Assembly (NCBI GenBank): GCA_902630355.1
Contig: CACOUL010000010.1
Span: 567-64,566, forward strand
DNA: 64,000 nt
Direction of reading: 5' to 3'
DNA from: Planctomycetaceae bacterium
GTDB lineage: Bacteria > Planctomycetota > Planctomycetia > Pirellulales > UBA7805
Numbering within the stretch: the stretch's first letter is position 1; every line of letters starts with the position of its first letter. Below the pieces are notes generated by a model, which saw nothing but the letters and a program-made list of their open reading frames with translations, was not told the DNA's origin and searched no databases. Both the position numbers and the translations under genes were made by a program. This document shows positions 1 through 64,000 of this stretch, one piece after another.

Positions 1-441
1 CCAAAAAACAAAAAACCACAACACGGTCATATGCGATATATGCAAAAAGTATATAAGCATTTCAGCGATGAAGAGATAATTGAAATGTTTATCGCCAACG
101 ATAAACTACGACAGCAAGAATATAATGTGATAGAGCATTTTTATTTTTCGCGGATTTTGCTTTTTCATCCGAACGTTTTAAAGGTACGATTCGAGGATTT
201 AATTGGCCCGCGCGGAGGTGGGGAGCACCAGAGGCAACTTGAATCAATCAAGGCCTTCACACAATATCTCTCAATAGATCAAGCTGATATTGAGTCGATC
301 GCTGACAGCCTATTCTCAGAAGATAGTGCGACCTTTCGTCGGGCTATGGTAGGATCTTACAAAACGTTTCTCACACCAGATCAGCTTGATTATTTCAACA
401 AACGCCACGCGAAAATTCTTTCACAATACGGTTACGAGTAA
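1..441 (+). CDS. Sulfotransferase-family protein, C-terminal part (5' end probably outside the window)
   Basis: Frame 1 is open from base 1, with no stop before the listed ATG at 31. The C-terminal FRRAMVGSYKTFLTPDQ resembles the RKGxxGxW PAPS-binding motif of sulfotransferases. The stretch is visibly AT-richer than its neighbours. Confidence 0.45.
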   Translation, partial: PKNKKPQHGHMRYMQKVYKHFSDEEIIEMFIANDKLRQQEYNVIEHFYFSRILLFHPNVLKVRFEDLIGPRGGGEHQRQLESIKAFTQYLSIDQADIESIADSLFSEDSATFRRAMVGSYKTFLTPDQLDYFNKRHAKILSQYGYE

Positions 442-487
442 GCCCACCCAGAAGAAGTCGCAAAGCCACGCCTTGCTCAAAGGGTAC

Positions 488-1654
488 CTATTGGGCGGAA
501 GTTGTTTTTTTTGGCAATTGTAGCCACTCGAGTACTACCCATCCGACTTTTGCCATCGATGCCCCTGAGCACCTCTCTGGTGTATCCTCCGAAGTGTGCC
601 AATACCGATTGGTGGGAAATCGAGGATAATCGAAATCGATTATTTGACAGGTGGGTATTTTTCCCACGTTTCTCAACATCAAGTGATCGTCGCGGATCGG
701 CGTTCGCATTTTGGGATGCGTGCGTGGAATAAACTCATCCACGCCGAGTGTTTTAGCGACCTGCCAGATTTCTTCAGTGATTGGTCGGGTGTCTTTCCAC
801 CAAACGCTGTTGCGGTCCTGATAAATCTGCAGATGTCGATCGCCGACCATATCCAGAAGAACTCCCTTGATGTATCGATGTGGTGGCGGAACGCTTTGGT
901 ACTGCCTGGCAAAAAATTCGGATCCCCAAAAATATCGCTGTCGTGGAAAATCGGAAAAGACAAATTCCTCGGCGTCGACCAAAAGAAAATCAACTCCGTA
1001 AGGCCCCTTCAGTTGTGGCATCTGATACGCGAGTTCCATTAAAAGGGCCACGCCACTGGCGCCATCATTTGCACCGATAAAAGTATCCCCGCGCTGTTTC
1101 TCCGGTACACGGGCGTTGTCACCCTGAGGACGAGTATCGTAGTGTGCGCAAATGAGAATACGTTCTTTTTTTTCCGGGTGCCATTCAACAAGTATATTTG
1201 CCGCCTCTTGAGGCGCCCGATTCACTGGATGGGGAAAGCGGAAGCGCTGCATGCTCACTTTTCCCCCAAGTCTGCTGAAATGGTCGACGAGCAATTTCTG
1301 CTGCTCTTGCATGGGCATCGACCCGGTGATCCGCGGTCCCAACGCACAAATTTGGTTAAGAAATTGAAAGACACGCTCCTCATCGAGTGGATTTGAAGGC
1401 TTGGTGTTGGCCGCCACGAGTGCAATGTTACTAGAGTTCGATTGATTCTCTGTGATTTCGGCAACACTGCCTCTGAGCGTATTGGGCGGAAGATTTTCAA
1501 TCGAACGGGATAATTGCCCCTCCTCAGTGATCCCCTCTTTTTTTTCGGCCGACGTGCCTGCCGTCTGACAACCCGTCAAAAGGAAACAGACACCACCCAA
1601 CAAGCACAATGGCCAGAGCCTCTGGAAACAAACTGCTTTTGAACGCCAAAACAT
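488..1654 (-). CDS. M28-family zinc peptidase / glutaminyl-cyclase-like lipoprotein
   Basis: Motifs ILICAHYDTRP, GANDGASGVALLMELA, VDFLLVDAEE and WHTSEDT. Start moved to ATG 1654, giving MFWRSK...CFLLTGCQ, a lipobox signal peptide. The longer 452-aa ORF has an implausible N-terminus. Confidence 0.8.
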   Translation of the reverse strand: MFWRSKAVCFQRLWPLCLLGGVCFLLTGCQTAGTSAEKKEGITEEGQLSRSIENLPPNTLRGSVAEITENQSNSSNIALVAANTKPSNPLDEERVFQFLNQICALGPRITGSMPMQEQQKLLVDHFSRLGGKVSMQRFRFPHPVNRAPQEAANILVEWHPEKKERILICAHYDTRPQGDNARVPEKQRGDTFIGANDGASGVALLMELAYQMPQLKGPYGVDFLLVDAEEFVFSDFPRQRYFWGSEFFARQYQSVPPPHRYIKGVLLDMVGDRHLQIYQDRNSVWWKDTRPITEEIWQVAKTLGVDEFIPRTHPKMRTPIRDDHLMLRNVGKIPTCQIIDFDYPRFPTNRYWHTSEDTPERCSGASMAKVGWVVLEWLQLPKKTTSAQ

Positions 1655-1980
1655 ATCGCAATAAATCCCGAAAACCTTGGTCCCTCTTCCTCGAAAATAC
1701 ACTGCCCTTTCGATAACTGAAATCACACCACCCCACGGTTGAATTCTCATAGACCGGTGTGTCCTTGGCGCACGGGGCAGGATTGAGTGTGGGGGCCACA
1801 TAACGGGTGAGCCACTAGGTATTGTAGCCCTCCAGAGTCTGCGCACCGAATGGGAGATTTTACGGAATTCAGATCATTTTCACGGCGAAAAAAAGCTCAA
1901 TGGCTTGAATATCGATCACAGCAGATGTTACGATATGCGATTCCCTAAATTCGTGCGAATGACGAACGAACCAAGTAATC

Positions 1981-2841
1981 ATGTTTTCCAAAGACCAATA
2001 TCAGTTGCTCGATTTCGGCGACGGCCGTCGCCTGGAGCGATTTGGAGAGTATATTCTCGATCGCCCGAGTCGAGCCGCAGAGGGAGTTCCTAAGCAGCAA
2101 CCGGAGTTGTGGGAGTCCGCACATGCTTCCTATGTGCGTCGGGGAGCTAACGAGGGAGCGTGGCGAAGCACGAATCAAATGCCCCTCTCCTGGAAAATTC
2201 AACATGAAAATTGCGATCTTGAGTTGAAGCTGACCGATTTCGGCCACGTCGGCGTGTTTCCCGAACAATCGGGGAATTGGGATTGGATGACGCGACAATT
2301 AAAAAACACAAACGAAACACTCAAAGTACTCAATCTATTCGCTTATACCGGTGGTGCCACGCTCACGGGTGCGGCACATGGAGCCGAAGTGGTCCACGTC
2401 GATTCAGCCCAAAATAGTGTACTCTGGGCCCGCCGCAATACAGAATCTTCAGGGCTCACCGATGCCTCGATACGCTGGATCACAGAAGATTCAAGAAAGT
2501 TTGCCACACGCGAATTGAAAAGAGGCAACAAATATCATGGTGTCGTCATGGACCCACCGAGTTATGGTCATGGTCCCAAGGGAGAGGTATGGAAAATACA
2601 GCAAGATCTCGATGAATTACTCGATCTCTGTATGCAACTGACGACCAATGATCGTAGGTTTATTTTGATAAGCTGCCACACCACAGGGTATATGCCGCAT
2701 GACTTAGAGCAAAAATTGCGGGTTGCTCTAGGAAGTGGTCATGGAGGAACATTTGAATCAGGAGGACTCGCGATCCGATCCAGCGATGGACGACAACTGC
2801 CTTGCGGTATTGCCGTTCGCTGGAGCAGAAAAGCAGACTGA
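1981..2841 (+). CDS. Class I SAM-dependent methyltransferase (RlmI/RlmK-like)
   Basis: SAM-binding VLNLFAYTGGATL, acidic loop VVHVDSA, catalytic-region VVMDPPSYG. Confidence 0.8.
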   Translation: MFSKDQYQLLDFGDGRRLERFGEYILDRPSRAAEGVPKQQPELWESAHASYVRRGANEGAWRSTNQMPLSWKIQHENCDLELKLTDFGHVGVFPEQSGNWDWMTRQLKNTNETLKVLNLFAYTGGATLTGAAHGAEVVHVDSAQNSVLWARRNTESSGLTDASIRWITEDSRKFATRELKRGNKYHGVVMDPPSYGHGPKGEVWKIQQDLDELLDLCMQLTTNDRRFILISCHTTGYMPHDLEQKLRVALGSGHGGTFESGGLAIRSSDGRQLPCGIAVRWSRKAD

Positions 2842-2856
2842 AAAATCAAATAAATC

Positions 2857-3681
2857 ATGGCCGATTTCCCCGCCATCACGAGCCCGCGGAATGAAAAAAT
2901 TAAAGCGGCCGTCAAACTACGGCGGCGCAAGCATCGTGGCCGTCAAGGTAGAACACTCATTGATGGCGCCCGAGAGTTAAGCCGGGCGATCGCCGCAAAT
3001 ATCCAGATCACGGAAATTTATTTCTGCCCCGCTCTCTGTCAGACGAGTGAAAGTTGTCGACTCTTGGAGCAGATCGATGAATTTACGATGGATGTCTACG
3101 AAGTCTCGGAGAACGTCTTTGAACATTTGGCGTTCGGAGAGCGAGCTGAAGGGTTTATTGGTGTCGCAATCCCGCCAAAAAATGATTTAGACGATCTGGA
3201 GATCCCTCAAAACCCACTGGTCGTGATCGTGGAGGGGATCGAAAAACCGGGGAACCTCGGAGCGATTGTACGCAGTGCAGACGGTGCGGGTGTATCGGCT
3301 GTGATTTTGGCAGACCAAAAGACCGATGTGTTCAATCCGAACGCCATTCGCGCGAGCTTGGGCACCGTGTTTTCTATGTCTATCTGTTCTGCAGAGTCAA
3401 AAGAAGTGTGCAATTGGCTTAAGGTAAAGGGATTTCAGGTGATTGCAGCAGCAGTTGATGCGAAAGATTCTTACGTTGAGGTCGACTATACCGTTCCCAC
3501 GGCAATTATTTTGGGAACCGAGTCAACCGGTCTTTCCGGTATCTGGAAAACTGCCCATCCAGTGAGCATCCCCATGTACGGTGTCGCCGACAGCCTGAAT
3601 GTTTCTGCAAGTGCCGCCGTCCTTTTCTACGAAGCCCAGCGGCAGAAGGCGCTCGGTTCACAGGCACACCTCGTCAGCTAA
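2857..3681 (+). CDS. TrmH/SpoU-family RNA 2'-O-methyltransferase
   Basis: SpoU motifs EGIEKPGNLGAIVRSADGAG, NPNAIRASLGT, ILGTESTGLS and IPMYGVADSLNVSASAAVLFYE. Confidence 0.85.
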   Translation: MADFPAITSPRNEKIKAAVKLRRRKHRGRQGRTLIDGARELSRAIAANIQITEIYFCPALCQTSESCRLLEQIDEFTMDVYEVSENVFEHLAFGERAEGFIGVAIPPKNDLDDLEIPQNPLVVIVEGIEKPGNLGAIVRSADGAGVSAVILADQKTDVFNPNAIRASLGTVFSMSICSAESKEVCNWLKVKGFQVIAAAVDAKDSYVEVDYTVPTAIILGTESTGLSGIWKTAHPVSIPMYGVADSLNVSASAAVLFYEAQRQKALGSQAHLVS

Positions 3682-3742
3682 GAGAGCGTATAGCGGGCCA
3701 CTGCATTGAGCGCAGTCAAAAGCCGCTGCTAACGACTTGAAG

Positions 3743-4492
3743 TCAGAGGAGACTTTCAATGAGTAGTCGCATTTTTCGCATTTCAGCCATTTGATCGACT
3801 TCGGCAATCGGTTGCATATCAACCGATAGTGCCCGATTGTACTTATTTTGCGCCAAAAGATTAACTAGTCGCCCATACTCAATATCTCCCTGCCCCACGC
3901 GCACTTGGAGATTTTCTTTATTGGTATCTCTGAGATAGACGTGCTGCGTGTATTCAATAATCTGTTCATATGTGCGACCAGCCTGTTCTCCGTAGTGGAA
4001 ATAACTGGGGTCCAATGCTACACCAAGTCCCTTGATATGATCACAAAGTACCTTCACCGTATCAGGGTCCTCTGAGATACGCCCGGCTTCCGTCTTGATC
4101 GCAACCACTGTGCCATCGGTCGATGCAATGTCGACGAGTTGTTGTAGGTGTTCTACCTCCGCATTGAATGGTGTCCCGAGTTGGGCAGACCGCAAAATCA
4201 AAGTGACGACCTTCGTCGCCTTGGCAACGGAACAGATTGCAGCAAACTGTTGATAAAATTCATCTCCCTGAGCGGTAATTTCAACGTCATAAGCCACCGG
4301 GGTAAGCCTATGTGTTTGTCGACAAATCGCAATTGCCCTCTCCGGATCGTTTGCAATCTCAGACGGCCTGAGAACCGCAGCTGACTCATGAAAGGGTATC
4401 TCCACTCGTGAATACTCAAGGTCAACGAGTTTCGATAATGCTGCGTCCAGGGCGAGTTCTGGAAAACAATTGCTTGATGCAGCGAGATACAA
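3743..4492 (-). CDS. Sugar phosphate isomerase/epimerase (xylose-isomerase-like TIM barrel)
   Basis: 249-aa ORF with the alternating beta/alpha pattern and acidic and His residues typical of AP-endonuclease-2/xylose-isomerase-like TIM barrels (e.g. YSRVEIPFHE, VALDPSYFHY). Assignment by general resemblance only. Confidence 0.65.
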   Translation of the reverse strand: MYLAASSNCFPELALDAALSKLVDLEYSRVEIPFHESAAVLRPSEIANDPERAIAICRQTHRLTPVAYDVEITAQGDEFYQQFAAICSVAKATKVVTLILRSAQLGTPFNAEVEHLQQLVDIASTDGTVVAIKTEAGRISEDPDTVKVLCDHIKGLGVALDPSYFHYGEQAGRTYEQIIEYTQHVYLRDTNKENLQVRVGQGDIEYGRLVNLLAQNKYNRALSVDMQPIAEVDQMAEMRKMRLLIESLL

Positions 4493-4612
4493 GACTTTTT
4501 CTCCTCAATTCAACACTCGATCCTACCCAGCAATCCAGCCCCCGAGGGCCGAGGGTATGCGGTGGGTGTGTAATGTAACTTTCCGAACGAGTCCCCGCCA
4601 CCACCACCGAAC

Positions 4613-4642
4613 AAAAAAAGAACCCCGACACTCCAAATCGGG
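4613..4642 (-). terminator. Candidate intrinsic terminator on the minus strand, upstream of the isomerase gene
   Basis: Minus strand reads CCCGA-tttggagtg-TCGGG followed by GTTCTTTTTTTG. Stem is 4624..4628 with 4638..4642; the T7 run corresponds to plus-strand A-run 4613..4619. Confidence 0.35.
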
Positions 4643-4837
4643 ACACGTGATGCCATCCACAATCCACCACCTTGAGGGCAAAGTCGCTCATTCACGGTCG
4701 GGTTCAGTTTTGCTTGGCTAGGTCCGATTGCCCTGAGAGCGAGCAATATTAAAATGAGGTCGTCCCTCGATCGAGATCACCGAAACACATTTATACACTC
4801 GCTACTTCCCCTGCAAACTCTTATCGGGAGAAAGACC

Positions 4838-5998
4838 ATGGACCCCAACGATTTTCACAATCTCGACCAACAGTCGGATGATGAAAAAAAAGGAATCAAT
4901 GTGGCGAAGGTAGTCAGCGCACAGTATGCCGGCCCCCCAACAACCGAGGCTCGGTTGCCACAGCGCATTATTTTAGAACAACAAGGAAAAACCTTGAGGC
5001 GAATCCTTTTCCTGCTTTTATTGATCGCACTAGGTATTTCGGTGATGTTTAATTTTGGTCTGCTCGCGCAGTATCACAGTTATGTTCAAACGGATCCCCA
5101 AATGACCGAATTTTTGGAAGCGGGCAATTTCGCTGCGAACCAAAAAATTGCGATTATTGATGTTGATGGAACGATTCTTCAGGGAGAAGGGTTTATAAAA
5201 AAACAGATCGATCGAGTTCGCAAAGACGATCAGGTGAAAGGGATTGTGGTAAGAGTTAATTCTCCCGGTGGTACGGTAACCGCAAGCCACTACATTTATC
5301 ATCACCTCAAGGAACTTAGGAGCGAGAAAGAAGCGAACGGCGAAAGCTTCCCCATGGTGGTGAGCATGGGGGGAGTGGCCGCTAGCGGTGGATATTATAT
5401 CTCGATGGCAGTGGGCGACGCTCCTGATGTTATTTTTGCAGAGAGTACGACATGGACAGGTTCGGTAGGTGTCGTCATTCCCAGTTATGATATTTCCGGA
5501 TTTCTCAACGACCATCAAATCGTGGACCGATCGTACGTAAGTGGTAAATTTAAACAAATGGGCAGTTTTACCCAAAAACAAACTCCTGAGGAAAAGGAAA
5601 AACTCCAAGAGCTAGTCGATGAAAGTTTTCTTGGCTTTCTCGAAGTGGTCTCTTACGGACGCCCAAAAATGTCTGCAGATGAAACTGCAATGACCGAGGT
5701 GAAGACGGGACAAATTTTTACGGCTCAACAAGCATTGCGACTCGGGATGGTCGATCGCATCGGATTCTTGGAAGACGCGGTGAACCGGGTGGCAGAATTA
5801 GCCGGAATGGACGAAGGGCAATACCGAGTCGTACGATATGAACAACCAAAGGGATTTCTGGATGGTGCTTTCAGCATGAACGATTTCCCCTTCCCTGCGA
5901 CTCGAGTGAAGCGTTTTGAGTGGACCACTCCACGCGCCTACTATCTGGCAACGTGGCTTCCCGAAATAACCAATGCGGTCTATCGTGCCATGCCATGA
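4838..5998 (+). CDS. sppA: Signal peptide peptidase SppA (S49 family, 36K type)
   Basis: Motifs VVRVNSPGGTV and GGVAASGGYYISMA, with an N-terminal TM helix. Start set to ATG 4838, preceded by GGGAGAAAG; ATG 4754 has no SD. Confidence 0.85.
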   Translation: MDPNDFHNLDQQSDDEKKGINVAKVVSAQYAGPPTTEARLPQRIILEQQGKTLRRILFLLLLIALGISVMFNFGLLAQYHSYVQTDPQMTEFLEAGNFAANQKIAIIDVDGTILQGEGFIKKQIDRVRKDDQVKGIVVRVNSPGGTVTASHYIYHHLKELRSEKEANGESFPMVVSMGGVAASGGYYISMAVGDAPDVIFAESTTWTGSVGVVIPSYDISGFLNDHQIVDRSYVSGKFKQMGSFTQKQTPEEKEKLQELVDESFLGFLEVVSYGRPKMSADETAMTEVKTGQIFTAQQALRLGMVDRIGFLEDAVNRVAELAGMDEGQYRVVRYEQPKGFLDGAFSMNDFPFPATRVKRFEWTTPRAYYLATWLPEITNAVYRAMP

Positions 5999-6079
5999 GG
6001 GAGTACGCGTGAAAACGCCGCAAAACGCCGGTACAACACAATAGAGCCGAGAAAATTTATGCGAAATGATCGCCACCGG

Positions 6080-7300
6080 TTACTTGCCCGGGATTGTGCG
6101 GAACCGCGGGCCTCGCGCGTCGACGCGAAGGATGTCGATAATTAACCGCAGGCGAGCATCAAATGAATCTTGCTTCGCCAGCTGCTGCTGCAATCCGGAG
6201 GAAAGCCGGGTCACCATCGAGGTATATTCTTTCCTTTCCCCCGGTTTCGAGAGGCTCATTTTCTCGCGTTTCATATTTTTGATCAGCAGAAAAACAAGCC
6301 GACGATTTTTTTCCGGTGGCGAAAGACGTAGAATTTGGTCACGCTGGTTATTATTAATGCGTTTTAAAATTTGCTCCTCATTTCGTATTGCGACTCCCTC
6401 CAACCACTGCATCAGGATGATGCGATCTTTGTTCGAGTAAAACAACGGTGGGTCGGAGTGACTTGGAGGGTGTGGCGAATTCTCTTTCACAAGTTTCTGA
6501 ATAAATAAAATTTTGTCTTTATCTACACGTAGCGCAAGTTCCACTTGGTCACGTGAGTCGAGTTGCTGATACCAATGTGCGTAGGTTACGAGCAACTTCG
6601 ACAAATTGTCGGCATCTTTCGCTGCCAACAAGTCCTGGTGTAAATCGATCAAACGGATTTGTTCCTCACTCGGTATTTGCTGAAAAAAGTTGTAATTATC
6701 AAGTAATAATCTCTTTTTTACGTAAGTCATGGCGTTTAGTCGAAATCGCTTCTGGTCTTCGGACTCGACTGAATCTTGTACAATCCCCGGATAAGGCGCC
6801 ACCTCTGCGCGTGAGGAAAAGTACTCTATTTTGCCGATTTGTTCCACAAATGTGACGTCGTCGACAAGTTGATATTCGGGAAGATTTTCCAGCAAAACCA
6901 AGTGTTCTAAGAGGACCTCGTTGCGATCATCGATGAGAGCGATCGTCGTGAAGTAGCCGATCGCAACGGCAATGACTGCTGCTCCACTAATCAAAAGCCA
7001 CCGTGGACAAGCCTCCCAAGAAAATTTATTGCAATCGACCTCCGGAATTCCTGATGAGCGAATGGCCACCATTTCCACGGTCGACGCCGCAAAGTCCGGG
7101 TTCACCTCTTTCGTCGAGAGTTGATCCAAAAGCGACCAGTTTTTTTGGAGAGATTCAAAACGATGTTTGATTGCCGGATCATTGCGAATTTGTTCTTCCA
7201 GTTTGTTCTTCTCTACCTCCGAAAGTTCCCCGTCGAGGTACGCCGATAATTGCTCGTCCATGCGTTGAGAATCATCTGAATATTTATTTTTATCGTTCAT
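6080..7300 (-). CDS. Anti-sigma factor (zf-HC2-like N-terminus, single TM helix)
   Basis: LSAYLDGELSEVEKNKLEEQIRNDPA motif, TM helix WLLISGAAVIAVAIGYFTTIALI, 19 bp downstream of the ECF sigma gene. Start moved to ATG 7300. Confidence 0.7.
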   Translation of the reverse strand: MNDKNKYSDDSQRMDEQLSAYLDGELSEVEKNKLEEQIRNDPAIKHRFESLQKNWSLLDQLSTKEVNPDFAASTVEMVAIRSSGIPEVDCNKFSWEACPRWLLISGAAVIAVAIGYFTTIALIDDRNEVLLEHLVLLENLPEYQLVDDVTFVEQIGKIEYFSSRAEVAPYPGIVQDSVESEDQKRFRLNAMTYVKKRLLLDNYNFFQQIPSEEQIRLIDLHQDLLAAKDADNLSKLLVTYAHWYQQLDSRDQVELALRVDKDKILFIQKLVKENSPHPPSHSDPPLFYSNKDRIILMQWLEGVAIRNEEQILKRINNNQRDQILRLSPPEKNRRLVFLLIKNMKREKMSLSKPGERKEYTSMVTRLSSGLQQQLAKQDSFDARLRLIIDILRVDARGPRFRTIPGK

Positions 7301-7319
7301 GCGACCAACACCAATCTTT

Positions 7320-7964
7320 TCAAGATTTCGTATTTGGGTGCTCTCCGGTATGAACGTAGGACGCGAGGATATCTCGCAGGCTCCCCCGGGCCCGTGATAA
7401 AAGTGACTTGACGGCCTGTGGCGAAAGTTGCATGACTTTTGCAATATCGGCGTAACTCATTCCTTCGAATTTGGCCAGCAACAGTGCCATCCGCTGCCGT
7501 TCGTTGAGTCCCCCGATGGCAAGTTGTACGACGCCTCGCGTTTCGACCTTGTCGAGTTGCCGGTTCGGCATCTGACCACTGGCAGCTAACGCCAATTGGG
7601 CTAGTGCATCGCCCGCGAGGCCATCAGTATTTCGATGTTCCACGTGAACTTCCCGGCGTCGGGCGAGGGAGCGTCGCGCATTAGAGGCAAGGTTGTTCGC
7701 AATGGTAAAAAGCCAAGTGGAAAATTTCGCGTTGGGCAAATATCTCGCCCTGGCGCGGTAGACCCGCAAAAAAACTTCCTGAGCAAGATCTTCGGCGAGG
7801 TCCCGGCTCCCCACCAAATGCTCAAGAATCCCGAGAAGCCGATTTTGGTACCGGCACACCAATTCCTCAAACGCCCCTGCGTCGCCGTTTTGAACGCGGA
7901 GCATCAGGCGAACATCCGGGTCTTCAGCTTCATAGTCTTTCTGCTTAGACTCGCTGCCAGACAA
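7320..7964 (-). CDS. ECF-type RNA polymerase sigma factor
   Basis: Region 2 (FEELVCRYQNRL...DLAQEVFLRVY...FSTWLFTIANN) and region 4 (MSYADIAKVMQLSPQAVKSLLSRAR). TTG start at 7964 is preceded by GAAAGG. Confidence 0.85.
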   Translation of the reverse strand: MSGSESKQKDYEAEDPDVRLMLRVQNGDAGAFEELVCRYQNRLLGILEHLVGSRDLAEDLAQEVFLRVYRARARYLPNAKFSTWLFTIANNLASNARRSLARRREVHVEHRNTDGLAGDALAQLALAASGQMPNRQLDKVETRGVVQLAIGGLNERQRMALLLAKFEGMSYADIAKVMQLSPQAVKSLLSRARGSLRDILASYVHTGEHPNTKS

Positions 7965-8152
7965 GCGACACCTTTCAAAATAATCGTGCCCGAATAGTAT
8001 GAGGGTCGAAACCCGACGAACTCGGCCAGTTGTTGAGTTTAAACCAAGTATTCACGTTTCGCTAGGATATCGAATAGAGCAAACGATACCCACAGGTAGT
8101 CCACATTTCACAGCAAGCGAACAACGAGAAAATACAAGGTGAAAGCAATCTG

Positions 8153-8989
8153 ATGGGCAAAAGTTATCCGATGAATTGCAAGTACAGAATTGCCGCCATC
8201 CAGATGCGATCGACGCTGAACAAACAGGACAACAATTTCACGGCCGGCGAACTCATTCAGCAGGCCGCTTCACAACAAGCCGCACTCGTTACCCTACCAG
8301 AAACATTTAATTGCCTGGGATCCTATCCAAAGATGGTTTCGCAAGCCGAAGAGATTCCGGGAGAGACGAGCGAATGGATTGCAAAACTCGCCGTAGAAAA
8401 TGAAATATTTATCCACTGCGGAAGCATTTACGAAAAAGCAAAAAAATCAAATGCTATTTACAACACGAGTTTTTTAACTGATCCCTCAGGAAACATTATT
8501 GCCAAGTATCGAAAAATACACTTATTCGATGTTAGTATCCCAAATGAATTCAGTAGTTTGGAGTCTTCCTGGATTCAACCTGGCGACGAAGTCGTCGTGG
8601 AAGATACCTCGATAGGAACACTTGGATTTTCCATTTGTTACGACCTCCGTTTCCCAGAGCTTTATCGCCGTCTAGCCAAACGGGGTGCCCACCTTTTTTT
8701 TGTTCCCGCCGCCTTTCGTGCAACGACCGGCGCTGCCCACTGGGAAGTGCTACTTCGATCTCGGGCTATCGAAAATCAGGCATACATCGTTGCGCCAAAC
8801 CAATGGGGTGATCATCCAAAACTCAGCAATTATGGAAATTCAATGGTTGTCAATCCCTGGGGGGAAATAATTGTACGATCTGACAATACGAAAGACGATG
8901 TGCTCATCGCAGAGATCGATCTGATGCAACTGAACGAAATACGACAATGTCTTCCTGCCTTGGATCACCGTCGAATCGATGCGAGTTGA
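8153..8989 (+). CDS. Carbon-nitrogen hydrolase (nitrilase superfamily, omega-amidase/Nit-like)
   Basis: Catalytic triad context: LPETFN (Glu), YRKIHLFD (Lys), GFSICYDLRFPE (Cys). Confidence 0.85.
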   Translation: MGKSYPMNCKYRIAAIQMRSTLNKQDNNFTAGELIQQAASQQAALVTLPETFNCLGSYPKMVSQAEEIPGETSEWIAKLAVENEIFIHCGSIYEKAKKSNAIYNTSFLTDPSGNIIAKYRKIHLFDVSIPNEFSSLESSWIQPGDEVVVEDTSIGTLGFSICYDLRFPELYRRLAKRGAHLFFVPAAFRATTGAAHWEVLLRSRAIENQAYIVAPNQWGDHPKLSNYGNSMVVNPWGEIIVRSDNTKDDVLIAEIDLMQLNEIRQCLPALDHRRIDAS

Positions 8990-9566
8990 TACTCAAAATG
9001 GACTTAAGTTCTTAAAAAGTCGGAAGAATCCCACTTTTTGCTCGTTCTCCTCTGCAGACATGCGAGCTTTCACAAAACGTTGTTCAATCGATTGCAACGA
9101 ATCAGAGTTTGCATGCAGAGATACTTTCAGCGCTTCCACATTATTTTTTGTTGCCCAAAAAACTTTTTTGTCTGCGTCGCTTGACAATTTTTACGTCCGG
9201 CGCAAAATATGCGGCTAGTGAGAAACTGACTTTCATCTATGACACCGTTTACTCGGTATTCAATAAATTACATGAACGACAATGAGTTGAAGTAGTCGCG
9301 TTGATGTAATTTATTGTTTATCTCTTCACATGTCGGCAACGGGTTGCGATTCACGCCGTGTGGGGCGAAGGGTAATTCGGGATTTGGCTGACGAGTCAGC
9401 GTCTCTTCCACAGAAGTTTGAAGCGCATCTCCACTGATGAATGATCAAAGTGGAGTAAAGCGACAAGCGGTTGGGGGGCGACGACTGCAAGGATCGACAG
9501 TCGGCGACTAGCGTCGTGGCCTGGATGTCCCCTCCATCCTTATTCTCAATCTTCTGTCGAGAACTG

Positions 9567-10514
9567 ATGGCCAAGAGTTTAATCAGTCTGGGAGCGAATC
9601 TCGACCATCGAGAGGCCACGATGGTCGAAGTGGCGGCTCGGCTCCATCGTATTTCTCGTGGCCATCGCGCGGTCTTTAGTCGCGTGTATGAGTCAATTGC
9701 AATCGGCGGTCCATCCGGACAAGGCGGATTTCTTAATGCCGTTGCCTTGATCGACACAGATCAAGATGCCCACGAGATCCTTCATACCTTGAAACAGTGG
9801 GAAATTGATCTCGGGCGTACTCGCAACATCCGCTGGGGCCCGCGCACGATCGATCTTGATCTCCTGCTTTACGGTCAAGTCGTTTGTCACACGTCCGAAT
9901 TAACGCTCCCGCATCCGAGAATGACCTTTCGGCGGTTTGTTTTAGAGCCGTGCTGCGATGTTGCTCCGGAGATGGTGCACCCGATTGCCGGGGTATGTCT
10001 TGAAGATCTACTGAGACAACTCAACGCCGAGTTCAATGAGGTTGCAGTACTCGGGGGGGGTCCGGAAGATCGGGAAACGTTGCTGCAGGGCGTTTGCGAG
10101 CGACTCGTTGCACATGGGATCGAATTGGAAATACTTACGGGCGAGAAACCACCATGTGCAAAAAATTGGACGGAAGCATATGGTGATCACAAGGATTCAA
10201 AAAATCAAAAAGACGATTTATTGAGGTGGCGGATCCACACTGACTGGAAACACTCTGGGCAACTGCTAAATACACCACACAAAATCTCACAACCCCCCAA
10301 ACTTCTGATTGCGCTTATGGAACCATCCCAAATAGAAAGACTCTACTCCGCATCCAGCGATACCTTCGGAGGTCCCCAATTAGTGATCGATAACAGTTCG
10401 TCAAAAGAGGCAGCCGCCGACGATGTGGCCGCCGCTATACTGGCTATCTCACATCTCCCTGTCCCATCAAAACGATCGCTTACAGAGGGAAGCGAAAGGC
10501 AACATAAAGGTTGA
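9567..10514 (+). CDS. folK: 2-amino-4-hydroxy-6-hydroxymethyldihydropteridine pyrophosphokinase (HPPK) with an extra C-terminal domain of about 150 aa
   Basis: HPPK motifs ISLGANL, FLNAVALIDT, WGPRTIDLDLLLYG, LTLPHPRMTFRRFVLEP. Start moved to ATG 9567 (MAKSLISLGANL). Confidence 0.8.
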   Translation: MAKSLISLGANLDHREATMVEVAARLHRISRGHRAVFSRVYESIAIGGPSGQGGFLNAVALIDTDQDAHEILHTLKQWEIDLGRTRNIRWGPRTIDLDLLLYGQVVCHTSELTLPHPRMTFRRFVLEPCCDVAPEMVHPIAGVCLEDLLRQLNAEFNEVAVLGGGPEDRETLLQGVCERLVAHGIELEILTGEKPPCAKNWTEAYGDHKDSKNQKDDLLRWRIHTDWKHSGQLLNTPHKISQPPKLLIALMEPSQIERLYSASSDTFGGPQLVIDNSSSKEAAADDVAAAILAISHLPVPSKRSLTEGSERQHKG

Positions 10515-10518
10515 TTGC

Positions 10519-11376
10519 ATGCCGGAACCCGAGGTGATCACAAACGTTTGTGCAATGCGCGAGGTCGTGCAAGCGAAACGTGCTTTGGGAAAAACCATTG
10601 GTGTTGTGCCTACCATGGGTGCTCTCCACGCGGGCCACCTCAGTCTTGTGGAAAAATCGATTGAAAAGTGCGATGTGACTGTGGTGACGATTTTTGTGAA
10701 CCCGACACAGTTCAATGAAAAAGGCGACTTTGATCGCTATCCTCAGGATTTAAACAAAGATCTCTCGACACTCGCACCCCTTCGAGTCGATTACGTCTTT
10801 GCACCCACCACCGATTCGATCTATCCGCCGGAAGACTGCCTGACGATCGATGTGGGTCGTCTGGGGCGCATTCTTGAAGGTCGCTTCCGCCCCGGACACT
10901 TTGCGGGTGTCGCTACGGTGCTACTCAAACTTTTTCATATTATCCCTGCCGACACTGCCTTTTTTGGCGAAAAAGACTATCAGCAGTTAAAGGTCACGGA
11001 GCGTCTTGTGCGAGATTCCCATCTGCCAATACGCATTGAGGCATGCCCCACAATTCGGGAAGAGGATGGTCTCGCAATGAGTTCCCGCAACCGCTTTCTT
11101 CCTGAAGGCGCTCGAGAAAATGCACAATCAATCTACCTGGGGCTGCAACATGCACAGTGTATGGTTGATAGTGGGGAAACGGAGACAGAAAAGATAATAC
11201 AAAAGCTGCGCCAGCAGATACAAACATCGGGCGGTTCGATCGAGTATGTGGCTATCGTGGACCCGGAAACACTCGAACCGGTGCAAACGATTCGACAGGC
11301 GGTCGTGGCACTGGTCGCAATCAGAATAGACTCCCTTCGATTAATTGATAATTTGTTGCTGCAGCCAAAAATGTAA
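10519..11376 (+). CDS. panC: Pantoate--beta-alanine ligase
   Basis: Motifs VPTMGALHAGHLSL, VVTIFVNPTQF, FGEKDYQQL, MSSRN. Start ATG 10519 lies just after the folK stop at 10514. Confidence 0.9.
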   Translation: MPEPEVITNVCAMREVVQAKRALGKTIGVVPTMGALHAGHLSLVEKSIEKCDVTVVTIFVNPTQFNEKGDFDRYPQDLNKDLSTLAPLRVDYVFAPTTDSIYPPEDCLTIDVGRLGRILEGRFRPGHFAGVATVLLKLFHIIPADTAFFGEKDYQQLKVTERLVRDSHLPIRIEACPTIREEDGLAMSSRNRFLPEGARENAQSIYLGLQHAQCMVDSGETETEKIIQKLRQQIQTSGGSIEYVAIVDPETLEPVQTIRQAVVALVAIRIDSLRLIDNLLLQPKM

Positions 11377-11405
11377 ACTTGCTTTAACATCCGCGTATTT
11401 GTTCC

Positions 11406-12749
11406 ATGCGACCAACCCTTTTCTTTATTCGAGATCATGTGGCGGACATTCCCGTCTTTGGGGTCGGCCTTTTATTTTTTTTGTGGATGCTCGTTGGTGC
11501 CGCAGTTATTTTGTGGTTGGTGCGACGCCAGGGAATAAACTCCGACACCCTTAGTTACTTGCCAGTCTTTTTGATTGTGGCTCTCGCAATTGTGTTTGTG
11601 CTTCCCACGCTGGTGGAAACCGATTCTGGCTTGCCCATACGCAGTTACGGAGTCATGACGATGGTGGCTATTATCAGTGCGGTGCTACTGGCCTCACGAA
11701 GGGCTGCCGCCTGCGGACTGTCAAAAGACACTATCTATGCCTTCGCGTTCTGGTTTTGTGTTGCGGGATTCATCGGTGCCCGCGTGTTTCATGTGATTGA
11801 GTACTGGCGACCCGTTTATCGGAAGGAAGCGGCCGATGGCTCCTTGGCACTCGTTCCCACCCTGCTGGGAATGGCCAACATTCCTCAGGGCGGTCTCGTC
11901 GTTTATGGCTCATTGATTGGCGGGATGGTCGCCTTTGTTTGTTTGGTGCGTCGCTTCAAATTACCCCCTCTGGCATTCGCAGATTTCATTGCCCCAAGCA
12001 TGTTGCTGGGCCTTGCGATAGGGCGGCTGGGCTGCCTGCTTAACGGTTGTTGCTTCGGCGGCTTATGCGAGTTGCCCTGGGCAGTCACCTTTCCACAACA
12101 AAGCCCACCCTATAATCGACAAGTCGAACAAGGGTTGGGCTGGGGCCTGCTGATCGATACCAGCGAACAAACGAAGCAGGCTCCGACTAAAGACCGTCCG
12201 AAATCTACGGGTGCCGCCCCCACGATACTCTGGCGAAACGGCGGGCTCGCACAGCAGGGACTCAAGCCAGGAGAGAAAATTGTCGAGATCAATGGAAACC
12301 GATTCTCTACCGAAGGCGATTCTGCAAGCGTACTCCCACCCGTACCGAGAAACGCTGGCACAGTATCGATCGAAACTGAAGGGGGACGGACGTTTTTGCT
12401 CTCACCACACCCTTTCCCCGAACGGAGCCGTCCCATCCATCCCACGCAACTTTATAGTTCCCTCTCTGCATTTTTGCTCTGCTTTTTCTTAATCGCATAT
12501 TCGCCCTTCCGGCAACGCGACGGAGAAGTATTCGGACTGATGATTACCATCTATCCACTGATTCGAATTCTACTCGAGATTATCCGGACCGATGAAATGG
12601 GGCAGTTCGGTACGGGGTTGAGTATTTCGCAACTTATCAGCATCCTCATGTTTGTTGTCGCGGCAATCTACTGGGTCATCGTGTTTCGTCAGCCCCGCGG
12701 GACCCTCCGCTTTTTTCAGAGTGGTGCCAATGTACCGAATCCCAAGTGA
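11406..12749 (+). CDS. lgt: Prolipoprotein diacylglyceryl transferase with a large periplasmic insertion
   Basis: Lgt motifs YGVMTM, GRLGCLLNGCCFG, PWAVTFP, IHPTQLYSS, IRILLEIIRTDE. At 447 aa it is much longer than the roughly 290 aa typical of Lgt. Confidence 0.85.
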   Translation: MRPTLFFIRDHVADIPVFGVGLLFFLWMLVGAAVILWLVRRQGINSDTLSYLPVFLIVALAIVFVLPTLVETDSGLPIRSYGVMTMVAIISAVLLASRRAAACGLSKDTIYAFAFWFCVAGFIGARVFHVIEYWRPVYRKEAADGSLALVPTLLGMANIPQGGLVVYGSLIGGMVAFVCLVRRFKLPPLAFADFIAPSMLLGLAIGRLGCLLNGCCFGGLCELPWAVTFPQQSPPYNRQVEQGLGWGLLIDTSEQTKQAPTKDRPKSTGAAPTILWRNGGLAQQGLKPGEKIVEINGNRFSTEGDSASVLPPVPRNAGTVSIETEGGRTFLLSPHPFPERSRPIHPTQLYSSLSAFLLCFFLIAYSPFRQRDGEVFGLMITIYPLIRILLEIIRTDEMGQFGTGLSISQLISILMFVVAAIYWVIVFRQPRGTLRFFQSGANVPNPK

Positions 12750-12918
12750 CTTCGGCCATTCATTTTGCGACTTCAGTCGACCCGTGTTTTGAAGCGTTTA
12801 TTCGGGATTGCTGCCAGCAGGTCGATTCTTCAAAACGTGCCCGATTTGACAACCTAAATTTAAAGGGCAATCATGATGGGGGTTAGATCATTTTTACCAT
12901 GATTAACCCATAATTTTG

Positions 12919-12943
12919 GGAACTTATTCCTCACTTCGATGTC
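12919..12943 (+). promoter_or_regulatory. Possible ECF-type autoregulatory promoter (GGAAC-N17-GTC)
   Basis: GGGAAC at 12918..12923 and GTC at 12941..12943, about 20 nt upstream of the GTG start of the ECF sigma gene. Pattern match only. Confidence 0.3.
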
Positions 12944-12961
12944 CAAGAGACAGTTAGCGCC

Positions 12962-13546
12962 GTGAATAAGATCATTTCTCGCGTCTCTGTAGACGACCAG
13001 GAAATTATCGAGGCGACCTTAAACGGTTGCACCGACGCGTTCGGTGAACTCGTCGAAAAATACCAGCAGCGGCTCTACGGTTCGATCGTGTATCTTTTTG
13101 GCGTTCGTGATGCGGAGGATGTGGTCCAAGCAACCTTTCTTAAGGCATTCAAACAACTAGGCAAATTTCGAGGAACGAGCGAATTTTACAGTTGGCTTTA
13201 TCGTATCGGATACAACACGGCCGTAGATCATTACAAATTGAGAGTGCGAACCATCTCCCTAGATGATTTCGAGGAGAACACCGGAACCCACATCCCCAGC
13301 AATAAGCAAGGTCCCGACGAAGCGTTGGAAGAAAAAGATCGATTGCGACAACTTCAAATAGCGCTCGATGCACTCAGCCAGAAACACCGAACGGTTATTG
13401 TTTTACGCGAAATAGAGTTACTTACCTATGAAGAGATCGCCGATTTACTTTCCATCCCCGAAGGAACCATCCGCAGTCGATTGCATCGAGCAAGAGCGCG
13501 TCTACTGGAAGAATTAAAACGGGTGATGCAAAACGACCTGGAGTAA
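12962..13546 (+). CDS. ECF-type RNA polymerase sigma factor
   Basis: Region 2 (FGELVEKYQQRLYG...DVVQATFLKAF...FYSWLYRIGYN) and region 4 (LTYEEIADLLSIPEGTIRSRLHRAR). GTG start. Confidence 0.85.
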   Translation: MNKIISRVSVDDQEIIEATLNGCTDAFGELVEKYQQRLYGSIVYLFGVRDAEDVVQATFLKAFKQLGKFRGTSEFYSWLYRIGYNTAVDHYKLRVRTISLDDFEENTGTHIPSNKQGPDEALEEKDRLRQLQIALDALSQKHRTVIVLREIELLTYEEIADLLSIPEGTIRSRLHRARARLLEELKRVMQNDLE

Positions 13547-13591
13547 TCGGTAATTTACAAACCCCAAAACAACTCAAGATGAAACTAACCG

Positions 13592-14926
13592 ATGGTGGAC
13601 AATAAAATTCAAGACGAAATGATCAGTGCGTATCTCGACGGCGAGCTGACTGCCGGTGAGCGCGCACAAGTTGCACAGTGGATCGAAAACGATCCGCGTG
13701 CGAGAAATGTATATCAAGAACTCCAGCAACTTCGAGAGTCGTTACAGAATCTACCATCCGAAAAATTTGATAAAAATTTAAAGCAAGATATTCTCAGTCA
13801 AATTAAAACGACAGGAAAGGATTCCGAAACGACATCAGGGACACTTGTCGCGGCTGCGATGATGCCCCCACCACCGGAGACGGAGTATGCAGTGGCCGCC
13901 AGCGCCGCGTGTCACATGGACGCCCCCCCAGCCGCGATGTCGTATAAAACAGACAAGACATCGGCCGACGAAAGAGTTTCAGTACGTGGTGACCGCAGGC
14001 GAATTTATCTCTGGCCCGCCGTGGCGGTGGCGGCCGCCATCTTGTTGATGATCTTTTCTTCCCGGCGGGAAACCAAGACAGAGCGCACGGTGGCCCAGAA
14101 CCGTATGGACAGCCTGGAAATGAAGAATATTCAAAGTGAACTTGCTGCCCCCATCGCCATGGAGTCTCGTCCGGCACCGCCAACTGACACAGATGACGCA
14201 GAATTTGAGGCGGCACCACCGGCGACGAGTGAGGCGTTTGATGATTTCACCTCGAAGCCAACGCCGACTGCAGGGAATAGTTTGCCCGAGGAGTCAAGCG
14301 CCGCCTCCCAGCGAGCTCGGGTTATTAGGCCACCAAATCTTTCAGCAAGGAGCAAGCAAGCTGGAGTCTCTTCGGTCTTCAGCAAGACGCAGGATGATGA
14401 TGTTGAACTCGTGAGCAAAGCGGAAAGGGTTTTGTCTTTAGTTGACCAGAACCCGGGAGACCCGATCTCGCCCATTTATTTTGCGTTTGTGATCGACGGA
14501 AAAATGGATCTGCGTCAGCAATTGAGGCAGATCACGCAAGGGGAGGAAACAGAACTTCTTGAATTAGCTGAAATTGAAGAAAGAGAAGATTTAGAACTAG
14601 AAGAACCATCGGATGAAGAAGCGTTAGAATTTTCAGAAGCAGAAGTCGAACAACCATATTCACAAAGACTGACAACACTCCGTGTTTTTGAACTGCGTGG
14701 TCCAGCGGCCATGCATTTTCCGCAGGTGATCGCCAAGCTCAAGGGAATCTCATCCTACGCGGGACCATTAGAGGTTGTCGAGCCGAATGCGGAGGGGGCG
14801 GTCGCGGAATTTGATTTTTCTGATCCGGTACAAAAAAGTGCCGACCCCCAAAGTGCCAAAGCGACCACTCGTCCGGTACGTCTGATCTTTATCGATACAT
14901 CCCGCATCCCTGCCTTTGAAGAATAA
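13592..14926 (+). CDS. Anti-sigma factor (zf-HC2-like N-terminus, single TM, long acidic extracytoplasmic region)
   Basis: ISAYLDGELTAGERAQVAQWIENDPRA motif, TM helix IYLWPAVAVAAAILLMIF, directly downstream of the ECF sigma gene. Confidence 0.7.
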   Translation: MVDNKIQDEMISAYLDGELTAGERAQVAQWIENDPRARNVYQELQQLRESLQNLPSEKFDKNLKQDILSQIKTTGKDSETTSGTLVAAAMMPPPPETEYAVAASAACHMDAPPAAMSYKTDKTSADERVSVRGDRRRIYLWPAVAVAAAILLMIFSSRRETKTERTVAQNRMDSLEMKNIQSELAAPIAMESRPAPPTDTDDAEFEAAPPATSEAFDDFTSKPTPTAGNSLPEESSAASQRARVIRPPNLSARSKQAGVSSVFSKTQDDDVELVSKAERVLSLVDQNPGDPISPIYFAFVIDGKMDLRQQLRQITQGEETELLELAEIEEREDLELEEPSDEEALEFSEAEVEQPYSQRLTTLRVFELRGPAAMHFPQVIAKLKGISSYAGPLEVVEPNAEGAVAEFDFSDPVQKSADPQSAKATTRPVRLIFIDTSRIPAFEE

Positions 14927-15023
14927 CCTTCTTGTCGATCGTGGCTTGGCCTGTCGGTTGAGCGATTGATGGGGTACAGTGTTTGGCACGTAGTTTTTCG
15001 CGAACGAACTCGAGGATTTTCCC

Positions 15024-15236
15024 ATGAGTGCCGTAAATATTCGCTGCCGTGAAAATGGTCCCTTTGTGGTCGAGGGAGAACTGACTCTAACGGATCACGA
15101 AGGAAATCCATTTCCCATCGACAGCACCAAACCGGCCGTGGCCCTTTGCCGTTGCGGTGCCTCGAAAAATAAACCTTTTTGTGATGGCACCCATCGCAAT
15201 ATTGAGTTCAAGGCAGACGATCTCGCAGTGCAATAA
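15024..15236 (+). CDS. CDGSH iron-sulfur domain protein
   Basis: Exact CDGSH signature C-R-C-GAS-KNK-P-F-C-D-G-T-H. GAGGA lies upstream of the ATG. Confidence 0.85.
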   Translation: MSAVNIRCRENGPFVVEGELTLTDHEGNPFPIDSTKPAVALCRCGASKNKPFCDGTHRNIEFKADDLAVQ

Positions 15237-15283
15237 CCCCACACATTGCGGCAGCACGTGGACGCAAAGGCTAATGATCGGGT

Positions 15284-16072
15284 ATGACACAGATCAAATC
15301 CCAACAGGACGACCCACAACAGATAAATGTGCTTTCCGAGCAATATTGCCAGCAATGGGACAAACTGGTAAGCACCACGAATTGGACAAAAGGCAAAATT
15401 ATTTGCCAATGGCGCGAAAGGCTGCAAACTGCCGGTTTCTCCGCCCATCATTATTCTGATGAAGCATGGAGTCGTCGTGTCGGAAATGTGACGCCTCAGC
15501 ACACGGGTCGCCTGCGAAAGGTTTTTGTCCGATTTGGCACTTTGCAGGAGGAATACCCGAAACTGTACTGGAGCCACTTCTTGAGTGCCTTGGACTGGGA
15601 AACACCCGAAATTTGGCTCGAAGGTGCACAGCGAAACCGCTGGTCGGTTTCCGAAATGCGAAATATGCAATCGACCACCATGCGGCAAGTTGAGACGACC
15701 GAGATGCAAGAGGACGATATCTTATTGGCAAATCTTACAGATCATGTTGTGCAACCTATTGCCGGAGCGAATCGCCCAAGTGGCTTGCCTGAGAGTGGAC
15801 CCGCTTCGAGTGCCACGGACGCTTTTAAGGACACAGAGACAGAGAGCGGACTAGAATCACATCCTGCCAACCAAACTGCAGTTTCCCCGCTTGTCGCCGC
15901 AAAAGAAGATTCGATGGCGATCGATGATCTGCCTCGTGATTTTCGCAGAGTTTTCTCTCGCCTGGAAACGATGATCCGTAAGCATCAAGCCTCAGGCTGG
16001 GAGTCGGTGAAACCCAACACACTTCTCTTGCAACTCGAAAAATTAAAGGCGATTATAAACTCACCGGAGTGA
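15284..16072 (+). CDS. Hypothetical protein
   Basis: 262-aa ORF with an ATG start and protein-like composition. No motif recognised. Confidence 0.5.
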   Translation: MTQIKSQQDDPQQINVLSEQYCQQWDKLVSTTNWTKGKIICQWRERLQTAGFSAHHYSDEAWSRRVGNVTPQHTGRLRKVFVRFGTLQEEYPKLYWSHFLSALDWETPEIWLEGAQRNRWSVSEMRNMQSTTMRQVETTEMQEDDILLANLTDHVVQPIAGANRPSGLPESGPASSATDAFKDTETESGLESHPANQTAVSPLVAAKEDSMAIDDLPRDFRRVFSRLETMIRKHQASGWESVKPNTLLLQLEKLKAIINSPE

Positions 16073-16091
16073 TTACCCCGGCGATCCCCCC

Positions 16092-17009
16092 TTATGCTCG
16101 CTCGGCGAAGCGCCGCGCCTGTGCTATCAGGTCAACACCCACCTGTTCTGACCAGTGTGCGATGAGTTGATGAAACAACGGGCCCGGATTTCCCTGGCCG
16201 ATCGCTTGCCCGTTGAGTCGTGTCACCGGAAGAAGTCCAAACGGTGTGCTGCTTAAGAAAACCTCATCAGCCTCTAGTACCTCCTCAACAACGAGTGAGC
16301 GGTGTCGCCAGGGTATTCCAAGTTCTTTGGTGAGTTGTTCAAGATAAAGTAAGCTGATACCCGCAAGTGCGGCGTCTTCGGGAGGCGTGCTGATCCCTCT
16401 CCCTGCTTTATAAATGAGAATATTTGCAGTCGATGTCTCAATCACCTGCCCCGCAGAGTCGAGCAAAAGGGCACGGGCACCCTCTTCGATCTTATGGGCC
16501 GCTTGATCGGCAAGATAGTAATGCATGCGGCTTCGACACTTCAACTCTGCGGGCCAACAACGAGAAGAGACTTGTTCAACATGGGTGACGACCAGAGACT
16601 GACCCGTTTGGTATTTTTCCTTCCATATCCCAAATGGGAGGGGAAACGTATGTAATCCCACGCAGGGTAAGTCACTTGCGGGTTCACCAAAACGTGATAG
16701 TGTCCCGGGGGTGATAAACAGCGAGAGCCCCAAATCGTCCTGAGTATCAAGGAGTCGATAGTTATTTGCTACCAACTCAATCGCAATCTGTTTGATCTCG
16801 TCAGGTGTTTCGCGCGGTTGAATACCGACAATCTGGAGGGATTGCGCGAGCCGCTGCAGGTGCGAATCTATCTCGAAGAGTTTTCCGGAAAAGGTGCGCA
16901 TTTGCTCGGTGACACTTGTTCCGAGCACAAAACCAGCGTCCGTCACCGGCAGCGCCATTTCGGAGATCTGCAGAATCTGGCCGTTGAGATAGGCCTTGGG
17001 TATATCCAT
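16092..17009 (-). CDS. Class IV aminotransferase (branched-chain aminotransferase / aminodeoxychorismate lyase family)
   Basis: Fold-type IV PLP pattern: FEIDSHLQRL, KCRSRMHYYLA (Lys), ETSTANI, GISLLYL, EVFLSST. Confidence 0.8.
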   Translation of the reverse strand: MDIPKAYLNGQILQISEMALPVTDAGFVLGTSVTEQMRTFSGKLFEIDSHLQRLAQSLQIVGIQPRETPDEIKQIAIELVANNYRLLDTQDDLGLSLFITPGTLSRFGEPASDLPCVGLHTFPLPFGIWKEKYQTGQSLVVTHVEQVSSRCWPAELKCRSRMHYYLADQAAHKIEEGARALLLDSAGQVIETSTANILIYKAGRGISTPPEDAALAGISLLYLEQLTKELGIPWRHRSLVVEEVLEADEVFLSSTPFGLLPVTRLNGQAIGQGNPGPLFHQLIAHWSEQVGVDLIAQARRFAERA

Positions 17010-17119
17010 CTACTCATTATGGCCAGTGGCATACTCAGGGAACAACCCACAGACGGTGAGGAGCTTTTTTAATTACCACCTGTTGAAAAAGTCTCTCTGT
17101 GGCTGGTCCGCAGGAGTTA

Positions 17120-18130
17120 TTACTTCGCGAAGGTGCCGCTGCGAATGAGTTCCATGGTTGTCGAAGATTCAACATACGGTCTCCACGCGTGTTGCTTTCC
17201 GATTGAACCGCTCGCATTAAATTGCTCAATGGCGTCTCGTTCGTCGGTGGGCAAATGGCCGTCCGGCAGACCAGTGTAGCCGAGGGCAGAAGGCCCTTGT
17301 CGAGCGCAGTGACAGTAAAGTTTCCCGTAGTGTTTTAGGATACGATCACAATAGTTATTGATCAAAGTAAGATGGTTGACAACTTGCAAGGCCATCCCAA
17401 ACCGGTGATCGGGAAGCAGCCACGTACTATCGAGGGCGGCTGCAAAAAGGGTGACGCGATAACCGTCCGAATCGAAACCGGACGTGAGATCCAAGGAAGT
17501 GCTATTTAACTCGCCCCCTGCCAGAAGTTCCATTGTTGCAGACACGACGCGGGCCCCAAAACTAAACCCGATCAAACTCACTTCGCTCTCTGGCGGGAGA
17601 CTTTGAAGTACGCCTGCTAAACGAAAACCTGCCGACGTCGTTCGAGCGGCTTTAATCCGAGCATCGGGTACCGGTCGTGTGAGAATCTTGGAGGCTGGCC
17701 ACGACCAGATGATAAAGCGAATGGGTGTTTGGATTTCCGAATGATTCACCAGTCGCCGATAGAGTGTCAACCCGTCAGAAAACGCCTCACTGGCCGTCGT
17801 CAGATTTCCGTGAACCCAGACTACGGTTTGAGGCGACGGTGTTGTTTTCAGGAGGGGATCGAGTTCGGCCCGCTCCCACGTTTTGCCGGTCAAATCAAAT
17901 CGCCACGCAGCGAGTCCCTGCGTCAATTGCTCGGCAGTTACCATACCTCCTTGCTCAACACAGTCGAGGCCACGACAACTCAAAAGCCAGACCTCATCTT
18001 CAGTCCGCAGCGCGGCCGGCTGATCGTTAGGACAATCGGGACCCCCTTCCTCAGCGAGGATGATTGAAGAGAGTGCCAAAAAGAAAAAGATCGTCGTGCA
18101 ATACTTCAACTTATGCGTTCCTGCGACCAT
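17120..18130 (-). CDS. Secreted alpha/beta-hydrolase-like protein (GxSxG)
   Basis: Signal peptide MVAGTHKLKYCTTIFFFLALSSIILA, VVWVHGN oxyanion-like strand, nucleophile elbow LIGFSFGARV. Start moved to ATG 18130. Confidence 0.55.
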   Translation of the reverse strand: MVAGTHKLKYCTTIFFFLALSSIILAEEGGPDCPNDQPAALRTEDEVWLLSCRGLDCVEQGGMVTAEQLTQGLAAWRFDLTGKTWERAELDPLLKTTPSPQTVVWVHGNLTTASEAFSDGLTLYRRLVNHSEIQTPIRFIIWSWPASKILTRPVPDARIKAARTTSAGFRLAGVLQSLPPESEVSLIGFSFGARVVSATMELLAGGELNSTSLDLTSGFDSDGYRVTLFAAALDSTWLLPDHRFGMALQVVNHLTLINNYCDRILKHYGKLYCHCARQGPSALGYTGLPDGHLPTDERDAIEQFNASGSIGKQHAWRPYVESSTTMELIRSGTFAK

Positions 18131-18415
18131 CGAAATGCCTTGCGATTGAAAAATCATCGTCACAAATGAGTAGTATTTGACGTGAAAATGGTCACATTTC
18201 ATTTTCCCGTTTCCGGTTACCGATCAATCGATGTGCGAAAGAGAGGAAAGCCGTATCAATTGTTCGGTCATACAAAGCATAGCATCCCTAAAAGAGGTTC
18301 AAATGATGAAAATAAAAACCATCTGTTTCATTTGCACATCATCCGCAGTGAGGTAGAGTTGTGCGTCGAACTGTTTTTGCCGTCTAATGAAACACCGTTT
18401 ACGGAGATATAAGCC

Positions 18416-18736
18416 ATGAAAAGGCTTCTGATTCTTGCAGCCCTAGTGGCTATCTGTGTCGGTTGTAATCGGCACCATTGTCGTAAAATGCATCGTGGCG
18501 CCCCTTGGCGATGTGGCGCACAGACGATGCCCTATTCACCCTGTAATCCTTGTGCCCCCTGTAACCCCTGTGCACCCTGTATGCCTTGCGATCCTTGTGG
18601 AAGCGCTTCGATGGGTGCCGGTTTTTCTGGTTGTTCTACTTGTAGCACACCCGGGTCGTACGAGCAGGGTGTCGTGCTTGGATCAGGCACAAACGTCAAT
18701 CCGCCAACGATGACGCCAGTGGCCCCCGGTTCATAG
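18416..18736 (+). CDS. Small Cys/Pro-rich lipoprotein with a (C-x-P) triad repeat
   Basis: Lipobox LVAICVGCN, then SPCNPCAPCNPCAPCMPCDPCG. Followed by a good intrinsic terminator. Confidence 0.65.
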   Translation: MKRLLILAALVAICVGCNRHHCRKMHRGAPWRCGAQTMPYSPCNPCAPCNPCAPCMPCDPCGSASMGAGFSGCSTCSTPGSYEQGVVLGSGTNVNPPTMTPVAPGS

Positions 18737-18780
18737 TCCGCCTTGCGGGGGTCGCTGAGAAAAGCTCGGAATATTTCATG

Positions 18781-18817
18781 CGCAAAGTGCGCAATCCCGG
18801 GCGCAGTGCGTTTTTTT
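18781..18817 (+). terminator. Intrinsic terminator after the Cys/Pro-rich gene
   Basis: CGCAaagTGCGC-aatcccgg-GCGCAgTGCG composite hairpin followed by a T7 run (18811..18817). Confidence 0.6.
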
Positions 18818-18879
18818 GAGCTAGGTTAACAAGGGATCCCCCGTGGTTCACTCATCCTAGTTTGAGGAAGGACGTCACT

Positions 18880-19836
18880 GTGCGGAAACTTCTGATCGTG
18901 TTCATGCTCGCTCTTCCCATGCCCAGCTTCGGGCAATTTTTGGACGAAGAGAACCGCACCTCCTCCGATCAACTGGCGTATCCTAAGCCAGTTCAGCTTC
19001 AGGTTGGCATCGTGATCCACGCGACCGCCAGCCCACTCAAAGGTGTTCAAGGCTCCACTCCGATTCCAATCGAATGGCCCGAACAGCAAGTGAAAGTCAT
19101 TGGGGAAAAATCATCTCCTCATGTCCGCCGAATTTCCTACGAAATGGTGGGCGATACCGTCAAGCGAATGGTGGTCCACATCCCCTTTGTTCGACCCGGC
19201 GATACCGCAGAAGCGCTCGTTACTTTTGAATGCACGCGGTACCACATTATGGAGCCGTCCGGAACCGAAAAACTGACAATTCCCAAGCGGAAACAAATTC
19301 CTCCCGCCTTCAGGAAATATCTTGGCCCCAGCCCCTACATCGAAACAAAGCACTCCAAGATACGGAAATTGGCGAAAAGTATCGTGCAGGACAAAGAGGG
19401 TGCCTGGAATCAAGTCGAGGCAATGTACGATTGGGTTCGAAACAATATCACCTACAAAAATGGGCCCATCAAAGGCGCCTATGAAGCACTCAAAGATGGC
19501 GAGGGGGACTGCGAAGAAATGAGCAGTCTCTTCATTGCTCTCTGCCGAGTGAATGGAATCCCAGCTCGCACGGTTTGGATTCCCGGCCACTGTTATCCGG
19601 AATTTTATCTGATGGATGAGAGTGGAGAGGGAAAATGGTTTCCTTGCCAGGTGGCCGGTACTCGGGCTTTTGGAAGCATGCCAGAATATCGCCCGATCTT
19701 GCAAAAAGGCGACAACTTCAAAATGCCGGAGAAGAAGGGCCGTCAGCGCTACGTTTCAGAACAACTGAAAGTCGCGGACATTCCGGGTGGCAACGAGCCA
19801 AAAATTGAGTTTGTGCGCGAGATTCTTGCCGATTAA
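18880..19836 (+). CDS. Transglutaminase-like cysteine protease domain protein (secreted)
   Basis: GEGDCEEMSSLFIALCRVNGIPARTVWIPGHCYPEF (Cys/His core). GTG 18880 is preceded by GAGGAAGG and gives the signal peptide MRKLLIVFMLALPMPSFGQ. Confidence 0.8.
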   Translation: MRKLLIVFMLALPMPSFGQFLDEENRTSSDQLAYPKPVQLQVGIVIHATASPLKGVQGSTPIPIEWPEQQVKVIGEKSSPHVRRISYEMVGDTVKRMVVHIPFVRPGDTAEALVTFECTRYHIMEPSGTEKLTIPKRKQIPPAFRKYLGPSPYIETKHSKIRKLAKSIVQDKEGAWNQVEAMYDWVRNNITYKNGPIKGAYEALKDGEGDCEEMSSLFIALCRVNGIPARTVWIPGHCYPEFYLMDESGEGKWFPCQVAGTRAFGSMPEYRPILQKGDNFKMPEKKGRQRYVSEQLKVADIPGGNEPKIEFVREILAD

Positions 19837-19952
19837 AACCACGCTGCCCCCTCTTCGCAGAGAGTATCTCGGATCGTTAGACTCAAAAAATCACGAACGG
19901 CCGTCCGTTCGGCAGATTGCGAGCCGAGTCTCCAATTGAGGGATTTAATACG

Positions 19953-20609
19953 ATGTCATCTCCCGGTGCCTCCGGACCTCTCCATCAGGTGAGTCACCCC
20001 CTGCTTCAGCATCACCTGACACGCCTGCGCAACCAACTCACGCAACCGATCGAATTTCGAAACCTCATTCGGCGCGTTGCGGTATTGCTTGCATACGAAG
20101 CAACCAAGGACCTCGAGACCTCCCCGCTCCCGATTGAAACACCGTTGGTGGCAACCGAAGGGATGGCTCTCAAGCAGAGCGTTGGTCTGGTTCCTATCCT
20201 GAGAGCCGGATTAGGTATGGTGGATGCCGTTCTGGACCTGATTCCCCAGGCCGAGGTGTGGCATCTCGGACTCTATCGGGATGAAAAGACGGCCCGCCCG
20301 GTGGAATACTACAAGAAACTTCCCCATAGCGAACCGGTCGATGTTGCCCTGGTACTCGATCCGATGCTGGCCACCGGAGGCTCGGCATCCGCCGCTGTTT
20401 CTACTTTACGAGCATGGGGCGTTCCCAAAATTAAACTCCTCACAGTCATCGCCTCAGAAGAGGGCATTGCAGCAGTCCATGCCCAGGACAGCGAAGTCCA
20501 GATTTTTGTGACAACGGTCGACCCCGAACTTAACGATCAGAAATTTATCGTTCCAGGATTAGGGGATGCGGGCGACCGGATCTTTAATACCTTCAAACAG
20601 CGCGACTGA
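19953..20609 (+). CDS. upp: Uracil phosphoribosyltransferase
   Basis: Motifs ILRAGLGM, VLDPMLATGGSA (PRPP loop), IVPGLGDAGDRIF. ATG 19953 preferred over the upstream TTG. Confidence 0.9.
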   Translation: MSSPGASGPLHQVSHPLLQHHLTRLRNQLTQPIEFRNLIRRVAVLLAYEATKDLETSPLPIETPLVATEGMALKQSVGLVPILRAGLGMVDAVLDLIPQAEVWHLGLYRDEKTARPVEYYKKLPHSEPVDVALVLDPMLATGGSASAAVSTLRAWGVPKIKLLTVIASEEGIAAVHAQDSEVQIFVTTVDPELNDQKFIVPGLGDAGDRIFNTFKQRD

Positions 20610-20670
20610 CTTTTCGGATGACTCGATCGGGTAATCTTTACAGAATAGAAGCCAAGGAGTACTGCCTTCG

Positions 20671-22167
20671 ATGGAACGTTTGATCAGTGTGATCGGGCTT
20701 CTGGCGATGATCGGCTTCGCCTATCTGCTCAGCTCCAATAAAAAGAAATTCCCCCTTCGCATTGTTGTAGGCGGCCTGATTCTACAGGTCGTGCTTGCCC
20801 TGCTCATTCTCTGGACTCCGCCCGGAAAGGCAGCTTTTCAAGCGACTGGAGACCTTTTCACCCATATGATTGCATATGTTAACGATGGGTCGAAATTTAT
20901 GTTTGGAATGAGTCGGGAGCCTCAGGTCCCCATTTCAATCTCCCATGGTGATCAGCAAACGACGCTGAACATGTGGGAACACGAAGATGAAGATCGCCTG
21001 GATCATTTAATCCAATCGATCAAATCAAATGCAATCAACTCGAAAAATGGGCAACTGAGTATTACGGTTGGCACAACAAATAAAACGATTGATGTGAACG
21101 CAGCGGATTGGGAAGCGCAGCTTCGCGATTGGTTTTTGGGAGCCATTCACTCCTTCCGCAGTTCCGGTTTTCCTCAAACCAAACAGTTACTCTCATCGTT
21201 TGCTTTCGGCGTACTGCCGACCATTATTTTTTTCTCCTCCTTGATGTCGATGCTCTACTATCTGGGGGTGATGCAAAAGGTGGTCTCCTTCTTTGCCTGG
21301 ATCATGCAAAAGACCCTTGGTACGAGTGGTGCTGAAACGCTCTCGGCCGCCGCCAATGTTTTCGTCGGGCAGACCGAAGCGCCTTTGGTGATTCGCCCCT
21401 ACGTATCGAAAATGACCCAATCGGAGTTGATGGCGGTGATGGTGGGAGGCTTTGCCACGATTGCCGGAGGCGTACTGGCCGCCTATGTGAGTTTTGGCAT
21501 CGATGCAGGGCATCTTATCACCGCCTCGGTGATCTCAGCACCTGCAGCGCTGCTGATCGCCAAAGTCATGCAACCGGAAACCGAGCACTCGGTGACGCTC
21601 GGAAAGGTGGAGATGCATGTGGAGGATCAAGAATCGAATCTGATCGAAGCGGCCGCTGCCGGCGCTACAGCAGGCATGAAATTAGCCATTAACGTGGCGG
21701 CGATGTTGATTGCCTTTCTGGCGATTATTGCGATGTTTAACGGACTGATCGGTTGGAGTGGCACATGGTTTGGGTTTGAAGGAACCGACCACCGATGGTC
21801 TTTGGAAAAAGGCCTCGGCTGGCTCTTTTGGCCGCTCGCTTTCCTGATGGGTATTCCTGCCGAAGATTGCGGAATTGCGGGCCAGTTGTTGGGAACCAAG
21901 ATGGTGGCCAACGAGTTTGTCGCCTACTTTCAACTCGGTAATTTAACGGAGAATCCCACGCAAACACTCGCTCCAAGAACCGTGACCATTCTCACCTATG
22001 CACTCTGCGGGTTTGCAAATTTTGGCTCGATCGGCATCCAACTCGGAGGCATCGGTGGCGTTGCCCCGGACCGCCGGGGTGATCTGGCTCGTCTTGGTTT
22101 GCGTGCGATGCTTGGTGGAACCCTCGCTGCGTTTATGACTGCCTGTATTGCGGGAATCCTCATCTAG
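20671..22167 (+). CDS. nupC: Concentrative nucleoside transporter (NupC/CNT family) with an inserted hydrophilic segment
   Basis: Motifs GTSGAETLSAAANVFVGQTEAPLVIRPY and MVANEFVAY, multiple TM helices. Confidence 0.88.
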   Translation: MERLISVIGLLAMIGFAYLLSSNKKKFPLRIVVGGLILQVVLALLILWTPPGKAAFQATGDLFTHMIAYVNDGSKFMFGMSREPQVPISISHGDQQTTLNMWEHEDEDRLDHLIQSIKSNAINSKNGQLSITVGTTNKTIDVNAADWEAQLRDWFLGAIHSFRSSGFPQTKQLLSSFAFGVLPTIIFFSSLMSMLYYLGVMQKVVSFFAWIMQKTLGTSGAETLSAAANVFVGQTEAPLVIRPYVSKMTQSELMAVMVGGFATIAGGVLAAYVSFGIDAGHLITASVISAPAALLIAKVMQPETEHSVTLGKVEMHVEDQESNLIEAAAAGATAGMKLAINVAAMLIAFLAIIAMFNGLIGWSGTWFGFEGTDHRWSLEKGLGWLFWPLAFLMGIPAEDCGIAGQLLGTKMVANEFVAYFQLGNLTENPTQTLAPRTVTILTYALCGFANFGSIGIQLGGIGGVAPDRRGDLARLGLRAMLGGTLAAFMTACIAGILI

Positions 22168-22176
22168 AGATACACC

Positions 22177-22704
22177 ATGCAGATATTGCTGACCGAAGAT
22201 GAATTACGAGAAGGTGTCCATCGGATGACCTCCGAGATTGCCGAGCATTACGGCAATCGCCCCCTGACGATTGTCGGAATCCTTACCGGAAGCGTCGTGT
22301 TGATGGCCGACATGATTCGCCTCCTGGAAATGCCGCTTCGTGTGGGCGTGCTTCAGGCCCGCAGTTATCACGGTCCAACAACCACGCGCGGTTCTTTAAT
22401 AATTAACGACGATCTGATGCCCGACATTGAGGGCCGTGAGGTGTTGTTGCTCGATGATATTTTCGATACCGGCCACACACTCAAAGAGGTAGAAACTCGC
22501 ATTCGTCGTTTCCATCCAGCCGATGTACGTTCCTCCGTCTTGCTCTACAAGGAGGGGCGGCAGGAAGTGAAAATGATTCCGGACTTCATCGGCTTTAAAA
22601 TCCCCAATGAATTCGTGGTCGGTTACGGACTCGATTATGAGGATGCGTACCGTAACCTGCCCTATTTGGCCGCACTCGAGGAGGAAGACCTGAAATTGGA
22701 ATAG
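22177..22704 (+). CDS. hpt: Hypoxanthine(-guanine) phosphoribosyltransferase
   Basis: Motifs VLLLDDIFDTGHTL (PRPP loop) and FVVGYGLDY. Confidence 0.9.
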   Translation: MQILLTEDELREGVHRMTSEIAEHYGNRPLTIVGILTGSVVLMADMIRLLEMPLRVGVLQARSYHGPTTTRGSLIINDDLMPDIEGREVLLLDDIFDTGHTLKEVETRIRRFHPADVRSSVLLYKEGRQEVKMIPDFIGFKIPNEFVVGYGLDYEDAYRNLPYLAALEEEDLKLE

Positions 22705-22717
22705 TAGATTGCCCGCA

Positions 22718-23131
22718 TCAGGACTGCGTTAAAAAGTCGCGATTCCCGTCGAGCAACTCCTCGTTTTCCAAAAGTTCTTCCCGCGTCATCCAGTAGATAT
22801 CGGCCACCTCGCGAGGATTTGCCACAGGGGTCGATCCCTCGCAAAGCGAGGCCGCCCACCAGTGGATTCGCGTTTGTCTGCGGGTAACGTTCTCCCAAAG
22901 TTTACCCTGAGGTGTAATCTCCACACTCAACTCTTCCTGCAATTCGCGGCGTAAGGCGATTTCTTGCGTTTCACCCTCCTCCATCCCTCCTCCCGGAAAA
23001 CAGAGTTTCCCCGGCGCCACCACGTGCTGAGATCTACGAATGACCAGGAATTGGGCATCCTGTTGAATGACCGCCACCACCCCTTCGCGGCGCCGTGATT
23101 CCAGTTGAGGGTTTGAGGCACGATTCACCAC
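22718..23131 (-). CDS. NUDIX hydrolase
   Basis: Nudix box GGGMEEGETQEIALRRELQEELSV. Confidence 0.85.
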   Translation of the reverse strand: MVNRASNPQLESRRREGVVAVIQQDAQFLVIRRSQHVVAPGKLCFPGGGMEEGETQEIALRRELQEELSVEITPQGKLWENVTRRQTRIHWWAASLCEGSTPVANPREVADIYWMTREELLENEELLDGNRDFLTQS

Positions 23132-23158
23132 GTATTCCTTTTTACAGGTTTCCCCAAC

Positions 23159-23560
23159 TCACGTTTTGTCGCTCGAGGTAAACGGATCGGGCAGGAGCGC
23201 AGCGAGAGAAACCTCGGTGACTCGATCACTCTGATTTGCATCGATGAGAAATAACACCAAATTCGGAGCAAACTCATACATCACTTGCCGACAGGCACCA
23301 CAGGGGGCGACTCCACCGGGCGAGGCGATAGCCATCGCTTCAAAATCGCGTTCCCCCGCGGTGACCGCACAAAAAACCGCCGTTCGTTCTGCACAATTGG
23401 TGAGGCCGTACGATGCATTTTCGACGTTGGTACCTGCATACAGCGATCCCGACTTTCCTAAGAGCGCGGCTCCCACCTGAAACTTCGAATAGGGGGCATA
23501 GGCTTGCTGTGAGGCAGCCCGCGCCATTGCAATGAGTTGATCCCTTCGGTTGTCGTCCAT
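23159..23560 (-). CDS. cdd: Cytidine deaminase
   Basis: Zinc motifs CAERTAVF and PCGACRQVM; small homotetrameric-type length (133 aa). Confidence 0.9.
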   Translation of the reverse strand: MDDNRRDQLIAMARAASQQAYAPYSKFQVGAALLGKSGSLYAGTNVENASYGLTNCAERTAVFCAVTAGERDFEAMAIASPGGVAPCGACRQVMYEFAPNLVLFLIDANQSDRVTEVSLAALLPDPFTSSDKT

Positions 23561-23590
23561 TGCGTTTCCTTCTATTGGTTTCCGGGGAAT

Positions 23591-24889
23591 TTAGTTCCCA
23601 GTTTCCGTGATGTGTTCCATAACAAGAGGAGAGAGGGTTGGTCGTTCGGGGCCTATTTCAATCGCCTCGCGCAAATGGTCCAACCAAGCTGCAGCGGGCG
23701 GGTCATCGGCAAAGATTCGCGCAAGAAGCTGACCTTCCTCCACCTCCTGACCTATCTCCACGCAAAGTTCAATTCCGACCGATGGATCGATCAAATCTCC
23801 CAATTCTTGTCTTCCTCCTCCGAGTTGGACAACAGCTCTTCCGAACCGGCCGGCATGTATTTGGGTAACAGTTCCCGCCTGTTTGGCGATAAGTGTCGTG
23901 GCTTTGGCCACTTTTCGTTCCGCGTCGAGCGATCCCCCCTGCGCGGTGACCATCTGAGCGAATTTTTCCCGCCCATGCCCAGTCTCAAGCAACGTTTCCA
24001 AGCGGCGTTCCGCTACTTGGAAATCACTTTCCACACCGGCCGCCAGGAGTGCTTCGGCACCGAGGGCGAGTGAAATATCGCGCAAGCCGCGGGGCCCGCC
24101 ACCCTCGAGGGTCGCCACCGCCTCATTCACTTCGACCGCATTTCCGAGCATTCTTCCCAGCGGCTGTTCCATGTTGGTGATCATGGCCCTGGTGGCCACC
24201 CCCATTTGCGACCCGAGAGAAACCATACTTTGCGCCAGGCTGCGGGCGTCTTCCACATTTTGCATCGATGTGCCCGAACCGCATTTCACATCCAGAATCA
24301 ATGCGTCCAATCCTTCTGCTAGTTTTTTACACATAATGCTGCTGGTAATTAATGCCAAGGAAGGCACCGTTGCCGTTACATCGCGAAGCGTATACCACTT
24401 TTGGTCTGCGGGTGCGATTTGTCGACTCGTCCCCGTAATGGCACAACCGATTTCCTGCACCTGCCGCTGCAATTGCTCAAGCGTAAGATCGGTGCGAAAT
24501 CCCGGGATCGCTTCGAGTTTATCGAGCGTGCCCCCCGTAATACCGAGTCCTCGGCCGGAAATCATCGGTACCCGAAGCTCACAGCAAGCCAACAGTGGTG
24601 CGAGAACAAGTGATACCTTGTCCCCCACCCCACCGGTCGAATGTTTGTCAATCAGCGGGCGATCGTCCTCAGGCCAACTCAGCGTGGTGCCGCTTTCGAG
24701 CATCTCGAGTGAGAGGGCATAAATTTCCTCCTCGTGCATTCCCCGAATACAAATGGCCATCGAAAGAGCTGCCATCTGATAGTCGGGTATTTCGCCGCTC
24801 ACGTATGCACGGATGAACCACGCAATCTCTTCTTTTGTGAGAGATTTGCCATCTCGCTTCTTAGCAATAATTTCTGTGGCGTGCATCAT
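23591..24889 (-). CDS. deoA: Thymidine / pyrimidine-nucleoside phosphorylase
   Basis: Motifs DKHSTGGVGDKVSL, SGRGLGITGGTLDKLE, CGSGTSM. Confidence 0.9.
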   Translation of the reverse strand: MMHATEIIAKKRDGKSLTKEEIAWFIRAYVSGEIPDYQMAALSMAICIRGMHEEEIYALSLEMLESGTTLSWPEDDRPLIDKHSTGGVGDKVSLVLAPLLACCELRVPMISGRGLGITGGTLDKLEAIPGFRTDLTLEQLQRQVQEIGCAITGTSRQIAPADQKWYTLRDVTATVPSLALITSSIMCKKLAEGLDALILDVKCGSGTSMQNVEDARSLAQSMVSLGSQMGVATRAMITNMEQPLGRMLGNAVEVNEAVATLEGGGPRGLRDISLALGAEALLAAGVESDFQVAERRLETLLETGHGREKFAQMVTAQGGSLDAERKVAKATTLIAKQAGTVTQIHAGRFGRAVVQLGGGRQELGDLIDPSVGIELCVEIGQEVEEGQLLARIFADDPPAAAWLDHLREAIEIGPERPTLSPLVMEHITETGN

Positions 24890-24926
24890 GCGATGTGATG
24901 ATTCATCGAGTGTGAATTTTCTCAGG

Positions 24927-25787
24927 TTACTTTGAGAGCTCTCTGCCCGACTGAGTGTAAAAGTTCAAAATACCGAGGAGTATTTTTTTTATTTTCTGTC
25001 CTGCGATCGCAGCGATTTCAATTACTTCCTCTGCGGTCGTCTCGGTCAATGCATCCGGCCGGCAGACGTTGGTGATTGCCGAGAATGCAAGGGTCCGTAC
25101 GTCATATGACTCGGCAACGAGGACCTCGGGAATCGTCGACATTCCTACCGCATCGGCCCCGAGCTTGCGCAGGTAACGATACTCGGCCCGCGTCTCGTAA
25201 TTGGGACCCAGGTGTCCGGCATAGACACCCAGAGGCGCCTCAAAATCGTTCTCTCGCGCAATATGGCGTGCCATGGATTGCAATTCCGGGTGGTACGGTC
25301 GAAGCGTCGACTGGGCCCACATCGTGGGAGCGATATTGGGAATCCCATATTCGGGTCGCCTATGCATTCGATTCAAGTGACCGTTAATCACCATCACATC
25401 CCCAGCAGAAAAACCCGGATTCAGACCGCCTGCGGCGTTCGAGACGATGAGCGTGTCGATGCCAAGGCGGCACATCACATGTACCGGCAGCGTGACGTTT
25501 TTTGTGGAGTATCCCTCATACAGATGGAACCGTCCCTGCATGACAATGACCTTCACGCCGCCGAGTTCCCCACACACAAATTGCCCATGGTGTCCAATCG
25601 CCGTCGATTGGGGAAAATGGGGAGTCTCTTCGTAAGGTACCGCACACGGTTGCTCGACCGCCGTTGCCAAGTTCCCCAAACCGCTGCCTAAAATAATGCC
25701 GACCCGTGGCGTGTTGTCCCATCGAGACTTCACATATTGGGTCGCCTCCTCGATTGCCACCCCCGGAGTCACTGAATCGCTATGCAT
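24927..25787 (-). CDS. punA: Purine nucleoside phosphorylase, trimeric PNP-I type (Asn at the base-specificity position)
   Basis: Motifs GIILGSGLG, HFPQSTAIGHHG, MQGRFHLYEGY, SNAAGGLN, GPNYETRAEYR, GADAVGMSTIPEV, FSAITNVC. Confidence 0.88.
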   Translation of the reverse strand: MHSDSVTPGVAIEEATQYVKSRWDNTPRVGIILGSGLGNLATAVEQPCAVPYEETPHFPQSTAIGHHGQFVCGELGGVKVIVMQGRFHLYEGYSTKNVTLPVHVMCRLGIDTLIVSNAAGGLNPGFSAGDVMVINGHLNRMHRRPEYGIPNIAPTMWAQSTLRPYHPELQSMARHIARENDFEAPLGVYAGHLGPNYETRAEYRYLRKLGADAVGMSTIPEVLVAESYDVRTLAFSAITNVCRPDALTETTAEEVIEIAAIAGQKIKKILLGILNFYTQSGRELSK

Positions 25788-25833
25788 GGCATATTTTTCC
25801 TGCCGTGGCAGCTTCGTCTTCTACGTGCGATTG

Positions 25834-26664
25834 CTATCCTTTGCCAATCTGCTTGACAACGCCTTCGACCAGTTCTCGCAGTTTCGGTTCTGCTGAGTTG
25901 GCGACGGCAATAATCTCGTCCACCACGGCAGGCTCAAGTGCGTCGGCGAGACACATGTCAGTCACAACCGAAAAACCAACCACCTTGAGACCGCAATGGA
26001 CGGCCGTAATGACTTCGGGCACGACCGACATTCCCACGACGTCGGCGCCAATCAATCGCAAAAAGCGATACTCGGCCCGCGTCTCGAGATTAGGCCCCGT
26101 AACAGAGACTAACACTCCTTTATGGGCAACGAAGTCGCATTTCCGCGCGATCGCAAGTGCAGCATCGACCATTTGAAGGTCGTATGGCTCTGACATATCC
26201 GGAAAACGCGGACCGAGTCGATCGTCGTTCACTCCGATCAGTGGGTTATCGGTCATTAAGTTGATATGATCCTCAATCACCATAATGTCTCCTGCCCGGT
26301 AATTGGGATTCATGCCCCCCACCGCATTAGAGGCAATCAACCATTCGGCACCCATGGCTCGCATCACTCGGACCGGGAGGGTGATCAGTCGTGCTGCGTG
26401 GCCTTCGTAAAGATGAACGCGGCCTTCCATGGCAACGACTGGAATCCCCTCGATTTTCCCGCAGATCAGTCGGCCGCGATGGCTGGTGGCTGTGGAACTG
26501 GGAAAGTGGGGAATCGACTCGTAATCGATTTGAGTTTCCACGTCGATCCGTTCGACGAACGGCCCGAGGCCGGTTCCCAGAATAATGCCGGCTCGGGGCT
26601 GTTCGTTCCATTGCCCGGCAATGAAAGCCTTGGCCTCTTCAATTTTATCGTATAGATCGAGCAT
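25834..26664 (-). CDS. Purine nucleoside phosphorylase paralogue, trimeric PNP-I type (Asp at the base-specificity position)
   Basis: Same motif set as the neighbouring copy (GIILGTGLG, HFPSSTATSHRG, MEGRVHLYEGH, GPNLETRAEYR, GADVVGMSVVPEV), but FSVVTDMC replaces FSxITN. Confidence 0.88.
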   Translation of the reverse strand: MLDLYDKIEEAKAFIAGQWNEQPRAGIILGTGLGPFVERIDVETQIDYESIPHFPSSTATSHRGRLICGKIEGIPVVAMEGRVHLYEGHAARLITLPVRVMRAMGAEWLIASNAVGGMNPNYRAGDIMVIEDHINLMTDNPLIGVNDDRLGPRFPDMSEPYDLQMVDAALAIARKCDFVAHKGVLVSVTGPNLETRAEYRFLRLIGADVVGMSVVPEVITAVHCGLKVVGFSVVTDMCLADALEPAVVDEIIAVANSAEPKLRELVEGVVKQIGKG

Positions 26665-26675
26665 GTTTTGACCCG

Positions 26676-27398
26676 CTAGTAATTTCCCGTTGTTTCGCCG
26701 GTTGATTTTTCTCCCCGCTCTTCACGCACCAGCGCCTCGGTACTGCTGGTCCCGAGTCGCGAAGCGCCGAGACCGATAAATGCCCGGGCGTCGGCGAGGG
26801 AGCGGATACCTCCCGATGCTTTGACGCCGCGCGAAAAATGCTTTCGCATCAGGCAGATATCATCCTGTGTTGCCCCGGTCGATTGTAGATTTCCATCCGA
26901 ACCTTTAATAAACCCAAAACCGGTAGACGTTTTCACATATTCCGCCCCGGCGCGTTCCGAGCAACCGCAGATTTGCACTTTCTGCTCATCATTCTGCAGC
27001 AGGCCCGTTTCAAAGATCACCTTGACCAGCGCGCCATGTTGGGAGGCCACCTGGACCACTTGGCGAATATCTTCTTCCACATAGGACCAATCGCCCTCCA
27101 GCGCGCGGCCGACGTTGACCACCATATCGAGTTCCACTGCCCCGTCACGACACGCTGCTTCTGCTTCGGCCACTTTGGCATTTGTGCTGGTGCCCCCGTG
27201 AGGGAAGCCGATCACGGTGGAGACTTTCACGCTGCTTTCAGTGAGTCTTTCCGCAGCGCGGGTCACCATGCTCGGCTTAACGCAAATACTGGCGACCCCC
27301 AGTTGGTCGCATATGGCACAGGCCACATCGAGGTCGGCGAGCGTTTGCGTGGGGTGCAAGACCGCATGGTCAATGTATTGGGCAATCGAGTCTGACAT
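26676..27398 (-). CDS. deoC: Deoxyribose-phosphate aldolase
   Basis: Motifs ICVKPS and VSTVIGFPHG, Schiff-base region YVKTSTGF, GVKASGGIR. Confidence 0.9.
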   Translation of the reverse strand: MSDSIAQYIDHAVLHPTQTLADLDVACAICDQLGVASICVKPSMVTRAAERLTESSVKVSTVIGFPHGGTSTNAKVAEAEAACRDGAVELDMVVNVGRALEGDWSYVEEDIRQVVQVASQHGALVKVIFETGLLQNDEQKVQICGCSERAGAEYVKTSTGFGFIKGSDGNLQSTGATQDDICLMRKHFSRGVKASGGIRSLADARAFIGLGASRLGTSSTEALVREERGEKSTGETTGNY

Positions 27399-27470
27399 GG
27401 CCCAAGTTTATCGTGATCAGGTTTGTAGCGTCAGGGGCAGGGCACCGACCACAAAGACGATATTCCCGGA

Positions 27471-28523
27471 CTACTCGCGATATTCCACTTCACCGCCGTT
27501 ACGCGTGAACCGGTTGACGAATACATTGACTGGCATGTCTTCCGATTCAAATTTAACTGCACCATCGCCGTAGAGAACCATTGCTCCGCCTGGATGAAAA
27601 CTATAAACCTCACCGATGTTTGTGTGATTGATCAGTTTATCCCTATTAAAAGTTTGGCTTTGGATTCCCGGATTGAGCTTTATCGACGCTTTCCAGTTAC
27701 TCCACTGAGTATATGCGTCATAAGCGTTTCCAAACGCTTTTCCATCGCGGTACCGGTAGGGTTTTCCGGCGGACTCAAAGAGCATGAATGTGTTGGCCAA
27801 ACCATCACCAATCGCCGATGTCCGCGTCTGTTTGTTGAGTTGGAGCATCCCTGCGCCCAGCGATGCTTCCGTTCCCTCATATCCATGTGCCGTTTGATAG
27901 TAGTCAAAAAGACCGTCATCGATGGCGTATACCGAACAGTAATCGGTGGCAGCATGTGGAAAGTTATAATTTGTTGTGCCCTGGGCAATATCTGCATCGC
28001 GATCAGGCGCCGAGGGACAGAGGAAGTGAACAACATCCTGTGCCGCGATACGCTGATTCGTGACATTAAAATTGTTGCTTGTAAATCCCAACCGCTGCTT
28101 AAACAGACCTAACTCAACTGCACTCAGTTCGTCATTGCGTTTTGTTGTATTATCCCAATGGCGCTCCATGTCAAATAAGTCAGCAATATAATCGAGTTCC
28201 AGATAAGGCAGGACATACGCCAACACGTGGTAGCGTGGTTCATCCTCAAACTCGCCACTCGTAGCGCCGGTGGCTGCAGGTGGGAAGGATTCCTTGCGGC
28301 TTTCATAATTTTGAATCGCTTGCCCGAGTTGCCGCATTTGATTTAGGCAATTGGTCCGCCGGGCCGATTCCTTGAGCGAGTTGAATGTCGGAATTAAGAT
28401 GGCCATCAAAATTCCGATTACCACCACCACCACCAGCAACTCCACCAAGGTAAAGCCAAGAGGTTGGTCGGATTGAATCTTACGTGTAAGCAATTTTTTT
28501 AAAGAACACATCGATTTCACCAT
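27471..28523 (-). CDS. Prepilin-type N-terminal cleavage/methylation domain protein (DUF1559 family)
   Basis: GFTLVELLVVVVVIGILMAILIP pseudopilin leader. The C-terminal H-P-G-G...VLYGDGAV region is typical of planctomycete DUF1559 proteins. Confidence 0.85.
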   Translation of the reverse strand: MVKSMCSLKKLLTRKIQSDQPLGFTLVELLVVVVVIGILMAILIPTFNSLKESARRTNCLNQMRQLGQAIQNYESRKESFPPAATGATSGEFEDEPRYHVLAYVLPYLELDYIADLFDMERHWDNTTKRNDELSAVELGLFKQRLGFTSNNFNVTNQRIAAQDVVHFLCPSAPDRDADIAQGTTNYNFPHAATDYCSVYAIDDGLFDYYQTAHGYEGTEASLGAGMLQLNKQTRTSAIGDGLANTFMLFESAGKPYRYRDGKAFGNAYDAYTQWSNWKASIKLNPGIQSQTFNRDKLINHTNIGEVYSFHPGGAMVLYGDGAVKFESEDMPVNVFVNRFTRNGGEVEYRE

Positions 28524-28541
28524 CGTATGGATAAGCAGGGT

Positions 28542-29018
28542 CTACTCCTCCGACTCGTCCGCGTCTGAAACGAGTTCAAACGCAGGAATGACGATCACGT
28601 CGATTTCGCTATCGTCAGGTTTTTGGATTGTCGCATCGAATCTGGGATTCGCCGGATCCCCGTAGATCTCGCGGAGCGCTTCCCAATTTTCCGGATAACT
28701 ATCCGGTTCGGTCATTTCATCCGGAGTCGGCCAGCGAACGAAAACGTTGTATTCACCTTCGGGAATGCCATCGCCACCCGCGTAAGTGGAAAGCACGAAC
28801 TCACCATTTTCGTCAACACTGCTTACGGGCCTCATCGTTCTCATCGCCTCGGTTGAATTTTGTGGCACAAACTCGATGTAGGCTCCGGCAGCAGGCTCGC
28901 CATCCAAGAGAACCTTCCCTTGAACGGGGATCACCGGTAGTTGGTCTGGACTTCCTCCGCAACCAGTCCAAAGGGATAAAAAAATGCCGAACAACGTCCA
29001 TCGCATGAATCGAGTCAT
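28542..29018 (-). CDS. Small lipoprotein (carboxypeptidase-regulatory-like fold), usual partner of DUF1559 genes
   Basis: Lipobox LSLWTGCGG; beta-rich VQGKVLLDGEPAAGAYIEFVP. Sits immediately upstream of the DUF1559 gene on the same strand. Confidence 0.6.
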   Translation of the reverse strand: MTRFMRWTLFGIFLSLWTGCGGSPDQLPVIPVQGKVLLDGEPAAGAYIEFVPQNSTEAMRTMRPVSSVDENGEFVLSTYAGGDGIPEGEYNVFVRWPTPDEMTEPDSYPENWEALREIYGDPANPRFDATIQKPDDSEIDVIVIPAFELVSDADESEE

Positions 29019-29223
29019 AATTTGGATTGTACTTTCAATCGAATATTTAGCCCAAACAACCTTTATAGTCTATCTGTTTTTTACTCAGGCATGCAACCAA
29101 CACCCGACATCTCGAAAAATACGCACAGGATCTGAAATGAATTCATGTGGTCCCGTTTTGCCCTGCGTTATATACTGATCTGTCATAGTAAATTAACCCC
29201 GGACTGAGAGGAATGAGTCCGCG

Positions 29224-30948
29224 ATGAGCGAACCGGTGAGACGTAGTTCAGTAGAAGGATTCAAAGAAGCGAGTGAGTTTTTGAGGGGCGAAATTCCCGA
29301 AGAACTCGTTGATGAAAATGCCTTTTTTGGTAAGGGAAGCATACAACTTCTCAAGCATCACGGCAGCTATCAGCAAGACAATCGCGACGAACGGAAGGCG
29401 GCTCGCGAGGATGGACGCGGCAAGGCCTACTCTATGATGCTTCGCACCGTGGTGCCGGGCGGCAAATTCTCCTGCGCTCAACTCATGGCCGAACTCGATC
29501 TTTGTGATGAGGTCGGCAATACCACGCTTCGAATCACGACCCGCCAGGCGCTCCAACTGCACGGCATTCTCAAAGGAGATTTAAAAAAGACGATCCGCCG
29601 GATCAACGATGTGCAGGCAACCACCCTTGCTGCCTGTGGCGATGTAAACCGGAATGTCATGTGTAGCCCGGCGCCTTTTCGCAACAATCCGATTCACGAT
29701 GAGCTGCAGCAAATGGCGGACCGATTATCGCAACACTTTATGCCCCGTACTAAGGCCTATCACCAATTGTGGCTCACCGACGAGGAAACGGAAGAGAAGC
29801 AACTGGTGGGCGGCACGGAAAATCCCTTCGAGGTCGAGCCAATCTACGGAGCCGTATATCTGCCTCGAAAATTCAAGATGGGTATTGCGCTGCCGGACGA
29901 CAATTGCATCGATGTTTATTCTCAGGATCTGGGCCTGCTGGCGATTTGTGAAGACGAAAAAATTGTAGGTTACAACATGCTCGTCGGCGGCGGTTTTGGC
30001 ACAACGCCGACTGCCAAAAAAACGTTTCCTGCATTGGCACAGCCCCTTGCCTACGTCCTCCCCGATCAAGTGATTGCGGTGGCGACGGCCGTTGTGGAGG
30101 TACAAAGGGATTTTGGAAATCGTGCGGATAGAAAAAACGCGCGACTCAAATATCTCATTCACAATTGGGGACTCGAAAAATTCAAGCAAAAGGTAGAGGA
30201 ATATTTGGGTCAGTCGCTGACCGATCCCAAGCCACTGCAAGTCACTGGATTTGACGATCACTTGGGGTGGCACGCTCAAGGAGACGGCAGGTGGTTTTAC
30301 GGATTGAACGTAGAAAACGGCCGGATCAAGGATGAGGGTCGATTCCAACTGAAGACTGCGTTACGAAAAATTGCGGAAAAGTTGGACCCTCCATTGCGCT
30401 TCACCAGTCACCAGAACATTCTCTTTACGGAAATCGAAGAAGGACAAAAAAAAGAACTCGAAAATATTTTGGAGCAGTATGGCGTGCCGCTCACGGAGAC
30501 GATCAGCACGGTGAGGCGCTGGAGTATGGCTTGTCCGGCGATGCCGACGTGTGGTTTGGCAGTCACCGAGAGTGAACGAGCACTCCCTGCGATGATGGAC
30601 CAGTTGGAAATAGGGCTCAAAGAGTTAGGTTTGGAGAACGAGGTCTTTACCACTCGGATGACCGGTTGTCCAAACGGGTGTGCAAGACCTTACAACTCGG
30701 ACATCGGGTTGGTCGGGAAAACCCTCGGAAAGTACACCATTCTTCTTGCCGGTCGTCGCGAGGGGGATCGACTCAATCGTATCTATCAAGATCTCGTACC
30801 CGCCGAGGAGGTGGTGTCCACCCTTTTACCACTCTTTGCATTTTTCAAGCGCGATCGGCAAGAAGGTGAAAGTTTTGGCGACTTCTGCGAGCGGCAGGGA
30901 TTTGATCGGCTCCGTGCCGAGACTGAACCGGAGAGCGAAGTTGCCTAG
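29224..30948 (+). CDS. cysI: Assimilatory sulfite reductase hemoprotein (CysI/Sir family)
   Basis: Nitrite/sulfite reductase repeats; siroheme-4Fe4S Cys motifs ACPAMPTCGLA and TGCPNGCARPY. Confidence 0.88.
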   Translation: MSEPVRRSSVEGFKEASEFLRGEIPEELVDENAFFGKGSIQLLKHHGSYQQDNRDERKAAREDGRGKAYSMMLRTVVPGGKFSCAQLMAELDLCDEVGNTTLRITTRQALQLHGILKGDLKKTIRRINDVQATTLAACGDVNRNVMCSPAPFRNNPIHDELQQMADRLSQHFMPRTKAYHQLWLTDEETEEKQLVGGTENPFEVEPIYGAVYLPRKFKMGIALPDDNCIDVYSQDLGLLAICEDEKIVGYNMLVGGGFGTTPTAKKTFPALAQPLAYVLPDQVIAVATAVVEVQRDFGNRADRKNARLKYLIHNWGLEKFKQKVEEYLGQSLTDPKPLQVTGFDDHLGWHAQGDGRWFYGLNVENGRIKDEGRFQLKTALRKIAEKLDPPLRFTSHQNILFTEIEEGQKKELENILEQYGVPLTETISTVRRWSMACPAMPTCGLAVTESERALPAMMDQLEIGLKELGLENEVFTTRMTGCPNGCARPYNSDIGLVGKTLGKYTILLAGRREGDRLNRIYQDLVPAEEVVSTLLPLFAFFKRDRQEGESFGDFCERQGFDRLRAETEPESEVA

Positions 30949-32700
30949 TTATTCTTCGTTGTCCAACTCTTGCGCATCATCCGGACTTGCCTGTTCGGAT
31001 TGATTATTTCCCGTATCTTGGGATGCGGTATGCTTCTCCCGCCACGGTTTTCCCTCCCGATAGCTCTTGAGTTCCGCTTTGAGCTGATCGTCTACAGCCG
31101 GGTTGCCGAGTTTTACGGCCTCCTCTGACCAGCGGACTGCTTCGGTAAAATCACCCTTCTCGGCAAACGCAGCGGCAAGCGTGCTGAGAATATGTGCTTC
31201 CTTATACTGGGTGACTTCGCATGCCCGCTTTGCGAGTTCGAGCGCACGCTTCGCGTCCCGTAATTCATCCTCGGGGGACGTTGCGAGAACCCACGCCAAG
31301 TTATTGAGAATACCCGAATCGTTCGGCTGGAGTTTTAGCGCCTGATCATAATCTTTAATTGCCTCAGCCTGTTTACCAATGTTGAGAAACAAATCCCCGC
31401 GATATTGATAAATGATCGCATGTGGCAAAGAGCGACCGAGTAATTTATCGTAGATTTGCAACGCTTCTTTCATCTGATGATTGCCCGTGTAATACACGGC
31501 GAGATTCATCAGCAAATCATTTTCCTCGGGAAGTGCCTCGACCGCCCTTTCCATTCCGGCAATCGCTTCATCCAGTTGACCATCCTCTGTGAGAACGGCG
31601 GCACGCATCCGGATGGCGTGGAGTCGCTTGGGATCGACAACCAGGACACGTTCAATGTCTTTTAATGCATCGGTGTATTTCTTTTGTCGCCAGTAGATTT
31701 GTGCCCGGAGGAGTCGCCAGCCAAGATTATCGACGACCCGGTCGATTGCTCGATTGATATCGTCGAGAGCCCGATCAAATTCTTTCTGGTGGAGAAATAT
31801 TTCCGACCGATAGGCATACGGGTCTGCACGGTCGGGATCAATTTCGATCACCCGATTAAAGACTTCAAGTGAATCGTCCGCCCGGTTGGCGAATAATAAT
31901 GCCAAACCGAGCATTTCGTTCACATCCGCATCGCCAGATTTCAAATTAACTAATCGTCGAAAATCCTCGACCGCTTTCTCCGGATTGTCATTGCTCAGGT
32001 AGTGTCTTCCCCGCATGCGAAGCGCGTCGACGTGATCCGGTTGCAATCGCAGGGCCGCATTGAAGTCTGCCAGTTGATCCTTGGGGGTCTCCCTTATTTC
32101 CCCCCGAAGGGTCAATGCCATCGCCTGGATCACGGGGTCGGCCTGAGACTGCGCGATCGCCATATCGAGTGCGGACTTCACCCTCTTTTTGTCTCCCCCG
32201 GGAAGCAGGTGTAATTTGCCGATCAGCAGATAAGCTTCGGGAAATATTTCCTGATACTCAACCGCTTCTTCGAGGTTCACGCGGGCCGAGAGAGCCAGGG
32301 TTGGCCAATTGTCATTGGGTGGAGATCGCTCGAAGATCTCGTTACAAACACGACTCGCCCGTTCAAATAAGGTAGCTGCGAGAAGTTGTCGCGCAAATTT
32401 TAGATTTTGTTGATCTAAACCTTCGCGTATCGCCTGTTTGCAAAGCCGGGTTACCTCCGACAAATCGCCGAAATTACTTGCAGTGATCTTAAGTCGCGTG
32501 GCCTCATGGAGGTATTTCTCTCCTTGGTTCACCTTCTCTTTTGCATTTGCGGGTTGAGACGAATCCTCAACCACCTTACTTTGCGAGTCTTTCTCCACCG
32601 TCGTCGGAGTGTCCTCGGCGTGAGACGTGGCAGCGGTAGGTAGAAGCGTGCCGATGAAGGTTACAAAGAGGAAGCGCGACATCTTGCAGAGATTCATCAT
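30949..32700 (-). CDS. Secreted TPR-repeat protein
   Basis: Many 34-aa TPR units (e.g. AIKDYDQALKLQPNDSGILNNLAWVL). Signal peptide MMNLCKMSRFLFVTFIGTLLPTAATSHA, so the start is taken at about 32700. Confidence 0.75.
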   Translation of the reverse strand: MMNLCKMSRFLFVTFIGTLLPTAATSHAEDTPTTVEKDSQSKVVEDSSQPANAKEKVNQGEKYLHEATRLKITASNFGDLSEVTRLCKQAIREGLDQQNLKFARQLLAATLFERASRVCNEIFERSPPNDNWPTLALSARVNLEEAVEYQEIFPEAYLLIGKLHLLPGGDKKRVKSALDMAIAQSQADPVIQAMALTLRGEIRETPKDQLADFNAALRLQPDHVDALRMRGRHYLSNDNPEKAVEDFRRLVNLKSGDADVNEMLGLALLFANRADDSLEVFNRVIEIDPDRADPYAYRSEIFLHQKEFDRALDDINRAIDRVVDNLGWRLLRAQIYWRQKKYTDALKDIERVLVVDPKRLHAIRMRAAVLTEDGQLDEAIAGMERAVEALPEENDLLMNLAVYYTGNHQMKEALQIYDKLLGRSLPHAIIYQYRGDLFLNIGKQAEAIKDYDQALKLQPNDSGILNNLAWVLATSPEDELRDAKRALELAKRACEVTQYKEAHILSTLAAAFAEKGDFTEAVRWSEEAVKLGNPAVDDQLKAELKSYREGKPWREKHTASQDTGNNQSEQASPDDAQELDNEE

Positions 32701-32827
32701 GGGATTTTCCTCTCCCGCTCGGTATACAGCGAGCTCGATTCCTGGGCCATGCATTGTACCCCGAGAATCCAGGACGGACCACCAGAACGGTTGTGGCGAA
32801 TACCGAAGGAGCGCGAAGCGGGGCCGC

Positions 32828-34441
32828 TTATTGGTTTCTCCAGAATCCTGGGAGAAACAGGACCAGAATCGTGAAGATTTCGAGTCTGCCGATCATCATC
32901 AGCCAAATAAAGAGAAACTTGGCTTGAGGAGTAAAGTAGGTGTAAGTGTACCTGGGACCCACGGTGCCAAGACCGGGACCCACATTGTTCAGTGTCGCCG
33001 CCACACTCGAGGCACAATCGATCAGTTTGTGATCCATATGTTCCATCCCTGTCCCTCCTCGAATCCATGTGGCATCTGGTTCGGTGGTGATCAGAAAAAG
33101 CCAACTGAAAACAAAGATGATGAGGATCAATCCGAAATAGACGAGTATGTTTTTGCGCAAGTTTTGATCTTCTACCGGCTGTCCGCCCAAACGCAATGGC
33201 CGAACGACAGTCGGATGATAAGACTTTTCGAGTTCCAGTCGCATGATACTCAAAAACATGATGTGCCGAATTACTTTCAGTCCACCTCCGGTGCTTCCGG
33301 CACAGCCGCCAATAAACATCAACAGAAGTAGAGTGCCCCGCCCGAAATTATTCCACTCATCGAAATTCGCTGAATTACTAAACCCGGTAGTCGTCATGAT
33401 AGAAATGACCTGAAAACCGCTTTGTCGCAATCCGGAAGTTATCGATTGCCAGAAGTTATCACCGAAGTAGAAAAACTGATCTCTATTTAGGTAACCAAAA
33501 AATAGAATCAAAAGAGAGACGCCCAGAAGTGTCAGGATATAGGTTCTCCATTCCACGTCCTTGAGCAACTTCAGCGGTTTGCCGATTGCCATAAAATAAA
33601 GAAGGGTAAAATTTGTACCGGCAATCACCATGAACAACATGATAAATGATTCGGCCCATAGCGCTCCGGTGGGACCTACGCTTGGTATTTGAGAAAAGTG
33701 GCCAACGCTATTGTTGTAGGTGCTGAACCCACCGGTCGCCATGGTTCCAAACGAGGTGCAGAAAGAATCGAACCACGATAGCCCGCAGACGGCAAGCACG
33801 ATCGAAAGGATGATTGTCAATGCGAAATAGATAGTGGCAAAAATCCACGCGGTATGCTGAATCCGGGTCCGAGGCCCTTCTTTTGTCGGCCCTGGAATTT
33901 CACTCCGCATCAGTGTTTTTCCCGCGGAGCCCTGTCCGAGAAGCGCGACAAAAAGCACGATGATTCCCATCCCACCGAGAAAGTGTGTACTGCTTCGCCA
34001 GAAGAGTATCGAGCGAGGCACCAGAGCCTCGCCCGCATGCATTTCCACGTCGGTCAACACAGTCGCCCCGGTGGTACTGAAGCCGGATTGTGCTTCGAAG
34101 CATGCATCCCACACCTGCATCACCCGCCCGGGGGCCATTTCGGTCCGACTGATGAGGTAGGGCATTGCTCCGACGGCCGTGGCCAGAATCCAACTCAACC
34201 CGACGACTGCCATTGCCTCTTTACGATAAAGTGAACCTGTGGCGTTGCGCCCGAGATACCAGAAAATACTACCGATTCCGAGCGCAATAGTGACCGCACC
34301 CAGCAGACCGAAAAATCCGTCGTATTCAAACTGCGCACTTCCGCCGATTGCGGGAAATGCCCACGGCAGGCTAAAGACCATCGTGGCCGCAATTAAAAAA
34401 ACGATGCGGCTCATTAACTTGAACAGGAGAGCAAAGTTCAT
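32828..34441 (-). CDS. trkH: TrkH/KtrB-family potassium transporter
   Basis: Four M1-P-M2 repeats with selectivity-filter-like motifs (STTGAT, MATGGFS, TTTGFS, GSTGGGLKV). Confidence 0.9.
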   Translation of the reverse strand: MNFALLFKLMSRIVFLIAATMVFSLPWAFPAIGGSAQFEYDGFFGLLGAVTIALGIGSIFWYLGRNATGSLYRKEAMAVVGLSWILATAVGAMPYLISRTEMAPGRVMQVWDACFEAQSGFSTTGATVLTDVEMHAGEALVPRSILFWRSSTHFLGGMGIIVLFVALLGQGSAGKTLMRSEIPGPTKEGPRTRIQHTAWIFATIYFALTIILSIVLAVCGLSWFDSFCTSFGTMATGGFSTYNNSVGHFSQIPSVGPTGALWAESFIMLFMVIAGTNFTLLYFMAIGKPLKLLKDVEWRTYILTLLGVSLLILFFGYLNRDQFFYFGDNFWQSITSGLRQSGFQVISIMTTTGFSNSANFDEWNNFGRGTLLLLMFIGGCAGSTGGGLKVIRHIMFLSIMRLELEKSYHPTVVRPLRLGGQPVEDQNLRKNILVYFGLILIIFVFSWLFLITTEPDATWIRGGTGMEHMDHKLIDCASSVAATLNNVGPGLGTVGPRYTYTYFTPQAKFLFIWLMMIGRLEIFTILVLFLPGFWRNQ

Positions 34442-34528
34442 AATTGTCCGACTGGTCGATTAATTAAAAGAACCTGCATGAATGACAAGCATTTTTGAAT
34501 GCATTGTCCAGGATAACTTAATAGCAAA

Positions 34529-35875
34529 CTAAGAATTACCGGAGTCGAACATCGCGACCGTATCCTCAATGGCCGAATCATCGATCAATGCCACTACCGT
34601 GTCACCCGGTGCGAGTCGATCGTCCGCACCCGGAACGCGAACGTAATCTTCCTGCACAATCACGGCAATGAGACACTTTTCCGGTAATTGTAAATTGGCC
34701 AATACGTGGTCCGTGCACGGGGCATTTTCACGCACCACTAATTCGATGACGTTCAAATCGCCACCACCAATCGCGGTACGCGATATGATTGGTCCGCGGT
34801 AAAGCAAACTGAGAACCTGACGCGCCATGACCTCACGCGGACTGACCGCCCGATCGATACCCAACTTGCCGACGACCTCTGCATAATCGGGACGCTCGAC
34901 AACCGCATTAATCGTCTTCGCACCAATTTCTCTCGCCGTAACGCAGGCCATGATATTGTCTTCGTCGTCCGCCATGCAGGCCACAAACACATCCGCACTC
35001 CCGACACGCTCTTCCTCGAGGTGTGCTCTTTGGGTTGCATCCGTGTGAACCACCGTGACGCCGGGAAGGCTTTCGGAAAGAAAATTACAGCGCTCCATAT
35101 TGGCGTCCAATAAAACCACTCCACAACGACTGCTCTCGAGTGATTGCGCTAGGTGGTATCCGGTTTCGCCTCCACCGGCGATGACCACTCCTAATTTTGA
35201 GGGGGAACCTTGCTGGAACATTTCCTTCACTTCGTCAATTTCGTCGCCCACGCCTATAAGTGTGATGCGATCGCCAACCGAAATTTCATCCTCTGCAAGC
35301 GCAAGCGAGGTTCTTCCCTCGCGCGTGATCGATGCGATTCGAACCCCGGGTGGTAATCCCAATTGTTTGATGGGCATGCCGAGGGTTGGGGCTTTGTCGG
35401 TCACTTGAATCTCGTCGACCTCCAATTCGCCACGGGCGAAATGCTCCATGGTGACGCTACCGGGGTGACGTATATTGTGTGCGATCTCCATCGCTGAAAG
35501 ATGTTCCAGACTCAGCAAGCGGTCGATGTGAAAATGCCGCTGATAATCAAAAGTGCTCAGGTCGTTGTATACCGGTGCGTAGACGCGGGCGACGGAGCGT
35601 GCAGCGCCCATGGCTTTCGATAAACTAGCGGCAATTAAATTTACCTCGTCATTTCCGGTGACCGCTAAACACAAATCAGCACTTGCGACTCCGGCCTGAA
35701 AAAGCACACTCGATTGCGATGCCGATCCATGAATAGCCCGCACGTCCAATCGTTCATTGATTCCTGCAATATTTTCCGCATCCTGATCGACGACAATGAC
35801 ACTGTGGCGATGCTGACATAAAAGGTCGGCGATCGAAGTGCCCACGGTGCCGGCGCCCAAAACGACGATATTCAT
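34529..35875 (-). CDS. trkA: Trk system NAD-binding regulatory protein TrkA (two RCK units)
   Basis: Rossmann motifs IVVLGAGTVGTSIA and VVIAGGGETGYHLA. Confidence 0.9.
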   Translation of the reverse strand: MNIVVLGAGTVGTSIADLLCQHRHSVIVVDQDAENIAGINERLDVRAIHGSASQSSVLFQAGVASADLCLAVTGNDEVNLIAASLSKAMGAARSVARVYAPVYNDLSTFDYQRHFHIDRLLSLEHLSAMEIAHNIRHPGSVTMEHFARGELEVDEIQVTDKAPTLGMPIKQLGLPPGVRIASITREGRTSLALAEDEISVGDRITLIGVGDEIDEVKEMFQQGSPSKLGVVIAGGGETGYHLAQSLESSRCGVVLLDANMERCNFLSESLPGVTVVHTDATQRAHLEEERVGSADVFVACMADDEDNIMACVTAREIGAKTINAVVERPDYAEVVGKLGIDRAVSPREVMARQVLSLLYRGPIISRTAIGGGDLNVIELVVRENAPCTDHVLANLQLPEKCLIAVIVQEDYVRVPGADDRLAPGDTVVALIDDSAIEDTVAMFDSGNS

Positions 35876-35941
35876 AATGCGGGAACCCCAGGTGAATGTA
35901 TGTGACGAAAAAACTGAACCAGGAAATCTAATCGATCCAGT

Positions 35942-36277
35942 CTACTTCCGGACATTGAGTTTTTCATCTGCAATGAGCAGATCTTCCAGAATTTTTCCGT
36001 CAATGACAGTATCTTGAATTATCCGGGGAACGTCCTGTTCACCGACTCCACCGTACCAGGTTTTTTGCGGATAAATGACCGCGACGGGACCCAATTCACA
36101 TTGGTCCAGGCAACCGGCTTTGTTTGCCCGTACGCGCGGTTTCCGCCCACGACGCGTAATTTCTGCTTTAAAGTAGTTACGTAATTTTTCGCATCCAGAG
36201 GGATCACACGAACCGCGCGGATTCTCCGTGGCTCGGCGATTGCAGCAGACAAAAATATGACTTTCGAATTTTGACAT
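35942..36277 (-). CDS. Thioredoxin-like [2Fe-2S] ferredoxin
   Basis: HIFVCCNRR...GSC...AGCLDQCELGPVAVIYP Cys pattern. Its ATG (36277) directly abuts the TAA of the upstream gene (36278..36280). Confidence 0.8.
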   Translation of the reverse strand: MSKFESHIFVCCNRRATENPRGSCDPSGCEKLRNYFKAEITRRGRKPRVRANKAGCLDQCELGPVAVIYPQKTWYGGVGEQDVPRIIQDTVIDGKILEDLLIADEKLNVRK

Positions 36278-38479
36278 TTAAGGATCCGGTTGCGTTTCAA
36301 GCACGTTTTTCGCTGTCGCTTCTGCCCTCTGAAAAAAACGATCATCCAGTCGGCGACAACCTTCCTTGATGTAATAGTCTACCAATTCGATCCTAAGATC
36401 TCGGGGCGTCAACACCCCGGCTTCCCAGCGGACGAATAGATCTGCGTGTTGTCGCCTGCGTCGCACGATTCCTTCAAACTCTTCATCACCTGCGGCCCCA
36501 CCTTCCAATGTATCGAAGGCATCCAGTCGAAAGGCGTTACGAGTATTTGAGTACTCACGACTCGCCTCCTGCGCAATGGCATCGAGCGTTTGAACAACGG
36601 CACCCAATTTGGCGGCGGCAACCAAGTCGATATTCTGATTAATCCCAGTGGCATTGGTCAGCGCCGACCTCAGTGCAGGTGTCTTTTCCGCTGCCTCCGC
36701 TAACTGCAATCGCATCGCTTCAAACCAGGTGAGGGAAGGGTTCAACGTACCGTTCCGCATTTGCTGAGCGAAATGATCGTATATCTCCTGTTCGATCTGT
36801 CGTCTCGGCGAATACATCGTTCGGCAGCGGTGGACCACAACGGTGTCGGGAGAAAATAAAGGTCCCGTTGGGGAAAGAAAGTGATCGGGCATGGAGACAT
36901 CCAGTTTCGCTAGGTTAGCCAGCGTATTTCCCTTGGCCGGATGTTCATCAAGTGGAAAAAAATCCTCCAGCGGCCTGTCAGTCTCTTGCGCACACAAAAG
37001 AAGTAGTCCCGCACAATAGCCCTCTATTCGCTTTCCCTTCAAATCAGTTCCTTTTAATGATTTGATCGCATCGGTCTGGAAATTGAGATCAAATTTCGAA
37101 TTATTGCCAATAATTGAATTTGCAATTCGCCCCATGGTACTCGAGACGTCGCTATTTTCATGCCGGAGAATAACGAAATCGAGAGTGCGTTCAACAAACT
37201 TGTCGACGGGAGTCGCTGGAATGACATTTCCGATTTCAGGTAAGTCGACAACCACAAAGCGTCGCCGCCCATCTTCTCCCACTTCCGTAGTTACGACACC
37301 AGCGTGGGTATAGAGCCCCGGATGAAGATCAGTGAACCGATTGTAAGGAGATGGATTTTTCATCAAAAGCCAATCACCTGCTCGTACGACAGCTAACCCA
37401 AAACGATAATCTTCTTCCTCAGCGCCAAATTGATCACGCTGATCGAACCATTCGATTAAATCGGCTCGACGCTTTCTGTCTGATTCACTTAAATTGATTG
37501 GCTCCAACCGATCAAGATAACCGGAAATTGCCGAAGCCGTGATGATCGGTGGAGTCAGCGATTGATCACCAGGATCTCGTGCATCCTGCGGCACCCCGAT
37601 GTGACGTATCGTATCGGCCACAAAAATAAGCAACTCAGGGCTAATATTTTTCTGGCGAAAAAGTTGCGCTAACAACGGAAGCAATCTTACATCTCTCGCC
37701 GCCCGTGCAAGCTGTAATATTTTCCCTTTCAAGTGATCCGATAATTGTGACTGCGTGGGATCAACGATAGTATCCAACAAATAACTCAGCGATGTTAAAG
37801 CGCCAACCGCATGCCGTTTTTCAATATAAAGATCAAGCAAGTCGTCGTAATCTTCCGAGTCAGACTCGAGTTCGTAGCCGACATCCGAAAAAAAATCGAC
37901 CGTATAATAGCGAAGCCTCCCGGATAATTTGATCAATTCCGTTGCGCACCCCAGAAAATGCCGAGCGGCCTCAGTACGGATTTCTTGGTCTTCGATCGCA
38001 GCAAACTCAGCCCGCTGTCGATACAGTTGGCTTAGTGCACGGTTAATTTTTATATCGACATCCAAAATACGGCGAACCATTGAGAGCAAGTCAGCATTGG
38101 TTATGTCGCTTCCAAACGTGCTTTGCGCGACAATCCACCTCTCAACTTCAGGGACCAGCGATTTAATTTCTTGAGTGGTCTGAAGAGTATGCCCTTCGGC
38201 TACTTTCGGTATGACATCAAGCAACCGCGCAACCGGCGTAGTTTGGGCGTCGCAAATACCATGGGAATAGAAAAGAACTCCCACCACCAACAGCAACACA
38301 CCGCAATGCTTCGTCAAAAACGATCTTTGAAGATTAAAGATGTTTTCGGTGCGCGCGAATGGCGTTGGACGGCGTGCTTGAAGGTGCGCAAAGGACATAG
38401 CAGTGTACGGGCTCACGTATTGAGAGGAAGCCACGAAAAAATGTTTCGCTGTGATGGTCAGCGAAGTCGATTCGACCAT
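36278..38479 (-). CDS. Large hypothetical exported/membrane-anchored protein with a central permuted-papain (YiiX/C92)-like segment
   Basis: Hydrophobic N-terminal segment CGVLLLVVGVLFY. The central GDWLLMKNPSP...YTHAGVV...VILRHEN...FDLNF...EGYCAGLLL resembles the His-then-Cys order of YaeF/YiiX amidases. Start uncertain (38479 or 38401). Confidence 0.55.
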   Translation of the reverse strand: MVESTSLTITAKHFFVASSQYVSPYTAMSFAHLQARRPTPFARTENIFNLQRSFLTKHCGVLLLVVGVLFYSHGICDAQTTPVARLLDVIPKVAEGHTLQTTQEIKSLVPEVERWIVAQSTFGSDITNADLLSMVRRILDVDIKINRALSQLYRQRAEFAAIEDQEIRTEAARHFLGCATELIKLSGRLRYYTVDFFSDVGYELESDSEDYDDLLDLYIEKRHAVGALTSLSYLLDTIVDPTQSQLSDHLKGKILQLARAARDVRLLPLLAQLFRQKNISPELLIFVADTIRHIGVPQDARDPGDQSLTPPIITASAISGYLDRLEPINLSESDRKRRADLIEWFDQRDQFGAEEEDYRFGLAVVRAGDWLLMKNPSPYNRFTDLHPGLYTHAGVVTTEVGEDGRRRFVVVDLPEIGNVIPATPVDKFVERTLDFVILRHENSDVSSTMGRIANSIIGNNSKFDLNFQTDAIKSLKGTDLKGKRIEGYCAGLLLLCAQETDRPLEDFFPLDEHPAKGNTLANLAKLDVSMPDHFLSPTGPLFSPDTVVVHRCRTMYSPRRQIEQEIYDHFAQQMRNGTLNPSLTWFEAMRLQLAEAAEKTPALRSALTNATGINQNIDLVAAAKLGAVVQTLDAIAQEASREYSNTRNAFRLDAFDTLEGGAAGDEEFEGIVRRRRQHADLFVRWEAGVLTPRDLRIELVDYYIKEGCRRLDDRFFQRAEATAKNVLETQPDP

Positions 38480-38492
38480 CTACTAACTACGA

Positions 38493-38696
38493 CTACACCA
38501 GGTATTGGATGAGGTAAAGAATCCCAAATGCAAGTAGCATAAATCCTGTAATCCATTTGAATGTCCGCCACGCACGGCGCACAATAAGCCCGAGTTGTTC
38601 GTGATGTGTTCCGGCGTAGACAAGACTAATGCAGATGATCAGTGGTAGGATCAACCATAATCGAGAGGTAGAAGAAAACAATACAAGATCAATCAT
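38493..38696 (-). CDS. Small two-TM membrane protein
   Basis: 67-aa ORF with two clear hydrophobic helices, packed between flanking same-strand genes. Confidence 0.45.
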   Translation of the reverse strand: MIDLVLFSSTSRLWLILPLIICISLVYAGTHHEQLGLIVRRAWRTFKWITGFMLLAFGILYLIQYLV

Positions 38697-38717
38697 CGCA
38701 ACAACTCTTTCTTCAAA

Positions 38718-39257
38718 TTAAGCCGATCCGTTCTCTTCTTCCACCGGCTTCGATTTGCCCCTGCGAACAGGACCAGCCGCCGCGTCAAAAATAACCAGAA
38801 GATTGAGCAGTCCCGCGATCATCGTCAGCACGGTCCCGAGTTCATAATCGCCGTGATCCTCGAGTTGCCAGAGGGCGGCTTCCGTGGGCTGATCACTGTT
38901 CAGAGGTTGCTGGTCATACCATTGGGGTGGCAAAGAGGGGCGCCGCATAAAGTCTTTGCCGAACGGAGTAATATTCACCGTCTGCAGGATTGCCGGCCAA
39001 GCCGGAAGTCCCACCCATACCTGACACAAATACTGCCATCGCCGATCACCGTTACGCCAACTGGCATACACCACCCTCTTTCCGCCGAGAGTCCACCCCA
39101 CAGCAAAAAGACTCAGGATACAAATCATGAAAATCACAGCTTTTGCATACCGCCGCTGATATACGTGTCCCGCCCCGGGCCAAAGCAGCGCCCAAAAAGC
39201 TGCCCGCAGCGGATCGCGCAAGTCGATTCCCTCAGGGTTTTCTTGAGACTGTGTCAA
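38718..39257 (-). CDS. Hypothetical membrane protein
   Basis: LWPGAGHVYQRRYAKAVIFMICILSLFAV and a C-terminal TM helix. No catalytic motif recognised. Confidence 0.55.
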   Translation of the reverse strand: MTQSQENPEGIDLRDPLRAAFWALLWPGAGHVYQRRYAKAVIFMICILSLFAVGWTLGGKRVVYASWRNGDRRWQYLCQVWVGLPAWPAILQTVNITPFGKDFMRRPSLPPQWYDQQPLNSDQPTEAALWQLEDHGDYELGTVLTMIAGLLNLLVIFDAAAGPVRRGKSKPVEEENGSA

Positions 39258-39458
39258 CTGATCTCACCTTGAATCGCGCTATTTTCTGCCGCGCTACCGG
39301 CAAGTTTATTTGTTTTTTTGAAACATTCCGACCCACCGTTATAGCGATTGGCAGAGATCGATATCAATATCCAAAAGGAAAACCCTGGGTTTATCGAATT
39401 CCTGCACAACCTACCACGTAAAATAATCGATGTAATCTTGAAGATCACGGCACCTCAC

Positions 39459-39971
39459 CTATACCGCTTCGGAGGCCATGGCCGAAAAAACGGGGTCAGA
39501 TTGAAGAAAAGCAAAGTCATCATCCTGGCGAAGACATTTGCGTAAGGTGACATCGATATCGATTGCATTTTTCAAATACCGCAATGATTGAGGCTTGCAT
39601 CTTACAAGACTCCAATAACAAGCGAGGTTGTAGTGTATCAGTGCGGACTGAGGTTCGAGTAGTACTGCCTCATGAAGGGCGTGAAGAGCACTCCAAATTT
39701 TTCCGACGCGTTTATAACAGGACCCGAGAACGATAAGTGGGCGTGGATTTTCCGGGCATCTCTCTACGATGATTTTAAGATCCGCGATCGCTTTTTGATG
39801 ATTTCCACACCGCTGATGCGCCCGCGCCCGCAAATAGCGTAAATAGCACGATTGAGCTACCGCATGTTGCTTGCGTTGAATGATCCTTAACGCATGACCG
39901 GGAAGATTCAATTCCAAATAGCCTTCAGCTTCATCAATCATTTGATGAATGCACGTTGAAGAAATTGGCAT
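39459..39971 (-). CDS. TPR-like repeat protein
   Basis: Helical-repeat pattern (AIADLKIIVERCPENPRPLIVLGSCYKRVGKIWSALHALHEAVLLEPQSALIHYNLACYW). Confidence 0.55.
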   Translation of the reverse strand: MPISSTCIHQMIDEAEGYLELNLPGHALRIIQRKQHAVAQSCYLRYLRARAHQRCGNHQKAIADLKIIVERCPENPRPLIVLGSCYKRVGKIWSALHALHEAVLLEPQSALIHYNLACYWSLVRCKPQSLRYLKNAIDIDVTLRKCLRQDDDFAFLQSDPVFSAMASEAV

Positions 39972-40302
39972 GCCTGTAACCCCACAACAGAGTAAGGGTA
40001 AGATAACTACTTTGCACCTTCTCCCATTTTACCTTGGGGTGATAGCAAAGAAGCATGACGGCGAGACGACTAAAGAAATCAGCATTTTTGAGGGAAGATA
40101 AATTGCCATAAATCCATTGATTTTGGCTAAAAAGTAGGACGATTTCCACTTTCCCAAAAACAAAAAAATAAAAAATGCACGGCAAACCACCCGGGTTGTC
40201 ACTAATGAAGATAGGGGTGATTTGAAAATCACTAATTTGTTGGTGGGTTCGATTGTCAATCAACCCATATCGTGCAATTGCAATGAAGGATGAGAGAAAA
40301 GC

Positions 40303-42507
40303 ATGCGTTTAACCCTCAGAACCTTGCTCGCCTATTTGGATAATATTCTGGATGATCATGATCGGATTCTTCTGGAAAAAAAGATCCAAGAAAGTGACTT
40401 CGCGCAAAATCTGATTCGACGAAGTCGCGACACGATGACTGATCAAGATTTGTCCGCCATGGATCCCATTGGATACGGGATTCGGCAAGACCCGAATCTG
40501 GTCGCTGAGTATCTGGATAACACGATGGCAAATGAGCAGATTGAGGAATTTGAACGCCAATGTTTGGATATGAGTTCCGATGCGGACACGCGACTCGCCG
40601 AAATCACAGCATGTCACCATATTCTGACGATGGTTCTGGGAGAACCTCTGCAATTTGCGGCCTCGAGTCGCGAACGGATGTATCGCATAGGTGATGATGG
40701 AGCCACTCCACTTGCGGCCGGAAACAGCGAGTATGAGAGTGCCACTCCGGTGAACTCACAAACTGTCAGCGATGCTGTGGATGAAACGCATGACAGTACT
40801 GAAACCGATTCAGAACTGGATTTCGAGTCGGGCTCCAGAATCCCCGGATATCTCCGAGATGATGAAAAACGGAGTCGGTGGCTGCCACTGGTCGCAACCA
40901 CCATGGTTGCCGCCGTTATTACCGGCCTGTTGTTGGTTCTGTTCGGTTCCGATCAACCGGTCGAAGAGTCAAATAATGGGATTGCCAGAACGGAATTGCC
41001 GGCAAGCGTCACGGGGGAGGCACCCGCCGAGGGTGATGAATCGCCTTCCGGCGCGGACGAGGCCCCATCCGCTGCACCGGTGGCTTCGCCACCCGCCGCC
41101 AATGCAACTGGAGAACCGGGCGTTGCCGATGTTGCACCGCCTCCGCGAGCAGTCACCCCAGAGACTCCAGAGCCCACACCGCAAGCGGAATCTGAAGAGT
41201 CCCCGCAAACCGCTTCCGCCGGTGCAGGGGAGGATTCCGCGGACGTACCGGACACCCCGGAAGAAAGTACCTCATTAGGGGATGAGTCGCCTGACAATGT
41301 GGCAGACAAAAAAGATCCAAGTAAAGACGAAGATCGGCCGGATGCGCAAGAGAATGCGCCAAGTGATGCAGGACAATCGGTCAAGCAAGTGTTGGGACGG
41401 CTCATTTCGGATGATCAAATTTTGCTTGCAACGCGAGCAGGATTCGATGATTTCCGTTGGCTCCCCCCACAATCCAATCTAGAGACGGGACATCAACTTT
41501 TGGCGTTGCCTACTTTTCGTCCCAATTTAGTGATGATTGCCTTAACAGTCGAACTTGAGGGGGGCTCTCTCCTGAGCCTTCTCGATCTCAACGAAGGTGG
41601 GGTACCCACGATTAAATTATCGTATGGTCGTATGGTCGTGCGCACTAATCGTAATGACGGTACGTTTAAACTGACGGTGAACCAAGATCGCATTATCGAG
41701 ATCACCTTAGAAAGTACGGAAACGATCATCGGAATTGAAGTCCAACCCCAGCAGCAACCCGGCCTTGATCCGGAGTTATCTGAGCAACAGGTGGCAGTCA
41801 ATTTATATGCAATGAGTGGCGCGGCAACGTGGCACGAGGGCGCGATCCACGGAACGGTGCAAGCAGGCCAAAATCAGAATCTGACTCAGATGCCTCCACC
41901 GGAACCGGAGTCGGTATTGCAAATTCCGGAATGGATGGAAAAGGCACAGATGACCAAACTGGAATCGAGAGCGGTTCCCGCCATTCGAAACGTGGTGCAA
42001 GCGGATCGAAGCGTGAAATTAAGCTTGTTGGAGTTGGTCGAAAAGCGCCGCCAAGTAGAAGTCAAGCAACTTGCGCTGCGGTGTTGCGCCCATATCGGTT
42101 ATTTCGATCCTCTAATCGAGGCGCTTGGAGATGAGAAAATGAAGTCCCGTTGGGGGAACTGTATCCTGTATCTGAGCGACGCCGTATGGCGCGATCCTGA
42201 ATATGCAAAACGTGTTCGCACGTCATTGGAAGATATTCGTAATGAAAAAGGATTTGATCTTTATCGCATGCTTTGGGGTTATACCAATGAAGGCCTCATC
42301 AACAATGGCGAAGCCACCCAATTAGTCGAGTTTCTCTCCAGCGACGACTTGGACTATCGCGTGCTTAGTCACTGGAATCTGAATCAAATCACGGGGAAGG
42401 GGTATTCCTACCAGCCTCAGAAATCGGAACAACAGCGAAAGGGATCGTTAAAAAGATGGCAATCATTGCTCGATAAGGGGAACATCAAGCATTCAAACGA
42501 GAATTAG
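40303..42507 (+). CDS. Membrane-anchored protein with an anti-sigma-like N-terminus, a Pro/Glu/Ala-rich linker and a C-terminal helical-repeat region
   Basis: N-terminal LRTLLAYLDNILDDHDR, TM helix WLPLVATTMVAAVITGLLLVLF, low-complexity region at about 40950..41400. Confidence 0.65.
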   Translation: MRLTLRTLLAYLDNILDDHDRILLEKKIQESDFAQNLIRRSRDTMTDQDLSAMDPIGYGIRQDPNLVAEYLDNTMANEQIEEFERQCLDMSSDADTRLAEITACHHILTMVLGEPLQFAASSRERMYRIGDDGATPLAAGNSEYESATPVNSQTVSDAVDETHDSTETDSELDFESGSRIPGYLRDDEKRSRWLPLVATTMVAAVITGLLLVLFGSDQPVEESNNGIARTELPASVTGEAPAEGDESPSGADEAPSAAPVASPPAANATGEPGVADVAPPPRAVTPETPEPTPQAESEESPQTASAGAGEDSADVPDTPEESTSLGDESPDNVADKKDPSKDEDRPDAQENAPSDAGQSVKQVLGRLISDDQILLATRAGFDDFRWLPPQSNLETGHQLLALPTFRPNLVMIALTVELEGGSLLSLLDLNEGGVPTIKLSYGRMVVRTNRNDGTFKLTVNQDRIIEITLESTETIIGIEVQPQQQPGLDPELSEQQVAVNLYAMSGAATWHEGAIHGTVQAGQNQNLTQMPPPEPESVLQIPEWMEKAQMTKLESRAVPAIRNVVQADRSVKLSLLELVEKRRQVEVKQLALRCCAHIGYFDPLIEALGDEKMKSRWGNCILYLSDAVWRDPEYAKRVRTSLEDIRNEKGFDLYRMLWGYTNEGLINNGEATQLVEFLSSDDLDYRVLSHWNLNQITGKGYSYQPQKSEQQRKGSLKRWQSLLDKGNIKHSNEN

Positions 42508-42523
42508 CTTTACAGCTTGAAGT

Positions 42524-43378
42524 TCATCCTGTGGCAATAACGCGATGGAAATGAAGTTGAACCTCCCCGTGCAATACGCGTCGCACACCCTCTACCAAAC
42601 AGTGCGGTTCATTTTTATTTTGACCCCAATCAATAACGTCACTCAATTGTGATCCCGGAGGTACTTCGAAGGTTGATTGGTAAATAATTTGATTGCCTGC
42701 ATCGAGTTCCGGCACGATGAAATGGCACGTTGCACCATACACGAGCATCTTGTCGCGATAGGCTGCATGGTAGGGATGCATCCCGGGAAAACTCGGCAAG
42801 AGACCGTGATGGAGGTTAATAATCCGTCCACCTGCGAACGCCCAGCAGGTGGTGGGAGGCAAGACTCGCATATACCGCGCGAGCACAATGTAATCGATTT
42901 TCTCTGAATCAATAAGAGAAACAAACTGTTCCTCGTCGGGACACCCTTCCTCATCGCCGATGTGCTCCCAGCGAACGCCGAATTGTTCACCCAGCGCGGC
43001 ACATTTCTGATGGTTGCTAATCAAGAGCGCTGGATCGGCCGCAAGCGTGCCTTCTTCAATGCTGCGAAGCAATGCGCTCGCGGAGGCTTCCTGATGGCTC
43101 ACGCAGATCGCCAGTCGCGGACACTTTTTATGACTGTCCGGTGACCAAACTCGGATATCAAGACCCTTAAGCCTGCCGATCTCTTTCAGTGATTGCTGTA
43201 AATTCTCCAGGGAGGTGTTTTTGATATGAATCCGCAACATCATCGCAAACTGGCTTGCCATATCGCGATCATACATTTGGATTTCGGCAATATTTGCACC
43301 CTCTCCCGTGACATAGTGAATGATCGGGTCAGCCAGTCCGCAGTGATCGGGGCCCAGTGCGGTAATAATAACTTGCAA
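42524..43378 (-). CDS. purU: Formyltetrahydrofolate deformylase
   Basis: N-terminal ACT-like domain plus a formyltransferase core (IVLARYMRVL, IINLHHGLLPSFPG, GATCHFI). Confidence 0.9.
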   Translation of the reverse strand: MQVIITALGPDHCGLADPIIHYVTGEGANIAEIQMYDRDMASQFAMMLRIHIKNTSLENLQQSLKEIGRLKGLDIRVWSPDSHKKCPRLAICVSHQEASASALLRSIEEGTLAADPALLISNHQKCAALGEQFGVRWEHIGDEEGCPDEEQFVSLIDSEKIDYIVLARYMRVLPPTTCWAFAGGRIINLHHGLLPSFPGMHPYHAAYRDKMLVYGATCHFIVPELDAGNQIIYQSTFEVPPGSQLSDVIDWGQNKNEPHCLVEGVRRVLHGEVQLHFHRVIATG

Positions 43379-43564
43379 AAAAACTCCTTTTCAACTATTG
43401 GGTGAAATGAAACAGCGACATACGATATTCCACGTCCTCCTGCTGAAGATCCAACCTCACCGCAACACCCTTTCCTATGGCTGGTCGAACCTTTTCCATT
43501 TTGATAGGCTGTGCGACGGGCAGTTTGGGACTCTTAAAGAAAATAGATACTTCAAAAAATCACC

Positions 43565-44008
43565 ATGATCAATACAGCAATAAAGAAACCGGATCGCAAT
43601 GATCTTCAAGACGGACAAGTTTTATGTGAATATTGCACCGGGAAGTGTTGTCGATATTTTGCCCTTCCGATCGATAAACCGGAAGAATGGAAGGATTTTG
43701 AATATATTCGCTGGTACATGGTACACGGCGAGACAACAATCTTCTGCGAGGATGACGACTGGTATTTGATGGTACACAACAAATGTGACCACCTGCTAGA
43801 GGACAATCGTTGCGGAATTTATGAGACGCGTCCGAAGATTTGTCGCGACTACACAACAGATGAGTGTGAGTACGAGGACGATTGGACATACGATCGTTAC
43901 TGGGAGACACCCGAGCAGATGCAGGATTACATGGATGCGGTGCTGCCCAGAAAACGTGGCCAGAGCATTCGTAGCGCGAAGCCCCCCTTACTGCCAGTCC
44001 TCGGCTAA
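43565..44008 (+). CDS. YkgJ-family cysteine-cluster protein
   Basis: CEYCTGKCCRYF ... CDHL...NRCGIYETRPKICRDY pattern. Confidence 0.8.
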   Translation: MINTAIKKPDRNDLQDGQVLCEYCTGKCCRYFALPIDKPEEWKDFEYIRWYMVHGETTIFCEDDDWYLMVHNKCDHLLEDNRCGIYETRPKICRDYTTDECEYEDDWTYDRYWETPEQMQDYMDAVLPRKRGQSIRSAKPPLLPVLG

Positions 44009-44012
44009 ATAG

Positions 44013-45356
44013 GTGTATCTCTTGCCTTTGATTACGCCACGCACCCTGAAGGGATTTCGCGATCATCTGCCTGAGACGATGCTCCAACGCGAGCGGCTGA
44101 TCGATACGGTTCGCGGTGTCTATCGCGGTTACGGGTTTGCTCCGATTGATACACCCGCTCTGGAATACGAGGAAATTCTCCTCGGTAAAGGCAGCGATGA
44201 GACCGATAAACAGGTATATCGTTTTGAGGATCACGGAGGCCGTCGAGTGGGCCTTCGATTTGATTTAACCGTCCCCTTAGCCCGATTTGCCGCTCAGCAT
44301 ATAGGTGATTTGGGCACCCCCCTGAAGCGATATCAAATTGCCAGTGTATGGCGCGGAGAGAATACACAAAAAGGCCGTTATCGAGAGTTTGTACAGTGCG
44401 ACTTCGATACGATCGGCACACAAAGTATCGTCGCGGATATTGAAACGGCTCTGGTCATCCATGATCTGTTGCTGGCACTGGGTTGTGAAAATTTCAAACT
44501 CCATATCAATAATCGTAAAATTCTCACTGGTCTAATAGCCTCCCTCGAAGCCGAAGAGCAAATCACATCCATCCTCCGGATACTCGACAAATTATCAAAA
44601 GTAGGCCGCGACAAAGTAGAGGAAGAGTTACTATCGCGCCAAAAACTTACCCGAGATCAAGTCAGTGCTTTATTTCAATTGACTGAAATCGAGGGGTCAA
44701 ACGAAAAGATTCTTGAAGAAGCAAAAACCTTACCTTCCAAAAACGCAGAATTCGAAACCGGATTAGCTGAGTTGAAGGAACTGATTTCCGGCCTCACGGC
44801 GGCGGGTGTGCCGGAACATAGGGTTCACCTCGACTTATCGATTGCCAGAGGGCTCGATTATTACACCGGCAGTATTTTTGAAACATTTCTGGACGCGATG
44901 CCGGAGATCGGTAGCGTTTGCTCTGGCGGGCGATACGATCATTTGGCTGAGACTTATACGAAGACAGAACTCCCTGGAGTCGGTGCATCGTTGGGGCTCG
45001 ATCGCTTGCTCGCGGCAATGCAAGAGTTGGGATCGCCCTCACTTGGTTCGACTCCTGCCGAGGTATTCATCGTTTATTTCGACGCCGAACACCGAGAAGA
45101 ATACCTGAAAATTTCCAGTCAACTTCGAAGAGCGGGCCTCCGTGTCGAGTTGTATCCGGAGCCAAAAAAAATAGGACATCAACTCAAGTACGCCAATCGT
45201 CGCGGCCATAAAATCGCAGTGATCGCTGGTAGCGATGAATTGAGACAGGAAACCTGTCAAATAAAAAATCTTGACTCGGGTGCTGCCACAGAGGTGGTTT
45301 TAGACAAGGGGTGCGAGACGTTGATCGAGGCGATCAAAAAAGATTTGGCAATGTAA
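44013..45356 (+). CDS. hisS: Histidine--tRNA ligase
   Basis: Class II motifs (KGFRD, RYQIASVWRGE, REFVQCDFD, CSGGRYD, GASLGLDRL) and an anticodon-binding C-terminus. GTG 44013 or a nearby TTG start. Confidence 0.9.
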   Translation: MYLLPLITPRTLKGFRDHLPETMLQRERLIDTVRGVYRGYGFAPIDTPALEYEEILLGKGSDETDKQVYRFEDHGGRRVGLRFDLTVPLARFAAQHIGDLGTPLKRYQIASVWRGENTQKGRYREFVQCDFDTIGTQSIVADIETALVIHDLLLALGCENFKLHINNRKILTGLIASLEAEEQITSILRILDKLSKVGRDKVEEELLSRQKLTRDQVSALFQLTEIEGSNEKILEEAKTLPSKNAEFETGLAELKELISGLTAAGVPEHRVHLDLSIARGLDYYTGSIFETFLDAMPEIGSVCSGGRYDHLAETYTKTELPGVGASLGLDRLLAAMQELGSPSLGSTPAEVFIVYFDAEHREEYLKISSQLRRAGLRVELYPEPKKIGHQLKYANRRGHKIAVIAGSDELRQETCQIKNLDSGAATEVVLDKGCETLIEAIKKDLAM

Positions 45357-45357
45357 G

Positions 45358-45894
45358 TTACGCATCGGGTTGAGGAGTTTTACCCGTTTGCTTGAGAGGC
45401 GGGTCGATTGCTCGCTTCCATACTTGATACGTCTGATCACCCGCTTGAAATTGAGTCGGTCGCGGCTGACCCTCCTGCACATACGCGCGCCGAAGCGTAT
45501 CGGCATTGATCTCATAAATTCCCTTGATTACCGTCTGTCCGTCTGGCAATGTGACATCAAAGGCCTTTGGTTTTTCTTTGGGATAGAGGCGGAATGAGTA
45601 ATCGTCGTCCACCTGCTGCATGCCAATTGTCAGTTTCAATCGATAGCGATTGCCATTGACGATACGGGTCCCGCGTCGCTGTGCCTTGGGAATCCGCTGG
45701 GCCAGGTTGTCACGGTAGTAAACGAAATCGACAAGGTTCCACTTCCCCTGCATCAGAATCAGGTCACCATGAATATTATCGCGCGAACCGTCATCGGCTC
45801 GAGCGAGTCCGTAAAAGTAGACACCCGACATTCCGAGACATACCAACCAAATCGGTTGCATCATCCGCTGGGTTTTGGTTGAGGTCGAAAGCAT
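45358..45894 (-). CDS. TIGR03067-like (planctomycete lipocalin-like) secreted protein
   Basis: Signal peptide, then GKWNLV...YRLKL...FDVT...IKGIYEINADTLR, a pattern I associate with TIGR03067-family proteins. Confidence 0.6.
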   Translation of the reverse strand: MLSTSTKTQRMMQPIWLVCLGMSGVYFYGLARADDGSRDNIHGDLILMQGKWNLVDFVYYRDNLAQRIPKAQRRGTRIVNGNRYRLKLTIGMQQVDDDYSFRLYPKEKPKAFDVTLPDGQTVIKGIYEINADTLRRAYVQEGQPRPTQFQAGDQTYQVWKRAIDPPLKQTGKTPQPDA

Positions 45895-45937
45895 GGCCCC
45901 ATTTTATCAAGAGAACGGAAGAGCCCCAAATGCAAAC

Positions 45938-45967
45938 AAACCCCGCGATCCAGGGACCGCGGGGTTT
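45938..45967 (-). terminator. Intrinsic terminator downstream of groEL
   Basis: Perfect 10-bp stem AAACCCCGCG/CGCGGGGTTT with a 10-nt loop. On the minus strand it is followed by GTTTGCATTTGG. Confidence 0.55.
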
Positions 45968-46028
45968 GTATTGGTATCAAAGGTCGCAAGGCATTCCGAT
46001 ACCGGCGAGGGTCGGACTGCTAGGCGGA

Positions 46029-47654
<1,626 letters not shown>

Positions 47655-47711
47655 TCATCTCTCCTTGTGCCACCGGCCGATGCTTATCGGTCAGTCGGTT
47701 TATTTCTTTTG

Positions 47712-48041
47712 TTATTCAATAACAGCTAAAATGTCGTCTTCACGCATGAGCAGCAGTTCGTCGTCGCCCACTTTAAAGTTCTCACCCGCGTAGCTTGAGA
47801 AGAGAACCCGGTCTCCCACCTGCACTTGCAGGGTTCCTCGACTACCGTCATCGAGCGGTCGGCCGGGACCCACACTGAGGATCGTTCCGCGAGCAGGTTT
47901 ATCTTTGGCAGACTCGGGCAAAACAATTCCCCCGGCCGTCGTTTCTTGCGAATCCTCTCGTTGGAGAACAACTCGATCTCCCAGAGGTTGAATGTTGATT
48001 TTTGAACCTGATTTTTTCTTGACTTTGGTCGCAGTAGCCAT
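47712..48041 (-). CDS. groES: Co-chaperonin GroES (with an N-terminal Lys-rich extension of about 15 aa)
   Basis: IQPLGDRVVLQRE...TAGGIVLPESAKDKP..G.ILSVGPG. ATG 48041 is preceded by GGGAGGAA. Confidence 0.93.
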   Translation of the reverse strand: MATATKVKKKSGSKINIQPLGDRVVLQREDSQETTAGGIVLPESAKDKPARGTILSVGPGRPLDDGSRGTLQVQVGDRVLFSSYAGENFKVGDDELLLMREDDILAVIE

Positions 48042-48502
48042 CGACTTCTTTTTCCTCCCATTAGGACGCTGCATGGATCAGGGCGGGACCGCGCAGTGGA
48101 GCAGCGATCCGACATTAGGTGGGTTTCCCGGGCCTTCAGGCCAAACCACCCGCCCGGGCAGACCGTCACCCGAACTGCCACTATGGGCACAACGGGGCCC
48201 AACGGCCCCTTAGAACGCAATCCGCGCGCCAAGGATGACCCGTGAATGCAAATTTGACGCTAAATACATGATAGCGTGGAAGTTATGGTGAATATCGAAT
48301 GGAACATCTTCAGCGAGTGTCACGGGAGTCCCACGCACCGGCCAGTCTGCACTGCCATTTTGACAGTTTTGCGAAGGTATCCGACGCACATCGTACGGCC
48401 CTCTCGGGTCCCGCATCGTGCCCGGTTGCGAGCGAAAAACGTTATTCTCTCACTAGGTTTTCTTACCTCGATACACGCTTTGGACACGCTTTGGATTTTC
48501 TC

Positions 48503-50101
48503 ATGATGGATGCTCGACCGTCACTCTCACGCGACGCGATGCGGAGCGAACTTACTGGAAAGGTATTTGATGTGTTGGTGATTGGCGGTGGGGCCACGGG
48601 TCTCGGGGTCGCTGTGGATGCGGCGAGTCGCGGATATCGGACGGCGCTGGTTGAGGCACACGACTTTGCCAAGGGAACGTCGAGTCGGAGTACCAAGCTG
48701 GTGCACGGCGGGGTCCGCTACCTGGAGCAAATGAACTTCTCGTTGGTGACTGAGGCCCTCCGCGAACGAGGGATCATGGCCCGCAATGCCCCTCACCTGG
48801 TAAGCAACCTGGCCTTCGTGGTACCACGCTACAAATGGTGGGAGGGCCCATTCTATGGAATTGGAATGAAACTATACGATGCGTTGGCGGGGGAACTCAA
48901 CATTGAGGCAAGCCGCAGTTTGGGTCGAGATGAGACGATTCAAGCGATACCCAATGTACAACAGGAGGGACTCCTGGGCGGCATCATGTATTACGACGGA
49001 CAATTTGATGATGCTCGTATGGCGATCACCTTAATGCGGACTGCCGTATCGCACGGCGCTACGGTGATGAACTATTGTAAAGTCACGAACCTCCTAAAAA
49101 ACCAAGATCATGTCTGCGGAGTGGAGGTAAACGACTGCGAACTGGATGAAACATTCGATGTTCGCGCTCGGGTGGTCGTTAACGCGACCGGTATCTTTTC
49201 AGATACCATTCGCCGCCTCGACACTCCGGATGCCCCGCCGCAGATTGAACCGGCTCAGGGGATACACTTGGTTTTGCCCGCGTCATTTCAACCCGGGAAA
49301 AATGCCATCATGGTTCCCCACACAGATGATGGCCGAGTCTTATTCGTCATTCCTTGGCATGACCGCGTGGTTGTGGGTACTACCGATACACCGCGCGAGG
49401 AGGCTGAAATAGAACCGCGAGCACTTCCGGAGGAGTTGGGCTTTGTGCTTCGCAATGCGGGTCGCTACATGCAGCGGGAGCCATCGATAAGTGATATTCA
49501 AAGTGTTTTTGCTGGCCAGCGTCCCCTCGTGCATCCAGAGGGTCGAACCGGAGATAGCAAGTCCATCTCAAGATCACACGAGGTTTTTGTCAGTCACAGC
49601 GGATTGGTCACGATTGCGGGCGGTAAGTGGACCACCTATCGCAAAATGGCGGAGGATACCCTCAGCCACGCCATTCCCGTGGGGGGGCTGACACCCGCAC
49701 CCTGTCAAACCGAACATTTGCCTCTACATGCTGCGCCTCAAGATGTGCACAGCCTCCACGGTCTCACCGATACCCTTCGCTTTTACGGAACGGACGCTGA
49801 GGCGATTGAAAAGATCGCTCGCGAGGACCCTAATCTTGCGGAGCCGTTGCACCCATCGCTGCCGTATCGGGGCGCCGAAGTGGTCTGGGCGACGCAGCAT
49901 GAAATGGCAATCCACCTGGAGGATGTGCTTGCACGCCGCACCCGCGCTTTACTGCTCGGCGTTGAAAACTCAAAACAAGCAGCACCTCATGCCGCAAAAC
50001 TCATGGCAAAGCAACTTGGCCGCAATGAAAAGTGGGTCGATCAGGAGGTAGCGCGGTACAACGATCTGGCCGAGGGCTACCTCGCTTCAGAACCTGTGTG
50101 A
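48503..50101 (+). CDS. glpD: FAD-dependent glycerol-3-phosphate dehydrogenase
   Basis: Motifs DVLVIGGGATGLGVAVDAASRG, TSSRSTKLVHGGVRY, GGKWTTYR. Start moved to ATG 48503. Confidence 0.88.
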   Translation: MMDARPSLSRDAMRSELTGKVFDVLVIGGGATGLGVAVDAASRGYRTALVEAHDFAKGTSSRSTKLVHGGVRYLEQMNFSLVTEALRERGIMARNAPHLVSNLAFVVPRYKWWEGPFYGIGMKLYDALAGELNIEASRSLGRDETIQAIPNVQQEGLLGGIMYYDGQFDDARMAITLMRTAVSHGATVMNYCKVTNLLKNQDHVCGVEVNDCELDETFDVRARVVVNATGIFSDTIRRLDTPDAPPQIEPAQGIHLVLPASFQPGKNAIMVPHTDDGRVLFVIPWHDRVVVGTTDTPREEAEIEPRALPEELGFVLRNAGRYMQREPSISDIQSVFAGQRPLVHPEGRTGDSKSISRSHEVFVSHSGLVTIAGGKWTTYRKMAEDTLSHAIPVGGLTPAPCQTEHLPLHAAPQDVHSLHGLTDTLRFYGTDAEAIEKIAREDPNLAEPLHPSLPYRGAEVVWATQHEMAIHLEDVLARRTRALLLGVENSKQAAPHAAKLMAKQLGRNEKWVDQEVARYNDLAEGYLASEPV

Positions 50102-50147
50102 AACCATCTCGTCGCTCCTCAGCGATATTTTAAAGAACAATTTTCTC

Positions 50148-50864
50148 ATGTGTGGACGCTTTACACTCAAAACACCAATCGAATCGATTCGTCGCCAAAT
50201 GAATCTGTTCGAGATTAGGCCACAAGCGCCCCAAGGGTTCCACTCGATACCCCGCTACAATATTTGCCCGAGCGAGGAGATTCTGGTGCTCCGCAAAGGA
50301 CTCCGGAGTCCCGCAGATACAGCCCGAGCACCGTCCGTAGAATTCCTCACCATGCAGTGGGGATTCTCTGTAGAAAAGACGAAACGGATCGTGAATACGC
50401 GAGCGGAAACACTCCTTGATCACGAGAGACCACCGCGCGGGGAGCCCGCCCGGCGGTGTGTGATTGTTGCCGACGGGTACTACGAGTGGAAGCAGGAGGG
50501 GGCCCATAAAATCCCCTATTATTTTTTCCGTCCACAACAAAAAATATTCGGCATGGCCGGATTGTGGCGAACCCGCAAAGACCACGCAGAAAATAGAACC
50601 GAGTCCTGTACCATTCTTACCGTTCAGGCAAATGAAAAGGTCGGCAAAATCCATGAGAGAATGCCCGCGCTTCTTGATATTGAACAAACTTTGCGTTGGC
50701 TTGAAGTGGACTTACGGCGTGAATCGCTCCAAGACTTACTCATTCCTGCACCGAACGCTTGGCTCCAATCGCATCCCGTACATCACCGCATCAATCGGGT
50801 TGGAATCGATGACCCGCAATGCGTCAAACCGGTTTACTACGACCAACAAAAAAGTCTGTTTTAG
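50148..50864 (+). CDS. SOS-response-associated peptidase (SRAP/YedK family, abasic-site sensor)
   Basis: N-terminal MCGRF (catalytic Cys2), then NTRAET, DGYYEW, ILT..AN motifs. Confidence 0.88.
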   Translation: MCGRFTLKTPIESIRRQMNLFEIRPQAPQGFHSIPRYNICPSEEILVLRKGLRSPADTARAPSVEFLTMQWGFSVEKTKRIVNTRAETLLDHERPPRGEPARRCVIVADGYYEWKQEGAHKIPYYFFRPQQKIFGMAGLWRTRKDHAENRTESCTILTVQANEKVGKIHERMPALLDIEQTLRWLEVDLRRESLQDLLIPAPNAWLQSHPVHHRINRVGIDDPQCVKPVYYDQQKSLF

Positions 50865-51074
50865 GCGGCCTTCTGTAGGGCAAATCGTGCGCCAAAGAAA
50901 AACACAAAATTGATTTTATCCAAATCAATTCTTGTTGAAGCAGAATTATCAATTTGCCGATGTAAGGATAGTGTCTCTAAAAATTCATCCAAAAATAATT
51001 TTCTCAAATATATTCCACTTGATCTGTGGTTAAAATTTACGTATTGAACTACGCAATCTTCGGTTTCCAATTCC

Positions 51075-51236
51075 GTCGGAGGGACTAACCAAAAGCGTTG
51101 GCTTGGGATTCATAAAAGCGGTGCAAAGCACTGCCGGTCCCCGCCATTCTCGCAGCGACCTCCACCGTCGCAATGGGCCGAAGATCAATGAGGCTGCGGT
51201 TTTCTCCAAGGAGAAGGCCGGCGGCCTTTTTTATTT
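51075..51236 (+). ncRNA. Structured intergenic RNA candidate (cobalamin-riboswitch-like sequence blocks) ending in an intrinsic terminator
   Basis: Hairpins at 51118..51134 and 51155..51171. Blocks GGTGCAAAGC, GGTCCCCGCCATTCT and GGGCCGAAGATC appear in the order of the conserved cobalamin-riboswitch core blocks. Terminator at 51212..51236. No credible plus-strand ORF downstream. Confidence 0.3.
51212..51236 (+). terminator. Intrinsic terminator (plus strand)
   Basis: AGAAGGCC-ggc-GGCCTTTT stem followed by TTTTATTT. Confidence 0.55.
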
Positions 51237-51300
51237 GATACATCCATTTATGGAGTATCGTCGCACTTCAGATCGCATCGTTGGCAATTGTGGAAAAGAA

Positions 51301-51678
51301 TCACGCCAGTGGGTCTTGTTGATGGTTACCAGGACATTGTGAAATGATGGCCCGTATTTGCGACAAAAATTCTCCGCGGGCGTAGACTTGATCACAACCA
51401 ACATCCTGTGCAAGTTTTATTTTCTGAGTATGCACATGAGGCACAAACGCAATCAGGGTGACGTTTATTCCTTGTGATCGTATCCAGTTTGCCACACACT
51501 CGATATCGAGTCCGGGTAGCATGAGATCGATCAACACAACATCGGCTGGCAACTCTTTCCAGGAGGATTGCAGATTTTCAAGAGAGAGAACCTGCTCTAA
51601 AGAACAGTTGAGGTCCCTCACAATACCATCGACGCGCGGGACAATCATGAGGTCGTGTGTGAGGAGGGCGAACTTCAT
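51301..51678 (-). CDS. Single-domain response-regulator receiver-like protein (atypical)
   Basis: VVLIDLMLPGLD (phospho-acceptor Asp context) is present. The N-terminal acidic pair, the conserved Thr/Ser and the KP motif are not evident. Start moved to ATG 51678. Confidence 0.55.
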   Translation of the reverse strand: MKFALLTHDLMIVPRVDGIVRDLNCSLEQVLSLENLQSSWKELPADVVLIDLMLPGLDIECVANWIRSQGINVTLIAFVPHVHTQKIKLAQDVGCDQVYARGEFLSQIRAIISQCPGNHQQDPLA

Positions 51679-51828
51679 GACACTTATTTTTGCACGGTGG
51701 TATCGAACCGAAAATCGTTTCAACGCTCGTCGTCAGTCGGTCAATCCACGCTCTAGCCTTCCAAGAAGTCGTGATTGGCGACTATTGGTTGTACCGTTTT
51801 TAAATCAGTTACACAAAACGTTACAGTA

Positions 51829-52839
51829 ATGGTTATGGAAAAAATTCAGGACATTCTCGACTACTTTCCGGTCGATTGTGTCTCAACGCAAGTGGAGAGT
51901 TTAGGGTCGGCTGGAGGTTTCAGCGGTGCTCTGCTCTGGAAAGTCCATGCTCCCCGGGGGCCGCTTTGTCTGCGACGTTGGCCGCGCGAACATCCGTCGC
52001 AAAAACGACTCGAGTTTATTCATGGATTACTGGGGCATGTGGCAACCAATGGATGCCCTATCGTGCCAGTGCCCGTTCATTTGCGATCCAGTACACCGTC
52101 GACGTTTGTGAAACAGGATGGCTATTTATGGGAGCTTGCGCCTTGGATGCCGGGAGAGGCCAATTTCGAACAAAATCCATCGACTGAAAAATTGTGTAAC
52201 GCGGCACGCGCGCTCGCCTCTTTTCATCATGCCTCGTCCGACTACCGGAGACCGACCGCATCGAGTGGGCCCGCTCCGGGGGTTTGCGAGCGGTTGGAAA
52301 AAACGCGCATTTGGCGACAGAATGATTTGGAGCGAATCGATGCCCAGATCAAAACAACAAGCACGCTTGCTTCCCCAATCGATATCGGTCAATCGCAAAT
52401 GATTCTGAATCATGCAAAAAATACGATTGAGGCAGTCGAGCGCGAGCTATCGGCGCTTTCCACATTGGACGTACCGATTCAATCTTGTATTCGCGACGTT
52501 TGGGAGCAGCACCTTTTGTTTTCGGGAGACGAAGTCACCGGACTGGTCGATTTTGGTGCGGCCCGCCCCGATACTGTGGTAGTGGACATCGTACGACTTT
52601 TAGGGAGCCTTGCCATCAACGACCAGCAATTGTGGAAAATAGGCCTTCAGGCGTACGAATCATTGCGTCCACTATCGTCGGCCGAGCGATCCCTGCTCCC
52701 GGCACTCGACCGTAGCGCCATACTGCTTTCGGGGTTGAATTGGCTTCGCTGGATTTTTCTTGAAAATCGCAACTTCAGCAATTGGTCTGCAGTCACTTCG
52801 CGTTTGAACAAAATTATTACACGTATTGAAAATAGTTAA
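51829..52839 (+). CDS. Phosphotransferase-family (APH/CotS/homoserine-kinase-II-like) protein kinase fold
   Basis: LWKV...LRRWP N-lobe; IRDVWEQHLLF...GLVDFGAA catalytic/DFG-like segment. ATG 51829 preferred over TTG 51775. Confidence 0.65.
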   Translation: MVMEKIQDILDYFPVDCVSTQVESLGSAGGFSGALLWKVHAPRGPLCLRRWPREHPSQKRLEFIHGLLGHVATNGCPIVPVPVHLRSSTPSTFVKQDGYLWELAPWMPGEANFEQNPSTEKLCNAARALASFHHASSDYRRPTASSGPAPGVCERLEKTRIWRQNDLERIDAQIKTTSTLASPIDIGQSQMILNHAKNTIEAVERELSALSTLDVPIQSCIRDVWEQHLLFSGDEVTGLVDFGAARPDTVVVDIVRLLGSLAINDQQLWKIGLQAYESLRPLSSAERSLLPALDRSAILLSGLNWLRWIFLENRNFSNWSAVTSRLNKIITRIENS

Positions 52840-52993
52840 ATATCTATGAGTCGTAGCTTGCCTTTGTGCAATCCTTAATTTGATTGTCTCATCCCCCGTA
52901 CAATGACCGATAATCCTCAGGAAGATTACATTGACCGGCACGCCGGGGCCGCAATACAATAAAGAGTCCAATCTCTACGGCAGGGACCCTTCG

Positions 52994-55405
52994 ATGCGAT
53001 TTCGCTCGTTACTCACATCGCGACACCGTGCTTTTCTCGTCACGGCAGCAGTGCTAGCGATCGCGCTGCCGTTCGGAGGCGAAGTCCAGTCCCGGGCGGC
53101 CGAACGGGTAGAAGTGTCGGCCCAAATTTTTCCTCAGCAGGGGGCAAAGGCAGAACTGCGGATCACGGCAAAAATTATCCCCGGTTGGCACATTTATTCG
53201 ATCACACAAAAGCCGGGTGGGCCCAAACCGACGCGCATCAATTTAGTCGCCTCCAATCGTTACCGCATTGCAGGGGATTTCGTCGCCGTGCCCCCGGCCG
53301 TAGTTCACCACTACGACTTCTGGCCCGATCTTGATGTCGAGGAGCACGAGCAGCAGGTGACGTGGTCCGTCCCAATCGAGGCAGAAAACGGCTGGCAGGG
53401 CGTTACGATCGCGGGAGATGTCCAGGGACAAGTTTGCAAGGATCTCTGCGTCAATTTTTCGCAAACATTCGAGGCAAGCGTTGCCCCCGGTGCGGCCGCG
53501 ATCAGCGACTCGACCGCTGGCCTGCCTCCCCCAGTCTCATCAGTCAGCCCCCAGTCGCAACAAAACCTCCGATCCGAATCATTCAGTACGCCTTACGTCG
53601 ATGTTTCGGGCGAACTGGTACCTGGAGGTGTGGAGGAGGAAGGTCGAACGCAATTGATTCTTCGGGCAACGCTCGCGCCCGAATGGCACGTCTACGCTTA
53701 CGAAAAGCAGGCACCATCCGACCCCGTCCGATCGCGTCCGACGCTCATCGTACTGGATCAGCGGGATGGTCTCCTTGCCGGCACGCCTCGGGCGAGTTCG
53801 CCAGTGATTAGCAAAGCGCGCGATCAGTTCCCGGAGTACGTCGATAATTTTCACCATGGCGATGTTGATTGGATTATCGACATCGAGGTGCCTGACGATG
53901 CACGCATAGGGACCCATACCCTCAGTGGCTGGTTTGGTTTTATGGCGTGTAAGGACGACGGAACGATGTGCGATCCCCCCAAGGCAGCAAAGTTTGAAGT
54001 CAATCTTGAAGTGGGACAGAAGTTGGCGACGAACAGCAGGGTAACGTTCGTTTCAACAAGCTATGCGAAAGCGGCTTCTGCAGCAGAACGGGCCGCTCCG
54101 TGGGATTTAGTGATTCCGCAAGCGAAAGCATGGACCTGGGGTTCGCTGATCACCAACATGGGGTGGGCCCTGCTGGCCGGCCTGTTGTTGAATGTGATGC
54201 CATGTGTTTTGCCCGTCATAGGGCTCAAGGCAATGTCGTTTGTGCAACAGGCAAATGAAAGTCGGAGCCGTATTCTGACTTTGAATCTGGCGTTTTCTGC
54301 TGGGATTCTTTTTGTATTTCTGATCCTGGCGCTGTTTGCGGCTTTTGCAGGCCTCGCCTGGGCAGACCAGTTTCAGGATCCACGCTTTGGAATTGCCATG
54401 GCGTCACTCGTTTTTGTGTTTGCCTTGAGTCTCTTGGGCATCTGGGAAATTCCGATTCCCGGTTTTGTCGGCTCGAGCGCCGCGCAGTCTGTCGCCGAGC
54501 GAGAGGGCCTTTCGGGCGCATTTTTTAAAGGCGTCCTGAGTACACTTTTGGCCACGCCGTGTGTGGGTCCGTTTATGTTTACCGGGCTCACGTTCGCCGC
54601 CGAACAACACTCACCCGTAATCACGCTGGTTATTTTCGGTGCGATGGGCATCGGCATGGCGCTCCCGTTCCTGCTGATCGGTGCCTTCCCCGCCTGGATT
54701 CGCTTTCTTCCAAAGCCTGGAGCGTGGATGGAATCTTTTAAGCACTTGATGGGGTTTGTCTTGCTGGGAACAGTCGTTTGGATCTTTTACGCATTCGTGC
54801 CCGACCATTACTTTGTTCCCGCACTCGGTTTACTTTTCGGACTCTGGCTGGCTTGTTGGTGGGCCAACCGTACCCCGATGACCGCTGCGCTACCGGATCG
54901 GCTTTATGGTTGGTTGGTTGCGGCGGTACTCGCCGCTTTCACAGGATATGCCTCATTCGCGCTACTCGAAAAATCACCCCAACCGCAAACTGCCCAGGCC
55001 GCCTCAGGCGACTGGGAACTTTTCTCACAAGAAAAGCTCGATCGCCTCCGGGAGCAGGGCTCGACGGTGCTGATTGATTTTACGGCCGACGGCTGACTGA
55101 TCTGCAAAACAAACGAGGCAGTTGCCTTGCAAACCGAGACGACCGAGTCGTATATGCGCGAGAATGGAATTATTGGTCTTATTGCCGATAAGACAGAAGA
55201 AGCCCCGGAAATTGATCGCCTCATGCTCGAACTGGGGCACAGTAGTCTGGGAATTCCGCTTTACGCTCTCTATCCGTCCGATGGACGCCCCCCGATTGTT
55301 TTCAGTGGGTTATTAACCGAAGGGACGCTGCTGGACCGATTGAGGGAGGCAGGGCCATCACGCGGGTTCGGCACCCAGACGGCCAGGGCATCGATTCCCA
55401 AGTAA
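52994..55405 (+). CDS. dsbD: DsbD-family thiol:disulfide reductase with an in-frame TGA (55094..55096) at the first Cys of CxxC: candidate selenoprotein, otherwise a pseudogene
   Basis: ORFs 52931..55096 and 55127..55405 share one frame and are separated only by this TGA. Read-through gives a contiguous thioredoxin-fold domain (DFTADG-U-LICK ... LGIPLYALYP). Upstream are two alpha-like domains with Cys pairs and a membrane beta domain (MPCVLP, TPCVGP). Signal-peptide start at ATG 52994. Confidence 0.65.
55114..55129 (+). promoter_or_regulatory. Candidate bacterial SECIS-like hairpin downstream of the in-frame TGA
   Basis: CGAGGC-AGUU-GCCUUG: 6 bp including one G-U pair, with apical loop AGUU starting 23 nt after the UGA. 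A second hairpin lies at 55139..55151. Confidence 0.35.
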
Positions 55406-55443
55406 AGCTTCAGCTTCCCTCTCGCAAGAGATACCGGAGTATT

Positions 55444-56313
55444 TTATTCCCGATCGGGTGTAGTCCGCGTGTCCTGATGCGTTTCTTTTTGTAACCATCC
55501 CGGCCCCGAAGTATCGCGGGAAAAACCTTTCGCTCCCAACGATAAAATTGTCGAATCGGGAACCCGATGCAGCGGGGTATAACTTGGATGATGGGATTCC
55601 TTAAAGGGTTGATTGGATCGCGCATTGTAGCAACAGATCATCGACCATCGCGGCGCCTCCGAGTGATTTGCATCGCTGCAATGAAGCAGATTGGGGTGAA
55701 AGAATAAAACATCCCCGGGTCGCATCGCAATATGTTCCACCCGAAAGTTCTCAAGCACCGCACGCATCCGCTCAGGTTCGACTTCTGCTTGCTGACCGAC
55801 GCGCCGGTGCTCGAGGCGGCCCATCGTATGGCTTTCCGGAATGACCTGAAGGCATCCATTCCGTTCAGTCGCCGCATCGACTGCAATAAAGCAACTTGTG
55901 AGTTGGGGGCGTAGAATCCCATTGTGATACCAGTACCCGTAATCTTGATGCCAACTCCAGGCGCCCCCGATCCCCGCCTCTTTCATAATCATTTTTGAGT
56001 GATAGTGGTAAGGTTCATCTCCGAGGATCTGTTCAGCCGCATCGACCACTCGACGACACCGCGCAAACATTCCATAAATGTCATCGCCCGGATGATTCCA
56101 CACGGAAAGGCTTACGGGATTTCCCTGTCCATCCGATTTTTTAAACGCGTGATTCTCAAGTTCCCGATCTTCCTTCGCAGTCGACCGCAGAAGGTCGATT
56201 TCATCTCGGTGAAAATGAGATGCGAGACACAGATATCCCCTGTCGTGATAGTTGCGGAGTTGCGATGCTGAGAGTTGAAATCCCATGTACTGTTTTTCCC
56301 GAGAAGCTTTCAC
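55444..56313 (-). CDS. Phytanoyl-CoA dioxygenase (PhyH)-family Fe(II)/2-oxoglutarate oxygenase
   Basis: WHQDYGYW (HxD), LFFHPNLLHCSDAN (distal His), N-terminal QLRNYHDRGYL. Alternative ATG start at 56286. Confidence 0.8.
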   Translation of the reverse strand: MKASREKQYMGFQLSASQLRNYHDRGYLCLASHFHRDEIDLLRSTAKEDRELENHAFKKSDGQGNPVSLSVWNHPGDDIYGMFARCRRVVDAAEQILGDEPYHYHSKMIMKEAGIGGAWSWHQDYGYWYHNGILRPQLTSCFIAVDAATERNGCLQVIPESHTMGRLEHRRVGQQAEVEPERMRAVLENFRVEHIAMRPGDVLFFHPNLLHCSDANHSEAPRWSMICCYNARSNQPFKESHHPSYTPLHRVPDSTILSLGAKGFSRDTSGPGWLQKETHQDTRTTPDRE

Positions 56314-56538
56314 ATCGGGTAAAAGTCGCCGAACGAAACCCGATTGTGAGGGTGAGGCGTGTTTTTGTCTATTTGTCGATGAAAATAAGGGGCCCCCGTT
56401 GCCGGAGAAAACCGCTTTCCAGAAATGTCTCCGGTTTAGGTTATTTTCCCCGGTACCTGTCTAACATAAAATCTGAGGTAGCGTGAAGGCATTGGATCTT
56501 CCTCTTGAAACTCACCGGATTTGTTGCGCACCGTAGCT

Positions 56539-58473
56539 ATGACAGAAAAGAAAAAACCTGCCGTCGGTATTGACCTGGGTACCACGCATTCCGTTGTCGC
56601 TTATTTGGATAGCGAGGGCCGGCCCACGACTATTCATAACCTCGAAGGTGGAATCACTACCCCGAGCGTGGTCTTTTTTGACGAAACGGGCCCAGTGGTC
56701 GGCAAAGAGGCGGCACGTACTGCCGCTTTCGAGCCCGAAATGATTGCCCAGTTTGCCAAGCGGGACATCGGGGCAGCTGCCTATCAAAAGCAGGTTGGCG
56801 GTATGGAGCTTCCGCCCGAGGTCATCGAAGCGATCATCTTGAGAAAACTCAAGGAAGATGCGGAGCTTATCCTGGGTGAGGTCCAAGATGTTGTCATCAC
56901 AGTGCCAGCCTATTTTAACGAACCGCGTCGGAAAGCGACTCAGGATGCGGGAGAGTTGGCCGGGTTGAATGTACTCGACATTATCAACGAACCGACGGCT
57001 GCCGCCATCGCATATGGCGTGCACCAAAAATTTTCACCCTCGGACGAACCGATCGAGGGTAAGGAAACCGTTTTGGTTTACGACCTCGGCGGTGGAACCT
57101 TCGATGCCACACTGATGGAACTTACCAACAGTCAATACACTGCGATTGCGACAGCAGGTGATGTGCATCTTGGAGGGATTGATTGGGATAATCGCATCTT
57201 CGAGTTTGTCGCCGAGCAGTTTATCGATAATTTTCAAACTGATCCACGGGAAGACGATTCTGCGGCGGAGCGACTCAGGCAATCTGCAGAGGTAGCAAAA
57301 ATGGCGCTCACGGCAAGAAGCGCCTATAAAATGCACTGCGAGTACGAGGGCAATCGCCTGCGTCTTGATATCACGCGAGAACAGTTTCAGGAATTAACGC
57401 AAGATCTTGTCGAACGTACGCTTTTTACAATTCGCCGGATGCTGAAAGAGGCCTCACGAACGTGGGATGACATCACCAGAATTTTGTTGGTTGGTGGGTC
57501 GACGCGGATGCCCATGGTCATCGAGGCACTGGAATCCGAATCGGGTGTGGTGATTAATCGTTCGATTTCACCGGACGAAGCGGTGGCTCACGGTGCCGCC
57601 GTCTATGCCGACCTGGTACTCTCACAACAAAGAGGAGAGCCCACGGATCTTTTAGTGAAGAATGTCAACTCGCATGACTTGGGTGTCCTTGCAGTGGAAG
57701 CGAGTACCGGGATGCCGCGGCGCAAAATACTTATACCGAAAAATTCACCACTTCCTGCCATGGGATCGGGCGGATTTAAAACTCGGGACGAAAATCAAAA
57801 AACGATTGCCGTCAACGTGATTGAAGGTGGCGATGCGAGCGGTCGCAATGCAACGAAGATCGGTGCTTGTGTGGTGTCGAATCTTCCCGAGGGCCTTCCT
57901 GCCAAGACGGCAGTCGAGGTTCAATTTCAGTATTTAGAGAATGGGCGACTGACGGTCGACGCCAAGATTCCGAATACCGAAGTTCAGGCCACGTTGGAAA
58001 TAGAAAGGGCTGCGGGTCTCTCAGAGGAAAAAATGGAATCCTGGGAAAAGTGGATTGCCGAAGGTGCCATTTTGACTCCGATGGCTGATGTGGAACTGCT
58101 TCAAGAAGAGGATTCGGACGAGGTCGACGAGATTGAGGAAATTGATTGGGAAGATGACGGGGAAGCAGCAGACGACGCGGTCGAGGAATTTCAGTTCGAG
58201 GAAGATTCCACGGACGACACCGATTCAACCGAGTCGTCGGCAGAAGCTACTCAGGAGTCAGGTTTCGATTTTTCAGACTTTTCACCGGAGGGTGAAGCGC
58301 AGGAAGATAAGCAAGATCAAGATATCCAGGAGAACGAGTTTTTTGCCCCCGAAGACACAAATGATTCGTCCGAGGTCGCCTTCGACGGATTGGTAACCGA
58401 AGGGTCGGAATCACAAGAGGATGTCGAGACGGATGATTCGGACCTGGCAAACTTTCTCAAAGATATCGAGTGA
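56539..58473 (+). CDS. Hsp70-family protein (DnaK paralogue) with a long acidic C-terminal tail
   Basis: ATPase motifs VGIDLGTTHS, VITVPAYFN, DIINEPTAAAIAYG, VYDLGGGTFD, ILLVGGSTRMP. The C-terminal 130 aa are Asp/Glu-rich. Confidence 0.85.
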   Translation: MTEKKKPAVGIDLGTTHSVVAYLDSEGRPTTIHNLEGGITTPSVVFFDETGPVVGKEAARTAAFEPEMIAQFAKRDIGAAAYQKQVGGMELPPEVIEAIILRKLKEDAELILGEVQDVVITVPAYFNEPRRKATQDAGELAGLNVLDIINEPTAAAIAYGVHQKFSPSDEPIEGKETVLVYDLGGGTFDATLMELTNSQYTAIATAGDVHLGGIDWDNRIFEFVAEQFIDNFQTDPREDDSAAERLRQSAEVAKMALTARSAYKMHCEYEGNRLRLDITREQFQELTQDLVERTLFTIRRMLKEASRTWDDITRILLVGGSTRMPMVIEALESESGVVINRSISPDEAVAHGAAVYADLVLSQQRGEPTDLLVKNVNSHDLGVLAVEASTGMPRRKILIPKNSPLPAMGSGGFKTRDENQKTIAVNVIEGGDASGRNATKIGACVVSNLPEGLPAKTAVEVQFQYLENGRLTVDAKIPNTEVQATLEIERAAGLSEEKMESWEKWIAEGAILTPMADVELLQEEDSDEVDEIEEIDWEDDGEAADDAVEEFQFEEDSTDDTDSTESSAEATQESGFDFSDFSPEGEAQEDKQDQDIQENEFFAPEDTNDSSEVAFDGLVTEGSESQEDVETDDSDLANFLKDIE

Positions 58474-58811
58474 TCTCAAGGCCATGGGAATCATGCGCTC
58501 CGCATATCACGCGGTGAAAAACGTACTGTAGGGCATGTTTTTAAGTATCGTGCCGGAGTGTTTAATTGGGCAATTCAGGCGACCTGGCTCAACTCTTTTT
58601 GCTAGCAGTGATTGATTTGTGAGCAAAGCCAGTTTTTGAGCTTCTTCGCACAATGAATCTGGCTTACCTCCTTTTACCCTTTCGCAGACGTGTTCTAAAC
58701 TTCAGGAGGGGTTCGTGACGAATGAAGGAGTTGAGTGGATTTATTTGTTTCAGGAAATAAATAAGGGTCAGATAAGTGCTGCAGAGAGTATGGATTAAAG
58801 GAAGCCGACAT

Positions 58812-59825
58812 ATGATTCGCAGCTTGCTGCTTGTGGCCACTCTCGTGGTCAGCTTTGCCGCACAGAACTCTGGTGCCCAGGACTGGGCAACGAAGATGTT
58901 TGATCGCGTGGAATACGATTTTGGAAGTCTTGCCCGCGGTGCCAAATCTGAACACACGTTTAAAATTAAAAATCACTTTGAAGAAGACATTCGCATTCAA
59001 AGTGTCCAGTCCAGTTGCGGCTGTACTATCCCACAGATCAGCAAAGAAGTTCTGGCCTCAGGTGAAGAAGCCGAGTTGGTGACTGAATTCGATACGATCA
59101 AGTTCAAAGGACCTCACTCGGCAACGATTACGGTTACGTTTGCCCCACCCTTCTCCGCTGAAGTTCGGCTGCAAGTTCGAGGTTATGTCAGACAGGATGT
59201 CGTTTTCGAACCGGGTCGCATTGAATTCGGCCAGGTTCCCGCCGCTGATGGCGCCAGCCAAGCAGTTGCGATCTCGTACGCCGGTCAGGACGGCTGGAAA
59301 ATAGAGGATGTCCGCAGTGCCAGCGATAATTACGAAGTTGAACTTCGTGAACTTGAACGCGCAGGCAGTCGCGTGGAATACGAAATGCTCGTCCGCCTCA
59401 AAGAGACTGCACCCACCGGCTATCTCAGCGATCAATTGACGTTGGTCACAAGCGATTCAGAAAGGCGTTACATTCCCCTGATGGTTGAAGGAAGGGTTGT
59501 GCCGGCCGTTGATGTAGAACCCAAATCATTGCATCTCGGAGTGGTCAGGCCCGGAGAGTCAGTAACGAAACAACTGGTGGTTCGTGGAACGACACCCTTC
59601 CGCATTCTTGATGTTGCCTGCGAGAAGCCAGATGATTGTTTCCAGTTTGCGGCAAACGATAAAGAGAGAAAGCTGCATTTAATTCCGGTCACGTTTACAG
59701 CAAGCGATACTCCGGGGAAAATTGTGGAAACAATTCAGATTACCACAGGGTCCCAGATCGCTGCCGATTCGGGTGATCAAAAAGCACTTGAGGTCGTGGC
59801 GCACGTGGAAGTACTCGAAGATTAA
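58812..59825 (+). CDS. DUF1573-like secreted protein (Ig-like/ASH repeats)
   Basis: Signal peptide MIRSLLLVATLVVSFAAQNSGAQD; hallmark F.F.N....I..V.SSCGCT motif. Confidence 0.72.
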   Translation: MIRSLLLVATLVVSFAAQNSGAQDWATKMFDRVEYDFGSLARGAKSEHTFKIKNHFEEDIRIQSVQSSCGCTIPQISKEVLASGEEAELVTEFDTIKFKGPHSATITVTFAPPFSAEVRLQVRGYVRQDVVFEPGRIEFGQVPAADGASQAVAISYAGQDGWKIEDVRSASDNYEVELRELERAGSRVEYEMLVRLKETAPTGYLSDQLTLVTSDSERRYIPLMVEGRVVPAVDVEPKSLHLGVVRPGESVTKQLVVRGTTPFRILDVACEKPDDCFQFAANDKERKLHLIPVTFTASDTPGKIVETIQITTGSQIAADSGDQKALEVVAHVEVLED

Positions 59826-59850
59826 ACCGAGTTGTCTCGCGGTATCGTTC

Positions 59851-60339
59851 TCAATTGCCGCTTCCGAGCGAGTTCACCCTCCATAACCAGTCTTGGATGG
59901 ACCCCTCCGGCAGGATCTGGAGAATCGGTTCTGCCTTGCCTAAAAAGAGAAGCACGGCAAGCCCAAGTAAGAGTCCGACGAATCCAAAAAATACGATTCC
60001 GAATAGATGCATCAGCGGTGAGATGCGTCGCGATGATTTTGTCTTTCTATCGGAACGGATTATTTCTGTTGCCACGCCATCCGCCGTCGCACTGCCGAAA
60101 ATCGCGGCATCGATCAGGGGGCCACTTTCCTGATTCAAATCGCCACTGTCGAAACTGTGATTCGCATCTAACGCCTGAGTCGAATTCCTGACTCGCACCA
60201 TAGGCAGCGCATCGGACTCGATCTTTTCCCAAAAAAAAGACCCATCACAGAGCGAGCATTCCACCTCGGCTGAGAGCGGTACGTCTTGAGAGACCCCCAC
60301 TTTTTTTTCACAGTGAGGACAGCGAATCAGATTTATCAT
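59851..60339 (-). CDS. Zinc-ribbon protein with a C-terminal TM anchor
   Basis: CPHC...(x17)...CSLC N-terminal ribbon; TM helix LMHLFGIVFFGFVGLLLGLAVLLFL. Confidence 0.5.
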   Translation of the reverse strand: MINLIRCPHCEKKVGVSQDVPLSAEVECSLCDGSFFWEKIESDALPMVRVRNSTQALDANHSFDSGDLNQESGPLIDAAIFGSATADGVATEIIRSDRKTKSSRRISPLMHLFGIVFFGFVGLLLGLAVLLFLGKAEPILQILPEGSIQDWLWRVNSLGSGN

Positions 60340-60374
60340 GAGGCGGAATGGCTTTCAGATTCAATCAATTGATT

Positions 60375-61892
60375 TCAGAGATTGTAGATTTCTGACATCT
60401 TTCCCCGCAAGTAGTCGATAAGGAAATGATGCGCAAGGGGTTCCCCGGTGACGCGCTCTACCAACTCGCCCGCAGAGTACCGCTGTCCCCACTGGTGGAT
60501 GTTTTCTTGGAGCCACGTGCGAAAGGGGGCAAAGTCACCATTGGCAATCCGCTTATCAAGATCAGGGATATCTTTTTTACACTGCGCAAAAAATTGTGCA
60601 CTGTATAAATTTCCAAGTGCATAGGTGGGGAAGTAGCCGATGGCCCCACCACTCCAGTGGATATCCTGCAGCACGCCCTCGGCCGGATTTTGCGGTCGCA
60701 TACCCAAATAGGATTCATATTTTTCATTCCATGCATCCGGCAAGTCCGCTACCCGCAACTGTTGATCAACGAGCAGTTGCTCTAACTCGAAGCGAATTAG
60801 GATGTGAAGATTGTAGGTTACCTCATCTGCTTCCACCCGAATCAACGAGGGGGTAGCCGTGTTCACGGCGGCGTAAAAATCATCCAGAGACACTTCCGCG
60901 AGCGATGAAGCAAACAGTTGCTGAGCGCGAGGATAGAAATATTTCCAAAAAGCGCGGCTTCTTCCGATCTGGTTTTCCCATATCCGCGATTGCGATTCGT
61001 GAATCCCCAGCGAGATGGTTTGGCCCGGGGGCAATCCGTACCATTCCTTTTGCAGTCCCTGCTCGTAAATCCCGTGTCCCGCTTCGTGTAGGATGCCAAA
61101 GAGTGCAGTGGGTAAAAAATGTTCGTCGTACCGTGTGGTGATTCGCGTATCGTCGGGACCGATTTCAGTACAGAACGGGTGGATTGTGGTGTCGAGTCGT
61201 CCTCGCTGAAAATCAAACCCAATGGCTGCGGCAACCTCGTTTCCGAACTTCTTTTGTTTTTCGATATCGAAGGATCTTTTGAGGCACTCGTCTGCAATAA
61301 GCGGACTGCGAGAGGTGATTTCTCCGAGCAGCGACACAAGATCTTCCCGGAGTTTTCCTAAGATGGCCGCGGTCTCAGCGGTGGTGGCCCAGGGTTCATA
61401 TTCATCGAGCAGTGCATCGTAGCGACACTCGGTAAAACCGACCGCATCTGCTTCTTGGCACTTCAATCGCACCATGTGTTCAAGATTTGGAAGGAATATC
61501 GAAAAGTCGTTCTGTTCGCGTGCGCGCTGCCAGTCGTGCTGCCCCTGAACGGCAGTCCGCGTAATTTCCTTCACTAGCGAGGAGGGCAATTTTTGTTGTC
61601 GGTCAAACTGCCGCTTCGACTCGCGGATCACGGTGCTGGTGAGTGAATGAGGTTCAGCATCGAGGGTTGAATCGGTAAGCTCGTCAAGCCACTCGCCGAG
61701 CTGCGGGTCGGTACGGCGGCTGTGAATCAGGCCGGCCAGGTAGGTCATCTGCTCTCCGCGATACCCTGCCGCCTCAGGCGGCATACCTGTCCTCTCATCC
61801 CACCCGAGCATTGATAGCGTGGATTCAAGAATTGCCGTTTCGCGAAGAAAAGCACAAAGGCGATCGAAAACAGGCGGATCGGTATCGGACAT
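60375..61892 (-). CDS. M32 carboxypeptidase (Taq-type metallocarboxypeptidase)
   Basis: HEAGHGIYE zinc motif, DIHWS, GYFPTYALG. ATG 61892 is preceded by AAGGAA. Confidence 0.88.
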   Translation of the reverse strand: MSDTDPPVFDRLCAFLRETAILESTLSMLGWDERTGMPPEAAGYRGEQMTYLAGLIHSRRTDPQLGEWLDELTDSTLDAEPHSLTSTVIRESKRQFDRQQKLPSSLVKEITRTAVQGQHDWQRAREQNDFSIFLPNLEHMVRLKCQEADAVGFTECRYDALLDEYEPWATTAETAAILGKLREDLVSLLGEITSRSPLIADECLKRSFDIEKQKKFGNEVAAAIGFDFQRGRLDTTIHPFCTEIGPDDTRITTRYDEHFLPTALFGILHEAGHGIYEQGLQKEWYGLPPGQTISLGIHESQSRIWENQIGRSRAFWKYFYPRAQQLFASSLAEVSLDDFYAAVNTATPSLIRVEADEVTYNLHILIRFELEQLLVDQQLRVADLPDAWNEKYESYLGMRPQNPAEGVLQDIHWSGGAIGYFPTYALGNLYSAQFFAQCKKDIPDLDKRIANGDFAPFRTWLQENIHQWGQRYSAGELVERVTGEPLAHHFLIDYLRGKMSEIYNL

Positions 61893-62037
61893 CAAAATTC
61901 CTTTTTGTCGGATGTGAGATTCCGCAGAACGAAACATCGACCTGCCAGATTGTTCTGTCAAAAAATGCGGATTGATTTTAATCAAAATAAGCGTAGAACG
62001 TGAGTCGCGGCCCCCTATTTTCTATCAGGCTCTATTT

Positions 62038-62751
62038 TTGGGAGAGACGTGCGTTGTGGTTGCTCTGGATGTTTTAATTGTGGCCCCCCATCCCGATGAT
62101 GCGGAGTTGGGTATGGCGGGAACGATATTGAAGTTCAAACAGGAAGGTCTGAAGGTAGGCGTGTTGGATTTGACCAGCGGTGAGCCTACACCCCACGGTT
62201 CAGAGGAAATACGCCGTGAGGAAACCGCGGCGGCGACCGAAATTCTTCAACTCGATTTGCGTGAGAACCTGGGTCTTCCGAATCGACGTCTCCAGGCGAG
62301 TCTCGAAGCGCGTAAAGAACTGGCCGGTTTCATCCGGAAGACGCAGCCTCGCTGGTTGTTTGCGCCCTATTGGGTCGATGCCCATCCGGACCATGTGGCC
62401 GCAACCGAGTTGGTGGAGGCTGCCCGATTTTGGGCGAAGCTCACCAAAACGGATCTTCCCGGTGACCCGTGCCACCCGGAGAGAATTTTTTATTACTTTT
62501 CAATCCATTTGAAGTGCGTTCCTCAACCAGCATTTGTTGTGGATATCAGCCAGCATTGGTCGCAGAAGATGCAAGCCTTAGAGTGCTATCACAGTCAACT
62601 TGTCGCGGGTCGCCCGACCGAGCCTATGACCCTGCTTGAGCAGTTGCATCACGAGGCAGCATTCTGGGGTAAGTCGATCGGAACGCGCTATGGAGAACCT
62701 TTTGCGAGTCGCGAACCGGTGGGCCTCAGTAGTCTCTCGACCCTTCTCTGA
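62038..62751 (+). CDS. PIG-L/LmbE-family N-acetylglucosaminyl deacetylase (BshB-like)
   Basis: VLIVAPHPDDAELGMAG zinc-binding motif and HPDH. Start uncertain (TTG 62038 or GTG 62056). Confidence 0.8.
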   Translation: MGETCVVVALDVLIVAPHPDDAELGMAGTILKFKQEGLKVGVLDLTSGEPTPHGSEEIRREETAAATEILQLDLRENLGLPNRRLQASLEARKELAGFIRKTQPRWLFAPYWVDAHPDHVAATELVEAARFWAKLTKTDLPGDPCHPERIFYYFSIHLKCVPQPAFVVDISQHWSQKMQALECYHSQLVAGRPTEPMTLLEQLHHEAAFWGKSIGTRYGEPFASREPVGLSSLSTLL

Positions 62752-62974
62752 GGCACCTCTCGCCATCAAGGGTATCCGCGATATCGTTTCTATCTGCTAG
62801 CGGGCAATCGGCATCACGTCCCTTGGCAACAAGGGGTAAATCATCTGTAGGGACTATGCCGATAAAAACTGCATTGCGGTTTATGTAGCTGGCAAGCGCA
62901 CGAATTTTCACGATAGCCGGATCAGACGAATAATCCGGAGTAACGGGACCAGACCTGAATGGCCGATAAAAAGC

Positions 62975-63295
62975 GTGGTGCCAAATACATCGGCGAACAA
63001 TCCCACAACGCTCGACCCCACGGCCTCAGGCCGGGTAATAGAAGGAGAACACCCCGTGCCTCAGGATATTAATGTCTTAGCCATGGTCAAAGGTAGCGAG
63101 CGTTACGTCTTTCTGTTCGACGACAGTAGTCGAGCGGCCACATTGCGGCTGTTGGGGAAGTATGCGTCGGACCCCGATTTGAGTTTCACCTGGTATGACG
63201 CAGCGATCCTCTCGCAGCGCATACGGCAAGAGGTCCCGGTCAGTGAAAAACGCTTTGACCTTCCGCTTCCGCTCGATCAGGATGAACTTCTCTAA
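62975..63295 (+). CDS. Hypothetical small protein
   Basis: ORF only. An alternative ATG at 63083 would give about 70 aa (MVKGSERYVFLFDD...). No motif recognised. Confidence 0.35.
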   Translation: MVPNTSANNPTTLDPTASGRVIEGEHPVPQDINVLAMVKGSERYVFLFDDSSRAATLRLLGKYASDPDLSFTWYDAAILSQRIRQEVPVSEKRFDLPLPLDQDELL

Positions 63296-63324
63296 AATCC
63301 AGTGAGCCTCCACGTGGCCTTTCT

Positions 63325-64000
63325 ATGATCCGCACGGCCATTGAAAGCTTCATCGAATATCTTCGCGTCGAACGCAACGCCTCGGATCTTACCATTAAGA
63401 GTTACGAGGAAGATTTAATTGCCCTGGTGCTCTATTTCGAGGAGACGGAGGGCCGCGAGGTACAACTTTCGGAAGTGACCACGCTCGAACTCCGCCGATT
63501 CGTTGCAGAATTGCAGCAGGCGGGTTATGCAAAATCGACGATCTCCCGAAAACTGGCTTGTCTGAGAAGTTTTTTCCGGTTTGCCGTGCGCGAAGGATGG
63601 GTCGAAGCAAATATTGCCAAGCCGCTACGCAACCCGCGCGCGGGGCGAAAATTACCCCACTTCCTTTCGGCAGAAGAAATTGCCCGCTTGCTCGAAAGCC
63701 CACCTTCCACCAGTGCTTCGGGAGTACGTGACCGCGCCATTTTGGAAACCATGTACTCGGCCGGTTTGCGCGTGAGCGAATTGGTCGGCCTCTCGATTGA
63801 AGACATCGACTTCAGCGCAGGACTCGTCCGGGTACGAGGAAAGGGTCGCAAAGAACGACTTTCTCCGCTCGGATCGTATGCTCAAAAAGCGATTAAAAAT
63901 TGGCTTTCCCAAAGAGAGCCCAATCCAAAAGCGACCAAAGAGCATGCATCGGCCGTCTTTCTCAATCGCTTCGGCAATCGATTGACTTCTCGAAGTGTGG
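63325..64000 (+). CDS. XerC/XerD-type tyrosine recombinase (3' end outside the window)
   Basis: My own translation from ATG 63325 gives MIRTAIESFIEYLRVERNASDLTIKSYEEDL...RDRAILETMYSAGLRVSELVGL...VRGKGRKERL. The frame stays open to the window end. Not in the ORF track because no stop is reached. Confidence 0.85.
   Translation, partial: MIRTAIESFIEYLRVERNASDLTIKSYEEDLIALVLYFEETEGREVQLSEVTTLELRRFVAELQQAGYAKSTISRKLACLRSFFRFAVREGWVEANIAKPLRNPRAGRKLPHFLSAEEIARLLESPPSTSASGVRDRAILETMYSAGLRVSELVGLSIEDIDFSAGLVRVRGKGRKERLSPLGSYAQKAIKNWLSQREPNPKATKEHASAVFLNRFGNRLTSRSV

Follow-up and report, generated by a model that had tools for sequence, protein, structure and literature searches.

A stretch of 64,000 nucleotides of planctomycete DNA (the window) carries an autonomous, single-copy and strongly structured RNA gene that is under purifying selection in two orders. 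Spanning positions 51031-51236 of the plus strand, the gene is predicted to be transcribed on its own into a non-coding RNA of ~185-195 nt, and it is neither a riboswitch leader nor an antisense controller of the receiver gene that lies next to it. The RNA is classed as a new family among the lineage-restricted orphan structured sRNAs, with no matching family in Rfam 15, and is tentatively proposed to act in trans as a folded scaffold that binds a conserved protein or ribonucleoprotein partner.

The RNA includes: (i) a three-way junction core closed by helix P1, (ii) a long arm and a short hairpin, P5, that emerge from the junction, and (iii) an intrinsic terminator that follows the core (Table 1). 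Helices P1, P3 and P4 are free in sequence and fixed in length. All 11 modelled pairs of P1 are changed on both sides among the homologs (e.g., CG:30 / UA:21 / GC:4 at one pair); compensatory changes are few in the inner P1c (TGT/ACA and GTT/AAC). The J1/2 strand, together with the TT at 51071-51072, forms the nearly invariant UUCCGNCGGAGG, with a mean identity of 0.92 over TTCCGTCGGAGG; the GGA of J1/2 is not invariant across homologs. An identity of 0.92 is likewise found for the segment TTCTCGCAG of the conserved bulge and P2a. The P5 hairpin pairs in 99.7% of cells at an identity of 0.90; its stem is exchanged whole for GCAGT/ACTGC in two genomes, and its (C)UCCACC loop is replaced in some lineages by CCCACC, GCAUCCA or UCUGCC. 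Overall, ~35 nucleotides of the junction and loop are invariant. The original prediction, made from the letters of the window, described a structured stretch at 51075-51300; the element is real but begins further upstream, with P1 from 51056. The hairpins proposed at 51118-51134 and 51155-51171 are also real and correspond to P4 and P5 of a structure that compensatory changes preserve in 59 distinct homologs.

Table 1. Coordinates of the features of the RNA gene and its flanking signals in the window.
Feature	Position	Strand	Remarks
TTGATC box	51019-51024	+	
TAAAAT, -10-like hexamer, probable promoter element	51031..51036	+	Genus-level DNA conservation starts here
TATTGA, second -10-like hexamer	51042-51047	+	
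Core, three-way junction, 137 nt	51054..51190	+	Extent of the covariance-model match; model R1, 136.2 bits
P1, 5' strand, ATCTTCGG	51056..51063	+	Pairs with 51178-51185
Possible P1 pairing, CC with GG	51067-51068 with 51175-51176	+	Sequence reading only
P1c (inner P1), ATT with AAT	51070..51072 with 51172-51174	+	90.3% of cells pair
J1/2 joining strand, CCGTCGGAGGGACTAACCAAAA	51073..51094	+	Unpaired in model
Long arm P2a-P2b-P3-P4, ~59 nt	51095..51153	+	Covarying helices
P2a, GCG with CGC	51095-97 with 51151-53	+	Every pair changes on both sides
P2b	51099-51102 with 51143-51146	+	Every pair changes on both sides
P3	51105-51110 with 51136-51141	+	Every pair changes on both sides
P4	51118-51124 with 51128-51134	+	6/7 pairs change on both sides
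P4 hairpin, GCGGTGC-AAA-GCACTGC	51118..51134	+	Loop variable, identity 0.45
Conserved bulge TTCT (UUCU) adjoining the junction	51147-51150	+	
P5 hairpin, GCGAC-CTCCACC-GTCGC	51155..51171 (51155-159 with 51167-171)	+	Stem and C-rich loop nearly invariant
P1, 3' strand, CCGAAGAT ('B12 box' of the original prediction)	51178..51185	+	Covaries with 51056-51063; identity 0.48
Linker, core to terminator	51186-51191	+	
Intrinsic terminator, long hairpin (~51192-51226) then TTTTTTATTT	51192..51236	+	~-23.8 kcal/mol, abuts T-run

The fold is evident both in the window and among relatives. In the window, positions 51060-51245 (186 nt) have a folding energy of -69.6 kcal/mol (z = -2.53 versus dinucleotide shuffles), and the minimum-energy fold comprises the two hairpins, a closing stem at ~51060/51181 and the long terminator hairpin. 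When the gap that houses the RNA gene is compared by BLAST to 41 related genomes, 30 are matched, with one match each except in one genome; across the order, many families of which are represented, the match is confined to window positions 51031/51070-51235. The aligned loci of these relatives were used to build covariance model R1, and 60 R1 hits were realigned to generate alignment A3, on which 36 pairs were tested over 59 distinct sequences. Standard pairs occupy 90.8% of the cells, compared to 32-42% in controls with the 3' partners shifted by 1-3 columns. Compensatory (both-side) changes are detected in 33 of the 36 pairs and amount to 378 cells versus 103 +/- 11 in shuffles, counts that lean somewhat towards structure as A3 is fitted to the model. 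The covariation score is 0.515 compared to at most 0.128 in the slid controls, and none of 500 shuffles reach the observed value on any measure. The same helices top an unguided all-against-all covariation ranking and are also visible in a plain MAFFT alignment. The test of covariation across related genomes that accompanied the original prediction reveals pairs that covary beyond the controls.

Other pairings of the junction were also considered. A pseudoknot between the GGAGG of J1/2 and the P5 loop, assessed in two registers, does not exceed shuffles in either and has no covariation support. A 3-bp mini-hairpin (UCC-GNC-GGA) in J1/2 pairs in 94% of cells, without compensatory change. A direct repeat, CCGUCG, shared by J1/2 and the 3' strand of P5, could form an alternative helix, which is not kept where J1/2 varies.

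Putative transcription signals are present at the two ends of the gene. BLAST matches to relatives of the same genus begin at query position 167 (window 51031), the first letter of the TAAAAT hexamer, near which transcription is likely to start judging from the position of this box. Of 59 loci, 33 have a box of the TAnAAT type (TACAAT, TAGAAT, TAAAAT or TATAAT) no more than ~50 nt upstream of the model start, mostly at a distance of 13-26 nt. A TTGAY/CCGAT box is often found only 5-7 nt upstream of the TAnAAT-type box, an unusual spacing. A simple consensus scan detects no full sigma-70 consensus at the locus, planctomycete promoters being poorly defined. At the 3' end, a GC-rich hairpin and TTTTTTATTT finish at 51236, with a U6 run at 51227-51232 directly after the hairpin. 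The terminator was originally placed at 51212..51236 and is real, but its stem is longer than described and extends over ~51192-51226; it is absent from the listing of a simple terminator scan. At least 51 of the 59 homologous loci have a strong hairpin and T-run 3' of the core, with stem sequences that are unrelated. The original description of an orphan RNA that is structured and has an intrinsic terminator of its own is supported. By eye, no alternative pairing of the P1 3' strand with the terminator (antiterminator) is apparent, and the terminator sequence varies independently; the terminator that ends the RNA is predicted to be constitutive.

The RNA gene is not tied to the genes that surround it. 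Its neighbors in the window are an SRAP gene at 50148-50864 (Pfam PF02586, E 1.7e-49), a weak receiver-like protein and an APH kinase; the receiver-like ORF (51301-51678, minus strand) matches PF00072 weakly, at 19.7 bits versus the cut-off of 30.2 bits. Flanking genes are kept only within genera and are unrelated in other genera. Even in the genus of the window, loci L007 and L028 are without the SRAP gene, and L028 is also without the receiver gene. The gene that comes next downstream is encoded by the minus strand at 32 loci and by the plus strand at 28 and, thus, is effectively random in orientation; none recurs among the 60 loci. No conserved neighboring protein gene that would hint at a partner is noted in the compared loci. 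Synteny, thus, rules out a cis-regulatory leader or an antisense partner of the receiver gene. The lack of a plus-strand gene behind the RNA, as originally described, holds in the source genome, while the functional tie proposed to the receiver-like gene does not stand, as this neighbor is restricted to the genus, is missing in L028 and is replaced by unrelated genes in other genera. A 3-keto-disaccharide hydrolase gene recurs upstream of the RNA in 5 genera and is taken as a coincidence. A small protein gene at the locus is ruled out as none of the six frames is kept: stops interrupt each of the frames in 29-47 of 54 homologs. The indels of the homologs are not multiples of three, and the substitutions preserve base pairs.

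The distribution of the RNA was determined with model R1 in 150 high-quality genomes sampled evenly from the class, such that the counts are from samples in which related genomes are not independent. Exactly one copy is detected in 35 of 37 genomes of the same order (Pirellulales), and one copy in 34 of 36 genomes of family f24 (Planctomycetaceae). No match is found in the other families of the class (0/77 for f94-f100, including 0/36 for f95 and 0/31 for f96) or, outside the class, among ~140 genomes of a phylum-wide sample. A second model, R2, for which the 60 hits were used, recovers 3 of the 5 cases that were missed earlier within the order. The R2 matches in other orders (E 0.07-0.9, where E-values of home-made models are rough) are judged false, being GC-rich and without a terminator, with two in repeated sequence. 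A search of 185,579 species genomes for the exact 25-26-nt core around P5, TCTCGCAGCGAC(N)TCCACCGTCGCAA, finds it in 68 stretches, which are all labelled as Planctomycetota, Pirellulales, Pirellula sp., Planctomycetales or Planctomycetaceae; judging from these labels, the order of the window evidently corresponds to Pirellulales, and f24 to Planctomycetaceae. The exact core is present in at least one cultured organism, Maioricimonas sp. JC845.

The combination of helices that are free in sequence and fixed in length, ~35 invariant nucleotides and a P5 stem conserved in sequence matches that of RNAs which offer a folded surface to a partner or form a pocket. This combination leads to a ranking in which a scaffold is placed ahead of a base-pairing sRNA, which in turn is placed ahead of a ligand sensor or ribozyme. 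A scaffold that acts in trans is the preferred reading, held tentatively. The conservation of the arm in length and shape with free sequence, and that of the P5 stem in sequence, are counted in its favor, as is the result that Hfq is not detected in 41 genomes of the class. According to this proposal, the invariant junction and P5 would form a surface for binding a single conserved partner in the cell, which is most likely a protein or a ribonucleoprotein, and the covarying helices would merely hold this surface in position. The partner may be of the translation apparatus, since the invariant elements resemble Shine-Dalgarno (GGAGG) and anti-Shine-Dalgarno (CCUCC) sequences. Transcription of the gene, a trans mode of action of the RNA and the kind of partner that it binds are all inferred. 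Several points run against a scaffold: no conserved gene next to the RNA hints at a partner, the unpaired C-rich loop also resembles the seed of a base-pairing sRNA, and the large number of conserved nucleotides in the junction would fit a ligand-binding aptamer or ribozyme just as well. A phyletic link to an RNA chaperone was considered and set aside for lack of discrimination, with CsrA in all and Hfq in none of the sample. CsrA is universal in the sampled genomes at 2-17 copies and, thus, cannot be tied to the RNA by distribution; Hfq is not found in 41 genomes of the class.

Somewhat unlikely, yet the best placed of the alternatives, is a base-pairing sRNA in which the (C)CUCCACC loop of P5 would serve as a seed for the purine-rich ribosome-binding sites (GGAGG / GGUGGAG) of target mRNAs and, with no need for Hfq, block their translation. 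The nearly invariant loop is displayed on a stable 5-bp stem, the gene stands alone with its own terminator, and the apparent lack of Hfq in the 41 genomes of the class is as in lineages that use sRNAs with C-rich loops. C-rich loops of this type are used by the RsaE/RoxS and alpha-r14/CcsR families. sRNAs of this kind are usually simple two- or three-hairpin RNAs; by contrast, the window RNA has a 12-15-bp closing stem, a shape-conserved arm of 59 nt and ~35 invariant junction nucleotides that are needless for a pure seed, and its loop differs in the lineages mentioned above. The likeness to RsaE/RoxS (Firmicutes) and to the alpha-r14/CcsR 'cuckoo' RNAs (Alphaproteobacteria) resides in the invariant, unpaired CCUCC/UCCACC hairpin loop. 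While those RNAs are short, simple hairpins that often occur in several copies, the window RNA is a single-copy RNA with one such loop set inside a large three-way junction.

An orphan ligand sensor or ribozyme, with the junction as the pocket or active site, working in trans or controlling read-through of its own terminator, is unlikely. This alternative takes in the earlier idea of a ligand-controlled antisense RNA. Invariant unpaired junction nucleotides among freely covarying helices are the usual signature of aptamers and ribozymes, and the terminator is located directly after the core. However, each genome has a single copy, no gene recurs downstream of it, and 32 of the 60 next genes are convergent. 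Furthermore, no antiterminator pairing is seen, the terminator has a long stem that is unrelated from one genus to another, and the alternative helix offered by the CCGUCG repeat is not maintained where J1/2 varies. The RNA also bears no resemblance to any riboswitch or ribozyme of Rfam.

It is very improbable that the RNA represents the 6S RNA missing from Pirellulales, or else a divergent form of 5S or SRP RNA. A 6S identity is attractive because the 6S model RF00013 fails in most Pirellulales, with matches in 4 of 37 genomes and only one of these over the family cut-off. Consistent with this, no 6S RNA is found in Thermogutta (PMC5673643) and, in the survey as cited in that paper, none is reported for Pirellula or Rhodopirellula. 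The window RNA and 6S RNA are both single-copy, ~180 nt and lineage-wide, with ends paired in a long closing stem. The 6S identity is rejected because Planctomycetaceae carry both RNAs at separate loci: the window-type RNA in 34 of 36 genomes and a separate RF00013 match (E<=0.01) in 31 of 36, most of which are over the family cut-off. For example, genome G112 has the window-type RNA at 1,574,399 and the 6S match at 939,246. The window RNA is, moreover, a branched three-way junction with an invariant hairpin, whereas 6S RNA is a rod with a central bubble. SRP RNA (RF00169) and 5S rRNA (RF00001) are ruled out as both are found at other loci of the same related genomes, and none of the three models matches at the RNA locus.

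The weakest reading is that of the original prediction, a divergent cobalamin (AdoCbl/MeCbl) riboswitch, which is almost certainly wrong: it was suggested only by the likeness of three short blocks of sequence, and it is refuted by the tests named with it. Searches of Rfam 15 detect no cobalamin hit over 50800-51500 at E<=10, no RF00174 or AdoCbl-variant match over 51040-51250 (211 nt) at E<=10 with the laxest filters, and no hits of any family over the whole window at gathering thresholds. Over 51054-51236 there is no Rfam hit of substance, the best being terminator-shaped fragments of 12-14 bits. The strings of the three blocks are present, but their resemblance is meaningless as the blocks are covarying helix strands. 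Block 1 corresponds to the P4 helix with its variable loop; block 2 covers P3 and P2b on their 3' sides and continues into the conserved UUCU bulge; and block 3 (the 'B12 box', 51175-51186) coincides with the 3' strand of P1, which covaries freely. In relatives the blocks change freely, with identities to the window of 0.70, 0.70 and 0.48 for blocks 1, 2 and 3, versus 0.90-0.92 in the conserved segments. The RNA folds as a three-way junction that contains neither a B12 box nor a kissing loop, and no B12-related gene adjoins it in any genus compared. The window RNA does share with the cobalamin riboswitch (RF00174) and with sRNAs controlled by B12 riboswitches, such as EutX/Rli55, a GC-rich structured element and an intrinsic terminator after it, and no coding gene lies behind it in its source genome. 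The window RNA differs from all of these in its junction topology and in having no association with B12 or ethanolamine genes. Short strings that resemble riboswitch 'boxes' may, thus, mislead when they are the strands of covarying helices.

Among described RNAs, the closest in kind are the Acido-Lenti-1, Bacteroidales-1, Chlorobi-1 and Flavo-1 motifs (PMC2864571), which are likewise stand-alone, confined to a lineage and supported by covariation, with their own terminator and no conserved neighbor. Compared to these motifs of Weinberg et al. 2010, the window RNA is unrelated in sequence and fold, has no Rfam 15 match, is more elaborate (39 modelled pairs, ~35 invariant unpaired nucleotides and a three-way junction) and is found, as a single copy, in nearly all genomes of two orders. 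Only one RNA motif dominated by planctomycetes, Rhodopirellula-1, emerges from the literature searched. It is a single bulged hairpin with 36 predicted copies in Rhodopirellula baltica that are located 5' of short genes (PMC2864571, Additional file 1), and is unrelated to the single-copy, three-way-junction RNA of the window. Full-text searches, which included three large discovery papers and had most subscription journals outside their scope, reveal no prior description of the window RNA.

A bolder proposal, that the RNA is an unrecognized class of folded RNA, near-essential in Pirellulales and Planctomycetaceae and with a job outside the known bacterial RNA classes, is rather doubtful. If true, it would add a new ribonucleoprotein component, a regulator of the translation apparatus, a trans-acting metabolite sensor or a ribozyme. 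The RNA biology of planctomycetes is almost unexplored, and an RNA that is single-copy, elaborately folded, strongly covarying and present in nearly all genomes of two large orders almost certainly has an important role. With a short gene, predictable ends and clear invariant surfaces to mutate, the window RNA provides a concrete target.

Upstream of the single-copy folded RNA gene (51031-51236, plus strand), a TTGAYN or (G)CCGAT box lies 5-7 nt 5' of a TAnAAT box in both orders, at window positions 51019-51047 and at homologous loci. The pair reads TTGATC-N6-TAAAAT in the window, while homologous loci carry versions such as CCGATC-N6-TACAAT and TTGACG-N5-TACAAT. With 5-7 nt between them, the boxes stand much too close together to be a -35/-10 pair. 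Of the 59 upstream regions of the RNA, 12 contain GCCGAT, versus about 3 expected. Further upstream, the AT-rich stretch with its AATTGATTT/AAATCAATT inverted repeat aligns only in the nearest relative, which matches at 94% across the entire intergenic gap between the SRAP gene and the receiver-like ORF. Other members of the genus yield no alignment to this stretch, and their matches begin at 50991 or 51031.

The protein-coding neighbors include the ORF termed receiver-like, for which the Pfam match is weak, and a divergently oriented phosphotransferase gene. At five loci, representing five genera (L018, L019, L023, L026 and L048), the RNA is preceded on the same strand by a gene for a secreted 3-keto-disaccharide hydrolase (PF06439), a recurrence that is probably coincidental.

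Weak false matches of R2, the second covariance model of the RNA, stem from a near-identical stretch of >250 nt that is common to two distant loci of one f96 genome, G209 (L071:1400-1640 and L073:1440-1680). GC-rich and coding by appearance, this stretch probably represents a gene that is repeated or mobile.

Features and their coordinates
Feature	Location	Strand	Match
6S RNA, example	G218:C41:6026-6234		RF00013
6S RNA, example	G020:C49:163620-163843		RF00013
CsrA, one of the copies in the genome of the window	G000:C6:53276-53431		PF02599
AT-rich inverted-repeat stretch	window 50880-51030		
'Receiver' ORF	51301-51678	-	Response_reg, E 9.6e-4, 19.7 bits (cut-off 30.2 bits)
APH-family phosphotransferase	51835-52839		E 8.2e-18

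Among RNA chaperones, CsrA (PF02599) is matched in all 151 Planctomycetia genomes sampled and is strongly multi-copy, with 2-17 matches per genome across this class-wide sample and six in the window's own 70%-complete genome. Hfq (PF17209) is matched in 0 of 41 genomes sampled.

Matches to 6S RNA (RF00013) are common in Planctomycetaceae (31/36 genomes, the family assigned by inference from names) and in two further families of the class (f95, 29/36; f96, 28/31), whereas in Pirellulales, the order of the window, they are weak and confined to 4 of 37 genomes. Most Pirellulales have thus either lost 6S RNA or carry a strongly diverged form of it, and the scarcity of matches there agrees with a survey as cited in PMC5673643.

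What the first reader, a model, noticed from the sequence alone, without database searches (positions are those of the whole stretch)
55079..55135. In-frame TGA at the first Cys of the CxxC motif of a DsbD-family reductase: candidate UxxC selenoprotein
The ORF track breaks a DsbD-like gene into 52931..55096 and 55127..55405. Both pieces are in the same frame, and the only interruption is one TGA (55094..55096). Reading through gives ...GSTVLIDFTADG-[TGA]-LICKTNEAVAL...LGIPLYALYPSDGRPPIVFSGLLTEGTLLDRLREAG. This is an intact thioredoxin-fold gamma domain colinear with E. coli DsbD as I remember it (MLDLYADWCVACKEF ... LGLPTILFF). The TGA falls on the column of the first, attacking Cys of the CxxC motif (U-L-I-C). 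The rest of the electron relay looks intact: two alpha-like periplasmic domains with Cys pairs (CKDLC and CKDDGTMC) and a membrane domain with MPCVLP and TPCVGP. Sec replacing Cys in the redox motif of a thioredoxin-fold protein is the classical signature of bacterial selenoproteins. I cannot tell whether a Sec-containing DsbD fusion of this architecture is already catalogued. The competing explanation is a TGY-to-TGA nonsense mutation or a sequencing error.
Basis: partly seen in the sequence, partly recalled or inferred. Interest (0 to 1): 0.85.

Follow-up and report, generated by a model that had tools for sequence, protein, structure and literature searches.

The report
Selenocysteine in a planctomycete DsbD/ScsB reductase
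The in-frame TGA is almost certainly a selenocysteine codon at the attacking position of the redox motif of a membrane disulfide reductase; this is a new, publicly mis-annotated member of a selenoprotein type already in the catalogues.

Summary
One gene (52994..55405, +) encodes an 803-residue DsbD-superfamily reductase, interrupted only by TGA at 55094..55096. That codon sits on the column of the first Cys of the CxxC motif (Cys461 of E. coli DsbD).

It is not a nonsense mutation or a sequencing error:
- 16 other loci from independent assemblies, down to about 41-46% protein identity, carry TGA at this column (never TAA or TAG). 71 relatives carry TGC or TGT.
- The frame continues as U-x-x-C into a thioredoxin domain under strong purifying selection (dN/dS 0.04-0.06).
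- A 6-bp hairpin with an AGUU/GGUC loop starts 17 nt after the UGA (55114..55129). It is kept across all complete TGA loci with compensatory changes and meets the published bacterial SECIS consensus.

The N-terminal region is a tandem Ig-fold domain with a CxxxC motif, best matched by ScsB.

Not shown: the window has no selA, selB, selD or tRNA-Sec, so the decoding machinery could not be checked, and selenium incorporation is untested.

Novelty is modest. UxxC "thiol:disulfide interchange protein" selenoproteins have been catalogued since 2004 and 2008. This planctomycete full-length clade is not listed and is split in public annotation.

The parts
52994..55405 (+). Complete selenoprotein gene: ATG 52994, Sec-UGA 55094..55096, stop TAA 55403..55405; 803 residues with U at position 701.
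   Evidence: sequence and translation. The start matches that of the 96%-identical P0001. Domains.
52994..53098 (+). N-terminal signal-peptide-like segment (MRFRSLLTSRHRAFLVTAAVLAIALPFGGEVQSRA). The extent is inferred.
   Evidence: Read from the sequence: a charged n-region followed by a hydrophobic helix. The model shows a helix at residues 9-24 and then a low-confidence linker. No signal-peptide predictor was run.
53108..53482 (+). First periplasmic Ig-fold (alpha-like) domain, residues ~39-163, with the invariant CxxxC pair C148/C152 (CKDLC).
   Evidence: Pfam DsbD_N E=2.7e-12. Beta-sandwich at 39-163 in the model. Invariant Cys. Fold hits 6C29 ScsB-N and 6DPS DsbD-N.
53579..54058 (+). Second periplasmic Ig-fold (alpha-like) domain, residues ~196-355, with the invariant pair C319/C326 (CKDDGTMC).
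   Evidence: Weak DsbD_N hit E=3e-4, below the Pfam cut-off. Beta-sandwich at 196-355 in the model. The alignment to the ScsB tandem domain spans 317 columns.
54155..54967 (+). Transmembrane beta domain (residues ~388-658) with the two relay cysteines C404 (MPCVLP) and C523 (TPCVGP).
   Evidence: Pfam DsbD_TM E=4.9e-31 for residues 388-598. The helical bundle runs to residue 658 in the model. Both Cys are invariant.
55094..55105 (+). U-L-I-C redox motif: TGA (Sec701) CTG ATC TGC (Cys704).
   Evidence: The column aligns with the CxxC of Cys homologues and with C461-x-x-C464 of E. coli DsbD gamma. TGA is present here in 17 loci.
55114..55129 (+). SECIS-type hairpin CGAGGC-AGUU-GCCUUG: stem 55114..55119 pairs with 55124..55129, loop 55120..55123. 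It overlaps codons N-E-A-V-A-L.
   Evidence: Local fold energy -8.5 kcal/mol, in the same register in the TGA loci. RNAalifold consensus -8.37 kcal/mol with compensatory pairs. Covariance model scores 60 bits on held-out loci. Meets the consensus in PMC13188914 section 5.
55010..55402 (+). Periplasmic thioredoxin-fold gamma domain (residues ~673-803), which contains the UxxC motif and the conserved Pro region (GIPLYALYP).
   Evidence: Pfam Thioredoxin_7 E=5.3e-10. Profile hits to DsbD gamma structures 2FWE, 1UC7, 1VRS and 6DNL. dN/dS 0.04-0.06 downstream of the TGA.

Best explanation
TGA 55094..55096 encodes selenocysteine. The gene makes one 803-residue envelope reductase of the DsbD superfamily, of the ScsB-like type. 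Its order is: signal peptide, two Ig-fold alpha domains (CxxxC in the first), a transmembrane beta domain with two relay cysteines, and a C-terminal periplasmic thioredoxin-fold gamma domain whose active site is U701-L-I-C704.

Decoding (inferred): during translation the hairpin 17 nt downstream (55114..55129, loop AGUU) would recruit SelB-GTP-Sec-tRNA(Sec) to the ribosome paused at the UGA.

Function (inferred by homology to DsbD): electrons from cytoplasmic thioredoxin pass to the membrane Cys pair, then to the gamma U/C pair, then to the alpha Cys pair, then to periplasmic partners. Sec sits at the position of E. coli Cys461. From my memory of the DsbD literature, that is the gamma-domain nucleophile that attacks the alpha-domain disulfide. 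A selenolate there should speed the inter-domain exchange and resist irreversible over-oxidation.

What is shown: the gene structure, the Sec/Cys column, conservation of the TGA, purifying selection downstream of it, and conservation and covariation of the hairpin. What is inferred: SelB-dependent decoding, selenium incorporation, the direction of electron flow, and any kinetic advantage of Sec.
For: 1. TGA, never TAA or TAG, sits at the identical column in window, L001-L003, L005-L007, L009, L016, L020, L022, L023, L033, L035 and in the held-out loci L088, L089, L090. These loci range from 96% down to about 41-46% protein identity. 71 other relatives have TGC/TGT.
2. In all 17 loci the frame continues x-x-C after the TGA. 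In the 15 loci that are complete, it runs on into a full thioredoxin domain ending at a normal stop.
3. dN/dS downstream of the TGA is 0.041, 0.048 and 0.056 against L001, L002 and L003, with synonymous sites saturated.
4. The hairpin lies at a fixed register (+21..+36). Mean local energy is -7.6 kcal/mol in 14 TGA loci against -2.6 in 71 Cys loci, Mann-Whitney p=4e-8.
5. The stem shows compensatory changes: C-G to U-A, G-C to A-U, G.U to A-U. A register-shifted variant GAGCG-GUU-CGCUC encodes a different peptide, NERFAL.
6. Given the peptide NEAVAL and the window's codon usage, the 6-bp stem is expected only about 5% of the time.
7. A covariance model built on 14 loci scores the held-out L088 and L090 at 60 bits; the best Cys locus of the 71-locus set scores 26 bits (L091 was never scored with the model).
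8. The hairpin meets all four published bSECIS criteria: 4-nt loop, 6-bp stem, G in the first two loop positions followed by U, 23 nt between UGA and loop, energy at or below -7.5 kcal/mol.
9. TGA is an ordinary stop for 12 of 41 window genes, so there is no codon reassignment.
10. Complete Sec machinery is reported in other Planctomycetes (PMC4807772).
11. Domain architecture and ScsB-like fold.
Against: No selA, selB, selD or ybbB is present among the window's ORFs of 150 aa or more, and no tRNA-Sec was found in the window or in 19 related loci. The decoding trait of this genome is therefore unverified.

The single-sequence fold of the 73-nt region is no better than shuffles (z = -0.08). No Rfam SECIS family matches. 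RNAalifold on all 14 sequences fails to recover the hairpin, because three of them are register-shifted.

One Cys-form relative (L091, TGT) keeps the same hairpin, so the hairpin is not strictly limited to TGA genes. I read this as a recent Sec-to-Cys replacement.

The TGA loci form nearly one clade, so they are not independent samples. There is no protein-level evidence.
Confidence: 0.9

Rival explanations
1. Pseudogene or artefact: a TGY-to-TGA nonsense mutation, or a sequencing or assembly error, truncates the reductase, and the gamma domain is decaying.
For: In a single sequence, an in-frame stop at a TGY codon is one point mutation away. Public annotation treats the gene as truncated (P0001 'cytochrome c biogenesis protein CcdA', 700 aa).
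Against: The same TGA is present in 17 loci from independent NCBI, ENA, JGI and Logan assemblies, down to about 41-46% identity. The downstream domain has dN/dS 0.04-0.06 with no frameshifts or extra stops. The second Cys of the motif is invariant.
Confidence: 0.01
2. Genuine termination and a split gene: the alpha-beta part ends at the TGA, and the thioredoxin domain is made separately from an internal start. Gene callers use the TTG at 55127 for this.
For: Gene callers predict a 89-94 aa downstream ORF in every complete locus. DsbD function can be reconstituted from separate domains in E. coli (from my knowledge of the literature).
Against: A product starting at 55127 would lack both U701 and C704, so it would be redox-dead. 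Yet the stretch between the TGA and that TTG is conserved at the protein level, with C704 invariant in 17/17 loci. It would also lack a signal peptide for export. This model does not explain why the stop is always TGA and always on the Cys column. The 'start' TTG is simply the 3' arm of the conserved hairpin.
Confidence: 0.03
3. Sec-independent read-through: the UGA is decoded by a near-cognate tRNA (Trp, Cys or Arg) or is leaky, and the hairpin acts only as a read-through stimulator.
For: The Sec machinery is not demonstrated for this genome. Downstream structures can stimulate stop-codon read-through in some systems.
Against: The position is the catalytic Cys column of a CxxC motif, where only Cys or Sec preserves function. 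The loop sequences AGUU and GGUC carry the G-U dinucleotide that the published bSECIS consensus expects, at the expected spacing. The Sec/Cys alternation among orthologues is the established selenoprotein signature. Related Planctomycetes have complete Sec machinery.
Confidence: 0.05

Closest known systems
'Thiol:disulfide interchange protein' selenoprotein family. Listed in Table 1 of PMC13188914 as PF13098, UxxC, representative WP_011366075.1, citing Kryukov & Gladyshev 2004. [quoted passage not shown]
   Same: Sec replaces the first Cys of the CxxC of a thioredoxin-fold thiol:disulfide interchange domain. From memory, cd02953 is the DsbD-gamma model. Full-length Cys relatives of the window protein also hit PF13098.
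   Different: The catalogued examples are from Geobacter, Syntrophus and short marine reads. I could not retrieve their sequences or domain architecture, so I cannot say whether they are full-length alpha-beta-gamma transporters. The planctomycete clade, its tandem alpha domain and its conserved hairpin are not described in the papers I could read.
E. coli and Neisseria DsbD (PDB 2FWE, 1UC7, 1VRS, 6DNL, 6DPS)
   Same: Alpha - beta (TM) - gamma order. Two TM cysteines in PC motifs. The gamma CxxC aligns residue for residue, with U701 = Cys461 and C704 = Cys464. DsbD_N, DsbD_TM and Thioredoxin_7 all pass the Pfam cut-offs.
   Different: Cys, not Sec. A single alpha domain. The window protein scores 168.9 bits against the NCBIfam DsbD cut-off of 330, so it is not in the canonical DsbD subfamily.
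ScsB (suppressor of copper sensitivity B), N-terminal domain structure 6C29 from Proteus mirabilis
   Same: The best structural match of the N-terminal half is 6C29 (E=6e-9, probability 1.00, 317 aligned columns). Two tandem Ig-fold domains. A CxxxC motif (CKDLC). JGI names many homologues 'suppressor for copper-sensitivity B'.
   Different: Only 14% sequence identity, and the RMSD is high because the domain orientation differs. Known ScsB proteins use Cys in the gamma domain. No scsC or scsD partners are adjacent here; the conserved neighbour is an APH-family kinase.
TsoB, the rhodanese/DsbD fusion-like selenoprotein (NCBIfam NF045694)
   Same: A selenoprotein that contains a DsbD-like membrane domain. 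The window protein aligns to profile positions 177-520.
   Different: TsoB has a rhodanese domain and two Sec in a UxxxxU motif. The window protein scores 152 bits against a cut-off of 805, has no rhodanese domain, and has a single Sec in UxxC.
Sec-containing thioredoxin, glutaredoxin and DsbA-like proteins (UxxC; Table 1 of PMC13188914)
   Same: Sec at the N-terminal, nucleophilic position of the CxxC of a thioredoxin fold, with the SECIS immediately downstream in the coding region.
   Different: Those are small, soluble, single-domain proteins. Here Sec is one station in an intramolecular, transmembrane disulfide relay.

Membership tests
DsbD superfamily (transmembrane thiol:disulfide reductases) | N-terminal periplasmic Ig-fold (alpha) domain with a redox Cys pair | tested here: met
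   Pfam DsbD_N 47.2 bits against a cut-off of 25. C148/C152 are invariant. Fold hits to DsbD-N 6DPS and ScsB-N 6C29.
DsbD superfamily (transmembrane thiol:disulfide reductases) | Central membrane (beta) domain with two conserved cysteines | tested here: met
   Pfam DsbD_TM 108.2 bits against a cut-off of 27.1. C404 and C523 are invariant in 64 sequences. Helical bundle in the model.
DsbD superfamily (transmembrane thiol:disulfide reductases) | C-terminal thioredoxin-fold (gamma) domain with CxxC | tested here: met
   Thioredoxin_7 39.7 bits against a cut-off of 27 on the read-through product. The profile aligns to DsbD gamma structures with the motif in register. The first Cys is replaced by the TGA codon.
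Canonical DsbD subfamily (NCBIfam NF001419) | Whole-protein score above the curated cut-off | tested here: not met
   168.9 bits against a cut-off of 330.
ScsB-type subfamily | Enlarged alpha region made of two tandem Ig-fold domains, one carrying a CxxxC site | tested here: met
   Two beta-sandwich domains at 39-163 and 196-355. Best PDB fold match is ScsB-N 6C29, E=6e-9. CKDLC motif. The second domain gives a weak DsbD_N hit. The definition of the feature is from my memory of the ScsB structure paper.
ScsB-type subfamily | Genomic association with scsC/scsD-type periplasmic partners | tested here: not met
   The neighbours are an APH-family kinase upstream and a PhyH dioxygenase downstream. 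No thioredoxin-like partner is adjacent.
Bacterial selenoprotein | In-frame UGA aligned with Cys in homologues (Sec/Cys pair) and conserved among orthologues | tested here: met
   17 TGA loci against 71 TGC/TGT loci at the same column.
Bacterial selenoprotein | The coding sequence continues under purifying selection after the UGA | tested here: met
   dN/dS 0.04-0.06 over 99 codons. The thioredoxin domain is intact in all complete loci.
Bacterial selenoprotein | bSECIS immediately downstream: 3-9 nt loop, 4-16 bp stem, G in the first two loop positions, 16-37 nt from the UGA, energy at or below -7.5 kcal/mol (PMC13188914) | tested here: met
   4-nt loop AGUU, 6-bp stem, 23 nt spacing, -8.5 kcal/mol. 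Conserved with compensatory changes. Held-out loci are detected.
Bacterial selenoprotein | The genome encodes selA, selB, selC (tRNA-Sec) and selD | not testable with these tools
   None are in the 64 kb window or in the flanks of related loci. The rest of the genome is not available. Other Planctomycetes have the full set (PMC4807772).
Bacterial selenoprotein | Selenium is incorporated at the UGA position | not testable with these tools
   This needs 75Se labelling or mass spectrometry.
TsoB (NF045694) | Rhodanese/DsbD fusion with a UxxxxU motif and a score above the cut-off | tested here: not met
   152.2 bits against a cut-off of 805. No rhodanese domain. A single Sec in UxxC.

The most novel reading that the evidence does not exclude
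The TGA-carrying genes are an old, nearly monophyletic, Planctomycetota-specific clade of full-length ScsB-like transmembrane reductases. They run a selenylsulfide station inside an intramolecular disulfide relay. Their SECIS is embedded in the first helix of the thioredoxin domain and constrains its coding sequence (K-T-N-E-A-V-A-L). On this reading the clade is a selenoprotein subfamily absent from the 119-family catalogue and systematically split in public annotation. It would also offer natural Sec/Cys orthologue pairs, including a Cys form with a fossil SECIS, for testing what Sec buys in a membrane electron relay.
Probability: 0.45. Interest if true: 0.55.

Novelty: new member of a known kind. 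Interest (0 to 1): 0.4.

Why it matters
The result corrects an annotation error. In every locus whose gene calls I examined this gene is split into a truncated 'CcdA/DsbD-family' protein and a hypothetical ORF of about 90 aa, and all truncated homologues end at this same column. The organism's main envelope reductase is therefore recorded without its active site.

It also indicates that these uncultured Pirellulales-type planctomycetes use selenium, with the selenocysteine placed in the periplasm-facing arm of a transmembrane electron relay. The natural Sec and Cys orthologues, and one Cys form that keeps the hairpin, give a tidy system for asking what Sec adds to thiol-disulfide exchange.

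It does not change what is known about selenoproteins in principle. Sec at the first position of a thioredoxin-fold CxxC, including in 'thiol:disulfide interchange' proteins, is a long-established pattern.

Tried and rejected
- Single-sequence folding of 55088..55160 was not better than shuffles (z = -0.08). It gave no information either way.
- Rfam found nothing at gathering thresholds for the whole window and nothing relevant in a permissive scan of 55060..55200. I cannot say from these runs which bacterial SECIS families Rfam covers.
- RNAalifold on all 14 TGA loci returned a near-zero-energy alternative structure, because L007, L020 and L035 use a hairpin shifted by one base. On 12 in-register sequences it recovered the hairpin.
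- The AIRS-domain gene next to the L006 homologue looked like a possible selD. Its sequence reads as PurM-like, so I dropped it as a lead.
- A scan of the window for other in-frame TGA genes gave only noise. The best-looking case (minus strand, ~22720-23560) is two ordinary adjacent genes.
- No tRNA-Sec was found in the window or in 19 related loci.
- phmmer of the single protein against PDB sequences found nothing. The family profile was needed.
- The window's truncated product is not in the contig index, so the source genome could not be identified.
Only residues 1-700 were modelled, so the gamma domain rests on sequence evidence alone.
- Kryukov & Gladyshev 2004 could not be read, so the architecture of the catalogued Geobacter representative remains unknown to me.
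- The covariance-model separation between TGA and Cys loci is circular for the 14 training loci. Only L088, L090 and the partial L089 count as an independent test.
Full report
OBSERVATION. Reading from ATG 52994, the frame runs without interruption to TAA 55403..55405, except for a single TGA at 55094..55096 (...GAC GGC TGA CTG ATC TGC AAA... = D-G-*-L-I-C-K). The ORF list splits this frame into 52931..55096 and 55127..55405. With Cys substituted at the stop, Pfam finds DsbD_N (residues 47-160), DsbD_TM (388-598) and Thioredoxin_7 (673-761), all above the curated cut-offs. A second, weaker DsbD_N-like match covers about residues 215-355.

THE TGA IS CONSERVED, SO IT IS NOT DAMAGE. A search of about 5.8 billion proteins returned 962 relatives. 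Most are 780-900 residues long and carry the thioredoxin domain. A subset of 13 proteins in the top 120 covers only about 83-87% of the query and lacks that domain: P0001-P0005, P0013, P0016, P0026, P0043, P0074, P0095 and P0109, with 96% down to 39% identity, plus the fragmentary P0006. Twelve of these 13 were read (P0006 was not), and all twelve end at exactly the residue before the CxxC motif...FTADG...FTADS...FTANT or ...FTADW. I fetched the DNA for these and for 80 species-representative genomes. In 17 loci the codon at that column is TGA and never TAA or TAG: window, L001-L003, L005-L007, L009, L016 (a Mariniblastus MAG), L020, L022, L023, L033, L035, L088, L089 and L090. In all of them the frame continues x-x-C, and wherever the contig allows it runs into a complete thioredoxin domain ending at a normal stop. 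In 71 other loci the same column is TGC or TGT. The loci come from independent NCBI, ENA, JGI and Logan assemblies. This excludes a sequencing error or a private nonsense mutation.

THE DOWNSTREAM DOMAIN IS TRANSLATED. Over the 99 codons after the TGA, dN/dS against L001, L002 and L003 is 0.041, 0.048 and 0.056, with synonymous sites saturated in the two more distant comparisons. A decaying pseudogene tail would approach 1. The stretch between the TGA and the TTG that gene callers use as a restart (55127) includes the invariant second Cys of the motif. That conservation makes no sense if translation restarted there. TGA is the ordinary stop codon of 12 of 41 window genes, so the codon is not reassigned across the genome.

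A SECIS-TYPE HAIRPIN. Seventeen nucleotides after the UGA lies CGAGGC-AGUU-GCCUUG (55114..55129), a 6-bp stem with a 4-nt loop and a local energy of -8.5 kcal/mol. It sits in the same register in every complete TGA locus, with loops AGUU or GGUC. Three loci carry a one-base-shifted variant: GAGCG-GUU-CGCUC in L020 and L035, and a weaker 4-bp version with a 5-nt loop, GAGC-AGUUC-GCUC, in L007; these encode different peptides (NERFAL in L020 and L035, NEQFAL in L007). The stem changes are compensatory: C-G to U-A (L003), G-C to A-U (L023) and G.U to A-U (L022, L088).

Several tests support RNA-level selection on this hairpin:
- Mean local folding energy is -7.6 kcal/mol for 14 TGA loci and -2.6 for 71 Cys loci, Mann-Whitney p = 4e-8. 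The TGA loci are related to each other, so this p-value overstates independence.
- Given the peptide NEAVAL and this window's codon usage, the stem would form only about 5% of the time. It is nevertheless kept between genes whose synonymous sites are saturated.
- RNAalifold on 12 in-register sequences predicts exactly this hairpin (-8.37 kcal/mol, one broken cell in 72).
- A covariance model trained on 14 loci finds the held-out L088 and L090 at 60 bits, against 26 bits or less for the best locus of the 71-locus Cys set (L091 was not scored with the model).

The hairpin satisfies all four criteria of the published bacterial SECIS consensus (PMC13188914, section 5): loop of 3-9 nt; stem of 4-16 bp; G in the first two loop positions, usually followed by G or U; 16-37 nt between the UGA and the loop (23 here); and energy at or below -7.5 kcal/mol.

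Three negative or neutral results belong beside this. The 73-nt single-sequence fold is not better than shuffles. Rfam has no match. RNAalifold on all 14 loci fails because of the three register-shifted sequences.

WHAT THE PROTEIN IS. A family profile aligns the motif region to solved DsbD gamma domains of E. coli and Neisseria (2FWE, 1UC7, 1VRS, 6DNL). The TGA column falls on the first Cys of 'DLYADWCVACKEFE', which is Cys461. An AlphaFold2 model of residues 1-700 has mean pLDDT 83.5. It shows two beta-sandwich domains (39-163 and 196-355) followed by a helical membrane bundle. Its best PDB fold match is the tandem-Ig N-terminal domain of ScsB from Proteus mirabilis (6C29, E = 6e-9), followed among others by the DsbD N-terminal domain 6DPS. 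The first domain carries a CxxxC motif (CKDLC). The protein scores well below the NCBIfam cut-off for canonical DsbD (168.9 against 330). It also scores well below the cut-off for TsoB, the rhodanese/DsbD-fusion selenoprotein (152 against 805). It is therefore a ScsB-like member of the DsbD superfamily.

MECHANISM (inferred from homology). Cytoplasmic thioredoxin reduces the membrane pair C404/C523. That pair reduces the gamma pair U701/C704, which reduces an alpha-domain pair, which in turn reduces periplasmic clients. Sec occupies the position of E. coli Cys461. From my memory of the DsbD literature, Cys461 is the nucleophile that attacks the alpha-domain disulfide (the 1VRS complex). By general selenium chemistry, a selenolate there should speed the exchange and tolerate oxidants.

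EVOLUTION. In a neighbour-joining tree of 83 homologues, the TGA forms make up almost a single planctomycete clade. One Cys form without the hairpin (L008) is nested inside it, and L033 sits next to two Cys forms. A further Cys form, L091 (TGT, peptide CMTCKTNEAVAL), retains the intact hairpin CGAGGC-GGUC-GCCUUG in register and shares flanking genes with TGA locus L006. The simplest reading is an old Sec-using clade with occasional Sec-to-Cys replacement, in which L091 carries a fossil SECIS. An APH-family kinase gene immediately upstream is conserved in every TGA locus whose gene calls were examined and whose contig reaches upstream and in L091.

WHAT IS MISSING. The window contains no tRNA. 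None of its roughly 50 substantial ORFs is SelA, SelB, SelD or YbbB. No other in-frame-TGA gene stands out. The flanks of related loci hold no tRNA-Sec. I could not reach the rest of the genome. The only support for Sec-decoding capacity beyond the gene itself comes from the literature: two Porphyra-associated planctomycete genomes (P1 and P2, the latter a Rhodopirellula), Gemmata and Isosphaera have complete Sec machinery (PMC4807772).

COMPARISON WITH WHAT IS KNOWN. [quoted passage not shown] From memory, cd02953 is the DsbD-gamma model. Sec at this position of this kind of domain is therefore already catalogued. I did not find any description of a full-length ScsB/DsbD-type transporter as a selenoprotein, any entry for Planctomycetes of this type (the planctomycete list in PMC4807772 Table S9 has none), or any dedicated NCBIfam model. 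Every public gene call I examined splits the gene. I could not retrieve the catalogued representative to compare architectures.

VERDICT. I put the probability that this UGA encodes selenocysteine at about 0.9. Novelty: a new member of a known kind, possibly a new uncatalogued subfamily. Interest is moderate (0.4). A specialist would not be surprised by UxxC in a thioredoxin fold. The placement of Sec inside a transmembrane relay, the clade-wide conservation, the SECIS that constrains the coding sequence, and the natural Sec/Cys pairs still make it a useful and well-supported addition and an annotation fix.

Noticed in passing
L091 3092-3140 (protein P0028): This Cys-form orthologue (TGT, peptide CMTCKTNEAVAL) keeps the intact hairpin CGAGGC-GGUC-GCCUUG in the same register as the TGA loci. 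It shares an APH gene upstream and a PurM-like gene downstream with TGA locus L006. It looks like a recent Sec-to-Cys replacement that still carries a fossil SECIS.
   Followed up: partly
L008 5454: This Cys form (CIICKSNEKLAL) has no hairpin and is nested inside the otherwise TGA-only clade of the neighbour-joining tree. It is probably an older Sec-to-Cys reversion.
   Followed up: partly
window 51775-52839 (+), and the equivalent gene in L001-L003, L005, L007, L088, L090, L091: An APH-family phosphotransferase gene sits directly upstream of the reductase gene, even in relatives with only about 39-46% identity. This is conserved synteny of unknown meaning. No periplasmic thioredoxin-like partner is adjacent.
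   Followed up: no
window 55127-55405 and the 89-94 aa ORFs called in L001-L006, L088, L090: Gene callers start the orphan downstream ORF at the TTG (or its equivalent) that is the 3' arm of the hairpin. NCBI names the upstream fragments 'cytochrome c biogenesis protein CcdA' or 'DsbD family protein'. This is a systematic mis-annotation.
   Followed up: yes
protein P0012, C-terminal ~90 residues: After ...GGGGIS the sequence of this Cys-form homologue turns into low-complexity Arg/Pro-rich text and loses the conserved Pro and AGPS motifs. A frameshift in that assembly is likely.
   Followed up: no
window 18862-19836 (+): A Transglut_core-domain gene. PMC4807772 reports such a gene inside the Sec-insertion operon of a Rhodopirellula. 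Here none of its neighbours is a sel gene, so this is probably coincidence.
   Followed up: partly
window 58776-59825 (+): A DUF1573 (PF07610) protein. That Pfam family has catalogued Sec-containing (UGC) members, but this copy is an ordinary uninterrupted ORF with no in-frame TGA.
   Followed up: partly
window 19917-27398: A nucleoside-salvage cluster. Confirmed by Pfam: uracil phosphoribosyltransferase, a Na+/nucleoside transporter, thymidine/pyrimidine-nucleoside phosphorylase, two PNP/UDP phosphorylases and a DeoC aldolase. Labelled only by reading the translations: a phosphoribosyltransferase-like ORF, cytidine deaminase and a NUDIX protein.
   Followed up: no
window 6080-7964 (-) and 12962-14926 (+): Two ECF sigma factor / zf-HC2 anti-sigma pairs.
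   Followed up: no
window 36278-38479 (-) and 40303-42507 (+): Two ORFs of 733 and 734 residues with no Pfam match at E <= 1e-5.
   Followed up: no
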